Shown: positions 1 through 64,000 of the stretch, in pieces | How positions within the stretch are numbered: position 1 is the stretch's first letter | How the letters are laid out: every line of letters starts with the position of its first letter | Source: Bacteroidota bacterium | GTDB lineage: Bacteria; Bacteroidota; Ignavibacteria; UBA10030 | Assembly (NCBI GenBank): GCA_035286705.1 | Contig: DATECW010000088.1 | Location: 2,853-66,852, forward strand | Reading direction: 5' to 3' | DNA: 64,000 bases | Program-made: the position numbers and the translations under genes | The notes under the pieces: model-generated | Database searches by the model: none | Told to the model about the DNA's origin: nothing | Seen by the model: the letters and a program-made list of their open reading frames with translations, nothing else

Positions 1-159
1 TTGATCGAATGAAATTGGAGAGTATCCCCGTGGATGCGACGAACTTCAAAACGTTTCAAGAAACACAGTACGTTCAAACATATCGACCAGCCTGATGGCT
101 CTCCACAGCGCCGTCGAGGAAGACCCACGCGTTACTACATACAAGGAGACATCGTGAGA

Positions 160-1086
160 ATGCGAATAGTCAAAATCCTGACAATAATACTTGCCGTCAG
201 CCTTGGAACATCCTTTTCAGTCGCCGGGGAAAAGATGGGAATCTTGATTCTTGCTCACGGTAGCAAGGATAAGAGATGGGAAGATGCAGTCCGGAGTGTC
301 GCAGAGCCAATCAAACAGCGTTATCCGCTCGAGATTGCTTTTGGAATGGCCGATCCGGCAACCATGCAACAGGCCATCGACAAGTTGGAAGCCGAGGGCG
401 TGACAAGAATTGTAGTGGTTCCTTTATTTATCTCAAGCTACAGCCCCATCATACGCCAGAACGAATACTTGCTCGGGTTAAGAAAGAAACTTGCCGATCC
501 TCCGATGATGATGCAGCACTCGTCAGACGGACATGAAAGCAATCATCTCTCACACGGGGGAGAACTACCTTCACTCAGGCCATTGAGAGTGAATGCCCAG
601 GTAATTCTCACAAAAGCGCTTGATGATAATCCCCTCGTTGCCGAGATCCTTGATGAGAGGATTAACGAACTCAGCAAGGATCCCCCGAATGAAACGGTCA
701 TCCTCGTGGCTCATGGGCCAAACGACGAAGAGGATAACAGGAATTGGCTTGGGACAATGGAGAGTATTGCAGATCGAATCTACGTGTCGCGATCTGAGGC
801 CCGAATGAGATTCAAGCACATCTTTTGCGTGACCGTGCGCGATGACGCTGAAAAGGCCGTCCATGACCAGGCAAGACAACACCTGCGCTCATTGGTTCGT
901 CAGTCTGGAAAGAGCGGAGATGTCATTGTGATTCCCGTGTTTGTTGCGCAGGGTGGCGTAGAATTGAAGATTGTGGAAAGACTAGAAGGGTTGAAGTATA
1001 GATGGAGCGGAAAAACCCTTCTGCCTCATGGTAACATTCAGCGTTTCATAGAGGAATCAGTTCAACATCTCCCTGGTCTTGATTGA
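160..1086 (+). CDS. cbiX: Signal-peptide-bearing sirohydrochlorin cobaltochelatase CbiX-like protein with two tandem CbiX domains; likely periplasmic
   Basis: ORF 34-1086. An internal Met at 160 is followed by a hydrophobic signal peptide (MRIVKILTIILAVSLGTSFSVAG). Two repeats of the class II chelatase motif (ILILAHGSKD... and VILVAHGPNDEED...). The start at 160 is inferred. Confidence 0.6.
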   Translation: MRIVKILTIILAVSLGTSFSVAGEKMGILILAHGSKDKRWEDAVRSVAEPIKQRYPLEIAFGMADPATMQQAIDKLEAEGVTRIVVVPLFISSYSPIIRQNEYLLGLRKKLADPPMMMQHSSDGHESNHLSHGGELPSLRPLRVNAQVILTKALDDNPLVAEILDERINELSKDPPNETVILVAHGPNDEEDNRNWLGTMESIADRIYVSRSEARMRFKHIFCVTVRDDAEKAVHDQARQHLRSLVRQSGKSGDVIVIPVFVAQGGVELKIVERLEGLKYRWSGKTLLPHGNIQRFIEESVQHLPGLD

Positions 1087-1163
1087 GGACTGAAGCACTC
1101 GCACCGCTGAAAAATCGGTATTTGGGGCGGCAAAGCGAATTTGCCATATGTTCCCCTAGGATC

Positions 1164-1589
1164 TCAATGCTTGTGGCCGTGAAAGTTGGGTTTCACTTTT
1201 TCTTTCGTCACGCCTGGAATGTCCTTACCCTCTCCAAGCTGCCATCCTGCATAGCAATCGGAACAAATACCTTTTCCCTCTCTCAAGTCCTTGTTGCAGG
1301 TGCAGCTCTGATGGTCCAGCGCGCATCGGTCACACGGCGCCTTTATGCAGCAGTTATAATACATCTCCTCTTTCGCTTCAGCAAGAAGCTCTTTTGCTTT
1401 CTGAACTTTCTCCTTCGCCGTGAGGCTGTCCGATTGTTTCTGAGACTTCGATTGAATGTTCTGCTGATCTGCCGCCGGTTTCGCAGTTTCCTGTTTCCCG
1501 TGGCCGGCATGCTTTTCCTGCGCAGTTGTCGTCGCGGAAAAAGCGACCGCTGCAATGACAATCAAACAAGCAATGATGATGCGCTGCAT
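1164..1589 (-). CDS. Secreted Cys-rich hypothetical protein with a His-rich C-terminus (HGHKH); possible metal binding
   Basis: N-terminal signal peptide. A Lys/Gln-rich linker, then a 12-Cys module (YYNCCIKAPCDRCALDHQSCTCNKDL...CSDCYAGW). No family recognised. Confidence 0.45.
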   Translation of the reverse strand: MQRIIIACLIVIAAVAFSATTTAQEKHAGHGKQETAKPAADQQNIQSKSQKQSDSLTAKEKVQKAKELLAEAKEEMYYNCCIKAPCDRCALDHQSCTCNKDLREGKGICSDCYAGWQLGEGKDIPGVTKEKVKPNFHGHKH

Positions 1590-1668
1590 AGCTCCTCCTT
1601 CAAGGTATTATTGGTTTGTGAACGGCGTGAATTCTCTTGTTTTTTCGTCGCTTCATGAGGCGACGATT

Positions 1669-2436
1669 TCAGCGCGTCAGTCTGTAAATCGCTACGTTTG
1701 TCCACAGACTGTTAAGGCGACCGGCAGCAAGTTGAGAGAGTCGAATATGCGCCAACAGTACCGGATGCTGAGGATCAACCGACACTTGCCCCAGACCCTG
1801 TTTGTCCGTTCTCACAACGGTCGTGTTCCGGTTCGTTATCACGCGAACCGGAGCATTGGAGACTGCCACACCTTCATAGAGCAACTGGAACTGAATGGTC
1901 GCCCGATCCTGCCCGGTATCCTTCCACGATTTCACCACTATCTCCAACGGCAATCCGAGCACTGAATCCTGCGGCGTATGAGAATCCGTTGCGACAACGA
2001 TCTTCATAATGCGGCTGTACGTTTCCCTGAATTCCTCAACGTGAGGCGTGAGGTAGTGTGACGCCTCTCTCTTTGTCAGTCCGATCTCTTCTCGTAGATA
2101 CTGTTCAGCCAGATCTCCTTTGAACGTGATCTCCCGCTGCTTCACACCCGTTGCAACGATCATGGTTGGCTCGGGAGGAAGCGAACCCAACAAGGTCGAA
2201 TCCGACGGGTCGCCTGCAAGGGCAATGGAGACGCCGGCGGGTAAATAGGCACGCGGGTCAACGAAGCGGTCAACACCTTTGATGGGCTCTCCATGCGGAA
2301 AATGCTCCGCAACAAGCGCAGAGATCGTGATCCGCGTCTTATCCTTGTTCCATTTCGCTGCGAGCCAGGCATCATGGGCATGAGCGGAAAGTGTGACAAG
2401 AACCATCACCACGACAGCACCGGAGACACGTTTCAT
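1669..2436 (-). CDS. Periplasmic DUF4198/COG5266 (CbiK-like) putative metal-binding protein
   Basis: Signal peptide ends ...LSAHA, with mature N-terminal His (HDAWL...) as in DUF4198 proteins. Size about 255 aa. Family assignment is from memory, not a search. Confidence 0.45.
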   Translation of the reverse strand: MKRVSGAVVVMVLVTLSAHAHDAWLAAKWNKDKTRITISALVAEHFPHGEPIKGVDRFVDPRAYLPAGVSIALAGDPSDSTLLGSLPPEPTMIVATGVKQREITFKGDLAEQYLREEIGLTKREASHYLTPHVEEFRETYSRIMKIVVATDSHTPQDSVLGLPLEIVVKSWKDTGQDRATIQFQLLYEGVAVSNAPVRVITNRNTTVVRTDKQGLGQVSVDPQHPVLLAHIRLSQLAAGRLNSLWTNVAIYRLTR

Positions 2437-2484
2437 GAAACCTCCCTTTCTAATGGTCCGACGAGTTTCTTTTCTTCCAAGAAC

Positions 2485-3216
2485 CTATTGCGCAACAGCC
2501 AGATGACGTTCTGTGTGTACTGACACATCATCGCTGAGCCTTCCATCTCTCAGGTAAATACATCGTTTTGCAAATCGAAGGTTTTCCGGATTGTGAGTTA
2601 CCATGATGATCGTGTGCCCTTCGGAATTCAGGCGTTGAAGAATCTTCATGATTTCATCGCTCGTCCCGGTATCCAGGTTCCCTGTCGGTTCGTCAGCAAG
2701 AACAATCGGCGGCTGATTCACAAGTCCACGCGCAATCGCAACCCGCTGCTGCTCCCCCCCGCTCAGCTCATCCGGAAGCCGAAATGCTTTTGAGCCCAAA
2801 CCGACATTTTCGAGAATCGCTTTTGCCATGATCTCTTGCTCATCGTTGTTGCGACCTGTGATGACCAATGGGATCATGACGTTCTCGAGAATGGTCAAAT
2901 ACGGCAACAATTGAAAGGACTGAAACACGAAGCCCAGATACTCACGGCGAAAATCCGCCCTGCGTTCGTCGCTCAACGAATACACATCAATGCCATCCAC
3001 AATGACCGACCCCTCAGACGGATGATTCAATCCACCCAGAATAGACAGGAGCGTGCTTTTACCGGAGCCTGACGGGCCCATGACCGCGACGAATTCTCCC
3101 TGAGCGATTTCAACCGAAACTCCGTCCAGCGCAGGGACGCACTCTTTACCGGTGTTATATGTTTTTTTCAATTGCTGAATCTGGACAAGGCTCATATTCT
3201 TCGTTCCATTGTTCAC
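2485..3216 (-). CDS. ABC transporter ATP-binding protein (MacB/LolD-type)
   Basis: Walker A GPSGSGKST, signature LSGGEQQRVAIARGL and Walker B ILADEPTGNLD. Confidence 0.9.
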   Translation of the reverse strand: MNNGTKNMSLVQIQQLKKTYNTGKECVPALDGVSVEIAQGEFVAVMGPSGSGKSTLLSILGGLNHPSEGSVIVDGIDVYSLSDERRADFRREYLGFVFQSFQLLPYLTILENVMIPLVITGRNNDEQEIMAKAILENVGLGSKAFRLPDELSGGEQQRVAIARGLVNQPPIVLADEPTGNLDTGTSDEIMKILQRLNSEGHTIIMVTHNPENLRFAKRCIYLRDGRLSDDVSVHTERHLAVAQ

Positions 3217-3229
3217 AAATTAAGAATGC

Positions 3230-4390
3230 CTACAATGCCTTTAGGGCGACCGTCGGATCGAGCCGCGACGCCTTATATGCAGGGTAGATACTTGAAACCA
3301 GTCCCACGGAAACAGCGAGCATTATCGAAAATGCAAACAATGCATAATCGGCTGACCAGCCGGCCGTCCCATTCACTGTCATCAATGGAGTTACCAACTG
3401 TGCAGCACCTGCACCGATGAAATATCCGCTCACCCCCGACAGAAAGCTCGTGAGAAATGCCTCCGTGAGAATGATCTTCATGACATGGGTTTGGCGGAAC
3501 CCGATGGCGCGGAAGATACCGATCTCCCTTGTTCGTTCATTCACGGACGCCATCATATTCGTGATAACAATAAGAGCTGCCACGAGGAGGACCACCCCGG
3601 AGATCCCATACGAGAAATGCTCAAACCGGTGCATCGCCTCCATTTTTGATTCAATCGTCTGACGAATGGCCACCACCTTCGCCCCGGGCAATTTCTCCGA
3701 TGTCTGGCGCACAATCTCCTCGATGGGACAGTCGTAACAGAGAGCCGCGACTTCGACGAGGCTCAATTCATCCGGTTTGCCGAACAATCGCTGGGCTTCC
3801 GCAAGATCAATGAATACAACGCCATCGTCTTGCGAACCGGTTGGTTCGAGGACCCCCGCAACGGTAAACGATTCTCCTTGGATCTCGAAAGACTGGTTCA
3901 AGTCGAGCCCGAGCGACTTCTTCGCGTCTGCTCCAATGATCGCCTGATCCTTCGTTGCCGGTCTCCGTCCAACCAACTTCCACCATTTCTTCAGTTGCAG
4001 TTCTTGATCGAACTCGACACCGACAACGAGGACGGTTCGGTCTATCACCTCGGTTATATTGAGAAGCTTCGGAGCGATGATCCTAATATTCTTGCTGTTC
4101 TCGATCGTGAGAATCTCCTGCGCGTCTTTTGTACGAAGCTGCTTCACATCCAAAGCAACGCCAGAGACCGCCATTCCACCGTAGTTCAGCGAGAGGTCAT
4201 CAGATTTTGGAGTGATGAGAATATTCGCTCCAAACTCGTCTAATTTGTTGGCAATATCTGCATTCATGATCCTGGCCACCGTAATGAGTGTGACAACCGT
4301 ACTGACGGCAATGGTTAGTCCAAGAACAAGAAAGAGCATCTTGGACTTTCGCCGTCGAAGATTGTTGAGCGAGATGTTGTAGAGTTTCAT
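3230..4390 (-). CDS. ABC transporter permease, FtsX/MacB family
   Basis: N-terminal TM helix, large periplasmic domain, three C-terminal TM helices. Size and topology fit FtsX-like permeases. Adjacent to the ABC ATPase. Confidence 0.8.
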   Translation of the reverse strand: MKLYNISLNNLRRRKSKMLFLVLGLTIAVSTVVTLITVARIMNADIANKLDEFGANILITPKSDDLSLNYGGMAVSGVALDVKQLRTKDAQEILTIENSKNIRIIAPKLLNITEVIDRTVLVVGVEFDQELQLKKWWKLVGRRPATKDQAIIGADAKKSLGLDLNQSFEIQGESFTVAGVLEPTGSQDDGVVFIDLAEAQRLFGKPDELSLVEVAALCYDCPIEEIVRQTSEKLPGAKVVAIRQTIESKMEAMHRFEHFSYGISGVVLLVAALIVITNMMASVNERTREIGIFRAIGFRQTHVMKIILTEAFLTSFLSGVSGYFIGAGAAQLVTPLMTVNGTAGWSADYALFAFSIMLAVSVGLVSSIYPAYKASRLDPTVALKAL

Positions 4391-4458
4391 TGTAATCTTT
4401 GATTGTTCGTTTTCTGCATCCCGCTGTTCTTGGGCGGGAACGATAGGCGACTATCGAC

Positions 4459-5133
4459 TTAGATTCGCCTCTGCCACCGGACGACCAATTGCTCGTCGAT
4501 CTGAATTTCGTTCCCAGCGACGGTATTGGGGAGGGCGTCCGGCGGGTACTTCCCGCATGAACCACTCACCGGCTCGAGATCGTTCAACTCCCATGTCGAG
4601 CCGCAAGAGTTGCAAACCAGCTTGTCGCCCTTCATGTGGAACCGAGTCGAATTGCACGGTTCACACATGCTCACGGCTGTCACCACCTTTCCCTCGCCGG
4701 TGATATAGGCAAGAAGGGGTATATTGTTCAGTTCGGTGGAATACTGAAAGGCAATGAACTTCCGTTCCCTGAGCAGGTCGAGTGGTAGTATGATCTTTCG
4801 ATTCTCGACTTTTGCAGGGACATCGATCATCTGCTCTCCCGTCACACTGTAGCTCGCAGGCGAGACAATTGCTGGAGACGCCTTGATGACTGGGTTACCG
4901 CTCTCTGGAAGGTTGAAATATACCCAGCCGCCGAACACGGCAACAACTCCGAGCGCGATGAATATTTTCAACCGATTCTTGCCCGACGGTCTATGGTTTG
5001 CCACAACTCGGTCGTGTTTTTCCTGCCAAAGAGGTTTTGCCGGTTTCTTCCCGGTCAGTGAAGCTCCGCATCCGATGCAGAAGTTCGAATCAGGCTCGAG
5101 AGCCTTTCCACATTCTGAACAAAAGTTTGCCAT
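4459..5133 (-). CDS. Zinc-ribbon / TM / Cys-rich membrane protein (DUF2318-like)
   Basis: N-terminal CxxC...CxxC zinc ribbon (CSECG...CIGCG), one TM helix, C-terminal CEPCN...CNSCGS...CGKY motifs. Resembles the DUF2318 membrane proteins that accompany FtsX-type ABC transporters. Confidence 0.5.
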   Translation of the reverse strand: MANFCSECGKALEPDSNFCIGCGASLTGKKPAKPLWQEKHDRVVANHRPSGKNRLKIFIALGVVAVFGGWVYFNLPESGNPVIKASPAIVSPASYSVTGEQMIDVPAKVENRKIILPLDLLRERKFIAFQYSTELNNIPLLAYITGEGKVVTAVSMCEPCNSTRFHMKGDKLVCNSCGSTWELNDLEPVSGSCGKYPPDALPNTVAGNEIQIDEQLVVRWQRRI

Positions 5134-5168
5134 GATGTTGCTCCTGTTGTGATTCGGTTTCTGTTGAT

Positions 5169-7361
5169 TTACAATCTTGCACTTACACCTATGACCGGAA
5201 GAAATGGAATGATTGTTAGTTGTTCTTTCGAAGAATACGTCTCATCCCACATGTAGTGCACGATGTTCTTTTGATTGTAGGCATTCAGTACTTCCAAATA
5301 GACATCGAGATCGAACGATGCAAATTGAAAATGTCGAGTTACACGAACGTCGAGTCGATTATATGCCGAATAACGATCCGAGTTATGGATGCCGGGAATG
5401 GGAAACCAGCGTTCTTCGTTCGGGTCGTACCAGGACGAAGCGACCGGTGTGTATGGCCTTCCGCTGCCATAGCGGAAGCGCAAACCGGCTTGCCAATGTT
5501 CCGAGAATTTGTAGTTTGAAACGACACTTATCAAGTGTGGCCGGTCAAAATCGAAAACGTGCAGATCGCTGTTTGTTCCTTCTCTCCGCTTTGACAGAGA
5601 ATAGGTGTACGACAACCAGCCGAAGAATCCTTGACCATTCTTGAGTTGAACGTAAGACTCTACGCCGCGTGAGTATCCGTCGCCATTATTGGAAAGATTC
5701 CAAAGCGAATCGATTGTAATGAGTCGAGAAAGATTCTTGTTGTACAGCTCAAGGCTCACCACCATTGCGTCACCCACCTCGTGCCTGATGCCGATGCCAT
5801 AGCTTTCAGCACGCTTGGATTTGAGATTGCTGTTGATATCCAGCTCAAACGGTCGTGGTGACTGATAATACCATCCGTAGCCTGCCGAAAGACTCATGTG
5901 TTCATTCCAGGCATAGGAAAGATTGAATCGCGGGGAGAACGTACTCTCCTTGCTTTTCGCAATGTAGTCATATCGAACACCAACGCTCGCACTTAGCGAT
6001 GGGGAGATGGTCCATCTGTCATCAACATAAAGTGAAGGCTTCATGGATGTTCCGGTTCCCCGAAGTTTTAGCTCGTTGAAGTTCAAGGCTATTTCGAGCG
6101 GGACATCAATGGTGACATCTTCCTTCTCTCGACCGAGCCATCCGCCGATATGCAGCTCATTTGCGGGAAAGATGACGGTGAAATCCTGCTTGAGCGTCCA
6201 TTCTTGAATGTTGTATGCTTCTACGGCATTACGCGGTTGAACGGAAGAGCTTTTCGCTTGACTCCATGAGACGATAAAATCCGAAAGAAAGAACTCGCCG
6301 AGCAGAGAGCGAAGGCGGCCTGTTACAACACCGCTTTTGTTTTCCCAGGAAAAATCTCCTGTGTAGTTGGGACGGTCAAAAAAACCGTACATCCGTTCTC
6401 TGGAGTAAAGCCCGGAGAAGGTCAATTTATGGTCTTGTGAAAGGTTGAAATCCACTTTTGAGTTAATATCAAAGAAGTACGGCAGCACGCTGTAATCGCT
6501 GGCAAGATCAGTATATTTGAGCAGCACGTCGAAATAACTCCGCCGGGCAGAGAGCATTGCTGTGCCATTGGCAAATGCGAGCGGCACTTCGACTGTTCCA
6601 CTCGCATCCGACATGCTGATCGATGCCTCGCCATTCAGCTTCTCCATATTGCCGGTCCGATTCTCAATCAACAACACCGAAGAGAGCCTATCACCATAGC
6701 GGGCAGGGAATCCCGCCGCATAGAACTCGACTTTCTCGACGAGTCGGGAGTTGAAAATGCTCCAGTAGCCGCCGCCCATCATATCGAAATGGAATGGGTT
6801 TCGGATTGTTGCGCCGTCGTACAGCACGAGATTTTCATCCGGACTTCCGCCGCGCACGTAGAGCTTTGAATTGTCACCATCGGATGCGATTCCTGGGAGT
6901 GTCTGAACCACCCAGAAGATATCCTGGGCGGAACCTGGTGTATTGACCACCATTTGTTTTCCGAGACGCGCTGTGATGCCGCTTGCATCGTAGCGCTCGG
7001 GTTTCGGTGTAATGACGATTTCTTCCGTTTCCAAAGCTGTTTCTTCCAGCAGCACGTCAATAACATTTTCCCCCTGTTTGATTCGAACGTTTGAAACGAG
7101 CTTCTCCTTGAAACCGATCATCGAAAATCTCACGGTATACGTTCCAATCGGGATATTTTGAATAGAGTAACGTCCCTGTGAATTTGTTGCAGATCCAATG
7201 TTCGTGCCCTTGAGAATAACGTTGACCAGCTCAAGCGGCTGCTTTGATCCCTTGTCCAGCACAACTCCTTCAAGACTGCCCGTTTGCGCTTGTGCGGGGA
7301 GACAAACGACTGTGAGTGCAAACAATAAGACCATTAGAGACGATTTCATTTTGTGTCTCAT
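5169..7361 (-). CDS. TonB-dependent outer-membrane receptor with N-terminal CarboxypepD_reg-like domain
   Basis: Signal peptide, then a CarboxypepD_reg-like region (GVVLD...QPLELVNVILKGTNIGSATNSQGRYSIQNIPIGTYTV), plug and about 22-strand barrel length. The start may be at the MKSSL Met (7349). Confidence 0.8.
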   Translation of the reverse strand: MRHKMKSSLMVLLFALTVVCLPAQAQTGSLEGVVLDKGSKQPLELVNVILKGTNIGSATNSQGRYSIQNIPIGTYTVRFSMIGFKEKLVSNVRIKQGENVIDVLLEETALETEEIVITPKPERYDASGITARLGKQMVVNTPGSAQDIFWVVQTLPGIASDGDNSKLYVRGGSPDENLVLYDGATIRNPFHFDMMGGGYWSIFNSRLVEKVEFYAAGFPARYGDRLSSVLLIENRTGNMEKLNGEASISMSDASGTVEVPLAFANGTAMLSARRSYFDVLLKYTDLASDYSVLPYFFDINSKVDFNLSQDHKLTFSGLYSRERMYGFFDRPNYTGDFSWENKSGVVTGRLRSLLGEFFLSDFIVSWSQAKSSSVQPRNAVEAYNIQEWTLKQDFTVIFPANELHIGGWLGREKEDVTIDVPLEIALNFNELKLRGTGTSMKPSLYVDDRWTISPSLSASVGVRYDYIAKSKESTFSPRFNLSYAWNEHMSLSAGYGWYYQSPRPFELDINSNLKSKRAESYGIGIRHEVGDAMVVSLELYNKNLSRLITIDSLWNLSNNGDGYSRGVESYVQLKNGQGFFGWLSYTYSLSKRREGTNSDLHVFDFDRPHLISVVSNYKFSEHWQAGLRFRYGSGRPYTPVASSWYDPNEERWFPIPGIHNSDRYSAYNRLDVRVTRHFQFASFDLDVYLEVLNAYNQKNIVHYMWDETYSSKEQLTIIPFLPVIGVSARL

Positions 7362-7365
7362 TGAC

Positions 7366-8295
7366 TTAGAATTTGCGCCCTCCGTACTTTTTTTCTACCT
7401 CATCGACTAGCTGCACGATAGTGTATGTGCCCTCGCGAATCTTGTCATCAACAAAAGTCTTGACCTCCTGTGCTCCGCGTGGATGAGCACAACTGCAGTC
7501 TTTCAGTTCATCAATGCCGCATTGACCGCACGGGCACGTGAAGCGTGAAAAGACTTCCACTCGATCCGCAATGGTTGCGGGCTTGGAGGTGTTGGAGATT
7601 CTTGAAGCTAAGGCGAACATCTCGCTTACCGGCTGTTTGGGTACCGTGAGCTTTGTCGATTGCCCTGTCGTGTGGGCAAGAGAATCGTAGCGAGAGGAAA
7701 GCGCGGACTTCATCCACCCGAACGTGTTATTGACGGCAAGTATGATTTCCTGCGATGATTTTCCGGATTGAAGGTTCGTCCTGATGAATTGCCGTTCCTG
7801 TATGGCGGTGTTGCACCGGCAGGTATCGAGAGGCTGTTCCCCACACGCTCCGCACGAACAAATGAATTGTGAGGCAATGTCCAGCACTTTCCTCTCCAAG
7901 GCCGCATCGCTGCTCTTCAACTCCACGAGAGAGGCTTGTGGTTCCGGTTTCCCCCGCTCACCACGCTCGTAGAGTACAACAATGAAGAGAATCCCGGCAG
8001 TCAACAAGATAAGACCGACTACTCCGGGACTCCGGCGCCATTTCGTATCGACTCGTCGATCCTTTTTCTTGTATCGCGCTTGTGCTGGAGCCAGTTGTCG
8101 AGGGTGATGAGCTCGTTCTTGCCGAATTTCGGAACCGCAATTTGCGCAGAACTTCGCCCCTGGAATGCTTTCAAAGCTGCATGTAGGGCATGGCCTCAAA
8201 TCATTTGCCTTCTCTGTTTTCCCAACCTCAATACCACAGTTCGCACAAAACTTTGTATTATCCCTGTTTTCCGCACCACATTCGTTGCACTTCAT
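7366..8295 (-). CDS. Membrane-anchored protein with an N-terminal double zinc ribbon and two C-terminal PCYCGC-like Cys modules
   Basis: MKCNECGAE...FCANCG and CPTCSF...FCANCG are two zinc ribbons. One TM helix follows. Then two repeats: FICSCGACGEQPLDTCRCN and FTCPCGQCGIDELKDCSCAH. Confidence 0.55.
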   Translation of the reverse strand: MKCNECGAENRDNTKFCANCGIEVGKTEKANDLRPCPTCSFESIPGAKFCANCGSEIRQERAHHPRQLAPAQARYKKKDRRVDTKWRRSPGVVGLILLTAGILFIVVLYERGERGKPEPQASLVELKSSDAALERKVLDIASQFICSCGACGEQPLDTCRCNTAIQERQFIRTNLQSGKSSQEIILAVNNTFGWMKSALSSRYDSLAHTTGQSTKLTVPKQPVSEMFALASRISNTSKPATIADRVEVFSRFTCPCGQCGIDELKDCSCAHPRGAQEVKTFVDDKIREGTYTIVQLVDEVEKKYGGRKF

Positions 8296-8315
8296 TTCAA
8301 AATCCTTTCATTGAA

Positions 8316-8666
8316 TCACTTCCTCGCTGTGAGTTTCTCAGCCTCTAATCCATCTCCAATCTGTCCTGAGACAAGTTCAACTTCAGCTCTCGTCTCATCA
8401 ACAAGACGCATAACCTTAACAATGCCGAGTTCTTGCTTGTGGGGCAAAGGGGCACTGGCGCCATGATTGTGTCCGCCGCTTGAGGTTGAAGGCTGATGAT
8501 ATTGGTAGAGAATAAAAAGGTCTCCCACTTTTACATCGGCTCCCTTGGAGAATTCGAGGTAGATCTCTTTCGGGAGGCCATCGACGACTTGAATCCGGTA
8601 CGATGTGCTGCATGAAGAAACAAATAAAGAAAGGACGGATAGAGTACCATATGCAAGATATTTCAT
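8316..8666 (-). CDS. Small lipoprotein with a His-rich insert; paralog of the 10324-10710 product
   Basis: Lipobox LFVSSC. VKVGDLFILYQY and IVKVMRLVDE...EVELVSGQIG blocks are shared with the 10324-10710 product. Carries a GGHNHGASAPLPH insert. Confidence 0.5.
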   Translation of the reverse strand: MKYLAYGTLSVLSLFVSSCSTSYRIQVVDGLPKEIYLEFSKGADVKVGDLFILYQYHQPSTSSGGHNHGASAPLPHKQELGIVKVMRLVDETRAEVELVSGQIGDGLEAEKLTARK

Positions 8667-8680
8667 ATTTGTTCCCTCGT

Positions 8681-9337
8681 CTAGAACATGCTTCCCCCAC
8701 GTGCAGCCCAGATGACGATCATCACAGCCCCCATGACGATGCCGCCAATGATGAGATAGTCCGACATTCCTCCCCTCCGGTCCATCATCATGCTGCCGTG
8801 GCCATCTCCTGATGCTGCCGGGTGCCTTGTCGTTTCGATGATAACCTCAGGCCGTAATCGTCGCTCGCCCAGCGCGCCAATGTGAAACATGGTCTTGTGC
8901 TCACTCGCCTGGGAAGGTGTAAAGCTGACGACATAGACTCCTGGTTGCGCGCTTTCCTCGACTTCCTGGTCAAAATTCATATCATGCTCCGGCGACAGAA
9001 GAACGCGCGTGGAGTCGCCCTCGCCATACATCGCGCTCATATGGCGTTCTTCTGGCGCATGCAAGAACGATGTGTGGAAGGAAACCTTCGCGTTCGAGAC
9101 GGGTTGGCCGGTTGTCTTATCCACGAGCTTGAGGGTAAAAACCGCCTTTTCACCCACTTGAAGTGGTGGGAAGAGTGCAATTGCCTTCACATCTCCGAAT
9201 TCGACTTCCTTTTCAAGAGCTGATTCAAGTGCCATCTGGTGGCTCCCCGAATCCATTCTTCCGTGAGTTCCCATCATCCCGACACCCATGCAGGATACGA
9301 GGAACAGACTTAGAGTAAATGCGACCATGCTTTTCAT
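8681..9337 (-). CDS. Secreted protein with C-terminal TM anchor; Ig-like (YtkA/FixH-like) putative metal-binding domain
   Basis: Signal peptide. TLKLVDKTTGQPVSNAKVSF block is similar to TLTDEKSSQPVEKAKVTIEI in the 12037-12879 product. His/Met-rich tail (DGHGSMMMDRRGGM) and a final TM helix. Confidence 0.45.
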   Translation of the reverse strand: MKSMVAFTLSLFLVSCMGVGMMGTHGRMDSGSHQMALESALEKEVEFGDVKAIALFPPLQVGEKAVFTLKLVDKTTGQPVSNAKVSFHTSFLHAPEERHMSAMYGEGDSTRVLLSPEHDMNFDQEVEESAQPGVYVVSFTPSQASEHKTMFHIGALGERRLRPEVIIETTRHPAASGDGHGSMMMDRRGGMSDYLIIGGIVMGAVMIVIWAARGGSMF

Positions 9338-9367
9338 TGTTTTTGATCCTTTTGTGAATTCCGTGTG

Positions 9368-9676
9368 TCAGGCTCCGACATATTGTTTCGGACTGCTCTC
9401 AAACTGTTCCCGGCAGGCGTGCGAGCAAAAATAGAACCGGATCCCTTTGTACTCAACGAAATATGGGGGACTGTTCTTATCCACATTCATTCCACAAACG
9501 AGGTCGATGGCTGTTTCACCATCATTTGTCCCGGATGTGAAGTAGCCTGGATCCTTGATGAAGGTCAACATGCACTCTGCGCTGCAGAAGTAGTATGTCT
9601 TGTCGAGAAATGTCTTTACGACCGTCCTCGAATCATCTTCTTCGATATCCATTCCACAGACGATGTCCCGTATCAT
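9368..9676 (-). CDS. Tandem YHS/TRASH-domain metal-binding protein
   Basis: Two copies of VCGM...(Y)YFCS..C (VCGMDIEEDD...YYFCSAEC and VCGMNVDKNS...FYFCSHAC). The start is chosen at the Met just before the first VCGM. Confidence 0.7.
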   Translation of the reverse strand: MIRDIVCGMDIEEDDSRTVVKTFLDKTYYFCSAECMLTFIKDPGYFTSGTNDGETAIDLVCGMNVDKNSPPYFVEYKGIRFYFCSHACREQFESSPKQYVGA

Positions 9677-9686
9677 GGCTTCCCTT

Positions 9687-10313
9687 TCATTCACTGCCGT
9701 AGAAGTACCGTGCCACGTCATACCCCAGCCTGCTGATCAGCCCCTGCAGAAGTTGTCCATCGGTGTAAAACGTCCCCTGCTGCTCGCCGCCGCTGTAATA
9801 GTAGGTCGTCGTCGAGAAAGTGGATTCCACGTGCTTTGCCCAAACGACGGTCGAGGAATCGCAATCGACCAGCCTGACTGTGACGCTGCCTGATGCGATT
9901 CGGTTTGAATATGAGTTTGTGTATTTCACTTCGCCAACCGACGTAAACAGGTTTCCTGTCAGGAGATATCGACATTGAAGACCTTGCTTCAATCCATGAA
10001 TGGTATGCATATCGGGAATGCCGTTTACGTTGAGATTGTTCGCAAGCAGATAATTGCGTACAACCGTTGCAGGAATAATTTTCATATGCGCGGAGTGTTC
10101 AAGAAGGTTGACAATAACCTCATCGGACACCTGTCCACCCAAATTCGAAAGAACGCTTTCGGTTTCGAACGGCATGATCGCAATCGCCTCGCCGGGCTTG
10201 ATGATGACAGAGGGACTGATCTGTACCGTCCTCTTCGTAACCGAGCCTGTTCCGCAACCAGTCAGAAAGAACATAGCCAGGAACACCGTTGAAAGGTAAA
10301 TGATTGTTTTCAT
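9687..10313 (-). CDS. Lipoprotein, function unknown (LpoB/LPP20-like size class)
   Basis: MKTIIYLSTVFLAMFFLTGC lipoprotein signal. The rest is soluble, with no recognised motif. Start moved to the internal Met. Confidence 0.45.
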   Translation of the reverse strand: MKTIIYLSTVFLAMFFLTGCGTGSVTKRTVQISPSVIIKPGEAIAIMPFETESVLSNLGGQVSDEVIVNLLEHSAHMKIIPATVVRNYLLANNLNVNGIPDMHTIHGLKQGLQCRYLLTGNLFTSVGEVKYTNSYSNRIASGSVTVRLVDCDSSTVVWAKHVESTFSTTTYYYSGGEQQGTFYTDGQLLQGLISRLGYDVARYFYGSE

Positions 10314-10323
10314 AGCACTCTCC

Positions 10324-10710
10324 TTATCGAAGCCGTTGTTTCTCAACGATGTCGTTCGACTGAAGCTCACCGCTGATGAGTGTCACCGCTGCGAAGTGTC
10401 CATCGAATAATTCGACGACTTTCGCTTCGCCGACCTTGATTTTCCGATAACTCGGTCTCCCGTTACGCGCCGTCGGAACATCTCGTTGATATTCAGAAAG
10501 CCACCGCGTATTATCCACTTTTACTCGGTACACGAACATGATATCGCCGACCTGTATTCCGTCGTCAGTTCCAATGCAGATGTGGACCCTGTCTTCGAAT
10601 TTCATCAGTACGGATCCACGCATTGTTTGATGGCTTGTAGAACACCCGCCAAACGCACTCACAATCAAGAGCATACTAATCGCTATCGGGATGAATCCTG
10701 TCGTTTTCAT
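10324..10710 (-). CDS. Small lipoprotein, paralog of the 8316-8666 product
   Basis: Lipobox AFGGC. IQVGDIMFVYRV and IKVGEAKVVELFDGHFAAVTLISGEL blocks align with the paralog. Confidence 0.5.
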   Translation of the reverse strand: MKTTGFIPIAISMLLIVSAFGGCSTSHQTMRGSVLMKFEDRVHICIGTDDGIQVGDIMFVYRVKVDNTRWLSEYQRDVPTARNGRPSYRKIKVGEAKVVELFDGHFAAVTLISGELQSNDIVEKQRLR

Positions 10711-11741
10711 TTGACCACTCCCGTATCAATTATGTTCGCTTCTTCGACGAGCTTCCGGATAGGGCGATTAACCTTTCGCTCCAACATGAGCCATAGCAAT
10801 GTAGTGAGGACAATCGCAACACCGGCCAGTAGAAGAAGCGAAGTCCTCACTTCTTGTGCCGACCGGTTCATCTCTCTTTGCTGCTGAGCGAGAAGTTCTC
10901 TTGTGTCGCTCCCAAACGAGTCAAGTTGGTCAAGAAGCCTGAGTCTAAGGCTGTCAAGTGATGACATGATGAGATTGTGCGAGACAAATAGTTCCGCTCT
11001 CTCTTGCTGATGATTCCGCTTCCCTTCATTTGACAGCCTCTCCACAACGTCGAACATGCCACCTGCGATCAGATGGAAACGATGCTCAAGATTTGTAAGC
11101 ACGTCGAAAGTCGACTTGGACACAGCCTGCGATTCCTCGAGATCTGAAACCGCATCGATGACCTTCACACGGGCTCTCTTGAAATCGCTAAGGGCATCAG
11201 TCGCCTCTCCACGGTGGAATCGTTCTACCGCCAACATTTCCTCAAGCACGCCGCTTTCCATCGCACTCGACGCCTCTGAAAGAAGTCGCACGGTTTCCAC
11301 TGTTCTTCTTGCGTCGAGTTGAATCTCGTTTGTCCGAAGCCCAATGAACAGTGCGACACCGAGGACACTGATTGTCATGAGCAAAAATGCCGACCGAATT
11401 CTCCTGTGGCTGCCACGCAGCATGAAGTTGATGAGTTGCTTGATCCGTGATTCCTCCAGTTTGCTTGTCCGCTTGCCCAGCGGGATTTGACTTGGAAGCC
11501 CTGGATCGTATTCCTCTACAAAGAAACAATGATCAGCTACAGCCCCTATCGTGCCAACGCGATGTACGCTCTCACGAACAAGTTCCACTTCATCGTCGCG
11601 CGAAAGCAACTCCATTCGGGAGATTTTGGATGATGGTGAAAAGTATTCGGTGACCATGATTTCTGCAATTCCCAGGGCCTCGAGCTCTTCAACGAGCCAG
11701 TGGACTCGCACCGTGTTGATGTATGCGGTGATCTTTTTCAT
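10707..11741 (-). CDS. P-II-like (GlnB/PII-NG, DUF3240-type) N-terminal domain fused to a two-TM coiled-coil membrane module
   Basis: N-terminus MKKITAYINTVRVHWLVEELEALGIAEIMVTEYF matches the GlnB fold start (MKKIEAIIKP...GI.GMTVTEV). TM helices at about 120-140 and about 300-320 flank a roughly 160-aa helical segment. No output domain. Confidence 0.5.
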   Translation of the reverse strand: MKKITAYINTVRVHWLVEELEALGIAEIMVTEYFSPSSKISRMELLSRDDEVELVRESVHRVGTIGAVADHCFFVEEYDPGLPSQIPLGKRTSKLEESRIKQLINFMLRGSHRRIRSAFLLMTISVLGVALFIGLRTNEIQLDARRTVETVRLLSEASSAMESGVLEEMLAVERFHRGEATDALSDFKRARVKVIDAVSDLEESQAVSKSTFDVLTNLEHRFHLIAGGMFDVVERLSNEGKRNHQQERAELFVSHNLIMSSLDSLRLRLLDQLDSFGSDTRELLAQQQREMNRSAQEVRTSLLLLAGVAIVLTTLLWLMLERKVNRPIRKLVEEANIIDTGVVK

Positions 11742-11820
11742 GTTTCCTTTGCCTGGTCGCTAGCTCCGAACGAGAGACCCATCGTTTGTCGAGCTAGCTC
11801 CATGATGATCGTTTCTCTGG

Positions 11821-12015
11821 TCATTCCTCCACGATCAGATCGTTTGCCGACGTATTGTCGTCCTTTCCCATTGCCTTTAGATATTTTGCAGGCTTTTCAA
11901 CAAACGAATGAAGACATCCCGGTGCACAAAAAAAATACGTTTGACCATCATAGAGAGCACTGCCCGCTGCAAATTCCTCATCAATCATCATTCCACAGAC
12001 AGGGTCTTTTTTCAT
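11821..12015 (-). CDS. Single YHS/TRASH-domain protein
   Basis: PVCGMMIDEE...TYFFCAPGC motif. 64 aa. Confidence 0.7.
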   Translation of the reverse strand: MKKDPVCGMMIDEEFAAGSALYDGQTYFFCAPGCLHSFVEKPAKYLKAMGKDDNTSANDLIVEE

Positions 12016-12036
12016 AACGGCATCTCCACCGAGGGA

Positions 12037-12879
12037 TTAGTGCCCATCATAAGCAAACCTTGCATGTTTGACCTCATTGTCGCTCTGAAAGCTCACATCA
12101 ATCATGTACCTTCCTTTTTCATCGAGCTTCAGGCCGCCGCCATAATGATTCATCATCGAGGATAAATCAACACTGCCCGATTTCTCCGATGGCGCAACGA
12201 TCTCAATCGTAACTTTCGCTTTCTCTACGGGCTGGCTTGATTTCTCATCCGTGAGAGTGACCATTACATGGTGAGTTCCGGCCATCATTGCTTCCATCAT
12301 CTTATTATGTTCATCGTCTTTCATATCGGGTTTTGTTCCTTCTTCCATCTTTCCGTGATCCATCCCTTTCATCTCTCCATGCATCATGTGCCCACCCATC
12401 GATGAATCTTTTTTGCCTTGCATCATCGTGCCCATCATTCCGTGATCCATTTTGCCCATATCGTGTTTCTTTTCCGAGTGCATCATACCTCCAGCCTCGG
12501 ATGAGTTCTTACCACTTTGCATCATTGTTCCCATCATCTTCTTATGTTCATCTTGCGTTATGAGCCATACTCGGACCTGTACACCTTCAACAGACTTTTC
12601 GAACGTCGGCTTTCCCATCATAGCGGACATCCTCTCTTGCCGGTCGGTTGCGGACAATTGCTTCTTTTCCAGAGTCATACCGCACTTGGGGCATTTCCCG
12701 GGTTTATCGGAAATGACATCCGGATGCATGGGACACGTGTACACAACCTTTGATTGCGCTTGTGCCTGTGTCGTTTGCTGTTCAGGCGTTTGATGATTGT
12801 GTTCCTGAGCCACGGATGTATTCCGCAAGCCGAAGAATGCCGCAATTGCAATTACGATAATGAAATGATTCTGTCTCAT
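12037..12879 (-). CDS. Secreted Met/His-rich metal-binding protein with N-terminal heavy-metal-binding domain (TCPMHP motif) and C-terminal Ig-like domain
   Basis: Signal peptide, then YTCPMHPDVISDKPGKCPKCGMTL (HMBD as in CusB/Cu oxidases). Long M/H/G/K-rich repeats (MMGTMMQ..., GGHMMHGEMKGMDHGKMEEG). Confidence 0.65.
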   Translation of the reverse strand: MRQNHFIIVIAIAAFFGLRNTSVAQEHNHQTPEQQTTQAQAQSKVVYTCPMHPDVISDKPGKCPKCGMTLEKKQLSATDRQERMSAMMGKPTFEKSVEGVQVRVWLITQDEHKKMMGTMMQSGKNSSEAGGMMHSEKKHDMGKMDHGMMGTMMQGKKDSSMGGHMMHGEMKGMDHGKMEEGTKPDMKDDEHNKMMEAMMAGTHHVMVTLTDEKSSQPVEKAKVTIEIVAPSEKSGSVDLSSMMNHYGGGLKLDEKGRYMIDVSFQSDNEVKHARFAYDGH

Positions 12880-12893
12880 ACTGTTCTCCTCTG

Positions 12894-13232
12894 TTACTGT
12901 TGATTGTGTTGGTGGTTTGATTTTTCCTTCTTCGTGTCTTCAAGCATTTCCAAAACAATGCGGAGCATCCGCTTGTCATCTATCATGGCTCTGCACATTT
13001 CCGTCATCTTCATCGTATCGCCGACTGCGTAATAGATCATCTTCTTCATCATCGTTGCGTGCATCTGATTGTTAGAGGCAATATGGTCCATCAGCAAGTC
13101 CATCATCACTGAATCTTTCATCATCTCCATCATTTGCATGTGTTTGTGCTGTCCCAAAGCGAACGATGAGAGGGCAGTCAGGAGAGCCACAAGGAGGATC
13201 AAAGGTCTTATTTTCATAGTTTTTTTCTTCAT
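12894..13232 (-). CDS. Secreted Met-rich helical protein (SilE/PcoE-like metal sponge candidate)
   Basis: Signal peptide, about 25% Met in the mature part (HMQMMEMMKDSVMMDLLMDH...), His-rich C-terminus (NHQHNQQ). Located directly downstream of cusA. Confidence 0.45.
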   Translation of the reverse strand: MKKKTMKIRPLILLVALLTALSSFALGQHKHMQMMEMMKDSVMMDLLMDHIASNNQMHATMMKKMIYYAVGDTMKMTEMCRAMIDDKRMLRIVLEMLEDTKKEKSNHQHNQQ

Positions 13233-13235
13233 CGT

Positions 13236-16200
13236 TTAGTCTTCTAGGAGCTGCCCTTCGGTGGCCAATTCCTTCTTCAAGCTCCAGCTCTTCCACAAAT
13301 AGTAGATGACGGGATAGACAGCGAGTTCCAGCAAGAAGGAAGATGTGAGACCGCCGACCATCGGGGCAGCGATGCGTTTCATAACATCCGCGCCGGTGCC
13401 CGTGCTCCACATGATCGGGAAGAGGCCGATCATGGTCGTCAACACGGTCATGAGCTTGGGCCGCACGCGCTGGACGGCCCCGTGGTGGATGGCCTCCCGC
13501 AGATGCTGCAAGCTTCTCATCTTGCCTTCTTTCTTCCACTGTTCATACGCTATGTCGAGGTAGAGAAGCATGATCACCCCCGTTTCCGCGTCCAGGCCGG
13601 CCAGTGCAATAATGCCCACCCAGACAGCGATACTCAGGTTATACCCGAGGATGTAGAGCAGCCAGAAGGCTCCGATGAGCGAGAACGGCACCGCCAAAAA
13701 CACTATTCCCACCTTGGTCATCGATCGCGTGCTGAGATAGAGCAGCACGAAGACGATGAAGAGCGTCAGGGGAATGACGAGCATCAGGCGCGTTTGCGCC
13801 CGCTCCATGTACTCGTACTGACCGCTCCAAATGATATTGTATCCCGCAGGCAGTTTTATCTTTTCTGCAACGGTTCGCTTCGCATTCTGTACGTATGTTC
13901 CGACATCGATGTCTTTGATGTCGACATAAACCCAGGCATTGGGACGCGTATCTTCACTTCGAACGACCATCGGACCTTTGCGGGGAGTGATCGTGGCAAG
14001 CTGACCGATCGGAATCTGTTCCCCTGTTGGCGTCGGGACGAGCACACGTTGAATCGCCTCGAGATCATCGCGGAGTTCGCGGCTATATCGCAGGTTGACA
14101 CTGTACCTTTCGAGGCCCTCCACCGTGTTTGTGATGCTCATTCCTCCCATTGCCGTCTGAATGACCATTTGCACATCGCCGACCGTCAAGCCGTAGCGGG
14201 CGGCCTCCCTGCGATCGATATCGAAATCAAGGTAGTTCCCGCCGACGGCCCGTTCGGCAAAGGCACTCAATGTGCCGGGAACGGTGCGCATGACGGACTC
14301 AACTTCTTTCCCTATTTCTTCCAACACTTTGAGATCGGGGCCGGCGATTTTGATCCCCACCGGAGTCTTAATCCCGGTGCTCAACATATCTGTGCGGGTT
14401 TTGATCGGCATCGTCCAGGCATTCGTCAGTCCCGGAAACTGGATAGCACGGTCCATCTCGTCGACCAGCTTCTCCACTGTCATGCCGGCGCGCCATTCAC
14501 TTTCTGGTTTAAGCATGATCGTCGTTTCGATCATATCCAGACCAGCGGGATCGGTCGCGGTCTCAGCGCGGCCGATCTTGCCGAACACATGATGCACTTC
14601 GGGAAATTGTCGAAGAATCTTGTCGGTTTGCTGAAGGAGCTCTCTTGCCTTTGTGATCGACATTCCCGGCAACGTTGTCGGCATATACAGGAGGTCACCT
14701 TCATACAGGGGCGGCATGAACTCAGAGCCAAGTTGGCTGTAAGGGAGATAAGTCACCACGAGGAGAGCCAGCGTCAGCCCGATCACCCATTTGTTATGCT
14801 TCAACACAAAATCGACAACAGGGTGATACAGCCTGATCAAGACCCGACTGAGAGGATGGCGTTCCTCCGACCGGATTTTTCCGCGAATCCAATATCCCAT
14901 CAGCACAGGAACGAGCGTGACCGCAAGAATGGCTGCGGCTCCCATGGCGTAGGTCTTGGTAAAGGCAAGCGGTTTGAACAGCCGGCCTTCTTGCGCTTCC
15001 AGGGTAAAGACGGGAAGGAACGAAATGGTGATGATAGCCAGAGAAAAGAACAACGAGGGACCTACTTCCTTGGCTGCATCCAATATCACTTGCCAGTGTT
15101 CCTTGCGCTGTGCCGGGGGTTTCTCATGCTCGCGTTCAAGATGCTTATGACCATTCTCGACCATGATGATAGCGGCATCAACCATGGCTCCGATGGCGAC
15201 AGCGATTCCACTCAGTGACATGATGTTCGCGTTAATGCCCTGCATTTTCATGACAATGAAGGAGATCAAGACTGCCGTCGGCAGTGTAATGATCACGACA
15301 AATGAACTCCGGGCATGCAAGAGGAACGCAATAATCACGAGAGCCACAACAACCATCTCTTCAATGAGGCTTTCGGTGAGCGTATCAATGGCTCGCTCAA
15401 TGAGGCTTGACCTGTCGTAGGCCATCTCGATTTTCACGTCCTCCGGCAACCCTTGCTTCAGGCCTTCTAACTTTTTCTTCACGTTCTCGATTACTTCCAG
15501 GGCGTTCTGGCCATATCGCATCACAATAATGCCGCCGACGACTTCGCCTTCGCCGTTGCTTTCGGCAAGACCACGGCGCATCAGAGGTCCAATCGTCACG
15601 TCCGCAACATCCGCCACGTACACTGGAGTGCCGCTTTTCTTGTCCACCATAAGCGGGATGTTCTTGACATCATCAACGGACTTTATATATCCAAGGCCCC
15701 GCACCATGAACTCCATCTCACTCATTTCGATAACTTCACCGCCAACGTCGTTGTTGGAGTTTTTGATTGCCATCTCAACCATATTGAGCGGGATGTTATA
15801 GGCTAAGAGCTTTGTCGGATCGACCGTTACCTGATACTGTTTGACAAATCCACCGATGCTTGCTACCTCTGCGACTCCTTCAACGGCCGTGAGTTCGTAT
15901 TTGAGATACCAATCCTGGTATGACCGAAGCTCCTGCAGCGAGCGCTTATCGGATGTGAGTGTATACATAAAGACCCAGCCTACGCCGGTTGCATCCGGTC
16001 CCAGTGCGGGAACAACGTTCGGAGGAAGACGCTTCTGTGCATAGTTCAGGTATTCTAGGACCCGACTACGGGCCCAGTAGAGATCGGTTCCGTCCTCGAA
16101 GATGACGTAGACCAAGGAATAGCCGAAGAACGAATAGCCACGCACAACTTTGGATCCCGAAACAGAGACCATTGCGGTGGTGAGTGGATAGGTCACCTGG

Positions 16201-16388
16201 TCTTCCACAATGCGTGGAGATTGACCCGGATACTCGGTATAAATGATCACCTGGACGTCGCTCAAATCGGGGATCGCATCAATCGGAATGCTCAGCATCG
16301 AATAGACACCCCAACCGATAAGAAAGAGCACCGCGAGAATGACCATGAACTTATTTCGAATCGACGCTTCAATGATTTTTTCTAACAT
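13236..16388 (-). CDS. cusA: Heavy-metal efflux RND transporter, CusA/CzcA (HME) family
   Basis: 1050 aa, 12-TM RND layout, the long antisense ORF typical of HME pumps, and adjacent adaptor and OMF genes. Cu/Ag specificity is inferred from the surrounding Met-rich/HMBD proteins. Confidence 0.9.
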   Translation of the reverse strand: MLEKIIEASIRNKFMVILAVLFLIGWGVYSMLSIPIDAIPDLSDVQVIIYTEYPGQSPRIVEDQVTYPLTTAMVSVSGSKVVRGYSFFGYSLVYVIFEDGTDLYWARSRVLEYLNYAQKRLPPNVVPALGPDATGVGWVFMYTLTSDKRSLQELRSYQDWYLKYELTAVEGVAEVASIGGFVKQYQVTVDPTKLLAYNIPLNMVEMAIKNSNNDVGGEVIEMSEMEFMVRGLGYIKSVDDVKNIPLMVDKKSGTPVYVADVADVTIGPLMRRGLAESNGEGEVVGGIIVMRYGQNALEVIENVKKKLEGLKQGLPEDVKIEMAYDRSSLIERAIDTLTESLIEEMVVVALVIIAFLLHARSSFVVIITLPTAVLISFIVMKMQGINANIMSLSGIAVAIGAMVDAAIIMVENGHKHLEREHEKPPAQRKEHWQVILDAAKEVGPSLFFSLAIITISFLPVFTLEAQEGRLFKPLAFTKTYAMGAAAILAVTLVPVLMGYWIRGKIRSEERHPLSRVLIRLYHPVVDFVLKHNKWVIGLTLALLVVTYLPYSQLGSEFMPPLYEGDLLYMPTTLPGMSITKARELLQQTDKILRQFPEVHHVFGKIGRAETATDPAGLDMIETTIMLKPESEWRAGMTVEKLVDEMDRAIQFPGLTNAWTMPIKTRTDMLSTGIKTPVGIKIAGPDLKVLEEIGKEVESVMRTVPGTLSAFAERAVGGNYLDFDIDRREAARYGLTVGDVQMVIQTAMGGMSITNTVEGLERYSVNLRYSRELRDDLEAIQRVLVPTPTGEQIPIGQLATITPRKGPMVVRSEDTRPNAWVYVDIKDIDVGTYVQNAKRTVAEKIKLPAGYNIIWSGQYEYMERAQTRLMLVIPLTLFIVFVLLYLSTRSMTKVGIVFLAVPFSLIGAFWLLYILGYNLSIAVWVGIIALAGLDAETGVIMLLYLDIAYEQWKKEGKMRSLQHLREAIHHGAVQRVRPKLMTVLTTMIGLFPIMWSTGTGADVMKRIAAPMVGGLTSSFLLELAVYPVIYYLWKSWSLKKELATEGQLLED

Positions 16389-16429
16389 GTCTTAAATCCT
16401 TTGTCAGGTTCTATTCGTCAAGAAGAACA

Positions 16430-18130
16430 TTAGTGCTGTTGGTCGTCTGGCACGTACTTCTCAGGGCTCTTCTTAAACTTCTCCAAGTCATCATCGCTGC
16501 AGAAAAAGTAGGTCTTCCCTTTGTGCATGTACGATCGTTCCTTGTCGGGTGTAATTGTCATTCCACAAACAGGATCTACCACAGTTTCAGGAACCACGGC
16601 CATCGTATCGACGTCATTGTGATCCTGCGCCCGAGGTTTTTCCTGATTCATTTCGTGACCCGCATGTTCCGCCGATTTCAGCGTCTCCTGTCCTTTCTTC
16701 GCCTCTTGTTGCTCCATGGGTTTCCCTGCCCGCCCGGAAGAATCCCCTGTGGCGGGCGGGGACATGTCATGCCCCTCGTGTCCCCGCATCAAGCCCACAG
16801 CTGCCTTGAGGTTGCTTTCGGAATCAATAAGGAATTGAGACGAAGTGACTATTTTCTCACCCTCTTTGATCCCGTCGAGAACCTGGACGTAACCGTCGGC
16901 CATCACCCCGAGTCGTATTTCACGCGGATCAAAGTAGCCTCCGCCCAGAGCTATCACGGCAATATTGCGTTCGCCTGATCGAATGATGGCCTGATTCGGA
17001 ATGGCCACCGCATCGACAGCAACGGGAGATATAATCTTCACCGTCGCAAACATTTCCGGTTTCAAGTCGAGACTCGCGGTGTTGCTGACAACCACGCGCA
17101 CCTTCGCTGTTTTTGTTTCCATATTGAGGGTGGGATAGACGTACGTAATCGTCCCTCGAAACGTTTTTCCGGGCAGATAGGAAAGTTCCACATTCGCCTG
17201 TTGCCCAACTTTTACCCACGGCAACTCGTACTGGTAGATGTCCGCAAGAACCCACAGCGTGGAAAGATCGGCAATCTTATAGAGGTCCATCCCCGCCATG
17301 ACATTCTGCCCTTTAAAAACCATTTTCTCCATGACGATCCCCTCAACGGGCGAGTAGATTGTCATCGTTTTCCTGGGCGATCCGCGCTTTTCGAGCTGCT
17401 GGATCTCAGACTCGGAAATGTCCCAATACAGAAGCCTGCGCTTTGCACTCTCGATAAGTTCATCTGCACCTGTGCGTGCCTCTTCAATACTGCTTTGCTG
17501 CAACTGTTTTCTGTATCGAATTGCTTGCAAGTATTCTTCCTGTGTTGAGACCAGTTCGGGGCTGTATAACTCCATCAAGGGATCCCCTTTTTGAACAACC
17601 TTGCCAGTGTAATCAACGTGAAGCTTCTCCACCCATCCCATGATTTTCGTGTTGACTGAATACACCTTCGTCTCGTCAAAATCGACCTTCCCGACTGCTC
17701 GAATGACTTTGCTGAGTTTCCTCCGTTCGACCGTTGCAATCTTGACGCCAATATTCTGGACGGTCACAGGATCGATTTTGATTCCCTTCGAATCGCCTTG
17801 ACCTTCGTAGACCGGCACCAAATCCATTCCGCAATCAGGGGCTTTCCCCGGCTTGTCGGAAGTGTACCACGGGTGCATCGGATCTCTGTAGAAGGCGATT
17901 GTTTTTTCGCCTGATGTGCCCGACGATTCATCGTAGACCGGGACGAAGTCCATACCATCAGCGGCTTTCTTCGGTGTTGGAGATGTTATTTGAGGACTCA
18001 TCGGGTCACGATAGTAAAGGATCTTCCTTTCCGATGAAGAGTTTCCTGCGTCCGAAGGGCGAAATGCCAACCAGCCTGCCCCCAGACCGATTACGAGACT
18101 CAAAACTGCTATCACGGCGATGCGTTTCAT
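16430..18130 (-). CDS. cusB: Efflux RND periplasmic adaptor (CusB/CzcB family) with N-terminal HMBD repeats and C-terminal YHS/TRASH domain
   Basis: N-terminus has YYRDPMSPQ...GMDFVPVY and FYRDPMHPWYTSDKPGKAPDCGMDLVPVY. Central barrel/lipoyl/MP domains. C-terminus has VCGMTITPDKERSYMHKGKTYFFCSDDD (YHS). Confidence 0.85.
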   Translation of the reverse strand: MKRIAVIAVLSLVIGLGAGWLAFRPSDAGNSSSERKILYYRDPMSPQITSPTPKKAADGMDFVPVYDESSGTSGEKTIAFYRDPMHPWYTSDKPGKAPDCGMDLVPVYEGQGDSKGIKIDPVTVQNIGVKIATVERRKLSKVIRAVGKVDFDETKVYSVNTKIMGWVEKLHVDYTGKVVQKGDPLMELYSPELVSTQEEYLQAIRYRKQLQQSSIEEARTGADELIESAKRRLLYWDISESEIQQLEKRGSPRKTMTIYSPVEGIVMEKMVFKGQNVMAGMDLYKIADLSTLWVLADIYQYELPWVKVGQQANVELSYLPGKTFRGTITYVYPTLNMETKTAKVRVVVSNTASLDLKPEMFATVKIISPVAVDAVAIPNQAIIRSGERNIAVIALGGGYFDPREIRLGVMADGYVQVLDGIKEGEKIVTSSQFLIDSESNLKAAVGLMRGHEGHDMSPPATGDSSGRAGKPMEQQEAKKGQETLKSAEHAGHEMNQEKPRAQDHNDVDTMAVVPETVVDPVCGMTITPDKERSYMHKGKTYFFCSDDDLEKFKKSPEKYVPDDQQH

Positions 18131-18152
18131 TACTTGGCTCCTTGAATATCCG

Positions 18153-19448
18153 TTATTGAACTTGTGCTGAGATTTCCGAGATGTCCATGCCGACAGCCTG
18201 CTCGAGCTGGGCCTGACTTGCCATATGGCTCATAACTGACATGTAATAATCGAGCTTGGCCATCAGAAGCATGCGATAGGCATCGATGAGCATGAGAAAC
18301 TCCGTCTTTCCGGTTTGGTATGCCGCGACAGTCGATTGCAGGGTCTGTTCTGCCTGCGGGATGACAGTGTTCTTGTACAAGAGCACCAGATTCTGATTTG
18401 TTTGAACCTTTACAAGAGCATCCTGAACCTCAAACAAGGTCATGTTTTTCATAGCGGTAAGATCTTCCTCGGCCTTCCTTACATTCAGTGCGTTTTCATC
18501 AGTCTTCGACGTATATTTTCCGCTCGACCACGGAGTCAAGGGAATGCTGATTCCAAGCATTGCCGACCAGAAATCGTTTTTGGTCATGGCCATGTCCTTG
18601 TACATGAAACGCAGCATCAGATCGGGGAAATATTCCTTTTTCGAAAGCGAGAGTTCAGATTTGTTCATTTCGATGTTAAAATTCATCGCTTTCAGTTCCG
18701 GACGAGATTCGAGGGCTAGAGGTCGAATTTGCTCAAACGTCCAGCGTGGAATATCCTTCTCAATTTCAGGTACGAACCCGAGCGGTGCATTTGCTGGACG
18801 ACTCAGGATTGTGTTAATCATCGATTCGATGACCGCACGCTCCTTTTGCAGATTGAGACCATCATTGATAAGCGTGGACAACTCTGTTTGTGCGCGCAAG
18901 ATATCGGGCTGCTTCCCCATCCCAACTTCGTATTGTTTTAAGGCGATATCGACAAACCGGCGCATGAGGTCCTGATTTTCTGCATTGATCTGAATTTTGC
19001 GCTGCACGAGGTAGAGCTCAAAGTACGATGACTTGAGTTCGCGAAGAACTTTTCGCTCTAACGCATTATATCCCTGATCCATCATATTGGCGTTGTTTTC
19101 CGCTGCCTTGCCCATATCAGAAAGCTTCCCCGGGAATGGAAACATTTGCTGTATGAAATAGTCCATTTCCATTTGATTTTTGAGCGGATTGGGAAATGAC
19201 TGAACTGGCGTCTGAAAGAACTCGACGCCGAATTGTGGCGCATCCCAGGATGTCACTTGATCAACGCGGGTTCTCGCGGCCGCGGTTTGATGCCGGGCAG
19301 CGCGAAGCTGAGGATTGTTTTCGAGCGCCTCCTTCACAAGTCCATCAAGACGAAGGGGCTTCTTCTCTTCTTGTGAGAAAGCCTGGTAAGTGACGAGAAC
19401 CGCCATCAAGAAGAAAACGAGAGAACGGAAGAATCGGAACATGGGCAA
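18153..19448 (-). CDS. cusC: TolC-family outer-membrane efflux protein (CusC/CzcC)
   Basis: Signal peptide, two-repeat helical OEP architecture, 431 aa, directly upstream of the adaptor. Confidence 0.85.
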   Translation of the reverse strand: MPMFRFFRSLVFFLMAVLVTYQAFSQEEKKPLRLDGLVKEALENNPQLRAARHQTAAARTRVDQVTSWDAPQFGVEFFQTPVQSFPNPLKNQMEMDYFIQQMFPFPGKLSDMGKAAENNANMMDQGYNALERKVLRELKSSYFELYLVQRKIQINAENQDLMRRFVDIALKQYEVGMGKQPDILRAQTELSTLINDGLNLQKERAVIESMINTILSRPANAPLGFVPEIEKDIPRWTFEQIRPLALESRPELKAMNFNIEMNKSELSLSKKEYFPDLMLRFMYKDMAMTKNDFWSAMLGISIPLTPWSSGKYTSKTDENALNVRKAEEDLTAMKNMTLFEVQDALVKVQTNQNLVLLYKNTVIPQAEQTLQSTVAAYQTGKTEFLMLIDAYRMLLMAKLDYYMSVMSHMASQAQLEQAVGMDISEISAQVQ

Positions 19449-19566
19449 CTCCTTGTTGAGAAAGAATGATCTCTTTCGTTACCTCACGTGGAAAACATGA
19501 GGAAAGCACACCCGTATCCTTGGGATAGAGGAATCCCCGGATTAGGGTAATTACAAGGAGAAGCTG

Positions 19567-19995
19567 TTAGATAAGAAAGGAAGAGTTGAGAATGTGTTTC
19601 CCCACCGGCGACAAGAACGATGCCTCGGTGCGGGAATCAGAACGGCTGGAGGAAAGGGAAGAGAACGAAATATCTGAAAAAAGACTGACGACAAGAGTCG
19701 CCGCTCTTTGAACCTTGCTGATTTTGTCTTTTTCGACTATTGCCTGCTTAACAGCCAGACCGCCAATAATACTATTCGTATGGCACGCTTGGTCAGATTC
19801 AAACGATGCGCCAGCCTTCGGCGCTGAGTTCTGGTTGCATTCATCCTCATTCATGCGATCAGGTATTGCGCAGCATGCCATTTGCTGCTGCAACCTGCAT
19901 TCATGAAGAATAGTCGTAAAACCAGAGCTCGCCAGTACAAAAACAAAGAGCACAACAACGTGCAAGCTCGCGTTATAATGAAGAATTTTTCTCAT
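19567..19995 (-). CDS. Hypothetical membrane-anchored Cys-containing protein at the head of the metal operon
   Basis: One N-terminal TM helix, then HECRLQQQMACCAIPDRMNEDEC. No recognised family. Start chosen at MRKIL. Confidence 0.35.
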   Translation of the reverse strand: MRKILHYNASLHVVVLFVFVLASSGFTTILHECRLQQQMACCAIPDRMNEDECNQNSAPKAGASFESDQACHTNSIIGGLAVKQAIVEKDKISKVQRAATLVVSLFSDISFSSLSSSRSDSRTEASFLSPVGKHILNSSFLI

Positions 19996-20449
19996 GGTGG
20001 TGAAATTATCAACATTCATGCCAGGCTAACTCGAAATAAAATCAGGAATAATTCTTTGAAAGTCAATAGTATTTGAAGCCGCTATTCTCGAATCTGAAAA
20101 TTCATGAGTACTTCTGATTCCTACTCTTGAGAACCCAATGACCTTTACGATCTGCTTAAAACATACGGCGCCAGGCCGGAAAAAGCGTTATAGATAATTG
20201 ACAAATGTTTATATTTTGTCGCGTGCATCACCCGTGTGCGTCATTTGCGCGGTTCTTTGAACGATCTATCCCCTGCCTCCTGCGCTCTTCAAAGGCTTGT
20301 AAGGAAGAATTCCAAAGACAAGAAAGCAGATCCCGGGGCGTACGAGAAGCTCGATGAATGCTGCAAGCTGCCTGAGGATCGGGAGTAGTCGCACCGGCGG
20401 TGGATCGGCTCATGCTCGTACGGACGGCGAGTATCGAGCTCTTGTCTGC

Positions 20450-21319
20450 CTATTGTGAGCCGAAATTATAGGCGAACCCAACCCAGGGGAAGAAAGGAAA
20501 TCCTCTGATTCGGGAGCCGGCAGGATAAATGAAGCCCAAATCAGCTGCGAGGCGATCCCCGAAAAAGCGTATGCCAAACGATAAAAGAGCAATGTCGGAA
20601 TCGGGCGGAATCCAGTTCTCCGTAATTAATTTGATGCTGTTCGACGCCCTGACTTCTCCACCTATCAGGATGATTGGCTTGTCGGCAGTCTCGTCTCCGG
20701 AGAACCCCCATCCGAGCCCGCCTGTGATTGACGCCGCATCCGTTCCATAAGAAGCGACGCCATAGAAAATCCCCATTCCATCGGACCCTGCTGAAGTCGA
20801 TTGTATGAAGAGAACTCCGCCAGAGATACTCAGCTTTTCTGTTTGAACCGGGGTTATTTTTGGGGCGATGTAGAAAAGTTGGTTCTCCGCTCCCGGCAAT
20901 AGCGACATCCCACCTGCGAGGGTAATGAAATCAGACACTCCGATGGCAAGAAACGGGAAGAAAATCTGATACGCTGAAAAGTACCCCTGGCCCAGCCTGA
21001 GCGCCCGAGCTGTCGGAGCAAAGAACAGACGGGTGTAGTTGGGATCGCCGCCGACATACCCATTTCGTGAGGTTTGTCCCAAGACTCGTTCGATAGACTC
21101 CACCTGATCTTTCGGTACCGTCATGGAAATCCCCCCGGAGGTCCTGAACATGATCGAGTCGGGAACTCCCCTCACGACGGTCCCGATCAGCTCTGAGCCG
21201 TCTTTAAGGGTGAGCCTGATAAGTTGTGCTGATGTCGTATCCTGCTGAGAAAGAGAGTTGGCCGGGAAGACGCCCTCGAGACCACCGACCAGCACAAGTG
21301 CACCGAGAATTGATTTCAT
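20450..21319 (-). CDS. Hypothetical secreted protein (possible outer-membrane beta-rich protein)
   Basis: Signal peptide. Gly/Ser-rich alternating pattern. C-terminus ...GFAYNFGSQ. Confidence 0.4.
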   Translation of the reverse strand: MKSILGALVLVGGLEGVFPANSLSQQDTTSAQLIRLTLKDGSELIGTVVRGVPDSIMFRTSGGISMTVPKDQVESIERVLGQTSRNGYVGGDPNYTRLFFAPTARALRLGQGYFSAYQIFFPFLAIGVSDFITLAGGMSLLPGAENQLFYIAPKITPVQTEKLSISGGVLFIQSTSAGSDGMGIFYGVASYGTDAASITGGLGWGFSGDETADKPIILIGGEVRASNSIKLITENWIPPDSDIALLSFGIRFFGDRLAADLGFIYPAGSRIRGFPFFPWVGFAYNFGSQ

Positions 21320-21495
21320 GGTCTGCGAGTCTATTTCATTTCTGTGTCTCTGTCAAAGGCGGAATTGAAAGGCCTGGTCACCCGTAGAAAACATCCCGAC
21401 TGAAAACATCGCGACAGGCGGGGCATGCAAAGGAGGACATGGAGACGAGCGGGGTGTTATCGCTTCCATCACCGTGGCTCTCCCCCCAATGCGAA

Positions 21496-23706
21496 TCAGC
21501 TCAGGAGCGACTCCAGGAGGCGGATGACTTCGCCCACGTCCCTTACATTGAACCTCGCGTGACTATTCGTGACACCCACGCGAATGGAATATGCATCTTC
21601 GGGGAGAGCACAAAAGAGATCTTCGTCAGTCCAGTCATCCCCAATGGCAAGTACGAAAGCGCCGGGTTCCCTCACAAGCCAGTGCCCTGCCGCCACGCCT
21701 TTGTTGACGGCGGCCGGCCTGACCTCGACAACCCGGTGTCCGCGAAGTATCTGGAGGTCGGTATTGGCTGCAAGATTCAGGAGGCGATCTGTCAGCTCGG
21801 CAGCAAGGAACGCCGCCTGATCCGGATCGGACATCCGGTAATGCCAGACAATCGAGTGTTCCTTTTCCTCCACGAGGGCACCCGGTAATCGGTCAGCGTA
21901 CTGCTCGAGAATTGGAAGCAGCGACGCTTTCCAGTCGTTGTTGCCGCGTCCCAGGAATTCCCAGTCCTTGTCTCTTTCCTTCCGCCAGATTCCATGTTCG
22001 GCAACGAACTCCATGGGAATGTCGTGAAACCATGAAATCAGTGTCTTCCGGTCTCTTCCGCTGATCAACACAGTGTTATTTTTCTTGTCGTTTGCCAGCT
22101 TTCTCAGCAATGCCAGAATTGAGGCTGAGGGTGTCGCAAGGTCGGGAAGCCGTACAAGGGGGGTGAGGGTACCGTCATAGTCGAGAAAAATAAGTCTCTT
22201 GGCCGCTCTTTGATAAGCATCGCGCAGTGCTTTGGCAGCCGCCGCTTCAAGAAGCCTGGCGTTCAGTTTCTCCTGAATTGCTTTTGCAGAATTCAATTCA
22301 CTGATGAAGTCTCCGGCCCAGCGGGTCACGTCGTAGCGCCTGAGGCGGCTCTGCATCATCCGGTTTCGGCGAATCTGCTCTCCGCTCTCCATGGCGAGGG
22401 CTTCCTTCAGTGCGGCTGCAATCTCGGCACGATCATTCGGGTTGATAATAATCGCCTCGCCCAACTCCTTGGCCGCACCAGCCATCTCGCTCAAGATAAG
22501 GACTCCCGTCCCTTCGGAACGGCATGCAACGTATTCCTTCGCAATGAGGTTCATCCCATCGCGCAAGGGAGTCACCAGGGCAATGTCGGCAACACCGTAC
22601 AGGGCTACGAGTGAGGTGAGCGAAAGCTGCCTGTACTGATAGATGACCGGCATCCATCCTATCGTTCCGAATCTGCCATTGATTTTTCCGACGTACTCTT
22701 CCACCTGCCTTTTCATCTGCTCATACTCTGTTACCCCAATGCGGGAGGGAACAACAACCATCGTCAGGACAACCTTGCCGTGAACCTCAGGGGTCGTTTC
22801 CAACAATACCTCATAACCCTGCAGCCGATGGAGGATCCCCTTGGTGTAATCCAGGCGGTCAACCGACAGAATCACCCTTGCCCCGCCGAGAACTTTTCTC
22901 AGCTCGTCCTTTTCTGCCTCCGTTTGCGGGTCGCAACTTGCGGTTGTGAACCTCTGATAATCGATACCCATGGGGAGCGTGTCCGTCTTGACAATCCGGT
23001 TCGGAAGAGAGATTTGTCCCATTGAGTGATCATGACCAAGGATGCGCAGGACTGATTGGAGAAAGTGATGGGTGTATTCGTACGTATGAAAGCCGATCAG
23101 GTCAGCACCCAGAAGGCCTTCCAGGATCCCTCTTCTCCAATGAAGGGGGAGCAGCCGGAAGATCTCAAATGAAGGAAAAGGGATGTGGAGGAAAAATCCG
23201 ACGACTGCGCTGGGCATCCTTTTTCGCAACATGGCCGGCAGCAACATCAGGTGATAATCCTGAATCCAGACCATATCATCTTCCCGCATGATCTCTCCAA
23301 GGGTATCGCAGAACAAGGTATTGACCTTTTCATACTGCTCCCAATAGTCTTCCCGGTAAGCCGTCCAGGAGGGAAAATAGTGAAAAAGCGGCCATATGGT
23401 GCTGTTGCAGAAGCCCATGTAGAATTTCTCCATGTCGCTTTCGGACAGGAAGACCGGGCTTGCATGGTACTCAGCGAGCGCCCGTACGCGCACTGTCTCG
23501 CGATACGGTTCGTCCACCGTGGCACCGGGCCATCCGACCCAAAGATGGTCTTCACTCCTGGGGAAATGGTCCTTGTAGGAATCGAGGAAGGCACTGAGAC
23601 CCGTTGTGAGGCCTCCTGCGACCTCGCCAAAACGGACCTCCCCCTCGACAACGCTTGCCGAAAAAGGAAGACGATTTGAGACAATGATGAGTCGACGATG
23701 TTTCAC
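21496..23706 (-). CDS. otsA: Bifunctional trehalose-6-phosphate synthase / trehalose-6-phosphatase (OtsA-OtsB fusion; GT20 + HAD)
   Basis: N-terminal GT20 region (RLIIVSNRLP..., WVGWPG, HDYHLMLLPAMLRK). C-terminal HAD phosphatase with DXD motif (IFLDYDGTLTP). 736 aa. Confidence 0.85.
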   Translation of the reverse strand: MKHRRLIIVSNRLPFSASVVEGEVRFGEVAGGLTTGLSAFLDSYKDHFPRSEDHLWVGWPGATVDEPYRETVRVRALAEYHASPVFLSESDMEKFYMGFCNSTIWPLFHYFPSWTAYREDYWEQYEKVNTLFCDTLGEIMREDDMVWIQDYHLMLLPAMLRKRMPSAVVGFFLHIPFPSFEIFRLLPLHWRRGILEGLLGADLIGFHTYEYTHHFLQSVLRILGHDHSMGQISLPNRIVKTDTLPMGIDYQRFTTASCDPQTEAEKDELRKVLGGARVILSVDRLDYTKGILHRLQGYEVLLETTPEVHGKVVLTMVVVPSRIGVTEYEQMKRQVEEYVGKINGRFGTIGWMPVIYQYRQLSLTSLVALYGVADIALVTPLRDGMNLIAKEYVACRSEGTGVLILSEMAGAAKELGEAIIINPNDRAEIAAALKEALAMESGEQIRRNRMMQSRLRRYDVTRWAGDFISELNSAKAIQEKLNARLLEAAAAKALRDAYQRAAKRLIFLDYDGTLTPLVRLPDLATPSASILALLRKLANDKKNNTVLISGRDRKTLISWFHDIPMEFVAEHGIWRKERDKDWEFLGRGNNDWKASLLPILEQYADRLPGALVEEKEHSIVWHYRMSDPDQAAFLAAELTDRLLNLAANTDLQILRGHRVVEVRPAAVNKGVAAGHWLVREPGAFVLAIGDDWTDEDLFCALPEDAYSIRVGVTNSHARFNVRDVGEVIRLLESLLS

Positions 23707-23855
23707 TGGGACCGTGGCCGGTATTTGTAAAGCTGATTCTAGTGGCGAGTGTCAGAGATTCCTTTAATAAGTCGCCAGCAGCTTTCGGACGAATTCTGAC
23801 TGTTTTGAGCAATCTTAGGGAACGAATTTATTCAAGGAACTTGCAGCTCGAGACA

Positions 23856-25073
23856 CTAGAGGGAAACGACATCCCCCTGATGGAACAAGGAAATAAACAG
23901 CAGCAGATAATCTCTGATGTGGCGGGTGATGAGAAAATTGTTCTTGATGTGTTCCCTGCCGTTCAAACCCAGCTTGCGTGCATATTCAGGCTCGTTGATC
24001 ATCTGCTTGATCCAGTATGCTGTTCCCTCAACGGAATGAGTGAGAATTCCCGAATACTTGTGGGCAATTTGCAGGGGAATTCCCCCCACCGCAGAGGCTA
24101 TTGTCGGCCTTCCCTTCCACAACGCCTCCGAGACAGTCAGCCCAAAACCCTCTTTCAGGGATTTCTGCAGTACTACCGTTGACCCGCGTTGAAGCGCGTT
24201 GATTTCGAGATCGCTCCCAGGCGGCAGGAAAAGCGAGAAAATGTTCTTGTCACCTGCAGCCTCGTCTTCGACCTGTTTCATGATCGCAGGGCCCTCCGGA
24301 TCGTCCGTAGCACCACCGCCTGCAAGCACCAACTGAACATCCAGGTGTTTTTTGACAAGCTTGTATGCTTTGATAACGCCAAGAGGATCTTTGAGATAAT
24401 CGAAACGGGAGATCTGGGTGACGACCGGCAGGGAACGGTCAATATGAAACCGCTCAAACACAGAATCAATGTAGCTTTCGGGCAGTTCCTTGTTCTTATC
24501 GCTCAAAGGGTCAATGGACGGAGCAATCAACACCTGGGGAATTGGAAGACTTCGGGCAAATGCCGGAGCGGAAAAAACGGCGACATCGTACCGCTTGATA
24601 TATTGTTCCAGGAAACTCCAGATCTTCCTGTCGGGCCTGGAGAAGTCGATATGACAACGCCACATCCATTTTCGTCCTTCGTGTTTGTCCTGGTCGATAA
24701 GGGCAACCGGCTGGGGATCGTGAACAAACACAAGCCCTGCGGACTGGAGCACCTGCGCATTATCCCGGTTGACCTGCAGAAACCACTCGTACTCATCGTC
24801 GCTCACCGTCACCGGCACTCCGTGAAGCCCGTTGTGGAATTTCTTCGTTATCACAAAGAATTTCTCGTCGCCTTTAATGACATCCCACCGGGCCTGGACA
24901 CCCAGCTGATTGAGGAGCGGTATCATTCGGGAAAGTATCTCCGCGACACCGCCTCCCACGGCAGTCGAGTTAATATTCTGCACCTGCTTCCCTTCCAGAT
25001 GCCTCGCCAGCATGCGGAGCTCATCAACGGTCGACTGTCCCACGATTGGGATGTATTCTTCAAGCTGTACCAT
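23856..25073 (-). CDS. treT: Trehalose glycosyltransferring synthase TreT (GT4)
   Basis: Multiple blocks match archaeal/Thermotoga TreT: NSTAVGGGVAEIL, VHDPQPVALI, WRCHIDFS, PSIDPLSDKN, VTQISRFD, DDPEG, KEGFGLTVSEALWKG, AVGGI, NNFLITRHIRDYL. Confidence 0.8.
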   Translation of the reverse strand: MVQLEEYIPIVGQSTVDELRMLARHLEGKQVQNINSTAVGGGVAEILSRMIPLLNQLGVQARWDVIKGDEKFFVITKKFHNGLHGVPVTVSDDEYEWFLQVNRDNAQVLQSAGLVFVHDPQPVALIDQDKHEGRKWMWRCHIDFSRPDRKIWSFLEQYIKRYDVAVFSAPAFARSLPIPQVLIAPSIDPLSDKNKELPESYIDSVFERFHIDRSLPVVTQISRFDYLKDPLGVIKAYKLVKKHLDVQLVLAGGGATDDPEGPAIMKQVEDEAAGDKNIFSLFLPPGSDLEINALQRGSTVVLQKSLKEGFGLTVSEALWKGRPTIASAVGGIPLQIAHKYSGILTHSVEGTAYWIKQMINEPEYARKLGLNGREHIKNNFLITRHIRDYLLLFISLFHQGDVVSL

Positions 25074-25701
25074 GCACCTGCACCAATTGTATGATCATGC
25101 TTCGAAGCCCTTCGAGCGTATAGGTATACGGGTCAAGGCGAGCAACCATGTCCGCAAGCTCCATCTTTCCAAGATCACGAAACCAGCGTGAGAAATCGTT
25201 TTCCCCTTTTTCCAGTCTCAATTTGGCCTCAAAGATATGATAGTACAGCGAGCCGTGGCTAATCAGCTTCAACGATTCCACAAAATCCTGAAGCGAATGC
25301 GCTACGTACGGTGTGCGGAGGACAAAGGTTCTCGCCGCCATGAAGTGAAATTCCTGGCCCGCTGGAGCCGAGGGCATACGCTCCGTGCTGTCCATGTGTG
25401 ATTGCAGAATGTCAACGAAGACATTCCGAAGCTCTTCCAGAGTGTGGAACTGTATGATATCGACACTGGAGATTCTCTCCGCCAGCGATCCTTCGTTCAG
25501 GACATCAGTGATCCAGTACGCAAAATCGTTGGGGGGCTCCGGAGAAAGAAAGTGGTGCTGCCGGAGATACCGATGCGTGTGGTAATAAATCGAAGATTCC
25601 GGGACCCCCTGGACCCCTGCGAGCAATTCAGAGAGGTTTCGCGCCTTGATTCCCAGGAGGATCGATTGATCCAGTTTCGTATGGAAATAGAATTCGTCCA
25701 A
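25060..25701 (-). CDS. Conserved hypothetical protein co-transcribed with treT
   Basis: 213-aa soluble ORF overlapping treT by 14 nt. No recognised motif. Confidence 0.4.
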   Translation of the reverse strand: MDEFYFHTKLDQSILLGIKARNLSELLAGVQGVPESSIYYHTHRYLRQHHFLSPEPPNDFAYWITDVLNEGSLAERISSVDIIQFHTLEELRNVFVDILQSHMDSTERMPSAPAGQEFHFMAARTFVLRTPYVAHSLQDFVESLKLISHGSLYYHIFEAKLRLEKGENDFSRWFRDLGKMELADMVARLDPYTYTLEGLRSMIIQLVQVHGTA

Positions 25702-25863
25702 CTTCGCTCCTCTGGTGTGGGTTTTCTTTCACAATCAATATTACGAGAGTCACTTAGAAAGTCAAGCATTGAAGAGACCGATTACAGGCGGAGGTCACCG
25801 ATGGCGAAGGTCTGACTTTGATTCTTTTGGCTGAAAATGCTATACTGTTTTCACGGTTGAACA

Positions 25864-26925
25864 ATGAGTGACTCCGGCCTCACACGCTTCCTGAAGGAAC
25901 ACAAAGAGAAACTGAATCCCCTTCTCGTGCTCACACACGACTATCCGGATCCGGACGCGCTCGCTTCTGCGTTCGCCCTGACGTATCTCGCAGAGCAACT
26001 GGCCGGCATTCATGGCAAAATCGTTCATGGAGGAGTCATCGGGAGAAGCGAAAACCGGGAGATGGCGAGACTTCTCAAGATTCCGGCGCACAAGCTTCAG
26101 ACTTCGGATCTGAGCCACTTTGCGGGGATTGCCCTCGTGGATACACAGCCGATCTTTGACAACAACTCATTCCCGGCGACACGGAAAGCATCGTTAGTCA
26201 TTGATCAGCATCCCAGCGATGAACCGCCGAATGCCGAGTTTGTCCTCATTGATACTGAAGCAGCTGCGACATCTGCTTTGTTGGCCAGAGAACTTCTCGC
26301 CAGCAACCTGGCAATTCCGGCCCCGCTTGCCACAGCTCTTGTATACGGCATTCTCTCCGACACTCTCAATTTCTTTCGGGTCACGAATCGTGAAACCATC
26401 GAGCTCTATCTGCGACTCTTGCACCGCGCGGATATCCGTATGCTCGCCCGAATCCAGAACCCGCCGCGTCCAAGGAAGTTTTTCGGAGACCTCGCGGCTG
26501 GAATCGAAAAAGCATGGGCACAGGGAACACTCATCGTTACGCATCTGGGCCCAACCGAATTTCCAGACCATATCTCCCAAATGGCCGATTTCCTGTTAAC
26601 GTGCGAAGGAATCCAGTGGGCTTTTTGTACGGGCTGGCACGGGGAATTTCTCCATATGTCGTTGCGAACGAACCTCCCTGATGGCCAAGCTGTCGTCATT
26701 CTTCGCGCAATCTGCGACCATCCCCGACAGGCCGGGGGTCACGGTCAAATCGCGGGCGGAAAAGTGAACCTCGGAGCGATGAACGAGAAGAGCCGTTGGA
26801 AATCCACGGAGGAGTTCACAAGAAGGCTCATCAACCAACTCGACAAGGGTCGCCGGGGGCGGATTACTCCGCTCATCGCTTCCGGTCCCGTCGGCCTGAT
26901 GCCACAACAAAAAAGGAGAAGTTGA
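25864..26925 (+). CDS. DHH/DHHA1 phosphoesterase (NrnA / DhhP-type); candidate pApA / c-di-AMP phosphodiesterase
   Basis: LTHDYPDPDALASAFAL (DHH motifs I-II), VIDQHP (motif III with DQH instead of DHH), AGGHGQIAGGK (DHHA1 GGGH motif). Ends 2 nt before cdaA. Confidence 0.7.
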   Translation: MSDSGLTRFLKEHKEKLNPLLVLTHDYPDPDALASAFALTYLAEQLAGIHGKIVHGGVIGRSENREMARLLKIPAHKLQTSDLSHFAGIALVDTQPIFDNNSFPATRKASLVIDQHPSDEPPNAEFVLIDTEAAATSALLARELLASNLAIPAPLATALVYGILSDTLNFFRVTNRETIELYLRLLHRADIRMLARIQNPPRPRKFFGDLAAGIEKAWAQGTLIVTHLGPTEFPDHISQMADFLLTCEGIQWAFCTGWHGEFLHMSLRTNLPDGQAVVILRAICDHPRQAGGHGQIAGGKVNLGAMNEKSRWKSTEEFTRRLINQLDKGRRGRITPLIASGPVGLMPQQKRRS

Positions 26926-26927
26926 CG

Positions 26928-28088
26928 ATGTTTGAGATCTTCGAGTCCGTCGGTGTCCCCGATCTGCTGGATATCCTCTTCATGACCATCGTTATCTATT
27001 CCGCTCTGGTGTGGTTCAAGCGCACGCGGGCCGGATTTGCAGTGCTCGGATTGTTCATCTTCGGGGCAGTCTATCTTCTGGCACGTCAGCTCGACCTCAC
27101 GCTCACGACAATCGTCTTCCAGGGATTTTTCGCGATCATCCTGATCGCGATTGTCATTCTTTTCCAGGAGGAGATCAAGCATTTCCTTGAACAACTCGCA
27201 AGCCGCAGTCTCATTCAGGGCCGCCGGTTGAAGGAGCGATTCGGCGTATCAAAGAATCGAGCACAGATCCTTGTCGATTCCCTCAACAACCTCGCCCGCC
27301 AAAGAATCGGAGCAATCATTGCCGTCCGGGGAAAGGACCCTATCTCACGCCATCTTAACGGAGGGATAGCGCTCAACGGGGAGGTGAGTGAGGAACTGAT
27401 TCGCAGTATCTTTAACCCGTCCGCGCCGGGTCATGACGGCGCTGTCGTTATTGAAGGGGACCGCGTGACGGTTTTTTCGTGCTATCTTCCTCTTTCCCGC
27501 GACTTTCAAAGATTCGAAAAGGCGGGATCACGTCACGCCGCGGCGCTGGGCCTCGCAGAACTCACAGATGCGCTTTGCCTCGTTGTTTCGGAAGAGCGAG
27601 GTACAATCTCTGTTGCGCGGGGCAGCCGCATCCGCGCGCTTCGGGATGCCGAAGAATTACGAGCGGCGATCGCGGCGTTCTACGAAGAGACCCTGCCGAC
27701 GAGCAAGGCGGGAAAGTGGAAGAGCTTCTTTAAGAAGAGCTACAGAGAACTCGCTATTGCATTTGGTGCCACAGTTATTCTCTGGTTCTTTTTCGTCCAT
27801 GCGACAAGGATCGACTACCGAACGTTCACTATACCGGTGGAACCCAACATCCCCCAGGCGTTGGAGATTCATAGTATGGATCCACCCGAGGTTCAGGTCA
27901 CATTCTCGGGGACCCGACGCGCATTCTGGTTCATCGGTACAGATCAGATCAAAATCAGCCTGAAATTCCAGGGAAGGGGAACCTTCCGAAAGACAATTAC
28001 CCGGTCGGATATTTCCTCACCGGAAGGCCTCGTGCTGGAGAATATTGAGCCAAACAGGATTGTGGTGCAGATTGGAGGGAAATCCTGA
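26928..28088 (+). CDS. cdaA: Diadenylate cyclase CdaA fused to a C-terminal TM + YbbR (CdaR-like) domain
   Basis: Three N-terminal TM helices. DAC domain motifs APGHDGAVVIEGDRV and GSRHAAALGLAE. Then a TM helix (LAIAFGATVILWFFFV) and about 100 aa with the YbbR pattern (VQVTFSGTRRAFW...ISLKFQGRG...PEGLVLENIEPNRIVVQIGG). Start moved to MFEIF (26928). Confidence 0.75.
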   Translation: MFEIFESVGVPDLLDILFMTIVIYSALVWFKRTRAGFAVLGLFIFGAVYLLARQLDLTLTTIVFQGFFAIILIAIVILFQEEIKHFLEQLASRSLIQGRRLKERFGVSKNRAQILVDSLNNLARQRIGAIIAVRGKDPISRHLNGGIALNGEVSEELIRSIFNPSAPGHDGAVVIEGDRVTVFSCYLPLSRDFQRFEKAGSRHAAALGLAELTDALCLVVSEERGTISVARGSRIRALRDAEELRAAIAAFYEETLPTSKAGKWKSFFKKSYRELAIAFGATVILWFFFVHATRIDYRTFTIPVEPNIPQALEIHSMDPPEVQVTFSGTRRAFWFIGTDQIKISLKFQGRGTFRKTITRSDISSPEGLVLENIEPNRIVVQIGGKS

Positions 28089-28166
28089 CCTTCCCGCGCG
28101 GCCCGCGTTCACAACACGTTGATTGCGCCGTTGTCTTCTGCAACGTCGAGATCCCTTTTCCGAAGA

Positions 28167-30524
28167 TCAGGGGGTTGGTTCATTCTGGCGGGCTTCCTGG
28201 ACGCGGCGGAGAATTGTGAGAAAGAATCCTACTACGAGGGTCACCGTCCCCATCCACACGAGGTTGATCATCGGCTTGATGCTGGCTTCGACCACAAGGG
28301 TCTCAGCCTTCCGCCCGGCTATGGGATCGTCGGGAAGCTTTACCGAGAGCTGAACCTTCGACTTCGAGGGGTCTTCCCTGTCTGGCAAAATTCGGGAAAG
28401 TGTGAAAACATAATCCCCCACTCCCTTCAGTGCATAGGGAACTGGAACGGGCTCCATCGTTCCCTTTTCACCTTTGATAGACACAGTCAGCTTCTTCCCC
28501 GTGCCGGCTTTCCCCTCTTTTACTAACAGACCGGCGCTGATGGTGAAATCGCGACCTTCAACCATCGCCATCCGATCGACGTTCGTGAAATCCACAAATT
28601 CAACCTGAAGATCCCCTATTTCGGCAGTCTGGCCCTTCTGAATTTCAACCGATTTCTCCTGTGCGGCGGCGGGCTCCTCCAGGGAAAGCGGGGCAAGATA
28701 GATGTCCTTGCTCAGAAGATTCATCAAGTCGGGATGACGCATGAGCCCTTTCGTGAACTCGCTGTAGTACATCACAGGAGACACAGAATGCCGGCGGCCG
28801 TCTCTTTCGAGATCAACACGGAATGCATATTTCTCCTGGTCAATCGGGGCGTAGCCGACATACGTCATGGTATATCCAAGAGCTTCGACCGGCTTGTTTC
28901 GCTCAAGCGAGATAGTTTCTTGCTCATCGTACCGTTCCGAGGTAATAAATCCCAGACAAAGAAGAGCAAGACCGATATGAGCGATCGAACCCCCGACGAA
29001 CTTTGGATTTCCCACATAGATGGCATACCCAACCTGCGTGTTGGCAACGAGAGAGAACACTGCACAGAAGGCAAAAAGGAGAATCAGGACTTCTTCCGTC
29101 GCAAATATGGCCATGAAGACGGTAGCAAGAGCTGCAACGACGAGAGACGGCAGCATGCCGCGCAGAACCGACCCGCCTTGTGAATGTCGCCACCAGAGGA
29201 GCTGACCCAATCCCGACAGAAAAGCAATAGCGATGCCAAGTGGAAGGTTCGTTTTCACATAGTACGACATCTCTACAGCGGAAGCTTTGCCTTTGAGAAT
29301 TGTTGTAATGATTGGCGAAGAGGTTCCAATGGTGACAAAAATCGCAACCGCAGCAAGTGCAAACGCTCCGAGGAACAGCGCAAACTCTCGTGAGAAAAAT
29401 GAATGCTGAACCGGAATCCTGGGCATTTCGCGTGAACGCACGTAGAGCAAGCCGAAACCGAGTCCGGCAAAGAAGATGATGCAACCCATCAACAACCAAT
29501 ATACCCACATCCCCGGATCGACAAACGAATGCACCGATGTTTCTCCCAGGACGCCGCTCCTCGTGAGGAACGTACTATACAGGACGGCAAGGAATGTGAG
29601 GATGCTGAGGGCGAAGTTCGTTTTTTGATAGGAACCGTTTTTTCGCTGCACAAGGGTCGTATGAATCGTTGCAACACACACAAGCCATGGTACAAGAGAC
29701 GAATTCTCGACCGGATCCCATCCCCAGAACCCGCCCCATCCCAGTGTTTCGTACGCCCAATAGCCGCCCAGAATAATACCAGTGCCGAGAATCATTGCGC
29801 CAAACACAAGCCATGGAGTCGCTACCTTGATCCAGGATGTGTAGTCCCTCTTCATGAGTCCCGCTATGGCATGTGCATACGGTACTGCCATCGACGAGAA
29901 TCCGATGAACAGAATTTGCGGATGAATCACCATCCAGTAATTCTGGAGGAGGGGATTCAGTCCCTTTCCTTCTACGGGAAACTGAGCCCAAATATTTCGC
30001 GCCGCATCGAGGACAACGATATTCCCCATCTCCGCTGGAAGAGGCCCTGTATGAATGAGGTCGCTGGGAAATTTATCCCAGATGAACTCAAACGGATTCT
30101 TGACGATCAGCATGAGCAAGAGAAACGAGAGAATGAGCGAGTAGACGCTCATAACTTCCGGCTCGTAGCTCTTCCTCATGGAGTACTGCATCAAGAAAAC
30201 GCCGATGAGGGCCGTATAGAGCGCCCAGAGTGTAAAACTTCCCTCCTGCCCGGCATAGAACGTCGATATCAGCAGAGGCAAAGAGAGATTCGTCGAACTG
30301 TAGTTCCAGACGTACGAGTACTGAAACTGGTGAGTCAAGATGAGGTAAAGCAGGATGGCAGAAGCCGAAAGAAGAGAAATTGTTGCCAGATGATAGCTGT
30401 TCCGCGCCAACCCGAGAAGGAATGGCTGGTTGGTCTTGTACACCCGGTAATACATGAAAGCGCCTGCCAGAGCGGCGAGCAAGGCAAGCTTGATGAGAAC
30501 GGCACCCACAATACCGATCGTCAT
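28167..30524 (-). CDS. ccmF: Cytochrome c-type biogenesis protein CcmF (System I heme lyase)
   Basis: 785 aa polytopic. WWD motif WGGFWGWDPVENSSLVPWL. Conserved His-containing loops. C-terminal periplasmic domain with a final TM helix. Confidence 0.8.
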   Translation of the reverse strand: MTIGIVGAVLIKLALLAALAGAFMYYRVYKTNQPFLLGLARNSYHLATISLLSASAILLYLILTHQFQYSYVWNYSSTNLSLPLLISTFYAGQEGSFTLWALYTALIGVFLMQYSMRKSYEPEVMSVYSLILSFLLLMLIVKNPFEFIWDKFPSDLIHTGPLPAEMGNIVVLDAARNIWAQFPVEGKGLNPLLQNYWMVIHPQILFIGFSSMAVPYAHAIAGLMKRDYTSWIKVATPWLVFGAMILGTGIILGGYWAYETLGWGGFWGWDPVENSSLVPWLVCVATIHTTLVQRKNGSYQKTNFALSILTFLAVLYSTFLTRSGVLGETSVHSFVDPGMWVYWLLMGCIIFFAGLGFGLLYVRSREMPRIPVQHSFFSREFALFLGAFALAAVAIFVTIGTSSPIITTILKGKASAVEMSYYVKTNLPLGIAIAFLSGLGQLLWWRHSQGGSVLRGMLPSLVVAALATVFMAIFATEEVLILLFAFCAVFSLVANTQVGYAIYVGNPKFVGGSIAHIGLALLCLGFITSERYDEQETISLERNKPVEALGYTMTYVGYAPIDQEKYAFRVDLERDGRRHSVSPVMYYSEFTKGLMRHPDLMNLLSKDIYLAPLSLEEPAAAQEKSVEIQKGQTAEIGDLQVEFVDFTNVDRMAMVEGRDFTISAGLLVKEGKAGTGKKLTVSIKGEKGTMEPVPVPYALKGVGDYVFTLSRILPDREDPSKSKVQLSVKLPDDPIAGRKAETLVVEASIKPMINLVWMGTVTLVVGFFLTILRRVQEARQNEPTP

Positions 30525-30539
30525 TCAGAATTGTCCTCC

Positions 30540-30929
30540 TTATAAAGTCTTTTTTACGGCTTCAGCGTCTCCTTCATATTTTGACGGGCACTTTGTCAGT
30601 ACCTCCTTCGCATGAAAATGATCCCCGCTGAACGTGCCCTTTGCCACAACACTCGTGGCAATCTCGAAATTGTTCGGCTTGGCACCTTCAAGAACGACTT
30701 TCATGACCATCTGGTTGTCGTCCTTCATGTAAAACATAAACTGCGCCTTGTCCGGGTCGAACTTGCTGTCCATATCCTTCATCCATTCCCCCTTCACCTG
30801 AACTTTCTTGCCGGTCTTCTCGGCCGTCGCAAAGTCGGCATACTCCACATTCGACTCAAAAAAATTCACAGCACCCAGTACAAGTCCGACGACAATCACA
30901 GCTGCAGCGACAATAACCTTCCCGTTCAT
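30540..30929 (-). CDS. ccmE: Cytochrome c maturation heme chaperone CcmE, CxxxY variant
   Basis: N-terminal TM anchor, OB-fold-sized body. C-terminus LTKCPSKYEG aligns with E. coli LAKHDENYTP, so the heme-binding His is replaced by Cys. Confidence 0.7.
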   Translation of the reverse strand: MNGKVIVAAAVIVVGLVLGAVNFFESNVEYADFATAEKTGKKVQVKGEWMKDMDSKFDPDKAQFMFYMKDDNQMVMKVVLEGAKPNNFEIATSVVAKGTFSGDHFHAKEVLTKCPSKYEGDAEAVKKTL

Positions 30930-30937
30930 GGCGTTCT

Positions 30938-31075
30938 CTATCCCTTCTTCATTGATTGTTCCAGTTCTTTCACTTTCCTGTCGAGCCGCAACAAATAGAA
31001 TACGATCCCTGCCCAGATGAGCAGAATGATGGTCATGACAATAAACAATTGATTGTTCGCAAAAAATTCGAGCAT
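30938..31075 (-). CDS. ccmD: Small single-TM protein, CcmD-like (not in ORF track, 45 aa)
   Basis: Reverse-strand reading gives MLEFFANNQLFIVMTIILLIWAGIVFYLLRLDRKVKELEQSMKKG*. It sits exactly between ccmC and ccmE, with start codon adjacent to the ccmC stop. Confidence 0.5.
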   Translation of the reverse strand: MLEFFANNQLFIVMTIILLIWAGIVFYLLRLDRKVKELEQSMKKG

Positions 31076-31786
31076 TTATCCCTCTTCGTTCTGAAGTATC
31101 CGGTGATAGTCCAATCGGGCAACCCTCAGGCGCAGATTAAAAAGCCAGATGTAGAGCAGATTGAATCCGACAAGTCCAAGATAAAAAAGGACCCGCATGT
31201 TTGCCGCCATCATTTTCCCCTCGAACAACGGGCCCGAGCCTTCATCCCCTTTTGCCCCTGGATGAAGCCCTCCCACCATGCGCGGCATGACGAAAATAAA
31301 GAACGGTACGGTCAATCCCGCAATGATCGCGTACACAGCCGACAGTGCGGCCCTTTTTTCTTCCGAATCAATCGCCGAGCGCAGCGCAAAATAGGCGCCG
31401 TAGATCAGAAGAAGAACAAAAATTGATGTCTGTCGCGGATCCCAATTCCAGAAGGACCCCCAATTGAATTTCGCCCACAGCGCTCCCGTTACGGTCGCCA
31501 GAATGCAGAACAGGAGTCCCAATCCCGCAGACGTCACTGATTTCAGATCGTCGTCGATGTTTCTTTTTCGCAAATAACGAATGCCATAAAATGTGGAAAC
31601 AAGGAAGGCCAGTACCGTTGTCCATGCTGTGGGGACATGGAAGAAAATATTGCGTGCCTTTTGTTCCAGTCCCGGGATTTCAGGGAATTCCAGCCAGCTG
31701 GTCGGGGAAGGAACGAGAGGAATCGCCAGTCCTGCGACCAGGACAAATGTGATGATAAGAATGGATCCCAGTTTAACGAATTTCAT
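31076..31786 (-). CDS. ccmC: Heme exporter protein CcmC
   Basis: Six TM helices. WWD domain FNWGSFWNWDPRQTS. 236 aa. Confidence 0.85.
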   Translation of the reverse strand: MKFVKLGSILIITFVLVAGLAIPLVPSPTSWLEFPEIPGLEQKARNIFFHVPTAWTTVLAFLVSTFYGIRYLRKRNIDDDLKSVTSAGLGLLFCILATVTGALWAKFNWGSFWNWDPRQTSIFVLLLIYGAYFALRSAIDSEEKRAALSAVYAIIAGLTVPFFIFVMPRMVGGLHPGAKGDEGSGPLFEGKMMAANMRVLFYLGLVGFNLLYIWLFNLRLRVARLDYHRILQNEEG

Positions 31787-31834
31787 CGAGATTTGAGAAG
31801 TGGATATTTACAGGTGCAGCCTACCGCATTCAAT

Positions 31835-31980
31835 TTCACACCTCTGTGGCACTCTGTGTAATGTTTCTTTCCCTTGGGTTATTTCACAGAGAGACACAGA
31901 GCAAGAAAAGAGAGTTCCACAGAGAAAAGCTTCCCTCTGTGTCCCTCTGTGACTTCTCTGTGACACACTGTGTAATATTC
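31835..31980. repeat. Intergenic palindromic repeat element (CACAGAG x3 / CTCTGTG x3 arms plus a CTCTGTG..CTGTGTAAT copy) inserted between ccmB and ccmC
   Basis: 31885-31925 is cacagagagacacagagcaagaaaagagagttccacagag. Its reverse-complement-like arm at 31935-31976 is ctctgtgtccctctgtgacttctctgtgacacactgtgtaat. A further cctctgtggcactctgtgtaatg sits at 31841-31863. The ctctgtgtcc core recurs at 45406. Confidence 0.6.
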
Positions 31981-31989
31981 TCTTTGAAA

Positions 31990-32661
31990 CTAATCCTTCC
32001 AAACATAGTCGAAGAGCAGGTACGAACCCGCGGTGATGACCATAACATAGGAGATTAACACCAGAAAATCTACAGCAGCTTCACCGAATCGCTCACCATC
32101 GAGTGCTTTCGCGGTCGCATTCATCACGCTCATCAGCAGAATGATCAAGATCGGAAACGAAAGAACCGGATATAAAGTTCCTCGTGTGTTCGCTTTTGCG
32201 ATGATCGCCGCGATGATGGTTGCAGCCGATGCCAATCCCAGGCTTCCAAGAACGACAGTCACGAGGAAAACATCGAGCGACTGGATCGAGAAGCCCGGAA
32301 AAGCCACTGTATACACAATGGTAACACCCAGGACAAGTGACAGGGTCAACAGGACGTTGAACAGCAGTTTCCCAAAATATACGGAGGATGGAATCGCCAC
32401 CAATTGAAGCGTAAGCGCGGTGCCACGTTCTTCTTCACTCACAAAGGCTCTCGAAAGTCCGGACATAGCCGAAAAGAAAACAACAACCCAGAACATTCCC
32501 GCGAGCACCGTACTCGAGGGCTGGTCTCCTCGCAAAGCAAAGAGGATGATTGAAACCGTGGTGAGAACAAACATGAGGAGGGCATTCAGAGCATACCGCG
32601 TCCGAAGCTCGGACTGGACGTCCTTTGTCACAATGGCATAAATGCTCTTCCACGTATTCAT
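31990..32661 (-). CDS. ccmB: Heme exporter permease CcmB
   Basis: 223 aa, six TM helices, positioned between ccmA and ccmC. Confidence 0.75.
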   Translation of the reverse strand: MNTWKSIYAIVTKDVQSELRTRYALNALLMFVLTTVSIILFALRGDQPSSTVLAGMFWVVVFFSAMSGLSRAFVSEEERGTALTLQLVAIPSSVYFGKLLFNVLLTLSLVLGVTIVYTVAFPGFSIQSLDVFLVTVVLGSLGLASAATIIAAIIAKANTRGTLYPVLSFPILIILLMSVMNATAKALDGERFGEAAVDFLVLISYVMVITAGSYLLFDYVWKD

Positions 32662-32679
32662 GATCTGTCGATCACTTTG

Positions 32680-33306
32680 TCATACTCCGACATGAATTCT
32701 TTTCTTGCACCAGGATGCCTCCCGCTCATCGTTCGTGGCTATGATTGTGAGAGTGTCCGTCTGCAGGCTTTGCACCGTATCATGCACGACCCTGCATCCA
32801 TCTTCATCCAGGTTCGCCGTCGGCTCATCGAGCATGACGATGGAGGGGGCATGCGCTAATGCCACAATGTACTTCAATCGCTGCTTCATTCCGGATGAGA
32901 ATGTCCGCACAACGTCATCGCGTCGTTCCCAGAGTCCATAGGTTCTGAAAATCTTCTCGATATCCGCGGGCGCGGGCGTCGAGTTGTTTCGTATCCTTAA
33001 CAAGATCAGGAGATTTTCGAGCGCGGTAAATTCATCATAAAGCTGGAGGTACGGGGACACAAGCCCTATCGTCGGCCGCAACCCGTCCAGATCGACGGCT
33101 GCTCCTGAGAGCTCGTATTCCACTTTTCCTTTTGTGGGACTCAGCAATCCCGCCAGGACCTTGATCAATGTGGATTTTCCGGATCCGTTCTTTCCCGTGA
33201 CGGCAAGCGATTCGCCGGAGCTGAGGGAAAAAGTGATGTCTTTCAACACCGTTCTCCTGTTGAAATTCTTCCCTATTCCTGCTGCACGAATTGTTACGAG
33301 GTTCAT
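32680..33306 (-). CDS. ccmA: Heme ABC exporter ATP-binding protein CcmA
   Basis: Walker A GKNGSGKST, signature FSSGMKQRL, Walker B IVMLDEPTANLD. About 208 aa. Start moved to MNLVTI. Confidence 0.8.
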   Translation of the reverse strand: MNLVTIRAAGIGKNFNRRTVLKDITFSLSSGESLAVTGKNGSGKSTLIKVLAGLLSPTKGKVEYELSGAAVDLDGLRPTIGLVSPYLQLYDEFTALENLLILLRIRNNSTPAPADIEKIFRTYGLWERRDDVVRTFSSGMKQRLKYIVALAHAPSIVMLDEPTANLDEDGCRVVHDTVQSLQTDTLTIIATNDEREASWCKKRIHVGV

Positions 33307-34991
33307 CGGATGACCGCCAGTTTCCATCGGTATTCCCGCTGTCCCGTTTTCAGATAGATGAAATGAACTCCTGATGACACTTTTCCGGCAAAGTCCCTTG
33401 TGGGAACCGTCACAGTCGCCTGCCCGAAAACACTTGCCACGGGATACGAACCGGAGAACACGAGATCGAATGTTGCAGTCAGAATGAATACGCTGGCGGG
33501 GCCGGACAAAGAGCCTTCAGCCGGCAGAGCAAGAGTTGTCGCATCCTGAATTCTCAACGGATTAGGGGAAGGAACCGGCCTGCCGTTCAGACCCGATTCG
33601 GAGGCCGTTCCTATATAAAGAGTCCGCCAATCTTCTGCAGGTTCCCCCTCAAATCCCATGACAAACCCATTCAAGAGTCTCTGGATTGCTCCGTTGGTCT
33701 CAGACCGAGAGAGAGTCAGTCGGATACCCGAACGCTGGCCGGGGTTTGTGTAAGCCATCTCATGATTGACATTCGAAACCTCGGCAAGAATTGTATCTCC
33801 CGGGACCGTAAAGGCATAGTATTGTACTGACAAGGGATACGCCTCACCCTGGATGAACATTGACGATCCGCTGAACGATGCAGTCACGTTCGGCTGAATC
33901 ATCGGGAACAGATGCCCTTCTTCGTAGTATCGCAACGTGTCTGCGCGCTGGCCTGTGAACATGTTCCACGCCGAAAATTCGGCAAATGCCGTTCTGAGGC
34001 TGCTACCGGCATTCTTAAGCACCACATCCATACTCTTCAAGGCGGGCTGCAAACGCATTTCCTCCCAAATCCGCCTGATGACGTCTTTTCCGAATCGCTT
34101 CTCCAGGTATTGGTTCCAGATCGATCGTTCATACCCTGAGTTTGCAAGCGTGTACGTAGCAAATGCATGGGATTGCCCCGACGGGTCTTTGAAGCTCTGA
34201 AGAAATCGCGGAAGATCAAAGTAGTAGTCATTGATATCATCGTAGACCACTTCCTCAATCCACACAGAAGTCAATTCATAGAAAAAAAAGTCGTTGTCCG
34301 GAACCGTGTTCCAGATACCGTATGATCCAATTTGAAGGGCATGGTGAAACTCATGAGCAGCAGTGACGCGCGCGCCGTCTAATCCTTTCGTCCTTTGAGC
34401 AAAAAAATCATTGTCGATTTCTATGAATGTGACGTAACGATCCCGAACTCCGCTCTCGAGCTGTGTTTCCCCATCCCAGGATGTGAATCCGAACAGGTCG
34501 GACGGCTGATCCCGGATGTACACGTCGTACTCAGCTCCGCCGCCGCTCCCTCCGTCCGAAGGCGGCGGGCTGAAACCCAGAAGTTCAATCTCCACATTCC
34601 AGCATTGATCGAAGATCGCTCCCACGGAATCGACATATTCCTCGTGCGAATTGAGAACAGGATTCAACGGAGTACCGGCGAGCATCCGCGGAAGGTTCAC
34701 GCCTGATGTATCGTAGTGAATTCGGAATCGCCCCGACGGACTGAGCCGGCTTGTGTGCAGGTTCGGCCTCAGGAGTATTTGTCCAATTGTCGTTCTGACA
34801 TTCTCCGGGAATTCCTGAATCCTCCGGCGGGCTTCAAAGATGAGCGTTGTCCCGCATTTCCCGCCGAAATCCTCCCTTTTCCCAATCTGGACTTCACGAA
34901 GGATTTCCCGAAGAACCTCCATCGGTTTCTGCTGCGCCTCCGCTGCAACGGCCATGATCAAAGAGAGTACGGCAAAGACCGCAACCCGCAT
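33303..34991 (-). CDS. Secreted putative zinc metallopeptidase with T9SS C-terminal sorting domain
   Basis: Signal peptide MRVAVFAVLSLIMAVAAEAQQ. HExxH motif in AAHEFHHALQIGSYG. C-terminal SGVHFIYLKTGQREYRWKLAVIR matches the Por_Secre_tail pattern. Start moved to the internal Met. Confidence 0.6.
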   Translation of the reverse strand: MRVAVFAVLSLIMAVAAEAQQKPMEVLREILREVQIGKREDFGGKCGTTLIFEARRRIQEFPENVRTTIGQILLRPNLHTSRLSPSGRFRIHYDTSGVNLPRMLAGTPLNPVLNSHEEYVDSVGAIFDQCWNVEIELLGFSPPPSDGGSGGGAEYDVYIRDQPSDLFGFTSWDGETQLESGVRDRYVTFIEIDNDFFAQRTKGLDGARVTAAHEFHHALQIGSYGIWNTVPDNDFFFYELTSVWIEEVVYDDINDYYFDLPRFLQSFKDPSGQSHAFATYTLANSGYERSIWNQYLEKRFGKDVIRRIWEEMRLQPALKSMDVVLKNAGSSLRTAFAEFSAWNMFTGQRADTLRYYEEGHLFPMIQPNVTASFSGSSMFIQGEAYPLSVQYYAFTVPGDTILAEVSNVNHEMAYTNPGQRSGIRLTLSRSETNGAIQRLLNGFVMGFEGEPAEDWRTLYIGTASESGLNGRPVPSPNPLRIQDATTLALPAEGSLSGPASVFILTATFDLVFSGSYPVASVFGQATVTVPTRDFAGKVSSGVHFIYLKTGQREYRWKLAVIR

Positions 34992-35172
34992 TCCGGATAC
35001 TCTGCGTATCCACGTTTTCTTACATGGGGCCGGGAATGCCTGCCGTTCATCGATGAGGGGGCGATCAGAAAGCAAAAGACCGTTTGATAGACATCGCGTG
35101 GGAAAATGGATACAACGGTGCAGGCAGGGGTGCTCCGGCATGGACGTCCATCCATCGGGAGAGGGGGGCAAT

Positions 35173-35652
35173 TCAGGCATTCTTCTTGCCGCGATGTTTC
35201 AACCGCGACGCTCTTCGTCGGGCTGCATCTGCATACCGGCGCTTTTCTTCCTTTGTTTCAGGCCGAATAGGCGGAACTGCCACAGGATTGCCCGAGTCAT
35301 CGATAGCCACGAATGTCAGATAAGCCGTGTTGGCATGCTTGCGTTCGCCAGTCAGCAGATTCTCCCCAATAACCTTCACCCCTACTTCGACCGACGTGTG
35401 AAAAGCTCTGTTCACCGATCCCTGCAGGATTACCACCTCTCCCTCCTTGATGGGGTGCAGGAAATTGAGCTCGTCAACTGATGCAGTCACGCATACCCTG
35501 TTCGTGTGGCGAAAGGCGGCAATCGCGGCACAAATATCCATCCAATGCATCAATTGGCCTCCCAGAAGATTCCCCAACCTGTTGGTGTGGTTGGGCAGCA
35601 CCATTTCGGTCATCTGCACTTGGGATTCACGTATTGTCTTCTTTTTTCTCAT
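35173..35652 (-). CDS. Acyl-CoA thioesterase (hotdog fold, YciA-like)
   Basis: MVLPNHTNRLGNLLGGQLMHWMD...ASVDELNFLHPIKEGEVV is the typical YciA/4HBT pattern. Confidence 0.75.
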   Translation of the reverse strand: MRKKKTIRESQVQMTEMVLPNHTNRLGNLLGGQLMHWMDICAAIAAFRHTNRVCVTASVDELNFLHPIKEGEVVILQGSVNRAFHTSVEVGVKVIGENLLTGERKHANTAYLTFVAIDDSGNPVAVPPIRPETKEEKRRYADAARRRASRLKHRGKKNA

Positions 35653-36587
35653 AACGGTTGCGGGATGCCGGCACCGCTGTTGTCTGTTGTTTGCTTTGCG
35701 GATTTCGCCTGCTCCTCAACCGCTTCCTTGGCGTCATTCAAAAGCGATTCGGCCGTCTGCCGGAGAGAGCTTGACGGATATTTCTCCAGAAACCGCGTTG
35801 CGATATCTCTCGCGTCGCGAAAGCGCCGGCGGGCGTAAAGAGATTCCGCCTTCCTCAACAATGCCGGTTCGGCGAACGGAGAGTCATGGTATTTTTCAAG
35901 CACATGGTCAAACGAAACTGTTGCGGCACGGTAGTACTCCATTCTCATGTAGATAACGCCGCTTTCGTACTCTTTCCTGGCAAGCTTGGCATTCAGCTCA
36001 TTGATTCTCAATTCAGCATCGGGAACGCGGGGATCCGTCGGGTAATATTCCAAGAAAGCCTGAAATGCATCAATTGCCTTCACCGTGAATTCCTGGTCGT
36101 GATAATATTCAGGCGAACGGTTGTAATAACACATTGCCAGTTGATACTGCGCGTTCGATACGAACTCGGACGTCGGCATGATACGGATAAGAGTCTCATA
36201 CTCGAACGATGCCAGTATATAATCCTCGCGTCGGAATTGACATTCGCCCAGATAGAACTGAGCGTCGTCGGCGAACGCGCTTCCTTGATATTGCAGCGTC
36301 AACACTCGGAATTGTTCGTAGGCCTCCAGGTAGTCCTCCTCGTCGAATTTTTCCTTGGCGCTCTTGAACAACTCCTCCGCGCCCGGCGGACTCCCTTCAT
36401 CGCCGGAAGAACATCCTCCCATCATCAAAACAACCGCAGCAACAATCCCGACGCCGGTCAATACGAGAGATCTTGTCGGCACAACTTCACTGAATGATAG
36501 CAAACGTGGTATCCTTTCTGATAATCGAAACCCTTGACAACTTCCGAAGACGTTCCTCCAGCAGGAGCCGATCGGCGGAAGAAACAT
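35649..36587 (-). CDS. bamD: Outer-membrane protein assembly factor BamD-like TPR lipoprotein
   Basis: Lipoprotein signal ...VVLMMGGCSSG. TPR blocks typical of BamD (FADDAQFYLGECQFRREDY, NAQYQLAMCYY, AIDAFQAFLEYYP). The true start is uncertain. The ORF-track start at 36647 would overlap capA by 160 nt. Confidence 0.65.
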   Translation of the reverse strand: MFLPPIGSCWRNVFGSCQGFRLSERIPRLLSFSEVVPTRSLVLTGVGIVAAVVLMMGGCSSGDEGSPPGAEELFKSAKEKFDEEDYLEAYEQFRVLTLQYQGSAFADDAQFYLGECQFRREDYILASFEYETLIRIMPTSEFVSNAQYQLAMCYYNRSPEYYHDQEFTVKAIDAFQAFLEYYPTDPRVPDAELRINELNAKLARKEYESGVIYMRMEYYRAATVSFDHVLEKYHDSPFAEPALLRKAESLYARRRFRDARDIATRFLEKYPSSSLRQTAESLLNDAKEAVEEQAKSAKQTTDNSGAGIPQPL

Positions 36588-37509
36588 CAAACGACGGCTG
36601 GAATCCGGCCTTAAGGGGCAGAATCTCGGCTTTTTCAATCGACACACCCAGACTATCTCTCACCGCGGTGAAAGCGACGGCTATTCCCTTCTGCGTCCAT
36701 TCTCTTTGCGGTTGATAGAACACAAAATTGCCCAACGAATAGAAAATCAACTTCCCTTTGTACGATTCAACACCCTGCGGAACATGAGAATGATGTCCAA
36801 TGACAACGTCCGCACCGGCATCGATCAATGCTCTCATGTCGCTCACAGTTCGCTTGTTCGGCTGCTCGCGATATTCGTCCCCGCCGTGATAACTGACTAC
36901 AACAAGGTCGACCCGTGAACCCAGCGCTGCAATTTCCTTTTTCGCGAGTGACTTTTCGAAGAGGGCAATATGTCCAATCCAGCCGGTCTTCCTGTTGACA
37001 AACTGAGTATAAGCGAGAAACCCCATCCGGATTCCGTTCCGCTCAAGAACGACCGGCGGAAACGTACCGACTGAGTCAATCGATGTGCCGCTCCACGCGA
37101 TACCGGCATCCTTGAGATAGCCGATTGTTTCCCGCAACCCCTTCGCCTTATAGTCGTACGCGTGATTGTTTGCAGTGGCCACGAGGGTGACTCCAGCCAT
37201 CCTGAGTGCCTTCGCTGCCTGCGGGGGCGCACAGAAAATGTACCGGTCGCTGGGATGTTGAGTTTCACCATTCTGATCGGTAATCTGACTCTCGAGATTC
37301 CCCAACACAATATCATATCGTGAGAAGACGCCGGAGACGAAGAAAAACGGATAGTCCAGACTATCTTTGAGCAAGACCTGGCCAACATGTCGTCCGAGGT
37401 TGATATCTCCCACGGCGATCAACGACATTCGCCGGGCTTCGTCTCCCTGAGCTCCTGCTACTCCTGCTATTGCCGCCCATGCGACGGCCGTCAAAATCCA
37501 ATTCATCAT
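36487..37509 (-). CDS. capA: CapA/PGA_cap family metallophosphatase-like protein (paralog 1)
   Basis: Signal peptide. AVGDINLG...GNLESQI...ANNHAYDYKAKGL...VSYHGGDEY...GHHSHV motifs. Confidence 0.7.
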   Translation of the reverse strand: MMNWILTAVAWAAIAGVAGAQGDEARRMSLIAVGDINLGRHVGQVLLKDSLDYPFFFVSGVFSRYDIVLGNLESQITDQNGETQHPSDRYIFCAPPQAAKALRMAGVTLVATANNHAYDYKAKGLRETIGYLKDAGIAWSGTSIDSVGTFPPVVLERNGIRMGFLAYTQFVNRKTGWIGHIALFEKSLAKKEIAALGSRVDLVVVSYHGGDEYREQPNKRTVSDMRALIDAGADVVIGHHSHVPQGVESYKGKLIFYSLGNFVFYQPQREWTQKGIAVAFTAVRDSLGVSIEKAEILPLKAGFQPSFDVSSADRLLLEERLRKLSRVSIIRKDTTFAIIQ

Positions 37510-37614
37510 CCGGGGCGCTGCCACTCTGTCATTGTTGTGTTTGAAAATGCAAAGTGCGATTGGAGCTGCCGTAGACCTCTGAGCGAGAACCAAGATCTTC
37601 TTCTACAATCGGCA

Positions 37615-38154
37615 CTAGCTTCGTATGGTGAAAAACAGATAAACAACCAGGATGGTCCCTGCTATTACGACGAGCGGTTCGAGGATTCGTTCCAGGACAG
37701 TCCCGCCCGGAGGGCCGTTTTCTAACGGCTTAATTGGCACATCGCTACGGAATCTGCCGAGATAACTCACGCTTCCATCCCCTTCTTCCCACCTGGCATC
37801 GCAACTCGTTTGAAGAGAAGGGCTTTCGAGAGTCACAATCCCGGAAATTCGGAGCACCCGTGTTTCACCCGAGGCCTTTTCTTCTGTGATCATCAACTGC
37901 GCCCCTTTCCGCCCGAAGGAGACGAGAAAGGCATTCTCAATGGTAGACCTGTCCTTCTCCGCTTCCACAACAAGCATCACCCGCCCCAAAGACGCCAACG
38001 GGATTCTCACAAAGATGGACTCAGCGAGCGTCTCCCATTGAACCCTCAGGGAATTGACATCGGCATCTTTCCCCGATTGTGCCATTGAAGAGGACACGCC
38101 AATCGTCACCAGCAGCGCGATATTCGCGGAAGCCAGATTCACGAAGAGATACAA
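37615..38154 (-). CDS. Hypothetical protein with N-terminal signal/TM and C-terminal TM helix
   Basis: Hydrophobic N-terminus and C-terminal LVVIAGTILVVYLFFTI. No recognised motif. Confidence 0.35.
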   Translation of the reverse strand: MYLFVNLASANIALLVTIGVSSSMAQSGKDADVNSLRVQWETLAESIFVRIPLASLGRVMLVVEAEKDRSTIENAFLVSFGRKGAQLMITEEKASGETRVLRISGIVTLESPSLQTSCDARWEEGDGSVSYLGRFRSDVPIKPLENGPPGGTVLERILEPLVVIAGTILVVYLFFTIRS

Positions 38155-38264
38155 CCCAAAATGACAAGGTAGCGAAAACTCAAGGGATATTCAACCAGGC
38201 AGGCCGTCAGGTAGTGTCTCAATTTGCCTCTTCGACCACAATGAGATTGAGACACTGCCGACCC

Positions 38265-39125
38265 TCAACCACGTTGCTCTCTCATCTCCACGATTCTCTG
38301 AAGTGCACGAAGCAAAAGGGCGGGATCTTCATCAAGCACGTGGCGCGATAATCGACGCGCGCGACGAACGTTCTCCGACGAAAGTTCGGCGATGAGCAGG
38401 TCCTCTTCGAACGTTTTTGCTACTGTCAGCGACTCACCCGAGGGATCTGTGACACTGGATCCTCCCCAGAAATTCACACCATCCTCAAATCCAACCCTGT
38501 TCGAGAAAAGAAAGTACGTTCCAAGAAGGCGTGCGTACGTTCTATGATGCTCGTGATTGACCTGAGCCGTCGCGAGACCTTCCTTGTCTCCTGCGATCCT
38601 GGTCGGACTCGCGGTAAGACACAACAGGGCCTCGGCACCATCCATCGTCAGGGCATAAGGAACGGACATATGCCAGACATCCTCGCAGATCAACATGCCA
38701 AACCGGCCGTGTTTTGAATCGAATGAACGCAAGGACCTGCCACGGCTGAAATACCGTCCTTCTTCAAACATTCCGTACGTCGGCAAGTACAACTTCCGAT
38801 GGGTGTGCCGGATACGTCCGTCTTCCAGAAAAAGAGCGGAGTTGTACATTGCGTGGTTTTCACCGTTCTCAACACACCCACAGGCGATGGAAATCTGATT
38901 GCTTTTCCTGAGAAGTTTTCGGAGCAGTGGATTTCGAAGAGGATCGATCGCTACTTCCCATGCAAGATCGCGGAGAGTATATCCCGTGAGGCTCAGCTCC
39001 GGGAAGAGAATCAACTTTGCCTTCTGGCGGATGGCCCGGTTGATGAACTCGAGATGACGGTCGACATTTTCCCGAAGATCGCCAACGGTACAATCGATTT
39101 GTGCTATTGCTGCACGGAGGTTCAT
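38265..39125 (-). CDS. Carbon-nitrogen hydrolase (nitrilase superfamily) protein
   Basis: The E-K-C triad context is LILFPELSLTGY ... MLICEDVWH. 286 aa. Confidence 0.75.
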   Translation of the reverse strand: MNLRAAIAQIDCTVGDLRENVDRHLEFINRAIRQKAKLILFPELSLTGYTLRDLAWEVAIDPLRNPLLRKLLRKSNQISIACGCVENGENHAMYNSALFLEDGRIRHTHRKLYLPTYGMFEEGRYFSRGRSLRSFDSKHGRFGMLICEDVWHMSVPYALTMDGAEALLCLTASPTRIAGDKEGLATAQVNHEHHRTYARLLGTYFLFSNRVGFEDGVNFWGGSSVTDPSGESLTVAKTFEEDLLIAELSSENVRRARRLSRHVLDEDPALLLRALQRIVEMREQRG

Positions 39126-39131
39126 TGGTCT

Positions 39132-39806
39132 TCAGGAAATATCAATCATTCGGATATCTTTGATATACTGGACGGTCTTGTCTTCCTTCAGATTCTTGAG
39201 CTTCTCAATCTTGAAATGGATTCGGTCAACATTTTCCTTGATGATGGAAAGATATTTTTCCGTCTTGTCACTCGGTTCGCCCTCAAGCAGTTCCTGCACA
39301 ATGGTTTTCATGGCATCGAGGGGCGCTGCGACCTCGTTCGTAATATTGACGATCATCTCCTGAATCGCCTCCAGTCGTTTCTTCCTGATCTCGAGTTCCC
39401 CCATTTCCCTTTGCAGCTTCCGCTTCTCCACCACGCTCATAATCGTCTTCGGAAGGATCGGCGTGGAGATTTCCTCTTTGACAAGATAATCTTCAACGCC
39501 CAGTTTCATGACTTCGACGGCGAGGTTGACGTCTTTGTTCACTGTAAGGAACACCACCGGGGTTGCGACATTTTTCTGCTGCAGGTTGCGCGTCACTTCC
39601 AGTCCGTTCAAACCCGGAAGGAAGTAATCCATAAGGATAACATCGTAATGACGCGCGATCGCTTCATCGACACCTTCCCTTCCATTACCCTTCCATTCCA
39701 CGATGAATTTCATTTCCTCAGATCTGCCAAGGTACAGTTTCACCAGTTTGGCAAAATCGGCGTTGTCTTCTATGAGCAGCACTTTGACAGACTGTTGTTC
39801 GTCCAT
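39132..39806 (-). CDS. Response regulator receiver protein with C-terminal coiled-coil (DHp-like) extension, no DNA-binding output
   Basis: REC motifs VLLIEDN...ILMDYFLPGLNG...VVFLTV...LGVEDYLVK. The C-terminal 110 aa are helical (EMGELEIRKKRLEAIQEM...). Start at MDEQQ. Confidence 0.7.
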   Translation of the reverse strand: MDEQQSVKVLLIEDNADFAKLVKLYLGRSEEMKFIVEWKGNGREGVDEAIARHYDVILMDYFLPGLNGLEVTRNLQQKNVATPVVFLTVNKDVNLAVEVMKLGVEDYLVKEEISTPILPKTIMSVVEKRKLQREMGELEIRKKRLEAIQEMIVNITNEVAAPLDAMKTIVQELLEGEPSDKTEKYLSIIKENVDRIHFKIEKLKNLKEDKTVQYIKDIRMIDIS

Positions 39807-39807
39807 A

Positions 39808-40248
39808 TTATCCTCTGCGGGGAAGCTTTGCAATCCTCGACCAGTAATCAAGTACGGATTGGAGTGAGTCGCTGAGTTCATTCAAGATCACAGCTTTGCT
39901 GATGTACGTGCTTGCACCAAGTTCATAGGCCCTGCAAATATCCTCATCCCTTTCAGAGCTGCTAAGGATGATCACCGGAACGTTTTTCGACGACTCGCTC
40001 GATTTCAGCTGCACCAACACATCCTTCCCATCGATTTTCGGGAGATTGAAATCCAGGAAAATGAGGTCGGGCGGGCCGCTCAGCCGGTGTCCGGCCTTCG
40101 CAAGATGATTGAGTGCAGTCTCAGCGTCCTGAAAGAACGTCAGGTGTGTCTGGTGACTGGTCCGCTCAAATGCCCACTTAAGAATCTTCGCATGATCCTG
40201 GTTGTCTTCGATCAGGACAATACGAAGCGGAATGCCGTTGTCCGCCAC
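39808..40248 (-). CDS. Single-domain response regulator (CheY-like)
   Basis: IVLIEDNQDHAKIL...LIFLDFNLPKIDGKDVL...VIILSSS...LGASTYISKA. Confidence 0.8.
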   Translation of the reverse strand: MADNGIPLRIVLIEDNQDHAKILKWAFERTSHQTHLTFFQDAETALNHLAKAGHRLSGPPDLIFLDFNLPKIDGKDVLVQLKSSESSKNVPVIILSSSERDEDICRAYELGASTYISKAVILNELSDSLQSVLDYWSRIAKLPRRG

Positions 40249-40261
40249 GTGTCACTCCTTT

Positions 40262-42697
40262 TTAGCTCGTCGGCAACGTGAAATGGAAAGTTGATCCTTC
40301 TCCCTTTTTTGAGGTCACCCAAATCTGGCCTCCAAGACCCTCAATGATCTTCTTTACAATTGTCAATCCTGCCCCTGTTCCTTCGTACTCTTCTTTCATA
40401 TGCAGCCTTTGGAAGATCATGAAAATACGCTCAAAATACTCCTCTTCGATCCCTATGCCGTTGTCAGAAACCAATATTTCAGTCTGATGCCCGCGCGGCA
40501 CGTGTTTGATCACGATTCGAGGTACCTGTTTGTCGCAGAATTTCACCCCATTCGAGAGAATATTGCGGAACACGATTCTGAGATGCTGGTCCACGCCCAG
40601 GACCTTCGGGAGGGTCGGTTGAATCTCAATGACGGCCTGCCGCTCGCGCAGGGTATACTGCATCTCTTCCAGGACGCCCTGAATGAGGCTGTACAAATCG
40701 ATGGGTGTCCTCTTTTCAGCCAGCTTGCTCACTCTTGATAGCAGGAGAAGGTCCTCGATGAGTCTTTTCATGTGGGAACAGGATTCCACGATCGATTTGA
40801 CATATTCCCGTCCGGACTCATCAAACGAATCCTCGTATTCCTGGCGGAGGATCTTTGCGTATCCTTCGACGCTGATGAGTGGCTCCTTCAGGTCGTGAGA
40901 CACCACGTAGGTGAAATCATCCAGTTCTTTGTTGCGTGCTTCAATTTCAGTGGATTTCTCCAACGTTTCCTGATACAGCTTCGCCTTTTCAATCGCAATT
41001 GCGGCGACGTTTGCGATGCTTTCCAGAAGAGTGAGCTGGTCGCGGGTGTAAGCGTTCAGGTCATAGGACTGCGCGGACATGATCCCAATAATCCGATCTT
41101 TGGAAAACATCGGGGCATGCATCAGAGATGCGGAAGCGCGCGACGTATCCCCAAAGGCCATGAGTTCCGGTTTGTCGGGAATCGACTTGCGAAGGTCAAG
41201 CAACGGCCGGCGCTTCGATACGACATTCCAGCTCGCTGTTTGTCGCTCGAGCGGGATGGGATCCGCAGGGATTGCAAGCTCCCTTTGCTGCCCGTCGATG
41301 ATGTCGACAACGTACAGCCACTGCACTTCCTGCCGTTCTTCATCGTAGAGATCGATGTAGAATGCATCCGTCGGAATGACTTTCTTGAGCTGGCGGAACG
41401 TTATCTTGCCGATTTCCACCGGGTCGAGAGTTCCGCCCAACATCTTGCTCAGCTCATACAGCACCTCCAGACGTTTGACCTGGCGGTCCAGCTCAACCCG
41501 CGCGGTTTGCCGTTCCGTGATATCGCGGGCAATATTCACCATGAGAATAGGATCGCCGGCGGAGTTGTGAAGAAGAGTCGTGTTGAGACTCACCTCAATT
41601 TTTTGCCCTCCTTTGTTGACCCAAGTGATGTCAAAGTCGCGAAGCTCGCTGTGTGATCTCAGTCCTTCCAGCCATGCCATATAGATGCGCAGGCCCTCTT
41701 CGTCGATCCATGGGTACGGGATGGTCGCGTTCAGTGCTTCCTGCCGTCGGTAACCGGTCAACCTCTCGAATTCTTCGTTCACGTCAAGAACTCTTCCCTG
41801 CAGATCGGTAATGACAAGCGCGTCAACCATCGAGTTTACCACGTTACGAAAGAGGCGCTCGGAATCAGTGAGACGCTTCTCCAACTCTTTTCGCAGAGTG
41901 ATGTCGCTGATGGTGAGATTCAGAGCAAGCTCGCCTTTGTACGATCCCAGAGTCAACGTGGCCTCCACCTCAATGGCCGAGCCGTTGATTTCGATCATTT
42001 GAGTCTCAAACCGATCAGGAACCGATTCTCCGTTCACTTTCCGGCGAAGAAGGAGCTGAAAAAACCGCCGTGAGTGGGGCTCGACAAACTCGAGGATACT
42101 GTGCCCGGGGATCGATTCGGCGGAACGATGTCCCAGGATGCGGGCAAACATTTGATTGGCGACAACGATTTCTTCACCCCGGAGAATGCCGACACCGTAG
42201 GGTGAATGTTGTATGATCGACTGATAGTAGCCCTCCTCATCCATGCTGTCGGTAACAATCACCTGAGAGAGAAATGATGAAGACTTCAGCCGGCTTGACT
42301 TAGTCCGCGGACCGCCTTTCATCCCTTCTTCCTTCATTGTGAGAAGGTACCGGCCGGAATCGAGTGCATTCCATCGAATCTCGACCGGGCACATTTCCGC
42401 GCTTTTGGATGCGGCCTGGGTCTGGAGAGTCCCGTCTTTGCGTCTTAGAAACAACTGGTGATCAATCGACGGGAAAAGATGGTTCAGCGTGGTTTTTGAT
42501 GAGAGACGAGACGGGAGACTCAGGAGAAGGCGTGCATGTTTGTTCGCGGCGAGAACGAGCCCATCGCGTTTGACGATCATACAGGGCTCGGGGAAGACCT
42601 CGAAACTGCGGGAAAAGTCCAACATTCCGGCCGCAAGCGGTACCTGCTGCTTCGCCCGCGGGGGCGTTTTCGTTCGACGACGAGGCCGAGATTTCAC
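40262..42697 (-). CDS. Multi-PAS/GAF sensor histidine kinase
   Basis: HisKA H-box VSHDLKEPL. HATPase N/G-boxes (NILSNGVKF, GTGAGLTIVKKIIEGLGGQIWV). Several PAS-like and one GAF-like segment upstream. No TM helix. Confidence 0.8.
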   Translation of the reverse strand: MKSRPRRRTKTPPRAKQQVPLAAGMLDFSRSFEVFPEPCMIVKRDGLVLAANKHARLLLSLPSRLSSKTTLNHLFPSIDHQLFLRRKDGTLQTQAASKSAEMCPVEIRWNALDSGRYLLTMKEEGMKGGPRTKSSRLKSSSFLSQVIVTDSMDEEGYYQSIIQHSPYGVGILRGEEIVVANQMFARILGHRSAESIPGHSILEFVEPHSRRFFQLLLRRKVNGESVPDRFETQMIEINGSAIEVEATLTLGSYKGELALNLTISDITLRKELEKRLTDSERLFRNVVNSMVDALVITDLQGRVLDVNEEFERLTGYRRQEALNATIPYPWIDEEGLRIYMAWLEGLRSHSELRDFDITWVNKGGQKIEVSLNTTLLHNSAGDPILMVNIARDITERQTARVELDRQVKRLEVLYELSKMLGGTLDPVEIGKITFRQLKKVIPTDAFYIDLYDEERQEVQWLYVVDIIDGQQRELAIPADPIPLERQTASWNVVSKRRPLLDLRKSIPDKPELMAFGDTSRASASLMHAPMFSKDRIIGIMSAQSYDLNAYTRDQLTLLESIANVAAIAIEKAKLYQETLEKSTEIEARNKELDDFTYVVSHDLKEPLISVEGYAKILRQEYEDSFDESGREYVKSIVESCSHMKRLIEDLLLLSRVSKLAEKRTPIDLYSLIQGVLEEMQYTLRERQAVIEIQPTLPKVLGVDQHLRIVFRNILSNGVKFCDKQVPRIVIKHVPRGHQTEILVSDNGIGIEEEYFERIFMIFQRLHMKEEYEGTGAGLTIVKKIIEGLGGQIWVTSKKGEGSTFHFTLPTS

Positions 42698-43734
42698 CGT
42701 ACCTCCGCGCTCACCTCTTCGGGGCTGGTTCGCCCGACGTACGCCGCTAGCTCCCGGAGCCGCTCCATAAGAACGCGAAACTTGTCCGGACGCAGCGACT
42801 GAAATCCATCCGACAGAGCCGACTCGGGACTGGGATGCACTTCAATGATCAACCCATCCGCCCCGGCGACAATGGCCGCCTGAGCCATGGGAATCACGAG
42901 ATCCCATGCACCCGTCCCGTGACTCGGATCCACGATGAAAGGCAAATGGGACAACTTTTTCGCGAGTGGAACTGCATTCAGGTCCAAGGTATTCCTTGTA
43001 TAGGTCTCAAAGGTCCGAATCCCGCGCTCGCAGAGAATGATATTGTAATTACCTCGCGAAGCAATGTACTCCGCAGACATGAGCAATTCTTCGAGAGTGG
43101 CGGAAAACGAGCGCTTCAACAGCACGGGCTTGCCGATTTCACCGAGCTTTTCCAGCAAAGTGAAATTGTACATGTTCCGGGCACCGACCTGAATGACATC
43201 CGCCTGTTGCGCCACCTGTGAAAGGGTCTCGGTATCCTTGGCTTCCGTCACAATGTGCATTCCGGTCTTGTCCGCAGCCTCGCGGAGATACTCCAGACCC
43301 TCGAGTTTCAGTCCTTGAAATGAATATGGCGACGTCCGAGGTTTGAATGCACCGCCCCGCAGGAACTTTACACCCATCTCCCGAAGCATTATTGCAGTCT
43401 CAAGAATCTGCGTACGGCTTTCGACCGAACACGGGCCGGCAATGATGGTAAGTTCCTTGCCCCCTATTTCGCTGCCGCCGACCCGAACGATGGTACTTTC
43501 CGGCTTGATCTCGCGGCTGACAAGCTTAAACGGTTTGGACACCGGTATAGCATCGAGCACCCCGGGCAAGCTCAAGAAGAGATCCGGACTCACGCGACCT
43601 CTGTTTCCCGTTATCCCAATGGCTACCCGCTGGGCCCCGGGAATTTCGTGCGGAACATACCCCAGCTTCTTGACCTTCTCCTTGACCGTTTCGATCTCGG
43701 AAGGGGTGACGCCTTGTTTCATCAGAATGAGCAT
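42694..43734 (-). CDS. 3-deoxy-7-phosphoheptulonate (DAHP) synthase, Thermotoga/AroG2 type with N-terminal ferredoxin-like regulatory domain
   Basis: TIIAGPCSVES, KPRTSPYSFQGL and FIVDPSHG motifs. The N-terminal 70 aa are an ACT/FL-like extension. Confidence 0.8.
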   Translation of the reverse strand: MLILMKQGVTPSEIETVKEKVKKLGYVPHEIPGAQRVAIGITGNRGRVSPDLFLSLPGVLDAIPVSKPFKLVSREIKPESTIVRVGGSEIGGKELTIIAGPCSVESRTQILETAIMLREMGVKFLRGGAFKPRTSPYSFQGLKLEGLEYLREAADKTGMHIVTEAKDTETLSQVAQQADVIQVGARNMYNFTLLEKLGEIGKPVLLKRSFSATLEELLMSAEYIASRGNYNIILCERGIRTFETYTRNTLDLNAVPLAKKLSHLPFIVDPSHGTGAWDLVIPMAQAAIVAGADGLIIEVHPSPESALSDGFQSLRPDKFRVLMERLRELAAYVGRTSPEEVSAEVR

Positions 43735-43754
43735 TGCTATCGCTTCGCTCCTCG

Positions 43755-44360
43755 CTAGAACCGCACCTGCGGCGCATCCTGGGCACCGCTGACGGCCTGG
43801 AAGTACTGAGCTTCCTTGAAATTGCCAAAACCTGCCACCAGGGAGCCGGGGAACCGACGAATTGTTGTATTAAATTCCTGCACCGTCTCATTGAACCGAT
43901 TCCGTGCGACAGCGATCCTGTTCTCTGTTCCTTCCAGCTGCGATTGGAGCTGTAAGAAATTCTCGTTGGACTTGAGTATGGGATAGTTTTCAACAACAGC
44001 CAGAAGGCGTGACAACGCGGAACTCAGACCATCCTGTGCACTTTGGAACCGTGCAAAGGCTTCCGGATTGTTCAGAACTTCAGGAGTGACCGTGATCTGA
44101 CCGACCCGAGCCCTCGCACTCACCACGTTGTCGAGAACCTCTCTTTCCTGCTTCGCAAATCCCTTAACGGTTTCAACAAGATTGGGAATCAGATCGTAAC
44201 GACGCTGGTACTGGCTTTCCACCTGTCCCCAGCTCGATTTCACTCCCTCATCGAGCCCTACAATCTTGTTATAGGTCGAAACAGCCCAAACAATAAGAAT
44301 CGAGACGACAAACAAAATTCCGATAAGTGCCACGATACCAATTGAGAGTTTTCGGTTCAT
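43755..44360 (-). CDS. lemA: LemA family protein
   Basis: N-terminal TM helix, then the LemA signature (WGQVESQYQRRYDLIPNLVETVKGFAKQEREVL...). Start moved to MNRKLS. Confidence 0.8.
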   Translation of the reverse strand: MNRKLSIGIVALIGILFVVSILIVWAVSTYNKIVGLDEGVKSSWGQVESQYQRRYDLIPNLVETVKGFAKQEREVLDNVVSARARVGQITVTPEVLNNPEAFARFQSAQDGLSSALSRLLAVVENYPILKSNENFLQLQSQLEGTENRIAVARNRFNETVQEFNTTIRRFPGSLVAGFGNFKEAQYFQAVSGAQDAPQVRF

Positions 44361-45334
44361 TCTTCTGCTCCTGGTGCAAGTATGTTTTTCATAAAATTCC
44401 GTGAACGTTCCTCGACAAGCTGCAGTACTTTGCGCTTCTGCGCACCAACGGCGAGCACTGGTTGCCACCGTTTCACGGTGACCGGAAGAAGCTGCACGAC
44501 GACGCTGTCGCCCAAGGTTACTTTCAAAACCCCCGTTTCATAGGTATGTTGAGTATTCCCTCCAAAAACAAAGTTACCAAGGGAATACGCAATGTGTTTT
44601 CCCTGATATTGTTCAATGCCCTGAAGGACGTGCGGATGATGGCCCACGATCAAGTCGGCACCAGCCTCTATGACACGGTGTGCGAGGCGGACTTGCCATT
44701 GAACCGGCTCGGGAGCCCGCTCTGTTCCCCAATGAAAATTGACGACAACAAAATCCGCCTTTTTCCGAAGAGACCGCACATCCTCAATGATGTACCTCTC
44801 AAATCGGGGTGCAAATCCCGGGCGGGTCGCTGTTGCAGCATACTCTCCCCCGCCATAGTATCCAAGAAAGCCGATCCTGCGTCCTTTTGTTTCCAGAATC
44901 ACGGGCGTTCGGGCACCGCGAAGGTCCTTTCCTATTCCCACAAACTTCACTCCCGCAGAATCGAGGTTTCTCATAGTTTCTTCGATCCCCTGCAACCCAT
45001 AGTCAAACACATGGTTATTGGCGCAATTAACAAGAGAAACGCCGCCGCTCTTCAACGTTCCGATCGCAGCAGGATTCATCTTGAAATTGTATTTCTTCTC
45101 GACCTTTTCAACCCCCGTTGTGACCGGATGCTCCAGATTCACCATGAAAATATCGCAATCCCCGCCCGGCTTCCACAACCCGAACACATAGGACGTGTCC
45201 ATGCCAATGTGACGTTCCACATTGTCCGAGAGAGTCACATCTCCGGCAAAGAGGATCGTCACTGGTTCGGGGGTCTGCGCCGCGAGAGTGCAGATCCCCG
45301 TTGAAATTATTACAGCAATGAAGAGACGGCGCAT
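44357..45334 (-). CDS. capA: CapA/PGA_cap family protein (paralog 2)
   Basis: Signal peptide. FAGDVTL...VNLEHPVT...CANNHVFDYG...VNFHWGTE...GHHPHVLQG motifs. Confidence 0.7.
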   Translation of the reverse strand: MRRLFIAVIISTGICTLAAQTPEPVTILFAGDVTLSDNVERHIGMDTSYVFGLWKPGGDCDIFMVNLEHPVTTGVEKVEKKYNFKMNPAAIGTLKSGGVSLVNCANNHVFDYGLQGIEETMRNLDSAGVKFVGIGKDLRGARTPVILETKGRRIGFLGYYGGGEYAATATRPGFAPRFERYIIEDVRSLRKKADFVVVNFHWGTERAPEPVQWQVRLAHRVIEAGADLIVGHHPHVLQGIEQYQGKHIAYSLGNFVFGGNTQHTYETGVLKVTLGDSVVVQLLPVTVKRWQPVLAVGAQKRKVLQLVEERSRNFMKNILAPGAEE

Positions 45335-45402
45335 TGGTGGTGTAATTTTTTCTATGGTACGAAATGTTCACGGTAAAAACAACAAAGCCGACGAGAGGCG
45401 GT

Positions 45403-45466
45403 GAGCACTTGGCTTTTCTCTGTGTCCGCTGTGGTAACATTGTTCACCACAGAGCGCACAGAGAAG
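45403..45466. repeat. Second copy of the CTCTGTG/CACAGAG palindromic element, in the panD upstream region
   Basis: ttctctgtgtccgctgtggtaacattgttcaccacagagcgcacagagaag is an imperfect inverted repeat, with arms about 20 bp. It shares ctctgtgtcc and cacagag..cacagag with the ccmB-ccmC element. Confidence 0.55.
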
Positions 45467-45477
45467 GCACGCCCGCC

Positions 45478-45504
45478 CCCGCCCGACCAAGTCGTTCGGG
45501 CGGG
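45478..45504. other. Perfect 9-bp GC-rich stem-loop (cccgcccga / ccaagtcgt / tcgggcggg)
   Basis: Read directly. 9-bp stem, 9-nt loop, no downstream T-run. Located between the capA stop and the panD start. Confidence 0.5.
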
Positions 45505-45683
45505 CGACCGAACGCATCTGACCTCCGCGCGGTCATTCGGGCGGGGAGGGCACGGAGAATTCAGAGTCACACCGCTGCGCGTAGCTTGCTTTCGTTTGTC
45601 ACTCTCCCTTTTTCCCCTGGAGAAGGTATTTTGCATTTGAACCAATCCCACAGTATGTTTGTTCAAAGATACGACCGAATCTC

Positions 45684-46064
45684 ATGAGAGTATATCTTCG
45701 TTCAAAAATCCACAAGGCGACTGTCACGGAAGCCGACCTTCATTACGTCGGCTCCATTTCGATTGACGAAGATCTTATGGACCATGCCGGGCTCGAGGAG
45801 TACGAGAAAGTACTTGTCGTCGACAACTCCAACGGGGCTCGAATTGAAACATACGTCATCAAGGGGCCGAGAGACTCAGGTATGATCGGAATCAACGGGG
45901 CGGCAGCTCACATGATTCACAAAGGTGACGAAGTCATCATCATGGCCTTTCAACTCACCGATAAGCGCCCTGCCAAACCTGTTAATGTACTGGTCGACAA
46001 GAAGAACAGATTCAAGCAATTCCTGTCTGAGAGGTCCGAAATGAGGGATACAGACGGCTGTTAA
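45684..46064 (+). CDS. panD: Aspartate 1-decarboxylase (pyruvoyl-dependent) PanD
   Basis: MRVYLRSKIHKATVTEADLHYVGSISID is a near-identical pattern to PanD, including the G-S self-cleavage site. 126 aa. Confidence 0.9.
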   Translation: MRVYLRSKIHKATVTEADLHYVGSISIDEDLMDHAGLEEYEKVLVVDNSNGARIETYVIKGPRDSGMIGINGAAAHMIHKGDEVIIMAFQLTDKRPAKPVNVLVDKKNRFKQFLSERSEMRDTDGC

Positions 46065-46083
46065 GTCCTTCGCGATGCAGTAA

Positions 46084-46119
46084 ACAAAAAAGGCGATCTG
46101 ACGATCGCCTTTTCTTTTT
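46084..46119. terminator. Bidirectional rho-independent terminator between panD (+) and bcd (-)
   Basis: acaaaaa AGGCGATC tgac GATCGCCT tttcttttt: an 8-bp perfect stem flanked by an A-run and a T-run. Confidence 0.8.
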
Positions 46120-46133
46120 CTCTTTGGATTTTG

Positions 46134-47273
46134 TTACTGGAGCATGGCTCGTGAAATAACCATGCGTTGGATTTCAGATGTGCCCTCATAAATCTCAGTT
46201 ATCTTCGCGTCTCTCAGGAACCGCTCCACCTTGTATTCCCGCATGTAGCCGTAGCCGCCATGGATCTGAATCGCTTCCAGGGCGGCGTTCACAGCGACCT
46301 TGGACGCATACAATTTGGCCATTGCCGCCGCAGTGCTAAAGCTCTGTCCCGCGTCCTTGAGGCGTGCCGCTTTGAGCGTCAGCTGACGTGCCGCTTCAAC
46401 AGCCGTTGCCATATCGGCAATCTTGAACTGAATTGCTTGAAACTCCGCAAGAAGATGGTCGAAGGCCTTTCTTTCCTTGCTGTAGGCAATCGAAGCATCC
46501 AAAGAAGCCTGGGCAATGCCCAGGGCCTGCGCGGCGATTCCGATTCTTCCCCCATCAAGGGTCTTAAAAGCGAACTTGATTCCAAATCCCTCTTCCTTGA
46601 TCAGATTCTCCTTCGGAATCTTACAGTCTTGAAATGCCAGCGAAACTGTATCAGAACTGCGGATTCCGAGTTTCCGCTCCTTCTTCGCGACGGAGAATCC
46701 TGATGTGCTCTTCTCGACAATAAAGGCGCTGACACCCCTCGATCCCTTTGTCTTGTCCGTCGACGCTGTGACAAGAACCACGTCGGCGTTGGCGCCATTG
46801 GTGGTGAAGTTCTTTGTTCCATTCAAGATGTAATGGTCGCCGTTTCGAACTGCAGTCGTTAGCTGGTTGGTTGCATCGCTGCCAGCCTCCGGCTCGGAGA
46901 GGGCAAACGCACCCAACTTTTTCCCCGAGGCGAGATCTTTCAGGTATTTTTCTTTCTGGTAGTCTGACCCGTACGTTTCCAACCCCCAGGTAACAAGGGA
47001 ATTATTCACCGACATAATGACACCTGCCGATGCATCGACCTTGGAGATTTCTTCGATGGCAAGAACATACGAAACGGTATCCAACCCCGCGCCGCCGTAT
47101 TTTTCCGAAACCATCATCCCCATGAATCCAAGCTCCCCAAGTTTCTTCACGGCTTCATACGGGAATTCTTCCTTCTCATCCCGTTCATCAGCAGAAGACG
47201 CCAATTCATCCTGCGCGAACTTCCTCGCCGTTTCTCTGATCATCTGCTGCGTTTCGTTGAATTCGAAATTCAT
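46134..47273 (-). CDS. bcd: Acyl-CoA dehydrogenase (short-chain/butyryl-CoA type)
   Basis: [24 protein letters not shown]... start. ACAD N-, middle- and C-domain length of 379 aa. Start moved to the internal Met, giving a 4-nt ATGA overlap with hbd. Confidence 0.85.
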
Positions 47274-48139
47274 TTCTTCACCTCGGCCGTCTGGGTGTAA
47301 TCGAAAAACCCCTTTCCGGATTTCCTGCCAAGGTGTCCCGCTGCGACCATTTTCTTCAACAGCGGACAGGGACGGTACTTCGAGTCGCCCAATCCCTGAT
47401 GAAGCACCTCCATGATAGAAAGGCACACATCGAGACCAATGAAGTCGGCCAAGGTTAACGGCCCCATCGGATGGTTCATCCCAAGCTTCATCACGGTGTC
47501 AATGGCTTCCGGCGAAGCGACACCCTCCATGACACAGTACATCGCTTCGTTCAGCATTGGAAGGAGCACCCTGTTGGACACGAATCCCGGATAATCGTTA
47601 ACCTCCACAGGAACCTTCTCGAGCCTTTCGGTCAATTCTTTTACAACCCCGAAGGTATCATTGGAAGTCGACAGCCCCCTGATAATTTCCACAAGTTTCA
47701 TGACAGGGACCGGATTCATGAAATGCATTCCCACAACCTTCTCCGGCCGCCTCGTGACCGCCGCGATCTCTGTTATCGAAATCGAGGATGTGTTGGAGGC
47801 CAGAATTGCTGCGGGCTTCGTGGACCGATCGACCGTCCGGAAAATGTCCTTCTTGATCGCATCGTTCTCGGTTGCCGCTTCAACCACCAGATCGGCCTCT
47901 TGACATGCCTGCTCAAGATTCGTGCTCGTTTTGATTCGATCGAGGGTCTGCTTCTTCTGATCCTCGCTCAACACGCCTTTCTTCATTTGCCGATCGAGGT
48001 TCGCCGTAATCGTCTTCATTGCGCGGTCGACAAATTCGGGCTTGATATCGCACAGCGTGACGGCAAAGCCGTATTGGGCAAACACATGGGCAATACCGTT
48101 GCCCATGGTTCCGGCCCCAATGACCGTTATGTTCTTCAT
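47270..48139 (-). CDS. hbd: 3-hydroxybutyryl-CoA dehydrogenase
   Basis: NAD-binding fold [16 protein letters not shown], then the 3HCDH C-domain. Confidence 0.85.
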
Positions 48140-48221
48140 CGATTGAGATATCATGGGATTGTCATTCTGTTGGTGGAAGTTGCTGGTCAATGTGACGTAT
48201 TCTGCAAACTGTGCCAGCCCG

Positions 48222-49397
48222 CTACGGACTCTCCACGATCATGCCGCTGGCCTCGCCTCCGCCGATGCAGATGGCAGCCATTCCGCGGCGCTTCTGATGT
48301 TGTTTCAATGCGTGCAAAAGAGTCACCAGAATCCTCGCACCGCTTGCGCCAATCGGATGGCCAAGTGCCACTGCCCCTCCGTTGACGTTGACTTTTTCGA
48401 TATCAAGTCCGAGGATCTTGTTAACGGCAAGAGAGACAACTGCAAAGGCCTCATTGATTTCGTACAAATCGATATCACTTTCTTTCAGGCCGGCCTTTTT
48501 GAGCGTTTTCGGAATAACATCGGCAGGAGCCGTGGTGAACCACTCCGGTTTCTTTGCGGCCGACGAAAATGCAACAATCTTTGCCAATGGTGTCAACCCG
48601 AGAGATTTCGCCTTATCGGCGGACATGACGACCACCGCCGCTGCACCGTCATTGATCTTGGAGGCATTGGCCGCGGTCACTGTTCCCTCTTTCTGAAATG
48701 CCGGCTTCAGCTTTGGAATTTTCTCAAAATTGGTCTTAAAGGGCTCCTCGTCCTTGTCCACGATGGTATCCCCTTCTTTCCCTTTGATCACCACCGCGAC
48801 GATCTCTTCTTTGAACAATCCCTTCTCGATTGCACCCTGTGCCCGCTTGTAGCTTGTGACGGCAAATTCGTCCTGCGCATCGCGTGGAATGGAACACTCC
48901 TTCGCACAAAGCTCCGCAGCATTCCCCATATGGAAATCGTTATAAACATCCCACAAACCGTCCTTCACCATGGAATCCAGTACCTGGCCATGCCCCATGC
49001 GATATCCGGTTCTTGCTTTGTCGAGCAAATAGGGCGTCTGAGACATGTTCTCCATCCCTCCCGCAACGATAACGTCGGCGTCGCCGAGCTGCACGGCTTG
49101 GGCCGCAAGCATCACTGCCTTGAGCCCTGATCCGCAAACCTTGTTGACCGTCATACATTCAACAGATTCCGGCAGTCCGGCAAAGAGTGCGGCCTGGCGT
49201 GCCGGTGCCTGGCCGATCCCGGCAGTCAGCACATTCCCCATGATCACTTCCTGGACATCCGTTTTCTTGATGCCCGCCCTCTTGACCGCTTCCTCAATAA
49301 CAATTGATCCCAGCCGGGGCGCCGAAAATGAACTGAGACTTCCCATGAACGATCCAATGGGAGTCCGGCAAGCACTTACAATGACTGCGTCTTTCAT
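48222..49397 (-). CDS. Acetyl-CoA C-acetyltransferase (thiolase II)
   Basis: [17 protein letters not shown]. Active-site Cys context [13 protein letters not shown]-terminal [11 protein letters not shown]...AICIGGGEA. Confidence 0.9.
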
Positions 49398-49411
49398 AGC
49401 AGATCCTTGGC

Positions 49412-50662
49412 TTAGCTGTTCATCGATTTCAGGAATTCTTTATTGGACTTCGTTCCGCGCATTTTCTCCAGCAGAAACTCCATCGCCTCGATCGGACTGA
49501 GATCGCTCAGGAGCTTGCGCAGGATCCAGACGCGGTTCAGTTCCTCCGGTTCCAGGAGCATTTCTTCTTTTCTCGTCCCTGACCGGTAGTCGATTGCAGG
49601 GAAGACTCTCCGATCGCTCAGTTTTCTGTCGAGTACCACTTCACTGTTGCCGGTTCCCTTGAACTCTTCAAAAATCACCTCATCCATTCTGCTCCCTGTC
49701 TCAACCAGAGCAGTAGCAATGATCGTCAGGCTGCCCCCTTCTTCGATGTTCCTGGCTGCACCGAAGAATCTTTTCGGCCGGTGCAGGGCATTTGCGTCGA
49801 CACCGCCCGAGAGAATCTTTCCGCTATGCGGAACGACGGTATTATGTGCCCGGGCGAGCCGCGTAATACTGTCGAGCAGAACCACCACATCGTGTTTTGC
49901 TTCAACGAGACGCTTTGCCTTTTCCAGAACCATATCGGAGACCTGAACGTGACGCTCGGGCGGCTCGTCGAATGTGGAGCTCACCACCTCGGCATGCACA
50001 GTCCGTTCCATGTCGGTCACTTCTTCCGGACGTTCATCGATCAAAAGGACGATGAGCTTGATTTCCGGATGGTTCCGGGTGATGCTGTTTGCAATTTTCT
50101 GCAGGATTACTGTTTTTCCCGCCTTTGGAGGCGAAACGATCATCCCCCTCTGCCCCTTTCCAAGAGGTGCGAGGAGGTCGAGAATGCGCATGGAATATTC
50201 CCCCGGAGCAGTTTCGAGCTTGATCCGGCCTGTCGGATACAAGGGAGTGAGGTTGTCGAACAGAACGCGCTCACGAATGACATCAGGATGGTCATCGTTG
50301 ACTGCTTCAACTCGCAGGAGAGCGAAGAACCGTTCACCCTCTTTCGGAGGTCTCACCTGACCGCTGACGCTATCGCCTGTTCGAAGACCGAATTTCTTGA
50401 TTTGGGATGGGGAAACATAGATATCGTCAGGCGAAGGAAGATAGTTGTAGTCGACCGAGCGAAGGAAGCCGTAGCCGTCGGGCAAGACTTCCAACACACC
50501 TTTGCTGAAAGTCAATCCGTCTTTTTCGGTCTGCGCCTCCAGGATCTTGAAGATCAATTCCTGTTTACGCATATCGCTGTAGCCGATGATATTCATCTCT
50601 TTCGCGATGGAATTCAGTTCGGCGATTTTTTTGGACTTCAGTTCAGTGATGTCCATGGGCAT
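49412..50662 (-). CDS. rho: Transcription termination factor Rho
   Basis: N-terminal Rho_N ([18 protein letters not shown]), CSD, and P-loop [12 protein letters not shown]. 416 aa. Confidence 0.9.
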
Positions 50663-50831
50663 GGCGTGAAGACCTTACAATGGTGGAAGGATAGAACGAT
50701 CAAGAAAATCTTGGGGGATAGAAATGGATCCGTTGGAGATCGTTGAAATTCGGTTGGGATTAGTGAACTATGAAGTGCGCTGGATGGAAAAACGAAATGG
50801 GGCACCCACTTCTGAAGGAGAATATACCCGA

Positions 50832-52175
50832 TTACTGGTTGATTGTCAAGTATTTTTTCCCCTCCAGAAATGCCAGCGCTTCCCCAACCACGAAGTGCGA
50901 TCCGGTCACAAGCACCGTACCAACCGATCCCGCTTTCTTCATCGCGAACGTGATTCCATCGCGGACTGAACCCGTGAAGAGGACCGGTACATCAACCTCT
51001 TTGAATTGCCGTTTCAACACCGTTGCTTCTTGTGCACGTTCGGTCGCGGGCTGCACCAAGATGGCACACGATGAAACCTCTCGCAGTGTTGCGACCATGG
51101 GATGAAACTTCTTGTCTTTCATGACGCCGAAAACGAGAATGGTTTTTACAATCCCAAGCCGCTTCAGTTCCTTCACCAGCGTTTTGATGCCCGCTGGATT
51201 GTGGGCAACGTCCATTATGATTCGAGGCTTGGCGTGAACCACCGAGAGCCGGGAACGCAGTCCCGTCCGCGCTTGAACCTCAGCAAGGCCCTCTCGGATG
51301 CTTTCGTCGGAAATTCTGACAACTCCTCTGCTTTCAAGCACGCGAATAACGAGCAGCGCGATACGGGCGTTTTCAACCTGATGATATCCGGGGAGATCAA
51401 GGAACAAATCCCTGTATGATTTCCCTTGGAGGCCGATGTCCACGCAAGTCCCACGTATCGATTGATTCTTGACGCGCGTTCGCACGCGGTTCGAATGCAG
51501 AATGGGAGCTTTCTGTGCACGGGCTGCGGCACGGATAACATCGAGAGCCCTTCGCGACCTGACCCCCGTAATGCAGGGTATCCCGGGCTTGATGATCCCC
51601 GCTTTCTCATACGCAATAGTGCCGATCAGGTTTCCAAGAATCTCCGTGTGTTCCCTGCTGATCGTCGTGATAACCGATGCCTCAGGCTGAATCACATTTG
51701 TTGCATCGAGTCTTCCACCCAACCCGGTCTCGACAACGACAATGTCCGTTTTCTGTTCGGCAAAATACTTGAAGGCCAGCGCTGTGGTTGTTTCAAAAAA
51801 TGTCACTTCGTCGCGATTGACCATCTTTCTCAACAGGCCGACAAGCCGAACGATATCCGATGGCGCGATCGGACGGCCGTTGATGCGAATTCTCTCGCGA
51901 AACGAAACGAGATGAGGCGATGTATAGAGGCCCGTTCTGTACCCGGCAGCGGAAAGAATTGCGGCAATCATAGCCGCGGTGGATCCCTTTCCATTCGAGC
52001 CGGCTACATGAATCGAGCGGAAGTTGCTTTCAGGATTGCCGAGTCTGAGAAGCAGCCTGCGAATGTTCCGCAGACCGAATTTCATTCCGCTCTTTTGCAG
52101 TCCGTACAGGAAAGCAATGGCATCATCGAACGAATTCAAAAGGGACTCGCCTTGTGAGGAAGGATTCACAGCCAC
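50832..52175 (-). CDS. folC: Bifunctional folylpolyglutamate synthase / dihydrofolate synthase
   Basis: HVAGSNGKGSTAAMIAAIL P-loop and Mur ligase middle/C domains. Confidence 0.8.
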   Translation of the reverse strand: MAVNPSSQGESLLNSFDDAIAFLYGLQKSGMKFGLRNIRRLLLRLGNPESNFRSIHVAGSNGKGSTAAMIAAILSAAGYRTGLYTSPHLVSFRERIRINGRPIAPSDIVRLVGLLRKMVNRDEVTFFETTTALAFKYFAEQKTDIVVVETGLGGRLDATNVIQPEASVITTISREHTEILGNLIGTIAYEKAGIIKPGIPCITGVRSRRALDVIRAAARAQKAPILHSNRVRTRVKNQSIRGTCVDIGLQGKSYRDLFLDLPGYHQVENARIALLVIRVLESRGVVRISDESIREGLAEVQARTGLRSRLSVVHAKPRIIMDVAHNPAGIKTLVKELKRLGIVKTILVFGVMKDKKFHPMVATLREVSSCAILVQPATERAQEATVLKRQFKEVDVPVLFTGSVRDGITFAMKKAGSVGTVLVTGSHFVVGEALAFLEGKKYLTINQ

Positions 52176-53107
52176 GACTGAAGCACGGAAAACTCAACAT
52201 TTGCATCGAGAGCCCCGACGAGTTCTCCCGCGTCCTTGAGCCCGGACTGCCTGCAGTATGCTTCAATCCCTTGCGCCACTTGAACGCCGGTAGTCGGATC
52301 AATGAAATTCGCAGTGCCAACCTGAACGGCACTCGCCCCCACGAGGAGAAACTCGATCGCATCTTCGGCCGAGGAGATCCCTCCGATGCCGATCACGGGA
52401 ATATCAACCACCTGTGCAGCCTCATACACTTTTGCAAGGGCGATGGGCCTGATCGCCGGTCCCGAAAGCCCGCCCGTGACAGTCGAGAGTTTCGGTTTTC
52501 TGGTTTTGATGTCAACCGCCATGCCAATCAGGGTATTGATGAGGGAAATTGCATCCGCACCCGAATCCTCCACAGCCTTCGCAAACTCAGAGACATGAGT
52601 GACATTGGGCGTGAGCTTGATGATCAGCGGCTTCTCCGTCAACGCCCGAAGCCGCGCTGTCATCTCGGCTGTCTTGGAACAATCCGCCCCGAAGCTGAGC
52701 CCTCCCTCCTTGACATTGGGACAGGAAACATTGATTTCAAATGCATCGATGCCCTCTTGCTCATCCAGCAGACGCAACACGTCACAGTATTCATCAAAGG
52801 AGCTGGCAGCGATGTTGACGACAATGGTCGTATCGAGAGTACGCAGATACGGCAGTTTCTTCTCGATGAACGCATGGACCCCGACGTTTGCCAGACCGAT
52901 CGAGTTCAGCATTCCGCTTGGAGTTTCGGCGATTCTCCTCGGCGGATTGCCGTCGCGCGGTTTCCATGAGAGAGATTTGGTCACAATCCCGCCAAGCCCC
53001 GCGACATCCACAAGCTCCTTCACCTCATCGCCATACCCGAACGTGCCCGATGCGACAAGAACCCTGTTCTTGAATTCCACGTTCCTTATTGAAAAGGCAG
53101 TTTTCAT
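52166..53107 (-). CDS. pyrD: Dihydroorotate dehydrogenase catalytic subunit (class 1B)
   Basis: NRVLVASGTFGYG...GGIVTKSL...NVSCPNV...GGISSAEDAIEFLLVGASAVQVGTA. Confidence 0.85.
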   Translation of the reverse strand: MKTAFSIRNVEFKNRVLVASGTFGYGDEVKELVDVAGLGGIVTKSLSWKPRDGNPPRRIAETPSGMLNSIGLANVGVHAFIEKKLPYLRTLDTTIVVNIAASSFDEYCDVLRLLDEQEGIDAFEINVSCPNVKEGGLSFGADCSKTAEMTARLRALTEKPLIIKLTPNVTHVSEFAKAVEDSGADAISLINTLIGMAVDIKTRKPKLSTVTGGLSGPAIRPIALAKVYEAAQVVDIPVIGIGGISSAEDAIEFLLVGASAVQVGTANFIDPTTGVQVAQGIEAYCRQSGLKDAGELVGALDANVEFSVLQSWL

Positions 53108-53874
53108 TATCCCAGAATCACGTCACGAGAATTGAAGGTCGGTCCCTCCACGCACACGAGAGAGTATTTCTTTTCGCCTGAGGCACGCTCAACGGGGCAA
53201 CCCTGGCAAATTCCTATGCCGCATGCCATCTCTCCCTCAAGGGAGAGCTCGCACTCAATGTCTTTGCTCCCGGCGAAATCGCTCAGTGCTTTCATCATGC
53301 GCGTCGGGCCGCATCCGAAAATCTTGGCTTTCGCCGGCTTCTCCGTATTCCAGAACTCCTCGAGCAGCTGTACCACCGTTCCCCGGAATCCCAGCGATCC
53401 GTCATCCGTGGCGACATGAACGTTCACGAGATATTTCTCAGTCAGGTGAGCCGCCGTGCGCGCGCCCAGAAACGATTGGACCTTTTTGCGGCCTTTCCGA
53501 AGAGCACCCGTCAGCAGAGGAAACGGCGCCACACCAAGTCCGCCGGCAACGATCACCGCCAGGTCATATTCCCCTTCGACCCGGAACGGAACGCCCAAAG
53601 GACCGAGAATATTCAGCTCATCGCCGACCCTTTTTCCCGCAAGAATTTCAGTACCGCGACCCACGACATTGAAGAGAATCTCAAGAGTGTCCCCCTCGAC
53701 TCTGGAAACGCTGAATGGCCGCCGCAAGAGCGGTGAAGTCTCATGGTCGATCCGGATATTGAGGAACTGGCCCGGACGGGTCATGCGCGCAATCTCACGC
53801 GCATCCAGTGAAAGCGCGAAGAGTCCCTCCGCTCTTTGTTCCCGCGATACAATTCTCACATCCTGTAAACGCAT
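53107..53874 (-). CDS. pyrK: Dihydroorotate dehydrogenase electron-transfer subunit
   Basis: FAD/NAD-binding fold (RPFSVS, GGLGVAPF). C-terminal 2Fe-2S Cys cluster CGIGICQGC. Confidence 0.8.
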   Translation of the reverse strand: MRLQDVRIVSREQRAEGLFALSLDAREIARMTRPGQFLNIRIDHETSPLLRRPFSVSRVEGDTLEILFNVVGRGTEILAGKRVGDELNILGPLGVPFRVEGEYDLAVIVAGGLGVAPFPLLTGALRKGRKKVQSFLGARTAAHLTEKYLVNVHVATDDGSLGFRGTVVQLLEEFWNTEKPAKAKIFGCGPTRMMKALSDFAGSKDIECELSLEGEMACGIGICQGCPVERASGEKKYSLVCVEGPTFNSRDVILG

Positions 53875-53908
53875 GCTGGTCTTTCAATCCGATGTTCTCC
53901 GCCCTTCT

Positions 53909-55855
53909 TCATTCCTCCCGCTTCGACGATTTCTTCCCCTCCAGAGGAGCTCCCGTGGAGGTTGTATCGGTACGCGATAGCTGAATTGCGCGAATGCGCG
54001 GACGGACACGCGCAGCATAAGGACTGGAAGAATAGGTTTGCAGCAAAACAGTGTACTGATTCAGCGCGCTGTCCGGCTGGGAAAGCCGATGTTCATACAG
54101 CCAACCTACCGTATAGGCGCTTTTTGCGGCAAAAGGAGAAAGCGGAAAGTCTGATGTGATCTTCTTAAGCGTACTTATTGCCTGAGAGTAGTTGCCCGAA
54201 TCAATTGTCGCTTCGGCTTTCTTGTAGAGCATCTCGCTGTCATCCGATTCGGTTGGCTCGAGAGGGACGCCAAGCTGGATCTTTGCTCTCATCGCATAGA
54301 CAGACTTCGGGTAGGTTTCAATGATCGAGCGCAACAGCGCGTTGCCATCGCCATACCCCCTGGACGCGTTGGAGAGCGCTAACTCTGCAAGAATATACGT
54401 GATGCGGGGAGTTCTCACACTATCGTCTATCCCCTTCAGTGCCTCTTTATACCAGAATACGGCCGAATCGGGATTCTCAATGTCGATGTAAAACAGTTCA
54501 CCCATTTCATAGCAATTCACCGCGAAAGCAGACCGGAGCGAGTCGAGATTGAGCCGCGGAGTTGTTGCCGCTGTCGTATCGAGGGGCAGACTATCGGCGA
54601 GAGATTCGACAGCAATCACGCTGTCAAGTTTCGCTCGGGCATCGTTCAGAGAAAAATACCGAGTGAATCCCGATTGTTTCCTTCGCGCTTCAGCAATGAA
54701 CTCGGGGACCGGGAAGGCAGTTGACCGCCCATAGGAATCACGAGCAGCGCGATAGTCGCCTTTCGTATACTCAGACAATCTGGCAAGTTCAAAAGAAGCC
54801 TTTGACCCGAGCTCTGACCGACCCGACGTTGTGTCCACTTCCGTAAAATCGTCCACGGCAAGCTCGATCTGTCCCCCTAGCCTGTACGTAACTCCCCGTT
54901 CAAAGACTATTTCCCTGGAATTCTGTGCAAAACGAAAGTTGTCCAGCATCTCATTCAACCTGCCCAGAGATTCATCGAGCCGGCCCAAGGATCGCAACGT
55001 ACGAATGTACTCAAGATGGCATCGGTACTGGATTTGACGATCGTCGGTGTTTTCCGCGGCACGTCGAAACATCTCGGCGGCGTCTTCAGGTTGATTGAGA
55101 ACAATTTTTTGTTCGCCGGCCCTGAAGAGCGCCCATGCCCGTGTTTCGTCATCCGCGCCGAGTTCCTTCAACCGATCATACATCGCCAGCGACCGGTCAT
55201 GCCGGTTCACCCGTTCGTAGAGAACGCCCAGGACGTCTGAGACTGCGGCAGCAAGATCAGTTTCATCTCCCGCCTCCGTCTGCGGAAGGAGAAATTCTCC
55301 CTCCTCGATCGCCTGGTCATCCTTTTTCAGGCGGGCGAGGGTCTTGATGTACCAGAGGCGCGCTTCGAAATTCAGCGGGGAATTCGGATAGACGGAAAAA
55401 AATTCTGTGAATTTCCTCTCGGCTTTCAGATAGTCGCCCTGGTAGTAATAGGATTTCCCGATCAGCATCAATGCATCATCGACGAGAGCGCTCGAAGGAT
55501 AGAACTGGAGGATATTCGAGCATTTGTCGATGACGATGGTCAACCGCGGCCGCGTTGTGTTCGGCAACGGTTGGGGTTTGTCGGTAAATCCCCGAATGCC
55601 GGAAAGCTGATCGGCCGCAGCAATCTCAGCCTCGGCATCATCAAATGCGCGGCGGGCGTTGTAGTATGAATTGAAATATGCAACGGTGTTCTGATAGCCG
55701 TCGGAGATCGAGTCTCCGACCGAACTGAAAAATGAACAACCATTGAAGAACGACAGGGTCAACAGGAGGATGGAAAAGAGGAAGCGAAATACTGGGAACG
55801 ATCTCATTGCACCATTCAAGATATTGAAAAAGCCGCTGCTTATCAAGTCACTCAC
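53909..55855 (-). CDS. TPR-repeat protein (648 aa), likely lipoprotein/periplasmic
   Basis: N-terminal hydrophobic segment with Cys (LSFFNGCSFF). Multiple TPR-like helical repeats throughout. Its stop overlaps the SDR start by 4 nt. Confidence 0.6.
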   Translation of the reverse strand: MSDLISSGFFNILNGAMRSFPVFRFLFSILLLTLSFFNGCSFFSSVGDSISDGYQNTVAYFNSYYNARRAFDDAEAEIAAADQLSGIRGFTDKPQPLPNTTRPRLTIVIDKCSNILQFYPSSALVDDALMLIGKSYYYQGDYLKAERKFTEFFSVYPNSPLNFEARLWYIKTLARLKKDDQAIEEGEFLLPQTEAGDETDLAAAVSDVLGVLYERVNRHDRSLAMYDRLKELGADDETRAWALFRAGEQKIVLNQPEDAAEMFRRAAENTDDRQIQYRCHLEYIRTLRSLGRLDESLGRLNEMLDNFRFAQNSREIVFERGVTYRLGGQIELAVDDFTEVDTTSGRSELGSKASFELARLSEYTKGDYRAARDSYGRSTAFPVPEFIAEARRKQSGFTRYFSLNDARAKLDSVIAVESLADSLPLDTTAATTPRLNLDSLRSAFAVNCYEMGELFYIDIENPDSAVFWYKEALKGIDDSVRTPRITYILAELALSNASRGYGDGNALLRSIIETYPKSVYAMRAKIQLGVPLEPTESDDSEMLYKKAEATIDSGNYSQAISTLKKITSDFPLSPFAAKSAYTVGWLYEHRLSQPDSALNQYTVLLQTYSSSPYAARVRPRIRAIQLSRTDTTSTGAPLEGKKSSKREE

Positions 55856-56559
55856 GGCCTGGTCGGTCGGATATCAATTTCGCTTATCATGGCCCGATCC
55901 GGCATGGTAACAGCGAGGAGAACCGTATCGGCAACATCCTGCGGTGAGAGAATTCTCTGCGCTTTGTCAGGATCCCGCTGCGGGGAAAACGTCGTATCTA
56001 CCGATCCCGGTGAGATCGTCACGACACGGATATTATGGTCGCGTTCCTCAAGCATGAGACATCGGGAAAATCCGAGCAATGCCCATTTCGTTGAGGCGTA
56101 TCCTGCTCCCCCAACAAACGCGTTCTTTCCCGCGAGTGATGATATATTAACAATGACTCCCCGCTTGTCCCTTTCCATAGCCTGGATGGCAAGTTTCGTA
56201 CAATGGACCACTGCCCTCACGTTCAGCCTCCACATCTCATCCAGGTCGTTCATCGTGAGGCTTCGGACCGGTGCGAATCTTCCAATACCCGCGTTGTTGA
56301 CGAGGATGTCGATTCGGCCGTGGCGTTCGGTGATGTCCCTGAAAACCCGCTCGGCGGCAGCGTCGTCGGTAATATCTGCTTCGGCAGTCTCTGCCTTTCC
56401 GCCGCGTTCTTCAATCTCTCTCCGAACAGCGTCCAACTCTTTCCCGGATCTGGAGTTCAGGACAACCAAAGCACCTTCTGCCGAGAGAGAAATGGCGATT
56501 GCCCTTCCTATCCCCCTGCCGGCACCCGTAACGAGTGCGATCGTGCCCTCCAGTTTCAT
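55852..56559 (-). CDS. SDR family oxidoreductase (candidate pterin/sepiapterin reductase 1)
   Basis: TGAGRGIGRAIAISL Rossmann motif. Y/K catalytic context (GYASTKWAL). Start moved to MKLEG. Confidence 0.75.
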   Translation of the reverse strand: MKLEGTIALVTGAGRGIGRAIAISLSAEGALVVLNSRSGKELDAVRREIEERGGKAETAEADITDDAAAERVFRDITERHGRIDILVNNAGIGRFAPVRSLTMNDLDEMWRLNVRAVVHCTKLAIQAMERDKRGVIVNISSLAGKNAFVGGAGYASTKWALLGFSRCLMLEERDHNIRVVTISPGSVDTTFSPQRDPDKAQRILSPQDVADTVLLAVTMPDRAMISEIDIRPTRP

Positions 56560-57287
56560 ATTTTCAGATCTCCAAGTTGCGGACGAAAAGCGATTTCTTC
56601 CACCATCATGGAAACCGGCATGCCAGCCGTCGCAACAATGAACTCGGCAACATCTTCCGGCCTCATCATCCGATGTTTGAAACGCGAACGGGCTTTCACG
56701 CTCCACATCGGCGTCACTGAAGCCCCGGGATAGACGTTGACAACCTTGATGTTCTTGTCCCGAACCTCCTCCCGAAGAACACTCATCATGGCGGCCCCGG
56801 CAGATTTCGACGCCGCATAGACACTCGAACCGGTGTAAACAGTCTTCGCCGCATACGAGAGGATGTTGATGATAAGACCCCTCCGCATTTTGAGCATCGA
56901 AGGAAGAACAGCTGAGGTCAAGAGAAACATACCCCTCACGTTTGTCTCCATCACATGGTCGAACTCTTTCGGCGTCATTGAAATGAAATCCTTGAAGTAC
57001 GTCACTCCGGCATTATTCACCAGGATATCAACCTTACCCAACCGCGCGACTTTCCTTGCGGCCGCTCGGATGCTCGCTTCACTGCGAACGTCACACTGCA
57101 CGGGAATGAAGTCGCCGCCCGACCGACTGATTCTGTTTGCCAAAGTCTTTAAGCGCGCGGCGTTCCTCCCGTACCCTATCACCACGTCCCCTTCACACGC
57201 AAACCTGCGTGCAAGGGCTTCTCCAATACCTGATCCCGCCCCTGAAACAAGAACGATACGCGTGGTTCTTTGATCCCTACTTGGCAA
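56556..57287 (-). CDS. SDR family oxidoreductase (paralog 2)
   Basis: [13 protein letters not shown] Rossmann motif. SVYAASKSA catalytic YxxxK. Overlaps the neighbouring genes by 4 and 11 nt. Confidence 0.75.
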
Positions 57288-57858
57288 GGTTGGGTCCGAT
57301 GAGAGTGAGGAACTCGCTTCTTGTTTTCACGTCATCGCGGAAGCTGCCGATCATGGCACTTGTCGTGGCCATGGAACTCTGCTTTTCCACTCCGCGCATC
57401 ATCATACAGAGGTGTCTTGCTTCAACAATGACACCGACTCCCAGGGGGTTCAACCACTCAAACAACGTGTCGGCAATCTGCTGGGTCATGCGTTCCTGAA
57501 CCTGCAGCCGGCGGGAAAACACTTCGACAATGCGCGGCATCTTGCTGAGGCCGATGATCTTTCCATTGGGGATATAGGCGATATGGCATTTCCCATAGAA
57601 AGGAAGCAAGTGATGTTCACACAGACTGAAAAAATCGATGTCTTTCACAATCACCATCTCGCTGTACCGTTCCTTGAACACCGCTCCGTTCATTACCTCA
57701 TTGATATCCTTTTTGTAGCCCTGGAGAAGGAACTCGTACATTGAAGCAACCCTGGCCGGGGTGCTTTTGAGGCCCTCGCGTTGCGGGTCCTCGCCCCATT
57801 GAGTAAGGAGATCCTTGATCAACGATTCAGTTTTGCGGACGTTCGATGGCATTCTCAT
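57277..57858 (-). CDS. folE: GTP cyclohydrolase I
   Basis: [18 protein letters not shown] is a near-identical pattern to FolE, including the zinc-binding Cys/His. Confidence 0.9.
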
Positions 57859-58268
57859 TCTCCCCGATACTCAACAACGTTATTTTCGGTTTCATGAAGG
57901 CGAATGGAAAAGAGCTTACCCTCCGTTATCCTGGGCGCCAGAAGATTCCATATCACCACGGCAATGTTTTCTGCCGTGGGAATCACCCCTTTGAATGACT
58001 CGACATCGAGATTCAAATGCTTGTGATCCATCTTTGAAAGCACCTCTTCCTGAATGATCCGCTTCAGTTTCTTGAGATCTATGACGTACCCCGACTTTTT
58101 CCCCGGTTTTCCGGCAACAGTCACTTCCAGCACGTAATTGTGCCCATGGCCATGTGGATTGGCGCATTTGTCAAAGAGCTCGTTGTTTTCGGCATCCGAT
58201 AACGCAGGATTGTACAAACGATGGGATGCACTGAATGTTGAACGACGAGTAACATAAACGGTGTTCAT
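57855..58268 (-). CDS. 6-pyruvoyl-tetrahydropterin synthase family protein (PTPS / QueD)
   Basis: [29 protein letters not shown] carries the Cx3HGH zinc/catalytic motif. 137 aa. Confidence 0.8.
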
Positions 58269-58729
58269 TGATTTCCGATAATCTCCAAAACTTGTTCTGT
58301 ATGCCCGTCCACTTTGACCTTCCTGAAAATCGCAGTTATCTTTCCTTTTTCATCAATCACGAAGGTGGACCTTTCAATTCCCATGAACTTCCGCCCATAC
58401 AGGCTTTTCTCCCTCCAGACACCGTATGCTTTGATAGTCTTTTCCCCCGAGTCACTCAGCAGAGGGAACTTCAGCCCGAACTTGCCAACGAATCGCTCAT
58501 GTGACTCAAGAGAATCCCCGCTGATGCCGAGGACGACGGCGCCGGAGGACCGGATCGAATCGAAATGCTCATTAAATGAGCAGGCCTCCCTGGTGCAGCC
58601 AGACGTATTGTCTTTTGGATAGAAATAGAGCACCACCTTTTTTCCCCGGAGATCCTTCAACCGGAGATTCATCTTGCCGCCGGTCACCGGAAGGTCGAAT
58701 TCAGGAGCTTTGTCCCCGATCTTCAGCAT
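58265..58729 (-). CDS. bcp: Thioredoxin-dependent peroxiredoxin Bcp (PrxQ)
   Basis: YFYPKDNTSGCTREACSF has the peroxidatic Cys in the conserved context. Confidence 0.85.
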   Translation of the reverse strand: MLKIGDKAPEFDLPVTGGKMNLRLKDLRGKKVVLYFYPKDNTSGCTREACSFNEHFDSIRSSGAVVLGISGDSLESHERFVGKFGLKFPLLSDSGEKTIKAYGVWREKSLYGRKFMGIERSTFVIDEKGKITAIFRKVKVDGHTEQVLEIIGNQ

Positions 58730-58741
58730 CGTTTTTGTCTC

Positions 58742-59269
58742 TCAGAATGGTAGAATCAGTGTGATAACAACGCAAAGACCAAGGAAAAGGTTCACAGTAA
58801 GCAGCATCATTGAACGTCCCACCGCCCGCCGAATCCTCCGGATTTCCTCGTTGCCCGGATCGGTGATTTCCGATGTGTGGAGCCTCGATCGCAGTGCCTC
58901 GATTCCGGGAAGCATCGTAAACCGGAGATAGACTGTCAGCAGAGTTGCAAGTGAAGTGAGACTGAGGGCAATTCGCAGCTTGAGGCCGATCGAGTCAGAG
59001 AGAAGAAGGAGTTGCAGGTAAAGAGTCGCGAGAAGAAACACCTGGAGGAATGCAAGGAGTCCATTATAGCGCCTCATAATAAGAGCTACCAATTCGCTTG
59101 CCCCTTCAAGGGGTGAAGTGCGAAAAGCGGACGGCGCCACGATAGTCAACAGGACTGTCGTTCCGCCGATCCACAGCGAGAGACAGACGAACTGAAGAAT
59201 CAGGACCAAATACGTCATCATGGAGGGTAGAAAGAGCAGCGGGTCGCTTGTGCGACCCGCGGGTTTCAT
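58742..59269 (-). CDS. Hypothetical integral membrane protein (DUF4149-like)
   Basis: Four or five predicted TM helices. Sits between the two peroxiredoxin genes. Confidence 0.4.
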   Translation of the reverse strand: MKPAGRTSDPLLFLPSMMTYLVLILQFVCLSLWIGGTTVLLTIVAPSAFRTSPLEGASELVALIMRRYNGLLAFLQVFLLATLYLQLLLLSDSIGLKLRIALSLTSLATLLTVYLRFTMLPGIEALRSRLHTSEITDPGNEEIRRIRRAVGRSMMLLTVNLFLGLCVVITLILPF

Positions 59270-59751
59270 TTGATGGCCGTGAGAGCCGAGGATATTTCAT
59301 CATAATTCGGTTCAACGCCGGGACTTTCGGTAATCCATACGTATGTGACCTTGCCATGCTTATCAATCACGAATATGGATCGTTTGGATGCAGTGTAACC
59401 GGAGACTCCTGCGAAATCGTTATACAAGCCCGCGTATTGCTTGCTCACGATCCGATCGTGATCGGAGAGCAGAATGAATTGAAGTTTGTTCTGTGTGGCA
59501 AAGGCTTTGTTGGCAAATGGGCTGTCAATGCTGATGCCGACAACATGCGCATTGAGTGTGTTCATCCCCGCCATGGAATCCTGAATCGCGCACATTTCCT
59601 TTGTACATACGCCAGTGAACGCGCCGGGATAGAATGCCAGAACCGTGCTCTTTCCGAGGAATTCCTTCAACGAATGCGGTTTCTTGTCATAGTCAAAAAG
59701 CGTAAACTCGGGGGCTTTGTCCCCAACTTTGACCGGCATAGTGACCTCCAT
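59266..59751 (-). CDS. Peroxiredoxin, AhpC/TSA-Bcp type
   Basis: FYPGAFTGVCTKEMCAIQD gives the Cp...Cr spacing typical of Bcp. Confidence 0.8.
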   Translation of the reverse strand: MEVTMPVKVGDKAPEFTLFDYDKKPHSLKEFLGKSTVLAFYPGAFTGVCTKEMCAIQDSMAGMNTLNAHVVGISIDSPFANKAFATQNKLQFILLSDHDRIVSKQYAGLYNDFAGVSGYTASKRSIFVIDKHGKVTYVWITESPGVEPNYDEISSALTAIK

Positions 59752-59864
59752 CGTGTTCTAGGATTGTTCCCTTTGGGAACGAAGTGTATGTTCGTGAAAG
59801 CAAAGCGTCCCCTTCTCTTTCTGCGAAAGAGAGGGGTACCCTCCAGGGAGAATCGTGCGGAAGG

Positions 59865-60260
59865 CTACTCGTTGAGAAGACACTCAGAGCACGTTCCAAA
59901 GAAATCCAGCCGGTGAGTGTAGACAATGCCCGGCACCGAGTTCTTCACGCGCTCATTGAGATCTTGCTGCGGTGGCACATCGAGATCCTTGACCCCTCCA
60001 CATTGCATGCAGACGAAGTGATAATGCTCGTCGACGAATGCATCATAGCGGCGGGATGTCTCTCCAAAGTCGAGTTCTCGGACTTTTCCCTGTTGCTTGA
60101 GAATATTGAGATTCCGATAAACAGTTCCAAGTGAAATCTTGGGCATCTGCTCACGGACTTTCTCAAATACCCACTCGGCTGTCGGGTGAGAACGCGTTTT
60201 CCTCAGAGTCTGGAATATTCTTTCACGCTGCTTACTGCGTTTGGTAATCAGAGTTTGCAT
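59865..60260 (-). CDS. Fur family transcriptional regulator (PerR-like by context)
   Basis: Winged helix N-terminus. HYHFVCMQCG and FGTCSEC metal-site motifs. Adjacent to the peroxiredoxins. Confidence 0.75.
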   Translation of the reverse strand: MQTLITKRSKQRERIFQTLRKTRSHPTAEWVFEKVREQMPKISLGTVYRNLNILKQQGKVRELDFGETSRRYDAFVDEHYHFVCMQCGGVKDLDVPPQQDLNERVKNSVPGIVYTHRLDFFGTCSECLLNE

Positions 60261-60371
60261 GAATTGTCCTCGAGAAGGTGAAGTTGGACAAAAAAAAGAT
60301 ATCGAATAATGAGAGTAATGTCAAGAACCATTCCGAAAATCATACCTGTTTGTCCTAAAACGGAACTCTCG

Positions 60372-60417
60372 TGAACAATGCAATGTTCATCATCGTGTTG
60401 CAGCACACGCATTGCAT
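60372..60417. promoter_or_regulatory. Candidate operator: palindrome TGAACAatgcaaTGTTCA overlapping an 8-bp inverted repeat ATGCAATG..(24)..CATTGCAT
   Basis: Read directly in the divergent intergenic region between the Fur-family gene (start 60260) and the + strand ORF (start 60447, with RBS agaaggag). Confidence 0.4.
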
Positions 60418-60446
60418 CGAACAACAAAACCAGAGAAGGAGATCGC

Positions 60447-60833
60447 ATGGCAAACGTTGCTCTCTTTTTGTTCCTGCTTCTATCTGTCGCAATGCCACAG
60501 GACACGGCGAATCAGCTCCACGAAGTCACCATCGTAGGGGAAGTGATTGACACGAAATGTTATCTGACACAGGATTCAGAACTCTCGACTGGGGAGAAGC
60601 ACCGGGAGTGCGCGATCAAATGCGCAAAGCGCGGCATTCCGCTCGCTATACTGGAAGAGAAAACGGAGAAGGTGTATTTTACAACCAAGGAACGCGGTAA
60701 CTCCGACGCGAACGAGATGCTTCTTCCGTTTGTCGGTGAGCGAGTTGAGGTGCACGGTACACTTGCTGAGAAAGGCGGGGCAAGACTGCTTCTTGTTCGC
60801 AGTGTCGAAAGGTCGCGCACGATTCCGAAATGA
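60447..60833 (+). CDS. Hypothetical secreted protein (3 Cys)
   Basis: Signal peptide MANVALFLFLLLSVAM. Good RBS. No recognised family. Confidence 0.45.
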   Translation: MANVALFLFLLLSVAMPQDTANQLHEVTIVGEVIDTKCYLTQDSELSTGEKHRECAIKCAKRGIPLAILEEKTEKVYFTTKERGNSDANEMLLPFVGERVEVHGTLAEKGGARLLLVRSVERSRTIPK

Positions 60834-60893
60834 ACTGCTACCGCGTTTGAAGTTAGACCACTTTTCGCTATATTAGCAGCCCAAAACCATTCG

Positions 60894-60980
60894 GGAAGGG
60901 TGCGAGAGTGGTTGAATCGGCCGGTCTCGAAAACCGGTGTGGCCTCCGGGCTACCGTGGGTTCGAATCCCACCCCTTCCG
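60894..60980 (+). tRNA. tRNA-Ser (anticodon CGA)
   Basis: Acceptor stem GGAAGGG/CCCTTCC with discriminator G. Anticodon stem CCGGT/ACCGG with loop CTCGAAA. Long variable arm (GTGTGGCCTCCGGGCTACC). T-arm GTGGGTTCGAATCCCAC. Confidence 0.85.
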
Positions 60981-61033
60981 CAAAACTACGTCCATACAAC
61001 GGACTCCGTTTTGCAGGGATCTTCAGTAGACGA

Positions 61034-62464
61034 TCATCCCTGCTTGCCGCCGGCAGTAAATCCTTTTCGTTGCATCTCTCCCCATGATCGCACGTCCCTC
61101 ACAAAGTAGTCCCAGAAGGCTTTTACCCTCCACCAGGTAGTCAATTGCCGGTATCCGAAATTCTCAATGACACCAATAGAAAGCAACAAGGCAAGATCCC
61201 GCGGTCGAGGGTATCGCTGGAACGAAACCTCCTCAAGAAGGACAGCTCCCACTGAGAACATCACTCCGTAGAAGAGGGCGACGATAAAAAAGAGAACAGC
61301 CAACTTCATGTCAAGAATCCCCAATGCATATAGCCCTGTGAGCGAAGCGTAGCCAAAAAACTCGATTGCCGGACCCAACAGCTCGACGAAAACAAAGTAT
61401 GGCATCGCAGCAAGCCCAATGACGCCATACGCCGGATTAAACAACATCTTCCTGTGAATCAACATTGTATCAAGCAAACCCCTATGCCATCGGTTGCGCT
61501 GGCGCGAGAGCATTTTGAACGATTCCGGCGCTTCCGTCCAGCAAACCGGATCCGGGACGAACACCACCCTGTAGGGTTCTTTCTTTTCCCTCTTCATCCG
61601 ATGAAGCCTTGTGATCAGCTCCATGTCTTCACCAACAGTATCCCGACGGTAGCCTCCTGCCTCAACAAGGGCATCCTTCCTGAAGAGACCAAAAGCTCCG
61701 GAGATAATGAGTAAACCATTGACACCGTGCCAGGCCATTCTGCCGGACAAGAAGGCCCTGAAGTATTCCACAACCTGAAAAACCGGAAGGAGCCGGCTTG
61801 AAAGCTTGACGTTCACCACTCGACCGTTCACCACTTCGCACCCGTTCGCAATGCGTACAATCCCCCCCGCTGCAACGACCGTGTCATCCTCCAAGAACGG
61901 CTTGACAACGCGAAGCAGAGCATCGTCTTCCAGGAGCGAGTCGGCATCAATGGAGCACACGAATTCGTGCCTTGCCGCATTGATTCCGGCATTCAGCGCA
62001 TCTGCCTTTCCTCCGTTTTCCTTGTCAACCACAACCAGGTTTTTGTGCTCAGTTTTGGTAGACCGATAGATTCCCCTCACCTCTTTGCATGGAAGCACGG
62101 GAGCATAGAGCTGCTTCGAAGGAAGAAGATGGAATTCCCGTTGAAGACGGTCCAGGGTTCCATCTTTCGACCCATCATTGATGACGACAACTTCGAAATT
62201 CCCATAATTCAGTTTCATAAGGCTCCGCACGCTCTCAACGACCGTTGCCTCTTCATTGAATGCAGGCGCAATAATTGACACGGGCGGCGTAAGCTCCGAC
62301 TGAACCATCACCCGGTAGTTGCTGAAGGCATTATGGCGCATGTATCGCATGATTTCCCGGAACGAGAGAATGAGGAGGACAGTATACGTCACATTGACGA
62401 CGATAAAGAAGCCCGTCACAAAATACATGTAGTATTCAGCCGCTATTTCAAGGATGCCGATCAT
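61034..62464 (-). CDS. Processive family-2 glycosyltransferase (PgaC/IcaA-like poly-beta-1,6-GlcNAc synthase type)
   Basis: N-terminal TM helices. DGSKDGT, DADS and QRNRWHRG (QxxRW) motifs. C-terminal TM cluster. Confidence 0.75.
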   Translation of the reverse strand: MIGILEIAAEYYMYFVTGFFIVVNVTYTVLLILSFREIMRYMRHNAFSNYRVMVQSELTPPVSIIAPAFNEEATVVESVRSLMKLNYGNFEVVVINDGSKDGTLDRLQREFHLLPSKQLYAPVLPCKEVRGIYRSTKTEHKNLVVVDKENGGKADALNAGINAARHEFVCSIDADSLLEDDALLRVVKPFLEDDTVVAAGGIVRIANGCEVVNGRVVNVKLSSRLLPVFQVVEYFRAFLSGRMAWHGVNGLLIISGAFGLFRKDALVEAGGYRRDTVGEDMELITRLHRMKREKKEPYRVVFVPDPVCWTEAPESFKMLSRQRNRWHRGLLDTMLIHRKMLFNPAYGVIGLAAMPYFVFVELLGPAIEFFGYASLTGLYALGILDMKLAVLFFIVALFYGVMFSVGAVLLEEVSFQRYPRPRDLALLLSIGVIENFGYRQLTTWWRVKAFWDYFVRDVRSWGEMQRKGFTAGGKQG

Positions 62465-63597
62465 GATTGTGGCTGGAGCCCCTCAACCTCCTCAAGAACA
62501 TGGAGGGCGATTGCCTTGACAAGGCTCTCACTGTGGTCGGTAAACAGGCGAAGCTCTTCGAGCCCGGCGTTCCCCGATTTCGCGAGAGCACGGGCCGCAG
62601 AAATACGTTCCTGAATATCCCCCGACGTGATGCGTTCTTTCAGTCGAGGAATGGATCCCGGCGAACCGACGCGCTCGAGTGCCTTGACGGCGCTTGACCT
62701 GATGAGCGGGTAGGGATTGGAGAGGAGATCGCGAAGAAGCGGCTCCGACCGTTCGTCACTGAGCCGGCCAAGGGCTTCTATCGCCTTGGAGCGTACGATC
62801 ACATTGGGATAGTCTTGCGCCATCGCGACAAGAGGTTCCACCGCCGACACGAAACCGATTTCCGCGAGCATCTCAATCGAGAAAAGGATGACCGATTGAT
62901 CCTTGTACTGCAAAGCCTCAATCAGGTAGGGAATGGATTTTTCTTCGAACTGTCTCACGATGATCGACAGTTCGAGTGTTGTCCATCTCGACAGGCCCTT
63001 TACCATTTGGAAAATGGTCCTCAGCGCTTCAACTCCCACCAGAGCCACGAGAGATTGCATCGCCTGATTGCGAACGTCATCGTGATCGTCGGTCAATGCA
63101 GCGGTCAAGGCGGGAGTTCCTCTCCGTGCCCGCAGCAAACCAAGGTTCCGCGCCGCGTGCGCACGCACCCACCAATGCCTGCTTCCCAAAAGAGCGATTT
63201 CTTCATCGACGAAGCCAAACGAATAGAAAAAATATTGCAGCCGGTCCAGAGATTCTCCCGACAGGTCCCTGGCAAAATCAATGAGCACGTTCCGAATTGC
63301 AGTGCGATGCAAGCCCTTTCTGGCCCTGGACGACCACGAGAGCCCGCTTTTCACGGGAGCGAGAAGACTCTCGTACTGATCGAAGACGGCGCTTTTTCGG
63401 GATCCGGAAAGCTCGGGCAACGGCTGCAAAAGTAGGTCGGCAAGCAATCCCGAATAGTACCGGTACAGCCGTTCCGTGCTGCGTGACTGACGGAGTTCGA
63501 TCCACTTGTTGATAATCAGGCCAACACTCACCACGATAACAAAGAATGTCGCCCCCACGGCAAGTGCAATGACAATAAGGAATTCGATCGAAAGCAT
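62461..63597 (-). CDS. HEAT-repeat (PBS-lyase-like) membrane-anchored protein co-transcribed with the GT2 synthase
   Basis: N-terminal TM helix. Repeated HEAT-like units (VRSKAIEALGRL, IRSSAVKALERVG, ISAARALAKSG). 4-nt overlap with the GT2 gene. Confidence 0.6.
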   Translation of the reverse strand: MLSIEFLIVIALAVGATFFVIVVSVGLIINKWIELRQSRSTERLYRYYSGLLADLLLQPLPELSGSRKSAVFDQYESLLAPVKSGLSWSSRARKGLHRTAIRNVLIDFARDLSGESLDRLQYFFYSFGFVDEEIALLGSRHWWVRAHAARNLGLLRARRGTPALTAALTDDHDDVRNQAMQSLVALVGVEALRTIFQMVKGLSRWTTLELSIIVRQFEEKSIPYLIEALQYKDQSVILFSIEMLAEIGFVSAVEPLVAMAQDYPNVIVRSKAIEALGRLSDERSEPLLRDLLSNPYPLIRSSAVKALERVGSPGSIPRLKERITSGDIQERISAARALAKSGNAGLEELRLFTDHSESLVKAIALHVLEEVEGLQPQS

Positions 63598-63602
63598 TGT
63601 TC

Positions 63603-64000
63603 TCAGAACAAAAAGGAAAGTGTCACAAGGGCGAGATGGGAGTCAGACGGCGAGTTCCTTGCCGTGTATTGATACAGGACTTCGATTGCGAATGGCTTGC
63701 TCACCCGTGATTTCAATGCCGCGAAACCACCGCTTGTCTTCAGAGCAGAGAGTTCATTGAACGTTGTCGCCCGAAATGCTTCAGTACCCGTGAAGGCACC
63801 AACGCGCAACACTGTCAAGGGATCCAGCGAATAGTACACAGCAGCGGTCGTGGAATTCGTGGTGGCGCCTGAAGAAGTCAGGCCGACATACACCTTCACT
63901 GTCAACCAGGCATCACCCGTCATGTACCACGTTGCTCCAGGTTGAAGAATATGGGCATGTGCTGAATCGAATTTCACATACCGATAGCCTCCGATCAATT
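63603..64000 (-). CDS. Outer-membrane beta-barrel-like protein, C-terminal part (runs off the window end)
   Basis: Alternating hydrophobic pattern. The C-terminal residue is Phe (...LVTLSFLF). The ORF is open to the window edge. Confidence 0.4.
   Translation of the reverse strand, partial: LIGGYRYVKFDSAHAHILQPGATWYMTGDAWLTVKVYVGLTSSGATTNSTTAAVYYSLDPLTVLRVGAFTGTEAFRATTFNELSALKTSGGFAALKSRVSKPFAIEVLYQYTARNSPSDSHLALVTLSFLF

Follow-up and report, generated by a model that had tools for sequence, protein, structure and literature searches.

The window, that is, the whole stretch of 64,000 nucleotides that was analysed, contains a genuine open reading frame on the minus strand at 10707..11741, which runs from ATG to TGA and encodes a protein of 344 amino acids. 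The gene is surrounded by the following features:

18153-19448, minus strand: cusC (Pfam and NCBIfam)
16430-18130, minus strand: cusB with HMBD and YHS domains (Pfam and NCBIfam)
13236-16388, minus strand: cusA (CusA/CzcA, TIGR00914, 1207 bits)
12894-13232, minus strand: Met-rich periplasmic protein of 112 aa, between cusA and the YHS gene
12037-12879, minus strand: His/Met-rich HMBD protein of 280 aa (Pfam HMBD, E 1.7e-16)
11821..12015, minus strand: cytoplasmic YHS/TRASH mini-protein of 64 aa, 79 bp upstream of the target gene (Pfam YHS, E 3.3e-13)
10707..11741, minus strand: the target, a fusion gene for a P-II-like domain, TM1, a periplasmic four-helix-bundle sensor, TM2 and a HAMP-AS1 tail
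10324..10710, minus strand: lipoprotein of 128 aa (g128), whose ATG overlaps the TGA of the target (ATGA)
9687..10370, minus strand: conserved lipoprotein g227, roughly 208-227 aa, 62-71% identical across islands
9368-9721, minus strand: protein with two YHS domains (Pfam)
8681-9337, minus strand: His/Met-rich protein g218
8316-8666, minus strand: g116
7366-8295, minus strand: DZR/CcmH-like protein (Pfam)
5169-7361, minus strand: TonB-dependent receptor (Pfam)
4459-5133, minus strand: Zn-ribbon plus FtrD-like/DUF2318 protein (Pfam)
3230-4390, minus strand: FtsX/MacB permease (Pfam)
2485-3216, minus strand: ABC ATPase (Pfam)

The cusCBA genes (13236..19448, minus strand) lie upstream on the same strand and encode a predicted Cu/Ag-type heavy-metal RND efflux pump. 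The first-pass annotation had placed the target next to this pump. It does belong to the cusCBA island, but cusA lies 1.5 kb upstream on the same strand and three genes, for the 112-aa protein, the 280-aa HMBD protein and the 64-aa YHS protein, intervene. The YHS gene, which had been overlooked, sits in an apparent intergenic gap. Downstream, the block at 2485..9721 (minus strand) is syntenic with the homologous loci L001, L003, L005, L006, L012-L016, L021 and L022. The ATGA overlap between the target and g128 suggests translational coupling, and the 128-aa lipoprotein is a possible periplasmic partner of the fusion protein. The true start of g227 is likely an internal ATG giving MKTIIYL.... 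A scan of positions 8000-13400 for promoters and terminators gave counts no higher than expected from shuffled sequences, with Bacteroidota promoters lying outside the coverage of the scan.

The 344-aa protein is composed of the following parts:

11508..11741, minus strand: aa 1-78, T-loop-less P-II-like core (beta-alpha-beta-beta-alpha-beta)
11463..11507, minus strand: aa 79-93, linker DPxLPSQIPLGKRTS
11412..11462, minus strand: aa 94-110, conserved amphipathic helix in the cytoplasm that runs into TM1 (KLEESRIKQLINFMLRG)
11331..11393, minus strand: aa 117-137, TM1 (in to out; hydropathy), with invariant F119
10848..11330, minus strand: aa 138-298, periplasmic four-helix-bundle sensor domain
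10782..10847, minus strand: aa 299-320, TM2 (out to in; hydropathy and alignment), with invariant W317
10710..10781, minus strand: aa 321-344, cytoplasmic tail consisting of HAMP helix AS1 only, with invariant V324 and P327

The presence of two transmembrane helices, as initially annotated, was borne out by hydropathy (Kyte-Doolittle peaks of 2.3 for TM1 and 2.6 for TM2) and by cytoplasmic flanks rich in K/R, with five such residues within the 17 positions before TM1. From a cytoplasmic N-terminus the chain crosses the membrane as TM1, forms the four-helix bundle in the periplasm and returns through TM2 to a short tail in the cytoplasm. The AlphaFold2 (AF2) model of the whole protein has a pLDDT of about 80; it includes a helix at aa 94-107 and shows the linker as disordered (pLDDT <50 at aa 84-91). 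This linker is the best-conserved segment of the protein, with a mean column identity of 0.81. Conservation reaches 0.76 for aa 94-110 and 0.71 for the tail, and all cytoplasmic parts (0.76, 0.81, 0.76 and 0.71) are better conserved than the sensor domain (0.52). The strong conservation of the cytoplasmic parts fits an output or interaction surface.

The P-II pattern previously noted in the N-terminal part proved to be well beyond chance. In searches of PDB sequences with the family profile, P-II proteins ranked at the top as two colinear pieces (E-values down to 2.7e-7 with the N-domain profile), and comparison with a P-II alignment in hhalign gave a probability of 99.25% (E 5.3e-20). Identity to solved P-II structures is 21-29%. 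The AF2 model shows the fold beta-alpha-beta-beta-alpha-beta with a pLDDT of about 80. The domain has the GlnB-homologous, ferredoxin-like core of ~80-110 residues that defines the P-II superfamily and the profile similarity is not spurious. The hhalign alignment contains an 18-residue gap exactly at the T-loop site between beta2 and beta3, and HMMER alignments are split into two pieces (1-32 and 42-79). At the B-loop, the target reads G63-T-I-G66-A-V-A-D70-H71-C72 where canonical proteins have TGxxGDGK; the family consensus is T-T-G-x-x-x-D-H-(S/C)-x-F, in which G66 and D70 are retained, G89 of GlnB is replaced by H71 and K90 by S/C72, and the K58 position carries no conserved Lys. As a P-II homologue, the N-terminal domain has diverged and lacks both the T-loop and the canonical nucleotide-binding motif. 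Its score against PF00543 (12.1-12.5 bits, E 0.19-0.25) stays below the gathering threshold of 25 bits, and among 26 subfamily members the best reached E 0.005 and none the Pfam threshold. The domain falls into a P-II sister subfamily with a deleted T-loop and a changed B-loop, a compact group of about 80 residues that lies outside Pfam coverage. A stand-alone form of 80-105 aa is encoded in related genomes, and some of these relatives stop right after the linker motif (...LEE). A fusion of the P-II-like domain to a methyltransferase (P0074), known from a single 1.4-kb contig, is a weak lead.

Two more specific assignments of the first-pass annotation did not hold. The domain is not of the PII-NG type, since its T-loop is deleted, it falls under the PF00543 threshold and true PII-NG-like proteins are encoded by separate genes. 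Kinship to DUF3240 (PF11582) was rejected, as the target gave no Pfam match even with a cut-off of E<=10, nor did any of the 26 family members match; the DUF3240 structure 3ce8 corresponds to the target at the level of the fold only, with 6% identity. The true P-II homology and the label 'nitrogen regulatory protein PII', which the JGI annotation gives to some family members, could be taken to indicate a membrane-tethered P-II protein that senses ATP/ADP/2-oxoglutarate in nitrogen or energy control. This is very improbable: the family members lack the T-loop with its R38 and Q39, show no conservation of K58, carry H and S/C where GlnB has G89 and K90, and all stay below the Pfam P-II threshold, and they occur exclusively in metal-resistance contexts.

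The helical part had been described as a long helical segment of a coiled-coil module; it turned out to be a histidine-kinase-type periplasmic four-helix bundle of roughly 160 aa between the two TM helices in the AF2 model, followed by a HAMP AS1 helix. A profile search of 1.84 billion representatives retrieved the kinase paralogues P0060 (523 aa) and P0061 (517 aa), which bear HAMP, HisKA and HATPase_c domains and whose residues 1-235 match aa 107-341 of the target (E 3e-44 and 5e-42). A tblastn comparison of the fusion sensor with a kinase paralogue gave 28% identity (E 2e-23). The TM1-bundle-TM2-AS1 module of the target and the sensor half of histidine kinases from the same metal-resistance islands are paralogues. 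As in 4HB-HAMP kinases, two TM helices enclose a periplasmic four-helix bundle, whereas the complete HAMP domain (AS1, connector, AS2) and the DHp (HisKA) and HATPase_c core of the paralogues are missing: only profile positions 4-23 of 53 of the Pfam HAMP model match the tail (E 0.027), the fusion protein stops where the HAMP connector starts in an alignment with full HAMP-HisKA-HATPase kinases, and no HisKA/HATPase_c core occurs in any of 45 aligned family members. This agrees with the initial description of a two-TM membrane protein without recognisable enzymatic output. Fusion and kinase sensors are 28-33% identical and similarity within each group is higher, which indicates that both have been retained for a long time. 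Helix 94-110 was considered as a permuted HAMP AS2 helix because of a weak likeness of its 'INFML' to 'FNRML'. This was rejected, as aa 1-108 gave no HAMP match and the helix would be antiparallel to AS1.

Seven residues are invariant in fusions and kinase paralogues alike (F119, H176, F222, M229, H255, M259 and P327), among them four candidate metal ligands:

11214-11216, minus strand: H176
11055-11057, minus strand: M229
10977-10979, minus strand: H255
10965-10967, minus strand: M259

M169 and E173 are conserved close to these positions, with E173 varying among the kinase paralogues. According to helix-boundary arithmetic, which gives an estimate, the His/Met residues of the sensor lie on core-facing stripes, at most one or two helical turns apart. 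The genomic context points to a metal as the ligand of the sensor. Heme, which such residues bind in cytochrome b562, or a different ligand would fit the buried His/Met set equally well; similarity of the sensor to cytochrome b562 was not significant in phmmer (E 0.4-1.4), and the heme ligands were outside the alignment.

The protein ends inside a HAMP domain, and in two close relatives the gene is damaged, by a deletion that truncates it (L045) or by a split (L009). This indicates that the gene is dispensable in some strains, and it might suggest a decaying remnant of a histidine kinase or an assembly artefact. We consider this extremely improbable. The family comprises 51 homologue clusters that are 37-81% identical, nearly all of them 342-345 aa long, with the same start, a common end position and a well-conserved tail, and 13 full-length copies are present in separate species genomes. 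Constant length and end across 51 clusters imply that the architecture is not a truncation artefact, and the alignments point to an old fusion family of stable length. A truncated or frameshifted kinase was also rejected at the locus itself, where the downstream reading frames (10324-10710 and 9687-10370) encode lipoproteins without kinase domains and the homologues end alike. Named sources of the family are Ignavibacteria or unclassified Bacteroidota MAGs, except for one MAG labelled Chitinophagales.

Comparison of homologous loci revealed that all 17 non-redundant fusion loci are located in Cu/Ag islands and that cusA is present in 14 of them. The YHS gene is situated immediately upstream of the fusion in 8 of the 17 loci and beside 11 of 26 stand-alone copies, and a YHS mini-gene is the commonest immediate upstream neighbour of P-II-like genes of the T-loop-less subfamily. 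The stand-alone form usually follows a YHS mini-gene and the DUF2318/FtsX/ABC module. Overall, the genes that recur most closely beside the P-II-like domain encode the YHS mini-protein, the DUF2318/FtsX/ABC module and P1B-ATPases, and CusA is not its only neighbour. Of the proposed role in signalling or pump gating, signalling is the most reasonable reading of the protein, but gating of the adjacent pump is not specifically supported. PII-NG-type P-II proteins of 107-115 aa are encoded by separate genes in L001, L005, L006, L008, L012, L014 and L021; in the 64-kb window itself, island P-II proteins and E. coli GlnB used as tblastn queries matched the target only.

Alternatively, the protein could be a membrane-anchored metal handler or scaffold without signalling function, which would bind cytoplasmic metal at the altered B-loop cleft in the manner of CutA or receive it from the YHS protein, bind periplasmic metal with its bundle, and buffer it, pass it on or organise the envelope proteins of the island. 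The D70-H71-(S/C)72 in place of the phosphate-binding GDGK, the C-D-x-C or GTCG...DH that distant stand-alone relatives bear at the B-loop site, and the frequent coupling to an upstream YHS mini-gene are in line with this. The island is rich in periplasmic His/Met proteins, and CutA has been reported as a copper-binding PII-like trimer (PMC12685090; PMC7726332). We nevertheless consider such a role doubtful: the kinase-type signalling elements are kept (the invariant AS1 proline P327, W317 and F119), the strong conservation of the juxtamembrane helices would be superfluous for a simple anchor, and a single site per membrane protein offers little buffering capacity.

Canonical P-II (GlnB) controls the histidine kinase NtrB. 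By analogy, the fusion might modulate a paralogous 4HB-HAMP kinase of the island, with which it would pair or beside which it would be placed, either through control of the kinase core by the P-II-like domain or as a dominant-negative sensor that competes for the ligand. The sensor modules are paralogous with candidate ligand residues in common, and a kinase paralogue is encoded in the same island in 6/17 fusion loci, sometimes directly adjacent to the fusion (L009, L015-L017). However, none was within reach in the other 11/17, and the 64-kb window contains no paralogous kinase, its single kinase-like match (40262-42697) covering only the catalytic core of an unrelated kinase. Moreover, the low identity between the sensors argues against heterodimerisation and stand-alone P-II-like genes mostly occur without a kinase paralogue nearby, which makes this relationship unlikely. 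The kinase-containing loci are informative with regard to origin. In L015 and L016 a stand-alone P-II-like reading frame immediately precedes the kinase paralogue, the gene order needed for a fusion of the two, and in L012 two genes separate them. The fusion likely arose when a stand-alone P-II-like gene was joined to a duplicated neighbouring kinase gene and everything after HAMP AS1 was then lost.

Signals could also travel from the inside to the outside, with the P-II-like domain sensing cytoplasmic metal, metal-loaded YHS protein or a metabolite and inducing an interaction of the periplasmic bundle with the co-translated lipoproteins (g128, g227) or with periplasmic parts of the pump. The g128 gene adjoins the fusion in L005, L007, L008, L013, L020 and L021; in L001 and L012 it lies downstream with one gene in between. 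This direction is quite improbable, as roughly half of the loci lack the lipoprotein beside the fusion and the ligand-type residues are kept as in true kinases, which points to outside-in sensing.

With a probability of roughly 0.5, we read the gene as encoding a kinase-less transmembrane sensor with the P-II-like domain as its cytoplasmic working part. The periplasmic bundle would contain a buried 2His/2Met site (H176, M229, H255, M259) for Cu(I)/Ag(I) or an envelope signal closely related to these, and ligand binding would move the TM helices as in the paralogous kinases. This movement may pass to helix 94-110 and the AS1 tail next to the membrane, upon which the P-II-like domain and the conserved linker could change their position, oligomeric state or accessibility. 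Like P-II proteins in general, the P-II-like domain might then act on a partner in the cytoplasm through direct contact, and metal export would be tuned without phosphotransfer or transcription. Ranked by genomic support, candidate partners are the YHS mini-protein, then the DUF2318/FtsX/ABC module (through its ATPase or its permease), a P1B-type ATPase and finally CusA. The complete version, a phosphorylation-independent device in which a Cu/Ag sensor with T-loop-less P-II-like output switches exporters (P1B-ATPase, ABC, CusA) or a YHS carrier by contact, is a possible but clearly more tentative extension. Several points weigh against the sensor reading. P-II proteins are trimers and 4HB/HAMP sensors are dimers, and no HAMP domain can be built from a single AS1 helix. 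The protein also lacks the T-loop, through which P-II usually binds its partners. Furthermore, conservation is lowest in the sensor domain, E173 is variable in the kinase paralogues and the gene is truncated or split in relatives.

P-II proteins rank with the most widely distributed proteins in signalling, and some of their genes are part of heavy-metal efflux operons (PII-NG). The fusion gives a metal-island P-II domain a defined input side and cellular location; it is a handle on the role of "metal-operon" P-II proteins and shows the re-use of a kinase sensor module with a non-kinase output. If the P-II-like domain is indeed the output, this would reveal the role of P-II proteins in metal-efflux operons, both PII-NG and the loop-less sister group, and add a third output logic for bacterial transmembrane sensing besides kinases and chemoreceptors. 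The scope is narrow, with a few dozen clusters from Ignavibacteria/Bacteroidota, and the reach is limited unless the principle is general. Searches of the literature on PII-NG, on DUF3240 and on PII-like proteins combined with transmembrane, fusion or heavy metal turned up no account of this architecture, and the combination of a kinase sensor half with a loop-less P-II-type domain instead of the kinase appears to be undescribed.

Canonical P-II proteins (GlnB/GlnK, PF00543) share with the target a homologous beta-alpha-beta-beta-alpha-beta core, MKKI.A at the start and TG..D as the frame of the B-loop, and for both the presumed mode of action is contact with other proteins, in many cases membrane transporters. 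Unlike them, the target lacks the T-loop (18-residue gap) and the signatures for uridylylation and ATP, and has (G/A)DH(S/C) for the canonical GDGK; its domain is covalently joined to a two-TM sensor, and its genomic context concerns metals, not nitrogen. PII-NG proteins are described in PMC7726332 as P-II proteins encoded beside czcA/cusA (Sant'Anna et al. 2009). They belong to the same superfamily and the same type of island as the target, with shared features that include AYV at the start, and the target gene likewise clusters with czcA/cusA-type RND genes. With the family HMM, island P-II proteins scored 35-52 bits and E. coli GlnB 28.7 bits. PII-NG-like proteins are, however, stand-alone, have a full-length loop region, pass PF00543 and are encoded by separate genes after cusA (L001, L005, L006, L008), whereas the target is a 344-aa fusion with a deleted loop from a shorter sister subfamily that is most often coupled to YHS, a domain described in PMC4626032 as a probable copper-sensor module. 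CutA1 is a PII-like soluble trimer for divalent-cation tolerance without sensor fusion, unlike the target, which did not match the CutA1 Pfam model and showed no sequence relationship to CutA.

P-II and PII-like proteins regulate transporters, a subject treated in a review (PMC10710835). In GlnK-AmtB, SbtB-SbtA and P-II-NrtBCD, a soluble trimer docks via the T-loop upon a cytoplasmic metabolite signal. In the target, by contrast, a domain without T-loop is anchored to the membrane and linked to a periplasmic sensor. The 4HB (4HB_MCP/CHASE3-type) HAMP kinases, especially P0060/P0061, are homologous to the target in TM1, bundle, TM2 and AS1 and have the same invariant His/Met residues, topology and island; compared to these kinases, the target lacks HAMP AS2, DHp (HisKA) and ATPase and has gained an N-terminal P-II-like domain.

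The 344-aa fusion protein, an N-terminal P-II-like domain joined to two TM helices and a periplasmic bundle, is encoded in a metal island of about 18 kb whose genes all run in one direction (window positions 1669-20019, minus strand) and which in gene order comprises:

upstream end, minus strand: Cys-rich membrane protein (g150)
13236-19448, minus strand: cusC, cusB and cusA
between cusA and the YHS gene, minus strand: Met-rich 112-aa protein, then 280-aa HMBD protein
11821-12015, minus strand: 64-aa YHS/TRASH mini-protein (Pfam YHS, E 3e-13)
10707-11741, minus strand: fusion gene, ATG to TGA, 344 aa, single ORF
10324-10710, minus strand: 128-aa lipoprotein, its ATG overlapping the TGA of the fusion gene (ATGA)
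next, minus strand: 227-aa lipoprotein
after this, minus strand: 2xYHS protein, then His/Met-rich g218
8316-8666, minus strand: the 116-aa lipoprotein g116
after g116, minus strand: DZR/CcmH-like protein, TonB-dependent receptor, Zn-ribbon plus FtrD-like/DUF2318 protein
downstream end, minus strand: FtsX/MacB permease, ABC ATPase, DUF4198 protein

The YHS mini-gene, missed in the first-pass annotation, fills an apparent 295-bp gap upstream of the fusion gene. The 128-aa (10324-10710) and 116-aa lipoproteins resemble paralogues with common ...VGD.hhhY... and C-terminal V.L.SG motifs, and neither received a family assignment. Trehalose genes directly beyond the island (21496-25073, minus strand; a fused trehalose-6-phosphate synthase/phosphatase and a TreT-like gene) mark its upstream boundary.

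At E<0.01 neither Pfam nor NCBIfam matched the fusion protein, and a domain scan at a relaxed threshold gave two hints only: HAMP profile positions 4-23 of 53 on aa 322-341 (E 0.027) and the P-II model on aa 1-32 (E 0.25). Searching 5.8 billion protein clusters yielded 51 relatives, nearly all of 342-345 aa and 37-81% identity, from MAGs of Ignavibacteriales, Bacteroidota and Stygiobacter. Most of them are unnamed, and some are labelled 'nitrogen regulatory protein PII' at JGI. The family is rare, taxonomically narrow and outside Pfam and NCBIfam coverage, and we found no description of the architecture in the searchable literature. All 45 sequences of the family alignment (A1) have start and stop at identical positions; hence, the architecture is conserved and the gene is not broken, which makes a pseudogene extremely improbable. 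In the closest relative (P0003, L045 4001-4969; 92% identical) the gene breaks off after about aa 250 and is joined to sequence for the C-terminal TM part of a P1B-type ATPase, with the entire downstream block missing. This represents an island deletion, so the fusion gene is dispensable there. At L009 (11718-12752), directly 3' of a histidine kinase paralogous in its sensor half, a stop codon splits the gene into ORFs of 141 and 197 aa, which points to a pseudogene or an error in sequencing.

Solved P-II proteins were the first matches of the family profile, with two pieces, aa 1-32 and aa 42-79, aligned colinearly. With a profile of 26 N-domains including stand-alone forms (A2), E-values against solved P-II proteins went down to 2.7e-7. 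Comparison of A2 by hhalign with E. coli GlnB and eleven P-II proteins from related loci and searches (A3) gave a probability of 99.25% (E 5.3e-20), with one 18-residue gap exactly at the T-loop. AF2 modelled aa 1-77 as beta-alpha-beta-beta-alpha-beta both in the full protein (pLDDT 80) and in the isolated domain (pLDDT 79.5, pTM 0.69), and all 50 best Foldseek matches in the PDB were P-II proteins (TM about 0.7, identity 21-29%). The P-II similarity and fold proposed in the first-pass annotation are therefore well founded, and the domain is a genuine but unusual P-II homologue, a superfamily member by fold and homology.

The further assignment to the PII-NG type, named there alongside DUF3240, had to be given up: PII-NG proteins are by definition stand-alone and full-length, whereas this domain is fused and loop-less, and no subfamily member matches DUF3240 in Pfam. 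The domain did not qualify as a CutA member either. Canonical P-II membership fails on loop, motif and threshold, all subfamily members scoring below the Pfam P-II threshold. A canonical nitrogen-sensing role is very improbable. The subfamily HMM scored P-II proteins of related metal islands at 35-52 bits and E. coli GlnB at 28.7 bits, which identifies the domain as a loop-less sister of metal-operon P-II proteins. The latter, named PII-NG, cluster with czcABC, and no test of their function is on record (PMC7726332). Additional stand-alone P-II-like genes adjoin the fusion gene at L001 (11097-11405), L012 (10758-11075) and L007 (8753-9031) and have C-D-x-C in the B-loop (TACDHC, SACDSC). This motif suggests thiolate metal binding where canonical P-II proteins have their ATP-binding loop. 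A metal-handling anchor without signalling role would be in line with these CDxC variants, with D70-H71-(S/C)72 in the B-loop of the fusion and with the PII-like protein CutA, which is reported to bind copper (PMC12685090), although we regard it as rather doubtful.

Hydropathy placed TM segments at aa 117-137 and 299-320, in agreement with the two helices annotated before. Since K/R residues are enriched before TM1 and after TM2 (family means 4.0 and 3.5; opposite sides 2.0 and 2.4) and the protein lacks a signal peptide, aa 138-298 are periplasmic, with the P-II-like domain and the 24-aa tail in the cytoplasm. AF2 modelled aa 111-338 as four long helices. What had been described as a coiled-coil module is instead a histidine-kinase-type periplasmic sensor: when 1.84 billion representatives were searched exhaustively with a profile, the first 230-235 residues of P0060 (523 aa, E 3e-44) and P0061 (517 aa, E 5e-42) matched aa 107-341. 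Both are histidine kinases, as the sensor part is followed by full HAMP, HisKA and HATPase_c in P0060 and full HAMP and HATPase_c in P0061. Weaker matches were 4HB_MCP/CHASE3 kinases and chemoreceptors. Aligned with the sensor modules of the kinases, the fusion stops immediately after the first HAMP helix, AS1.

Fusions and kinases alike have invariant F119 (TM1), H176, F222, M229, H255, M259 and P327 (AS1). Both His and both Met residues sit on hydrophobic a/d stripes of their helices and, by predicted helix-boundary arithmetic, lie at most one or two turns apart, close to the membrane-distal end. Buried clusters of two His and two Met typically serve as ligands for soft metals (Cu(I)/Ag(I)), and H176/M229/H255/M259 may form such a site. 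Mean column identity varied along the protein:

aa 1-78, P-II core: 0.76
aa 79-93, linker: 0.81
aa 94-110, pre-TM1 helix: 0.76
TM helices: 0.58-0.59
periplasmic bundle: 0.52
AS1 tail: 0.71

Despite being the most conserved segment, the linker D-P-x-L-P-S-Q-I-P-L-G-K-R-T-S is modelled as disordered (pLDDT below 50), as would be expected for a docking motif or an element ordered only in the oligomer.

The same island surrounds homologues of the fusion gene and is syntenic across Ignavibacteria MAGs. A scan of 185,579 species, with one genome per species, revealed 33 loci, 13 with the full fusion and about 19 with a stand-alone P-II-like ORF (80-105 aa) only; all belong to Ignavibacteria or Bacteroidota MAGs except one Chitinophagales-labelled MAG and one unclassified bacterium. 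Co-occurrence with cusA was seen in 14 of 17 non-redundant fusion loci. The DUF2318/FtsX block was present in 10 (a count limited by contig ends), the YHS mini-gene <250 bp upstream in 8, an additional standard P-II in 7 and the kinase paralogue in 6; the 64-kb window itself encodes no standard P-II. Stand-alone genes typically come last in the string DZR, (TonB receptor), DUF2318, FtsX, ABC, YHS, P-II-like; further copies come after cusA (L039-L041) or have P1B-ATPases nearby. With YHS directly upstream in 11 of 26 stand-alone copies, the mini-gene is the commonest immediate upstream neighbour of fused and stand-alone forms alike. At L003, there is an overlap between the fusion gene and the stop codon of a P-type ATPase gene.

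On a single 1.4-kb contig (L046 17-985), P0074 is a UbiE-type methyltransferase with a C-terminal loop-less P-II-like domain, its gene overlapping that of a His-rich P1B-ATPase by 4 bp; L001 and L012 have a similar free methyltransferase between FtsX and ABC ATPase. Stand-alone genes amid CcmH-like, TPR and CcmF-like (cytochrome c maturation type) genes (L010 2-2900, L033, L034) hint at a thiol or redox connection for the module. At L015 and L016, a stand-alone ORF immediately precedes the kinase paralogue; at L012, two genes lie between them. Such adjacency would be able to yield the present architecture by fusion with a duplicated kinase and subsequent loss of the kinase core.

Domain identities, topology, kinase paralogy, common invariant residues, conservation pattern and synteny are the observations from which we infer all function, including ligand, signalling direction and partner. 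At roughly even odds (about 0.5), the protein is a kinase-less TM sensor: the periplasmic bundle would detect Cu(I)/Ag(I) or another, related signal in the envelope, and the P-II-like domain would be the cytoplasmic output, working by protein contact. Three points are problematic for this reading: P-II proteins are trimers and 4HB/HAMP sensors dimers, a HAMP domain cannot form from a lone AS1 helix, and the T-loop, the usual P-II contact element, is absent. Modulation of the paralogous kinase is unlikely and is weakened by the window and other fusion loci that lack that kinase. Inside-out signalling to the co-translated lipoproteins appears less probable still. For the kinase-less sensor, candidate partners ordered by genomic support would be YHS, the ABC system, a P1B-ATPase and CusA. 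YHS is probably a copper-sensor module (PMC4626032).

For specialists in P-II proteins or metal homeostasis the architecture would be a moderate surprise, and it makes the role of metal-operon P-II proteins directly testable. DUF2318, YHS and an FtsX-type ABC transporter also occur together in the C. jejuni Fet cluster, and the island's set is similar to the functionally unresolved Campylobacter FetA/FetBCD (PMC10783030). Compared to canonical P-II proteins, the domain lacks the T-loop, its B-loop T-G-x-x-G-D-G-K is replaced by T-T-G-x-x-x-D70-H71-(S/C)72, and its subfamily has no Lys conserved at the K58 position. With 4HB-HAMP kinases the protein has the sensor module in common, whereas it has neither a complete HAMP nor a kinase core. 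It would work most like a P-II-type regulator set at the membrane, with input from a kinase-type sensor.

Follow-up and report, generated by a model that had tools for sequence, protein, structure and literature searches.

The window (the whole 64-kb stretch of DNA analysed, from an uncultured Bacteroidota/Ignavibacteria-like bacterium) contains two back-to-back genes on the plus strand, the first encoding a DHH/DHHA1 phosphoesterase (ORF A) and the second a diadenylate cyclase (ORF B), and this pair is a real and widespread variant of a known system. A sequence-only reading of this DNA had taken the pair to be a c-di-AMP module; the domains of the cyclase, the relatives of the DHH protein and the linkage of the two genes across phyla in both orders all support that view. 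On balance, it seems probable that the two genes make up a self-contained c-di-AMP homeostasis operon, in which a cyclase with a YbbR domain fused in cis is combined with a c-di-AMP/pApA phosphoesterase. In such an operon, ORF B would be a membrane-anchored CdaA-type cyclase that converts two ATP to c-di-AMP in the cytoplasm; its chain would recross the membrane beyond the DAC domain, leaving a single YbbR-family domain in the periplasm, and the regulator CdaR would thus have been fused in cis and cut down to one repeat. The periplasmic domain might pass an envelope or periplasmic cue via the last transmembrane (TM) helix, TM4, to TM1–3 and the DAC domain, tuning cyclase output. ORF A would be a cytoplasmic DHH/DHHA1 enzyme that hydrolyses c-di-AMP and/or its product pApA, and a shared mRNA would set the capacities for synthesis and degradation together.

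Gene boundaries and expression signals

ORF A (353 aa; HLA69174.1) runs from position 25864 to 26925 of the plus strand and ends in a TGA codon at 26923–26925, and ORF B (386 aa; HLA69175.1), a diadenylate cyclase of the CdaA type whose catalytic domain is followed by a TM helix and one YbbR-family domain, occupies 26928–28088 of the same strand. Only 2 nt (26926–26927) lie between the stop codon of the one and the start codon of the other, a spacing already noted from the sequence and confirmed by the ORF coordinates and the start codon. The ATG at 26928 is where the N-termini of homologues align, and the public gene calls give the same 353 and 386 aa boundaries; a TTG start for ORF B at 26796 would give a 130-nt overlap with the DHH gene and is ruled out by these same N-termini and gene calls. 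The Shine-Dalgarno sequence of cdaA, AGGAGA, can be read at 26914–26919 (plus strand) within the 3′ end of the DHH gene, and a scan found no terminator-like site between ORF A and ORF B. The 2-nt gap and the position of the cdaA ribosome binding site inside the DHH gene suggest that the two genes are carried on a single mRNA and that their translation is probably coupled. A sigma-70-like promoter site (TTGATT-17 nt-TATACT, with TG ahead of the −10 element) lies at 25818–25846 on the plus strand, 18 nt ahead of the point where the DHH gene starts; it was found in a consensus scan, which is weak evidence here (four sites in the region against 1.2 expected). Neither glmM nor defence genes adjoin the pair, and the 64-kb window contains no Rfam match to a c-di-AMP riboswitch and no second DAC, DHH or YbbR ORF.

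The cyclase and its C-terminal domain

The N-terminal part of ORF B, which is named 'diadenylate cyclase' in the database, matches the CdaA_N domain (PF19293; 31.9 bits, cut-off 23.8, over residues 6–83). Three TM helices are predicted in it by Pfam, by hydropathy peaks at about residues 19, 43 and 70 and by the helices of the AF2 model, at about residues 13–30, 37–52 and 59–79 (26964–27164, plus strand). The DAC catalytic domain follows at residues 117–234 (27276–27629, plus strand), as placed by Pfam, by the homologue alignment and by alignment to the B. subtilis and Listeria CdaA proteins; the Pfam search that had been proposed as a check on this domain gave 118.4 bits (PF02457), above the cut-off. 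ORF B scores 176 bits with the NCBIfam CdaA equivalog TIGR00159, a near miss of its cut-off of 188.8, and in Foldseek its model matches CdaA/DacA structures with E values of 6e-14 to ∼1e-13 and target-normalised TM-scores of 0.85–0.91. It has more than 2000 homologues of ∼390 aa each. The statement of the first reading that all DAC motifs are present has to be amended at one of them. The DGA motif is intact at residues 170–172 (27435–27443, plus strand), within an H169-D170-G171-A172 string that is invariant in the family and aligns to the HDGA of B. subtilis CdaA, and SEE is retained at residues 221–223; but the RHR position reads RHA (R202, H203 and A204; 27531–27539, plus strand), and the canonical GTRHRAA is matched by GSRHAAA when ORF B is aligned with CdaA of B. 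subtilis and Listeria. RHA is invariant family-wide, and the same position in related fusion proteins is RHR (P0329), RHS (P0384) or RHA (P0360 and P0321). Given RHA and a TIGR00159 score under the cut-off, normal synthesis of c-di-AMP appears likely, not certain.

Beyond the DAC domain, a Lys-rich stretch (KAGKWKSFFKKSYRE) precedes TM4, which is predicted at about residues 275–292 (27750–27803, plus strand) from a hydropathy peak at residue 284 and a model helix spanning 260–291; its residues L285, W286 and V290 are invariant in the homologue alignment. The rest of the chain, residues 293–386 (27804–28085, plus strand), is all-beta in the AF2 model (pLDDT ∼85) and is identified by homologue profiles as a single divergent YbbR-family domain. 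K/R-rich segments before TM4 and between TM1 and TM2 predict, by the positive-inside rule, that this domain lies outside, in the periplasm. The TM region of the model is of low confidence (pLDDT 47–62), so contact of TM4 with TM1–3 cannot be claimed, and the best 50 matches of the whole ORF B model in a Foldseek search of the PDB are DAC-domain structures only.

A Pfam check for YbbR, likewise proposed with the first reading, fails for ORF B itself and succeeds for its relatives: PF07949 matches neither ORF B nor its isolated C-terminus even at E ≤ 1, and is matched by 20 of 25 homologous C-termini (best E 1.9e-8). The sole PDB match of the C-terminal family profile is the YbbR domain of Listeria CdaR (Lmo2119; 5hqh; E 0.0014), and hhalign of the profile against that domain gives E 5.6e-5. 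An exhaustive search of 1.84 billion representatives matched the profile to 1910 proteins (a word-indexed homologue search with it gave 2), and stand-alone proteins with two to four Pfam-threshold YbbR stretches were recovered at E ∼1e-13 to 1e-16. By transitivity through the homologues, Listeria CdaR and the Pfam-positive stand-alone YbbR proteins, these sequence comparisons identify the C-terminal domain as a divergent YbbR, and the TM helix plus one YbbR-type domain first read from the sequence hold, from hydropathy and the model and from the profiles, respectively. The fusion of cyclase and CdaR proposed there is supported too: the domain order and the predicted topology are those of a cdaA-cdaR gene fusion. 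CdaR's YbbR domains are extracellular (PMC8316131), and the genes are ordered cdaA-cdaR in Firmicutes, Borrelia and Leptospira (PMC8316131, PMC12974146). That the domain order CdaA-TM-YbbR equals this gene order, and that there are longer relatives (483–573 aa) with DAC and a YbbR match, three of four of which (P0329, P0360 and P0384) match the C-terminal profile at two places, argue for an origin by fusion.

Two other views of ORF B have to be weighed. The family-wide change of RHR might mean that its RHA-type DAC makes a nucleotide other than 3′3′-c-di-AMP, as some anti-phage DAC domains do; defence-system DAC domains are reported to synthesise diverse signals in a 2026 preprint (bioRxiv 10.64898/2026.08.10.743927). 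The classic CdaA_N plus DAC architecture, the 176 bits to the CdaA equivalog and the lack of adjoining defence genes all speak against such a product, and the RHR/RHS/RHA variation among related fusions suggests a tolerant residue; we would be very surprised if it were made. The YbbR-like domain, for its part, could do no more than anchor or localise the protein from the periplasm, say by tethering it to the cell wall or the division site, and leave activity unaffected. The signal of YbbR domains has been called unknown (PMC9259658), and in the Fibrobacteria-like relatives L046 and L069, TM4 is kept and the domain is absent, so that it must be dispensable in some lineages. However, the domain is well conserved (mean column identity 49%, with P319, R331, F333 and P365 invariant), and in Listeria, S. 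aureus and P. gingivalis alike, c-di-AMP levels change when CdaR is deleted (PMC9259658 and works that it cites); a purely passive role seems unlikely. A regulatory role for the domain is the view that we prefer; because the sign of CdaR's effect differs from species to species (PMC9259658), the direction of regulation in ORF B is not predictable.

The DHH/DHHA1 protein

PGAP annotates ORF A as a 'hypothetical protein', and the Pfam check proposed for it was only partly successful: both domains match, but at 23.9 bits for DHH and 14.7 bits for DHHA1 they fall below the gathering scores of 28.1 and 25.9. The AF2 model (pLDDT 89.8) has a complete two-domain DHH/DHHA1 fold, and Foldseek finds 74 matches to it in the PDB at E ≤ 0.001, the best 50 of which are all DHH-family proteins. 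The GdpP catalytic domain is the best of these (E 1e-19), TmPDE, Borrelia DhhP, Rv2837c and NrnA/Pde2 come next, and B. fragilis Nrn is also among the structural neighbours; every solved relative hydrolyses c-di-AMP, pApA or nanoRNA. The family profile likewise finds the GdpP catalytic domain in the PDB as a full-length match (E 2e-8, residues 21–324), whereas the DHHA1 half alone gives marginal matches only (GdpP, E 0.11; the AlaRS DHHA1 domain, E 0.21).

Motif I, H25-D-Y-P-D-P-D31 (25936–25956, plus strand), contains the metal-binding DxD, is invariant in 30 homologues and lines up with HKRPDLD in GdpP and with HQNPDSD in the family II pyrophosphatases. Motif III (26203–26211, plus strand) is D114-Q115-H116, the DQH variant of DHH that had been read correctly from the start; it too is invariant in 30 aligned homologues, and its Gln takes the place of the first His when aligned to the DHH of GdpP and the family II pyrophosphatases. 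Residue Q115 maps by alignment to the His that ligates one of the two metals in the latter enzymes, and its presence there may alter catalysis. Residues H25, D29, D31, D93 (motif II), D114, H116 and D166 (motif IV) are invariant in the subfamily. In the DHHA1 domain, G291-G292-H293 (26734–26742, plus strand), part of the AGGHG at residues 290–294, is the equivalent of the substrate-binding GGGH and aligns to GGGGH of GdpP; both glycines are invariant, and H293 is kept in most homologues. The strand H264-M-S266-L-R268, in which S-L-R is invariant, aligns to I-S-A-R-S of GdpP and gives HxSxR where the NrnA-like proteins, by the published description of the motif, have the substrate-binding RxRxR in DHHA1 (PMC9779919).

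The strongest sequence matches to the N-domain of ORF A are nevertheless to family II (Mn-dependent) pyrophosphatases (profile E 1.4e-11; NCBIfam 39.7 bits), but they are limited to residues 20–173 or 20–176, and the 39.7 bits compare with a cut-off of 283. The C-domain is DHHA1-like rather than DHHA2, and superposition of the whole structure on a family II pyrophosphatase is poor (TM-score ∼0.45, rmsd ∼13 Å); on these two observations, a pyrophosphatase identity is rejected.

The assignment of ORF A to the DhhP/Pde2/NrnA type in the sequence-only reading agrees with its stand-alone architecture of 353 aa; it does not agree with its sequence, which scores 20.5 bits against a cut-off of 350 for the NCBIfam NrnA equivalog, has HxSxR and lies nearest to the GdpP catalytic domain, not NrnA, as does the predicted fold. 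The same evidence bears on what the protein does. It could be a general nanoRNase/pAp phosphatase or a strict dinucleotidase that clears pApA and short RNAs and does not open the ring, with the true phosphodiesterase (of PgpH, GdpP or AtaC type) encoded elsewhere in the genome. This would suit an architecture like that of NrnA, Pde2 and DhhP, the JGI label of its homologues (COG0618, 'nanoRNase/pAp phosphatase'), the NrnA, Pde2 and B. fragilis Nrn structures among its neighbours, the genes with no adjoining cyclase in Omnitrophota, and the limited role in cyclic dinucleotide metabolism that is reported for Listeria NrnA in a preprint (bioRxiv 10.1101/2021.04.21.440870). The low NrnA score and the replacement of RxRxR by a strand whose S-x-R is common to GdpP (motif role, PMC9779919) point the other way, as do the top full-length match, the GdpP catalytic domain by sequence and by fold alike, and a tight linkage to cdaA over several phyla that is unexpected for a housekeeping RNase; we regard a nanoRNase as a credible but lesser possibility. 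Loss of the first His of DHH in every member, together with the operon position beside cdaA and the cyclase regulators known from cdaA operons (PMC8573169, PMC6368335), might instead mean that the DQH protein is catalytically weakened and acts chiefly by binding or regulating the cyclase, as GlmM does in the Firmicute cdaA-cdaR-glmM operon, or as a sensor of c-di-AMP or pApA. The remaining catalytic and metal-binding residues are, however, invariant (apart from H293, kept in most homologues), as would be typical of an active enzyme, and the amide oxygen of Gln could still ligate a metal, making this quite improbable. A phosphoesterase that acts on c-di-AMP and/or pApA is thus our preferred reading of ORF A.

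Distribution and comparison with known systems

The arrangement had been singled out as notable, as though it were rare, but it recurs widely. Of 80 species-level genome loci, 34 have the DQH-type DHH gene directly ahead of cdaA, and at least five phyla are represented; the metagenome-assembled genomes (MAGs) with the linked pair belong to Ignavibacteriota/Bacteroidota, where it is common, Thermodesulfobacteriota, Myxococcota-like bacteria, Planctomycetota, Verrucomicrobiota and Fibrobacteria. Among the 51 metagenome loci that have the cdaA-YbbR type and enough flanking DNA, the DHH gene adjoins it in 31 (just upstream in 29 and just downstream in 2) and is missing in 20, and in most Omnitrophota loci the DQH-subfamily gene has no adjoining cyclase. 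The linkage is frequent, not obligatory, and its persistence across wide divergence and changed gene order argues for a shared function. A scan of 185,579 species-representative genomes detected relatives of the DQH subfamily in 360 of them, and among 8000 scored candidates, 2035 clusters reach E ≤ 0.001. They fall under the Pfam and NCBIfam thresholds and are often annotated 'hypothetical', yet they are repeatedly linked to cyclases; if they degrade c-di-AMP, they would fill a gap in its turnover in several Gram-negative phyla that have received little study.

Genes for trehalose synthesis form a conserved cluster beside the DHH/cdaA pair, and in two MAGs this cluster runs in the same direction as the pair. 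No report of a link between c-di-AMP and trehalose synthesis was found in the literature searched, and this conserved neighbourhood suggests a testable connection between the messenger and osmolyte production. A broader and more tentative proposal is that the DQH-type DHH/DHHA1 protein, its metal site retuned by Gln for His, serves many Gram-negative lineages, among them Ignavibacteriota, Verrucomicrobiota, Thermodesulfobacteriota and Omnitrophota, as their dedicated c-di-AMP phosphodiesterase, that with a self-sensing CdaA-YbbR it forms a minimal two-gene circuit, and that in the Ignavibacteria-like lineage this circuit is coupled to trehalose synthesis. If so, c-di-AMP would be tied to compatible-solute biosynthesis, beyond uptake alone. 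Neither the CdaA-YbbR fusion nor the DQH variant was found described in the literature searched, a body outside which lies Galperin's 2023 classification ('All DACs in a row'), said to sort DACs into 22 families.

The closest well-known counterpart of ORF B is the CdaA (DacA)/CdaR system of Bacillus, Listeria and Staphylococcus, whose cyclase likewise has a three-TM CdaA_N and a DAC, with a catalytic domain 32–36% identical to that of ORF B; the cyclase-then-YbbR order is also the same, and in both a single TM helix leads into a YbbR-family domain that lies (by prediction in ORF B) outside the membrane. Unlike the Firmicute cdaA-cdaR-glmM arrangement, ORF B is one polypeptide rather than two, has RHA for RHR, lacks an adjacent glmM and belongs to a Gram-negative host of the FCB group; it has one YbbR domain, against two to four Pfam stretches in the stand-alone YbbR proteins recovered. 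Such a natural single-chain CdaA-TM-YbbR with one repeat argues for a direct, one-to-one mechanism in cis, and it could serve as a minimal construct in structural and biochemical studies of CdaR/YbbR sensing. Gram-negative users of CdaA and YbbR include Borrelia and Leptospira, in which cdaA is followed by a separate ybbR, and P. gingivalis, whose CdaR is unlinked (PMC8316131, PMC12974146, PMC9259658); in all of these, unlike in ORF B, cyclase and YbbR are two distinct proteins. P. gingivalis, which shares its phylum-level group with the present host, has a PgpH/HD-type enzyme; no DHH/DHHA1 c-di-AMP phosphodiesterase was found there.

For ORF A, the nearest known relative is the catalytic domain of S. 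aureus GdpP (5xsi, 5xsp and 5xt3, the first so described by Foldseek), with which motifs I, II and IV, the S-x-R strand and the GGH loop align, although identity is only 17–18% and DQH stands for DHH. GdpP has N-terminal TM helices and PAS and degenerate GGDEF domains, whereas the 353-aa ORF A starts at its DHH domain and has no TM, PAS or GGDEF Pfam matches, so that its catalytic module alone is GdpP-like. In stand-alone two-domain architecture and size, it instead resembles DhhP of Borrelia, Pde2/NrnA of S. aureus, CnpB/Rv2837c of Mycobacterium and TmPDE of Thermotoga, from which it differs in sequence (16–20% identity) and in having HxSxR for RxRxR and DQH for DHH.

The gene pair and its neighbours

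Positions 25864-28088 of the window are occupied by two plus-strand open reading frames: ORF A (25864-26925; 353 aa), which encodes a DHH/DHHA1 phosphoesterase, and ORF B (26928-28088; 386 aa), the cdaA gene, whose cyclase product ends in a YbbR-type domain. The start listed for ORF B, a TTG at 26796, was rejected, since an alignment with 27 homologues places their N-termini at "MFEIFESVG", which corresponds to the ATG at 26928. With the ORF A TGA at 26923-26925 this leaves 2 nt between the genes, the spacing claimed in the sequence-only reading, and products of 353 and 386 aa were also picked by public gene callers on two other contigs. An AGGAGA sequence is present 8 nt 5′ of the cdaA ATG, scanning revealed no terminator-like site separating the two ORFs, and there is a sigma-70-like site, weak as evidence, 18 nt before the start of ORF A. 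Across the 64 kb, Rfam gives one match over its threshold, a tRNA gene (60894-60980, plus strand); no c-di-AMP (ydaO/kimA) riboswitch is among the Rfam matches in the whole window. The NCBI entries for both proteins derive from a "Bacteroidota bacterium" MAG, where the cyclase is called "diadenylate cyclase" (HLA69175.1) and the ORF A protein "hypothetical protein VJN65_05685" (HLA69174.1), a label that follows from its Pfam scores of 23.9 bits (DHH) and 14.7 bits (DHHA1), both below the gathering scores. The MAGs that supply the closest relatives bear the labels Ignavibacteriae, Ignavibacteriales or Bacteroidota.

Three minus-strand genes are divergent from the pair: a trehalose-6-phosphate synthase/phosphatase (TPS/TPP) fusion (21496-23706), a TreT-like glycosyltransferase (23856-25073) and a DUF5752 protein (25060-25701; 231.7 bits). 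The DUF5752 gene shares 14 nt with the end of the TreT-like gene and accompanies TreT in every related locus seen, and its product looks like an uncharacterised accessory of the TreT-like trehalose synthase. Many Ignavibacteria-like MAG loci (genome-scan loci L004, L006, L007, L010, L011, L015, L016 and others) have the trio immediately upstream of the pair; in L016, TreT is co-directional with and immediately upstream of the DHH gene, and in L053 (Bacteroidetes MAG UBA9647; 942-8262) TPS, TPP, DUF5752, TreT, DHH and CdaA-YbbR genes are co-directional with gaps of -4 to 24 nt, an apparent six-gene operon. This proximity may reflect lineage synteny alone; that a rearranged form is still adjacent points to something more. 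c-di-AMP controls potassium and compatible-solute uptake, and the trehalose cluster may link it to compatible-solute synthesis as well; a literature search gave no report connecting c-di-AMP to trehalose synthesis.

Downstream, on the minus strand (28167-32661), the neighbours are CcmF and CcmE (by Pfam), followed by putative CcmC- and CcmB-like ORFs. Elsewhere, hemE, hemH and a protoporphyrinogen-oxidase-like gene (Pfam-checked) lie directly after DHH-cdaA in a Thermodesulfobacteriota locus (L019, 8746-12230), and URO-D-like and ferrochelatase-like ORFs, identified by eye, lie a few genes upstream of a lone DHH gene in an Omnitrophota locus (L026, 811-4157). The recurrence of haem-related genes near the DQH-type DHH gene could be chance.

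The DHH/DHHA1 protein

Among 8000 candidates scored, 2035 homologues of ORF A were found at E≤0.001. In 30 aligned sequences H25-D-x-P-D29-P-D31, D93, D114-Q115-H116, D166, S266-L-R268 and G291-G292 are invariant (H293 is kept in most), and the reading of ORF A as a stand-alone DHH/DHHA1 protein with a DQH motif is upheld. The confident AlphaFold2 model (pLDDT 89.8, pTM 0.74) has as its closest PDB fold the catalytic domain of S. aureus GdpP (E 1.3e-19), followed by T. maritima TmPDE, Borrelia DhhP, the D. radiodurans RecJ-like protein, Rv2837c and NrnA/Pde2; identity to its best PDB neighbours is 16-20%. In sequence-profile searches the family matches N-domains of family II pyrophosphatases most strongly (1.4e-11), and the catalytic domain of GdpP is its sole match over the full length (2e-8, residues 21-324); there DHH stands opposite DQH, with Gln in place of the first His. 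The corresponding His of family II pyrophosphatases is a ligand of the second metal, and the His after it contacts phosphate; the Gln could still bind metal through its oxygen and might shift the metal preference.

The sequence-only reading placed ORF A in the DhhP/Pde2/NrnA type, which fits its stand-alone architecture. NrnA-like proteins carry RxRxR (PMC9779919), whereas the DQH family has HxSxR at this place and shares S-x-R with GdpP. Thus, ORF A resembles DhhP/Pde2 in architecture and is nearer in sequence to the GdpP catalytic module, and the DQH-type proteins form a subfamily of their own.

The cyclase and its YbbR-type domain

ORF B matches Pfam DAC (118.4 bits) and CdaA_N (31.9 bits), and scores 176 bits against the CdaA equivalog TIGR00159, slightly below the cut-off of 188.8. 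The catalytic domain of its AlphaFold2 model superimposes on CdaA/DacA crystal structures with target-normalised TM-scores of 0.85-0.91 at 32-36% identity. All DAC motifs were said to be present; HDGA (169-172) and SEE (221-223) are indeed retained, but the GTRHRAA of B. subtilis and Listeria CdaA aligns with GSRHAAA, and the RHR position reads RHA. R202-H203-A204 is invariant in an alignment of the cyclase family. The third position of the motif is probably tolerant of change, because related longer fusions vary there, with RHR in P0329, RHS in P0384 and RHA in P0360 and P0321 (all representative proteins matched by a profile of the C-terminal domain).

The DAC domain is followed by a Lys-rich stretch, a hydrophobic helix at about 275-292 (hydropathy peak at 284; the fourth predicted transmembrane helix, TM4) and 94 further residues, for which the model shows eight strands and one short helix at pLDDT about 85. 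Pfam YbbR gave no match in the window protein at E≤1, either with the whole protein or with its C-terminus scanned separately. At first sight this is the lack of a match to YbbR profiles that the sequence-only reading named as its refutation, but it does not refute that reading: among 25 homologous C-termini, 31-56% identical to that of the window, 20 match PF07949 singly (best E 1.9e-8), and several full-length cyclase homologues carry a precomputed PF07949 match. A profile built from the 25 C-termini hits a single sequence in the PDB, Lmo2119 (Listeria CdaR; E 0.0014), and aligns with its YbbR domain in hhalign at E 5.6e-5. Against 1.84 billion representative proteins the same profile matches 1910 at E≤0.001, and the best matches include stand-alone proteins of 300-413 aa (P0357, P0358, P0371, P0374 and P0330) in which two to four YbbR stretches score well over the Pfam threshold. 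The C-terminal domain of ORF B is assigned to the YbbR family as a divergent member because of the PF07949 matches of its homologues, the Lmo2119 match and these multi-YbbR proteins, and the claim of a YbbR-type domain on the cyclase is established through homologues and profiles where its own sequence fails in Pfam. CdaA proteins of 483-573 aa (P0329, P0360, P0384 and P0321) combine DAC with a Pfam YbbR match, and the first three have two profile-matching stretches; this shows a graded series of cdaA-cdaR fusions, with one to at least two YbbR repeats.

A KRTR sequence lies between TM1 and TM2, and a K-rich segment lies on the N-terminal side of TM4. The YbbR domain is predicted to be periplasmic because of the positive-inside rule and the accepted CdaA topology, with a cytoplasmic DAC domain and the K-rich segment before TM4; the CdaR YbbR domains of Firmicutes are on this same side of the membrane (PMC8316131). 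In two Fibrobacteria-like loci (L046 and L069, both at 7006-7911) the cyclase of the DHH-cdaA pair terminates directly after TM4, with no YbbR domain on it and none encoded close by. TM4 can be kept when the domain is lost.

Linkage of the two genes and comparison with known systems

When one genome of each species was scanned with the DHH alignment, 360 relatives were found, and the best 80 loci were inspected. The cdaA gene directly follows the DHH gene on the same strand in 34 of these 80, including all informative Ignavibacteriota/Bacteroidota MAGs; the other linked MAGs carry the labels Thermodesulfobacteriota or Deltaproteobacteria, Myxococcales, Planctomycetales, Verrucomicrobiota/Opitutales/Limisphaerales and Fibrobacteria. 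The cyclase has a YbbR-like end in 32 of the 34 (30 by tblastn, two more by HMM), and the remaining two are the Fibrobacteria-like loci with TM4 alone. Most Omnitrophota loci have a DHH gene without an adjoining cyclase. DQH-type DHH proteins are common there (L023-L066 are mostly Omnitrophota loci), with about 48-52% identity; in L026 the gene (5953-7023) is followed by genes for two small proteins, one Cys-rich and the other a membrane protein. In a reverse scan of metagenomes with the cyclase alignment, the C-terminal domain was present in 73 of 80 loci, and among the 51 that have 1100 nt or more of upstream sequence the DHH gene is directly upstream in 29 and directly downstream in two. 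The arrangement, presented as notable, is more ordinary than claimed, since it is widespread across phyla.

The finding is real and was largely correctly read from the sequence, and it is less settled than was thought because of the motif deviations. In the proposed scheme the membrane cyclase would synthesise c-di-AMP, a step that is well supported, its own periplasmic YbbR domain may modulate it through TM4, and a presumably co-expressed cytoplasmic DHH/DHHA1 enzyme would hydrolyse c-di-AMP and/or pApA. The chief alternative is a DHH protein that clears only pApA or nanoRNA. The linkage is good evidence that the DHH protein and the cyclase share a function, because it holds across phyla and is kept when the gene order changes; it is silent on the substrate cleaved.

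A literature search that did not cover the Galperin 2023 DAC review, whose abstract reportedly concentrates on N-terminal domains, found no paper on a CdaA with its own YbbR domain; nor did the search find one on the DQH variant of the DHH motif or on a DHH-cdaA gene pair. For some homologues the CdaA-YbbR architecture can already be read from precomputed Pfam annotations, yet it is unstudied. Firmicutes carry cdaA, cdaR and glmM as individual genes in a single operon; Borrelia and Leptospira have cdaA with a distinct ybbR gene behind it (PMC8316131, PMC12974146). The CdaR of P. gingivalis is encoded at another place in the genome, and a DHH/DHHA1 phosphodiesterase for c-di-AMP was not found in that species (PMC9259658). 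The pair is rated as a variation on the known c-di-AMP machinery rather than a novel class of system.

Follow-up and report, generated by a model that had tools for sequence, protein, structure and literature searches.

The System I* operon for cytochrome c maturation in Desulfovibrio desulfuricans and D. vulgaris was reportedly described by Allen et al. in 2006 and Goddard et al. in 2010. System I* is a variant of System I defined by a CcmE protein with Cys as the heme-binding residue (Cys-CcmE), and CPSKY is its majority motif (PMC3601427). The variant has been named and experimentally tested (PMC3601427; PMC9084895). The Cys-CcmE of Desulfovibrio binds heme covalently (PMC3601427), and in Methanosarcina acetivorans the Cys of CcmE is needed for heme attachment (Gupta et al., 2022, PMC9084895). 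In 2006, System I* was first defined partly by the absence of CcmH. This absence is not universal, as CcmH is encoded by approximately one third of the bacteria with Cys-CcmE (Stevens et al., 2011, PMC3601427). In E. coli, cytochrome c was matured by the Desulfovibrio operon without CcmH or CcmG (PMC3601427).

Here, a ccm cluster was analyzed in a 64-kb stretch of DNA, hereinafter referred to as the window, from an Ignavibacteria bacterium. The cluster is very probably a functional System I* operon for cytochrome c maturation. This explanation is favoured because the genes are intact, the residues of CcmA, CcmC, CcmE, and CcmF are conserved, the KCPSKY motif is invariant, and synteny is kept.

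Gene content and organization of the ccm cluster

The ccmABCDEF cluster (positions 28167–33306, minus strand) consists of six intact, co-oriented, tightly spaced ORFs. Pfam and NCBIfam matches were judged against the curated cut-offs of each family model. The ABC ATPase subunit is encoded by ccmA (32680–33306, 208 aa; PF00005, ABC_tran, 97.8 bits, cut-off 25) and the ABC membrane subunit by ccmB (31990–32661, 223 aa; PF03379, CcmB, 54.8 bits, cut-off 24.9). These genes are followed by ccmC for the heme-delivery protein (31076–31786, 236 aa; PF01578, Cytochrom_C_asm, 84.2 bits, cut-off 29.9), ccmD (30938–31075, 45 aa), ccmE for the membrane-anchored Cys-type heme chaperone (30540–30929, 129 aa; PF03100, CcmE, 56.2 bits, cut-off 24.6), and ccmF for the heme lyase (28167–30524, 785 aa). 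CcmF matches both Cytochrom_C_asm (PF01578, 97.2 bits, cut-off 29.9) and CcmF_C (PF16327, 87 bits, cut-off 28.7). The original prediction of a System I ccmABC(D)EF operon is thus borne out, with all six ORFs at the predicted places and Pfam scores above the cut-offs. For ccmA, ccmB, ccmC, ccmE, and ccmF, every score against the NCBIfam equivalog models was below the trusted cut-off (for instance, 99.1 bits for CcmA against TIGR01189, cut-off 131.6, and 103 bits for CcmC against TIGR01191), because these sequences diverge from the proteobacterial seeds.

The ccmABCDEF order is kept across the Ignavibacteria loci, and ccmF is unlinked from ccmABCDE in several relatives (loci L019, L021–L023, L025, and others). 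In the window, ccmE and ccmF are separated by a 15-nt spacer with a Shine-Dalgarno sequence, and a cdaA-like gene in convergent orientation lies downstream of ccmF. The upstream neighbour of ccmA (33303–35180, minus strand) encodes a putative HExxH metalloprotease of the MXAN_6640 family (NF045524, 183.8 bits, cut-off 140). Its stop abuts the ccmA start, and in 61 of 75 loci a gene of this family is the immediate upstream neighbour of ccmA. Translation of the gene probably begins at the Met at 34991, with a signal-peptide-like sequence. This neighbouring gene is at most a candidate member of the Ccm system.

CcmA, CcmB, and CcmC proteins

The CcmABC module for heme delivery and release is present, with the ABC ATPase, CcmB, and CcmC, and its motifs are intact except for the H-loop His of CcmA. 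The start of ccmA at 33306 is favoured over an alternative upstream ATG at 33327 because the CcmA proteins of relatives have 207–208 aa. Walker A, signature, and Walker B motifs were found in CcmA. In the alignment with E. coli CcmA (His186) and ABCA3, Asn192 occupies the position of the H-loop His, and Asn was found there in all 75 relatives; the replacement is thus lineage-wide. In some ABC transporters, loss of the H-loop His strongly lowers ATPase activity. The only PDB match for CcmB was E. coli CcmB (7f02_B). CcmC contains the WWD motif WGSFWNWDPRQTS and both heme-ligand His residues (FFHVP and GLHPG); His60, the WWD motif, and His184 are conserved in the alignment with E. coli CcmC (7f02_C).

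CcmE and the CPSKY motif

The C-terminus of CcmE is ...AKEVLTKCPSKYEGDAEAVKKTL, containing LTKCPSKYEG. In the phmmer alignment, AKEVLTKCPSKYE of this protein was paired with AKEVLAKHDENYT of E. coli CcmE (8ce8_E), placing Cys114 opposite His130 and Tyr118 opposite Tyr134. The CPSKY codons (C114–Y118) occupy positions 30576–30590 on the minus strand, with Cys114 encoded by TGC at 30588–30590. With D. vulgaris CcmE (2kct_A), LTKCPSKY was aligned to MTKCPLEH, the overall match being weak (E=0.0028). The LEH residues of 2kct presumably originate from the purification tag. Both alignments of CcmE C-termini have Cys, not His, at the heme-binding position of this protein, in agreement with the predicted His-to-Cys replacement in a CxxxY-type CcmE. 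Canonical System I, with His-CcmE and CcmABCDEFGH, was ruled out by this Cys and by the convergent cdaA-like gene after ccmF.

The KCPSKY motif was found in 120 of 120 close CcmE homologues and in all 140 full-length representatives of the 50%-identity clusters retrieved. The columns of C114, P115, S116, and Y118 show no variation in the CcmE alignment (A2), and CcmE with LTKCPSKY is encoded by at least 556 GTDB species genomes. The assignment to the archaeal/Desulfovibrio-type variant therefore holds, CPSKY being the hallmark of System I*, but the description of this variant as unusual is overstated given these numbers and is true only relative to E. coli-type textbooks.

CcmD_alt, the 45-aa gene between ccmC and ccmE

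The 45-aa ORF on the minus strand in the ccmC–ccmE gap matches two family models, PF20077 (CcmD_alt; 35.2 bits, cut-off 23.5, E=1.3e-8) and TIGR04391 (30.7 bits, cut-off 24, E=2.3e-7). In 83 of 86 related loci, a CcmD_alt gene separates ccmC from ccmE; these genes represent 79 distinct sequences, in which Trp and Glu are invariant and the TM helix is conserved. The protein has one TM helix, with LFIVMTIILLIWAGIVFYLL as the single hydrophobic stretch, followed by a charged C-terminal helix, and its ATG is directly 3' of the ccmC stop codon. In all 82 pairwise comparisons pN was lower than pS (pS 0.62 and pN 0.06 against L001); judged by these values, ccmD is under purifying selection. Taken on these sequence features, the ORF is a real gene, as had been proposed from its position, and its conservation in relatives could be confirmed. 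It is indeed absent from the ORF track, because the track has a minimum length, but cannot be called unannotated in general: on two contigs near-identical to the window (L207 and L208), public pipelines call a 45–49-aa gene with a PF20077 match.

No match of CcmD_alt to the canonical CcmD model PF04995 was found in Pfam. Likewise, a PDB search with a profile of 28 CcmD_alt sequences did not retrieve E. coli CcmD (7f02_D), and hhalign against the verified E. coli CcmD sequence gave a probability of ~1%, with no detectable similarity. The name CcmD is therefore based on position, size, topology, and the curated family model rather than on similarity to E. coli CcmD, and functional equivalence to canonical CcmD is inferred from position and topology.

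CcmF protein

CcmF contains the WWD motif GWGGFWGWDPVENSS and four conserved His residues. We take these to be the two periplasmic and two TM His known by E. coli numbering as H173, H261, H303, and H491. The protein aligns with CcmF of Thermus thermophilus (6zmq, E=2.7e-73), the pairs vIHPq/vHPv, tIHTt/fLHTa, sVHSf/sVHAf, and iAHIg/vVHFa being aligned and GWGGFWGWDPVEN conserved. The median length of CcmF in relatives is ~780 aa. The C-terminal periplasmic β-domain, located before the last TM helix, is enlarged. In the AF2 model, the last 257 aa (pLDDT 86) are all-β with one helix, and no significant structural match of the enlarged domain was found in the PDB. In Ignavibacteria, CcmF has been detected in the proteome of Melioribacter roseus (PMC5492636).

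Repeat element between ccmB and ccmC

The spacer between ccmB and ccmC (31787–31989) contains CACAGAG/CTCTGTG inverted repeat units; four of the five matches to the pattern CACAGAGN{1,8}CACAGAG in the window are located inside it. The spacer spans 203 bp, whereas the median ccmB–ccmC gap of 80 relatives is 2 bp and the closest relatives have a gap of 40 bp. In a near-identical strain, the spacer is 53 bp longer, corresponding to one 53-bp unit. Spacers of 190–390 bp were found at this place in five other lineages, and elements of the CACAGAG/CTCTGTG type in at least 120 metagenome contigs. The predicted RNA fold of the spacer is a long imperfect hairpin (-62.5 kcal/mol, z=-2.4). These comparisons identify the spacer as a palindromic repeat element inserted into the operon rather than as a conserved piece of it. 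The insert is a strain-level addition, and all reading frames are intact. Being rich in hairpins, it could alter the expression of ccmAB relative to ccmCDEF.

Alternative explanations

The original prediction that ccmG and ccmH are lacking in the cluster stands, as confirmed by the flanking genes and a motif scan of the 64 kb. Neither these genes nor a thioredoxin-like gene was found in the cluster or the window, and none of the likely genes of the window has a CxxCH, WCxxC, or LRCxxC motif. The six core proteins are probably sufficient without CcmH and CcmG, by analogy with the described systems. This independence is an inference, since the analysis covers 64 kb and CcmH is present in about a third of System I* bacteria. 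The same two points, together with the unlinked ccmF of several relatives, by which Ccm genes can scatter in this lineage, would fit a System I* with CcmH rather than a streamlined one, in which unlinked ccmH-like and ccmG/TlpA/CcdA-like genes encode obligatory partners. We consider this possible but rather unlikely: the window has no ORF with the CcmH-like LRCxxC or the thioredoxin-like WCxxC, no such genes were found when 10-kb flanks with Pfam annotation were inspected in relatives, and the Desulfovibrio and Methanosarcina systems function without CcmH and CcmG (PMC3601427, PMC9084895). As for CcmD, the shortness of the ORF and its undetectable similarity to the E. coli protein would agree with a chance ORF in a system that lacks CcmD, as in archaea. 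This is extremely improbable and was refuted by the conservation analysis, given the two independent family models with exceeded cut-offs, the constant position in 83 of the 86 loci with invariant Trp and Glu and a retained TM helix, the low pN in all 82 pairs, and the start coupled to the ccmC stop.

It is also very unlikely that the operon is undergoing inactivation, with the insert terminating or destabilizing the transcript so that ccmCDEF are poorly expressed. The unusual length of the spacer relative to the 80 relatives, its stable hairpin, and the 53-bp variation between near-identical strains would suit such a process, but no terminator-like hairpin with a T-run was found by scanning the spacer, none of the six ORFs is disrupted, and purifying selection acts on ccmD. 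Moreover, at least two public assemblies of independent origin carry the same insert together with intact downstream genes, and the long spacers of five other lineages are evidently tolerated. Finally, rather than a general synthetase, CcmF might be a dedicated NrfE-type lyase that serves a non-standard heme motif (for example, CXXCK in NrfA), as its best NCBIfam match is TIGR03145 (NrfE, 237.4 bits), ahead of TIGR00353 (CcmF/NrfE, 235.8 bits). Both scores, however, fall far short of the cut-offs (927 and 569 bits, respectively) and are nearly equal, so they do not discriminate. In addition, ccmF is joined to ccmABCDE through the short ccmE–ccmF spacer with its Shine-Dalgarno sequence, nrfA, nrfF, and nrfG were not found nearby, and no protein containing CxxCK or CxxCH is encoded in the window. 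The NrfE-type function is thus highly improbable.

The following observations count against a functional System I* operon: CcmA without the canonical H-loop His, CcmD_alt without detectable homology to canonical CcmD, the stable hairpin-rich insert inside the operon, and the NCBIfam equivalog scores below the trusted cut-offs. A more far-reaching version of the functional reading, which we regard as doubtful, is that Ignavibacteria have a distinct System I* sub-variant, in which an ABC engine with an Asn H-loop is combined with a CcmF β-domain that replaces CcmH in apocytochrome handling, and the MXAN_6640-type HExxH protein is a possible lineage-specific accessory.

Proposed mechanism and significance

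For the functional System I* operon, the following mechanism is proposed; its residues come from the sequence analyzed here and its steps from work on E. coli, Desulfovibrio, and Methanosarcina. CcmC would hold heme b on the periplasmic side by its WWD loop and two His and hand it to membrane-anchored CcmE. There, a vinyl group of heme may be bound covalently by Cys114 of CPSKY in a thioether-type adduct, and Tyr118 may serve as the iron ligand. The CcmA2B2 ABC module, together with single-TM CcmD(alt), would mediate the ATP-driven release of holo-CcmE. CcmF would then accept heme from CcmE through its WWD loop and two periplasmic His, with the two TM His holding a reducing heme b, and ligate it to the CXXCH cysteines of Sec-secreted apocytochromes. 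If needed, thiols could be reduced by unlinked generic thioredoxin-like proteins.

System I* is already known and is standard throughout Ignavibacteria, not a rarity. Ignavibacteria have abundant multiheme cytochromes, which, as seen from this result, would be matured by a Cys-CcmE System I*. This bacterial class thereby joins the taxa that the reviews consulted list explicitly for System I*, namely δ-proteobacteria, Chloroflexi, Firmicutes, and archaea. The locus also illustrates how ccmD is hidden by short-ORF filters; the gene is essential in bacteria where this has been tested. Beyond correct annotation, the value of the locus is small, and two points are of specialist interest only: the invariant CcmA H-loop Asn and the enlarged periplasmic domain of CcmF in a cluster without CcmH.

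Comparison with known systems

In common with E. coli System I (CcmABCDEFGH; 7F02, 8CE8), this locus has the six core proteins, identically ordered, a CcmE of the same fold family, and the Tyr of the xxxY motif. CcmC and CcmF also keep the WWD motifs and His ligands, as aligned with E. coli CcmC and with T. thermophilus CcmF (6ZMQ), respectively. The differences from E. coli are Cys114 in place of CcmE His130, Asn192 in place of CcmA His186, a CcmD that is not detectably homologous, a CcmF longer by ~125–140 aa, and the lack of ccmG and ccmH downstream.

The CcmABCEF system of M. acetivorans (Gupta et al., 2022, PMC9084895) has the same CxxxY-type CcmE, the same heme-handling motifs in CcmC and CcmF, and, like this cluster, no CcmH or CcmI. 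In contrast, archaeal systems lack CcmD and their genes are usually scattered, whereas CcmD_alt and a single operon were found here; CcmF of M. acetivorans is split into CcmF1 and CcmF2, whereas here it is a single 785-aa protein.

Desulfovibrio System I* (CcmE structure 2KCT) also has a bacterial ccmABCDEF operon without ccmH and ccmG, a small CcmD, and a CPSKY-type CcmE with Cys for His. It belongs to another phylum, and the similarity between the CcmE proteins is weak. CcmD_alt, the ~780-aa CcmF, and the CcmA H-loop Asn can be set beside it as features established on the Ignavibacteria side only. Among the features of System I* itself, Cys-CcmE, the CcmABC module, and a CcmF with the WWD motif and four His were found in this locus.

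Organization of the ccm Gene Cluster

Six co-oriented ORFs were found on the minus strand of the window between positions 28167 and 33327: ccmA (32680-33306), ccmB (31990-32661), ccmC (31076-31786), a 45-aa ORF in the place of ccmD (30938-31075), ccmE (30540-30929), and ccmF (28167-30524). A longer version of ccmA begins at 33327; the start at 33306 was preferred because the homologues are 207-208 aa long. All six proteins score above the Pfam gathering cut-offs, the ccmA product with ABC_tran, CcmB with CcmB, CcmC with Cytochrom_C_asm, the 45-aa protein with CcmD_alt, CcmE with CcmE, and CcmF with both Cytochrom_C_asm and CcmF_C. Thus, the original prediction of a System I ccmABC(D)EF operon was borne out. 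For ccmA, B, C, E, and F, matches to NCBIfam equivalog models were likewise obtained, all below the trusted cut-offs, which reflects divergence from the proteobacterial seeds; the CcmD_alt model TIGR04391 scored above its NCBIfam cut-off.

The genes are tightly packed. The ATG of ccmD directly follows the stop codon of ccmC, ccmD and ccmE are separated by 8 nt, ccmE and ccmF by 15 nt containing AAGGAGG, and ccmA and ccmB by 18 nt. The sole departure from this spacing is the 203-bp spacer between ccmB and ccmC. A scan of the operon for promoters and terminators, in which Bacteroidota-type promoters are not modelled, found nothing above shuffle expectation.

Heme-Binding Motif of CcmE

The C-terminus of CcmE, AKEVLTKCPSKYEGDAEAVKKTL, was paired by phmmer against PDB sequences with AKEVLAKHDENYT of E. 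coli CcmE (8ce8_E). This alignment places Cys114 opposite the heme-binding His130 and Tyr118 opposite Tyr134 of the E. coli protein, and TKCP is aligned with TKCP of the Cys-type CcmE of D. vulgaris (2kct). The heme-binding position is therefore occupied by Cys and not by His, as had been read from the sequence when CcmE was classified as CxxxY-type.

The same reading had called this variant unusual, which does not hold: the motif is invariant or nearly universal in the homologues and is known in the literature as part of System I*. LTKCPSKY was found in all 120 close homologues among the matches listed (67-91% identity), the named ones being Ignavibacteria, Ignavibacteriales, or 'Bacteroidota' MAGs. 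When 1.84 billion representatives of 50%-identity clusters were searched exhaustively with phmmer, 724 matches were obtained. Among the best 150 of these, extending down to about 30% identity, 140 sequences reach the C-terminus; all 140 have C-[PA]-[ST]-x-Y, which in 132 of them is CPSKY. Residues C114, P115, S116, and Y118 are invariant columns in a 49-sequence CcmE alignment. When GTDB was scanned at one genome for each species, with a narrow CcmE alignment as the query, CcmE with LTKCPSKY was found to be encoded in at least 556 genomes, those listed all being Ignavibacteria-type MAGs. The breadth of CPSKY-type CcmE outside Ignavibacteria is based on the anonymous 50%-cluster representatives and on the literature.

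The Small ORF Between ccmC and ccmE

The 45-aa ORF is a genuine gene and belongs to the CcmD_alt family (PF20077, E=1.3e-8; TIGR04391, E=2.3e-7). By tblastn, 83 of the 86 related loci have ccmD between ccmC and ccmE; of the other three, one ends just before ccmE and two are differently arranged. The small ORF is thus conserved in relatives. Across 79 distinct CcmD_alt sequences the common pattern is M-x-E-F-L-x-x-N-Q-L-Y-I-V-L...I-W-x-G...Y-L-x-R-L-D-x-K...L-E, with an invariant Trp and an invariant Glu. Nei-Gojobori proportions gave pN below pS for ccmD in all 82 ungapped pairs (medians 0.29 vs. 0.755). Of the original claim of an unannotated ccmD, the gene itself stands, being conserved and matched to a family, but not its unannotated status: public gene callers report it, with a PF20077 match, on L207 and L208, two public contigs nearly identical to the window. 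Its absence from annotation is thus explained by the minimum length imposed on the ORF list.

No similarity of CcmD_alt to canonical CcmD was detected, either with a 28-sequence profile against PDB or by hhalign against E. coli CcmD, whose sequence was checked against 7f02_D. Position, size, and topology are thus the grounds for the name ccmD. In one Ignavibacteria MAG (locus L062, 3215-3727), one 173-aa ORF, uninterrupted by any stop codon, spans both ccmD and ccmE; the two may be naturally fused, or the assembly may be wrong here.

CcmA, CcmC, and CcmF

CcmC shares His60, the WWD motif, and His184 with its E. coli counterpart. CcmF matches CcmF of T. thermophilus (6zmq, E=2.7e-73) with conservation of the WWD motif and four histidines. 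At 785 aa (median in relatives about 780), it is approximately 125 aa longer than the T. thermophilus protein, the extra length lying mainly after residue ~608 (window 28167-28700), in the periplasmic region that precedes the final TM helix. AF2 modelled the last 257 aa with confidence (pLDDT 86) as an all-β fold plus one helix. A Foldseek search with this model gave no significant PDB fold match (best E=0.028, TM < 0.2), so no function was assigned to the domain; a homologue search with it returned fragments only.

The Walker A, signature, and Walker B motifs are all present in CcmA. At the position of the catalytic H-loop His of ABC ATPases, CcmA has Asn192 ('IIATND', codon 32731-32733), which is aligned with His186 of E. 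coli CcmA ('ILTTHQ') and with the His of both ABCA3 NBDs. This Asn was found in CcmA of all 75 related Ignavibacteria loci.

Gene Neighborhood

The absence of ccmG and ccmH from the cluster, noted in the original prediction, was confirmed: the neighbors are other genes, and the CxxCH, WCxxC, and LRCxxC motifs were found in none of the approximately 65 likely genes of the 64-kb window. A convergent gene for a CdaA-like diadenylate cyclase lies downstream of ccmF. Upstream of ccmA on the minus strand is a gene for a putative HExxH metalloprotease of the MXAN_6640 family (33303-35180; NF045524; motif AAHEFHH), which has a signal-peptide-like start at an internal Met (34991) and a stop codon that abuts the ccmA start. 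Genes for a 4HBT thioesterase, BamD/YfiO, and a PGA_cap protein are also found upstream of the operon. Further out are genes for a nitrilase-family protein, response regulators, a PAS/GAF histidine kinase, trehalose synthesis, and an RND efflux system. The trehalose synthesis cluster (21496-25701, minus strand), about 3 kb from the ccm operon, encodes a fused OtsA-OtsB (Glyco_transf_20 and Trehalose_PPase), a TreT-like glycosyltransferase, and a DUF5752 protein.

The HExxH gene directly precedes ccmA in 61 of 75 related loci, and the homologues returned by a search with its protein all belong to the same class. Adjacency to ccmA alone is no argument for a role as a Ccm-specific accessory, since the entire block upstream of the operon (PGA_cap-BamD/YfiO-4HBT thioesterase-...) shows equal synteny across the class.

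In 13 related loci (L019, L021, L022, L023, L025, L037, L041, L046, L055, L060, L074, L075, and L083), ccmABCDE is not followed by ccmF; in L023, ccmE is followed by unrelated genes including a DNA methylase. In these relatives ccmF must therefore be encoded elsewhere, so some members of the class have a split operon.

Repeat Element in the ccmB-ccmC Spacer

The 203-bp gap between ccmB and ccmC (31787-31989), compared with a median of 2 bp in 80 relatives, is filled by a palindromic repeat element. In the closest relatives (90% protein identity), the gap is 40 bp long and its sequence is unrelated. The insert consists of CACAGAG/CTCTGTG units in inverted orientation with a period of ~10 bp and folds into a long imperfect hairpin (-62.5 kcal/mol, z=-2.4); a smaller copy is located near 45415-45470. 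An Rfam search of the spacer found no family, only sub-threshold miRNA-like hairpin noise, and a literature word search for the motif was uninformative.

Both L207 and L208 encode an upstream protein 100% identical to that of the window, and over the aligned ccmB-ccmC stretch L208 equals the window base for base and L207 nearly so. The spacer is 203 bp in the window and L208 (3891-4093) and 256 bp in L207 (7104-7359), which has one additional 53-bp hairpin unit; the repeat is therefore polymorphic at the strain level. The pattern CTCTGTGNNNCTCTGTG...CACAGAGNNNCACAGAG was found in at least 120 metagenome contigs (L087-L206) from termite gut, sediment, peat, and soil, consistently with arms of 2-4 units, a period of ~10 bp, and an A/T-rich loop. 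We regard the insert as a REP/MITE-like palindromic element that landed by chance in the operon, all ORFs of which are intact despite it. Long ccmB-ccmC gaps in other lineages, of ~380-390 bp (loci L070, L072, and L086) and ~190 bp (L064 and L068), lack the CACAGAG doublet motif and may contain either an additional small gene or a different repeat.

Comparison with Known System I*

Replacement of the CcmE His by Cys has been described in archaea and some bacteria, including Desulfovibrio, under the name System I*, with CPSKY as the majority motif and covalent heme binding by the Desulfovibrio CcmE (Stevens et al., 2011, PMC3601427). [quoted passage not shown] CcmH is present all the same in about one third of the bacteria with Cys-type CcmE (Stevens et al., 2011, PMC3601427). 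In the CxxxY-type system of M. acetivorans, the Cys is needed for heme attachment and CcmABCEF suffices (Gupta et al., 2022, PMC9084895).

The Ignavibacteria version could be a distinct sub-variant in which CcmA with an H-loop Asn and the enlarged periplasmic domain of CcmF compensate for the missing CcmH and CcmG. We consider this improbable. As judged from its sequence, the operon carries the defining features of System I*; the original finding was real and rightly interpreted, and the operon represents this known system in its ordinary state.
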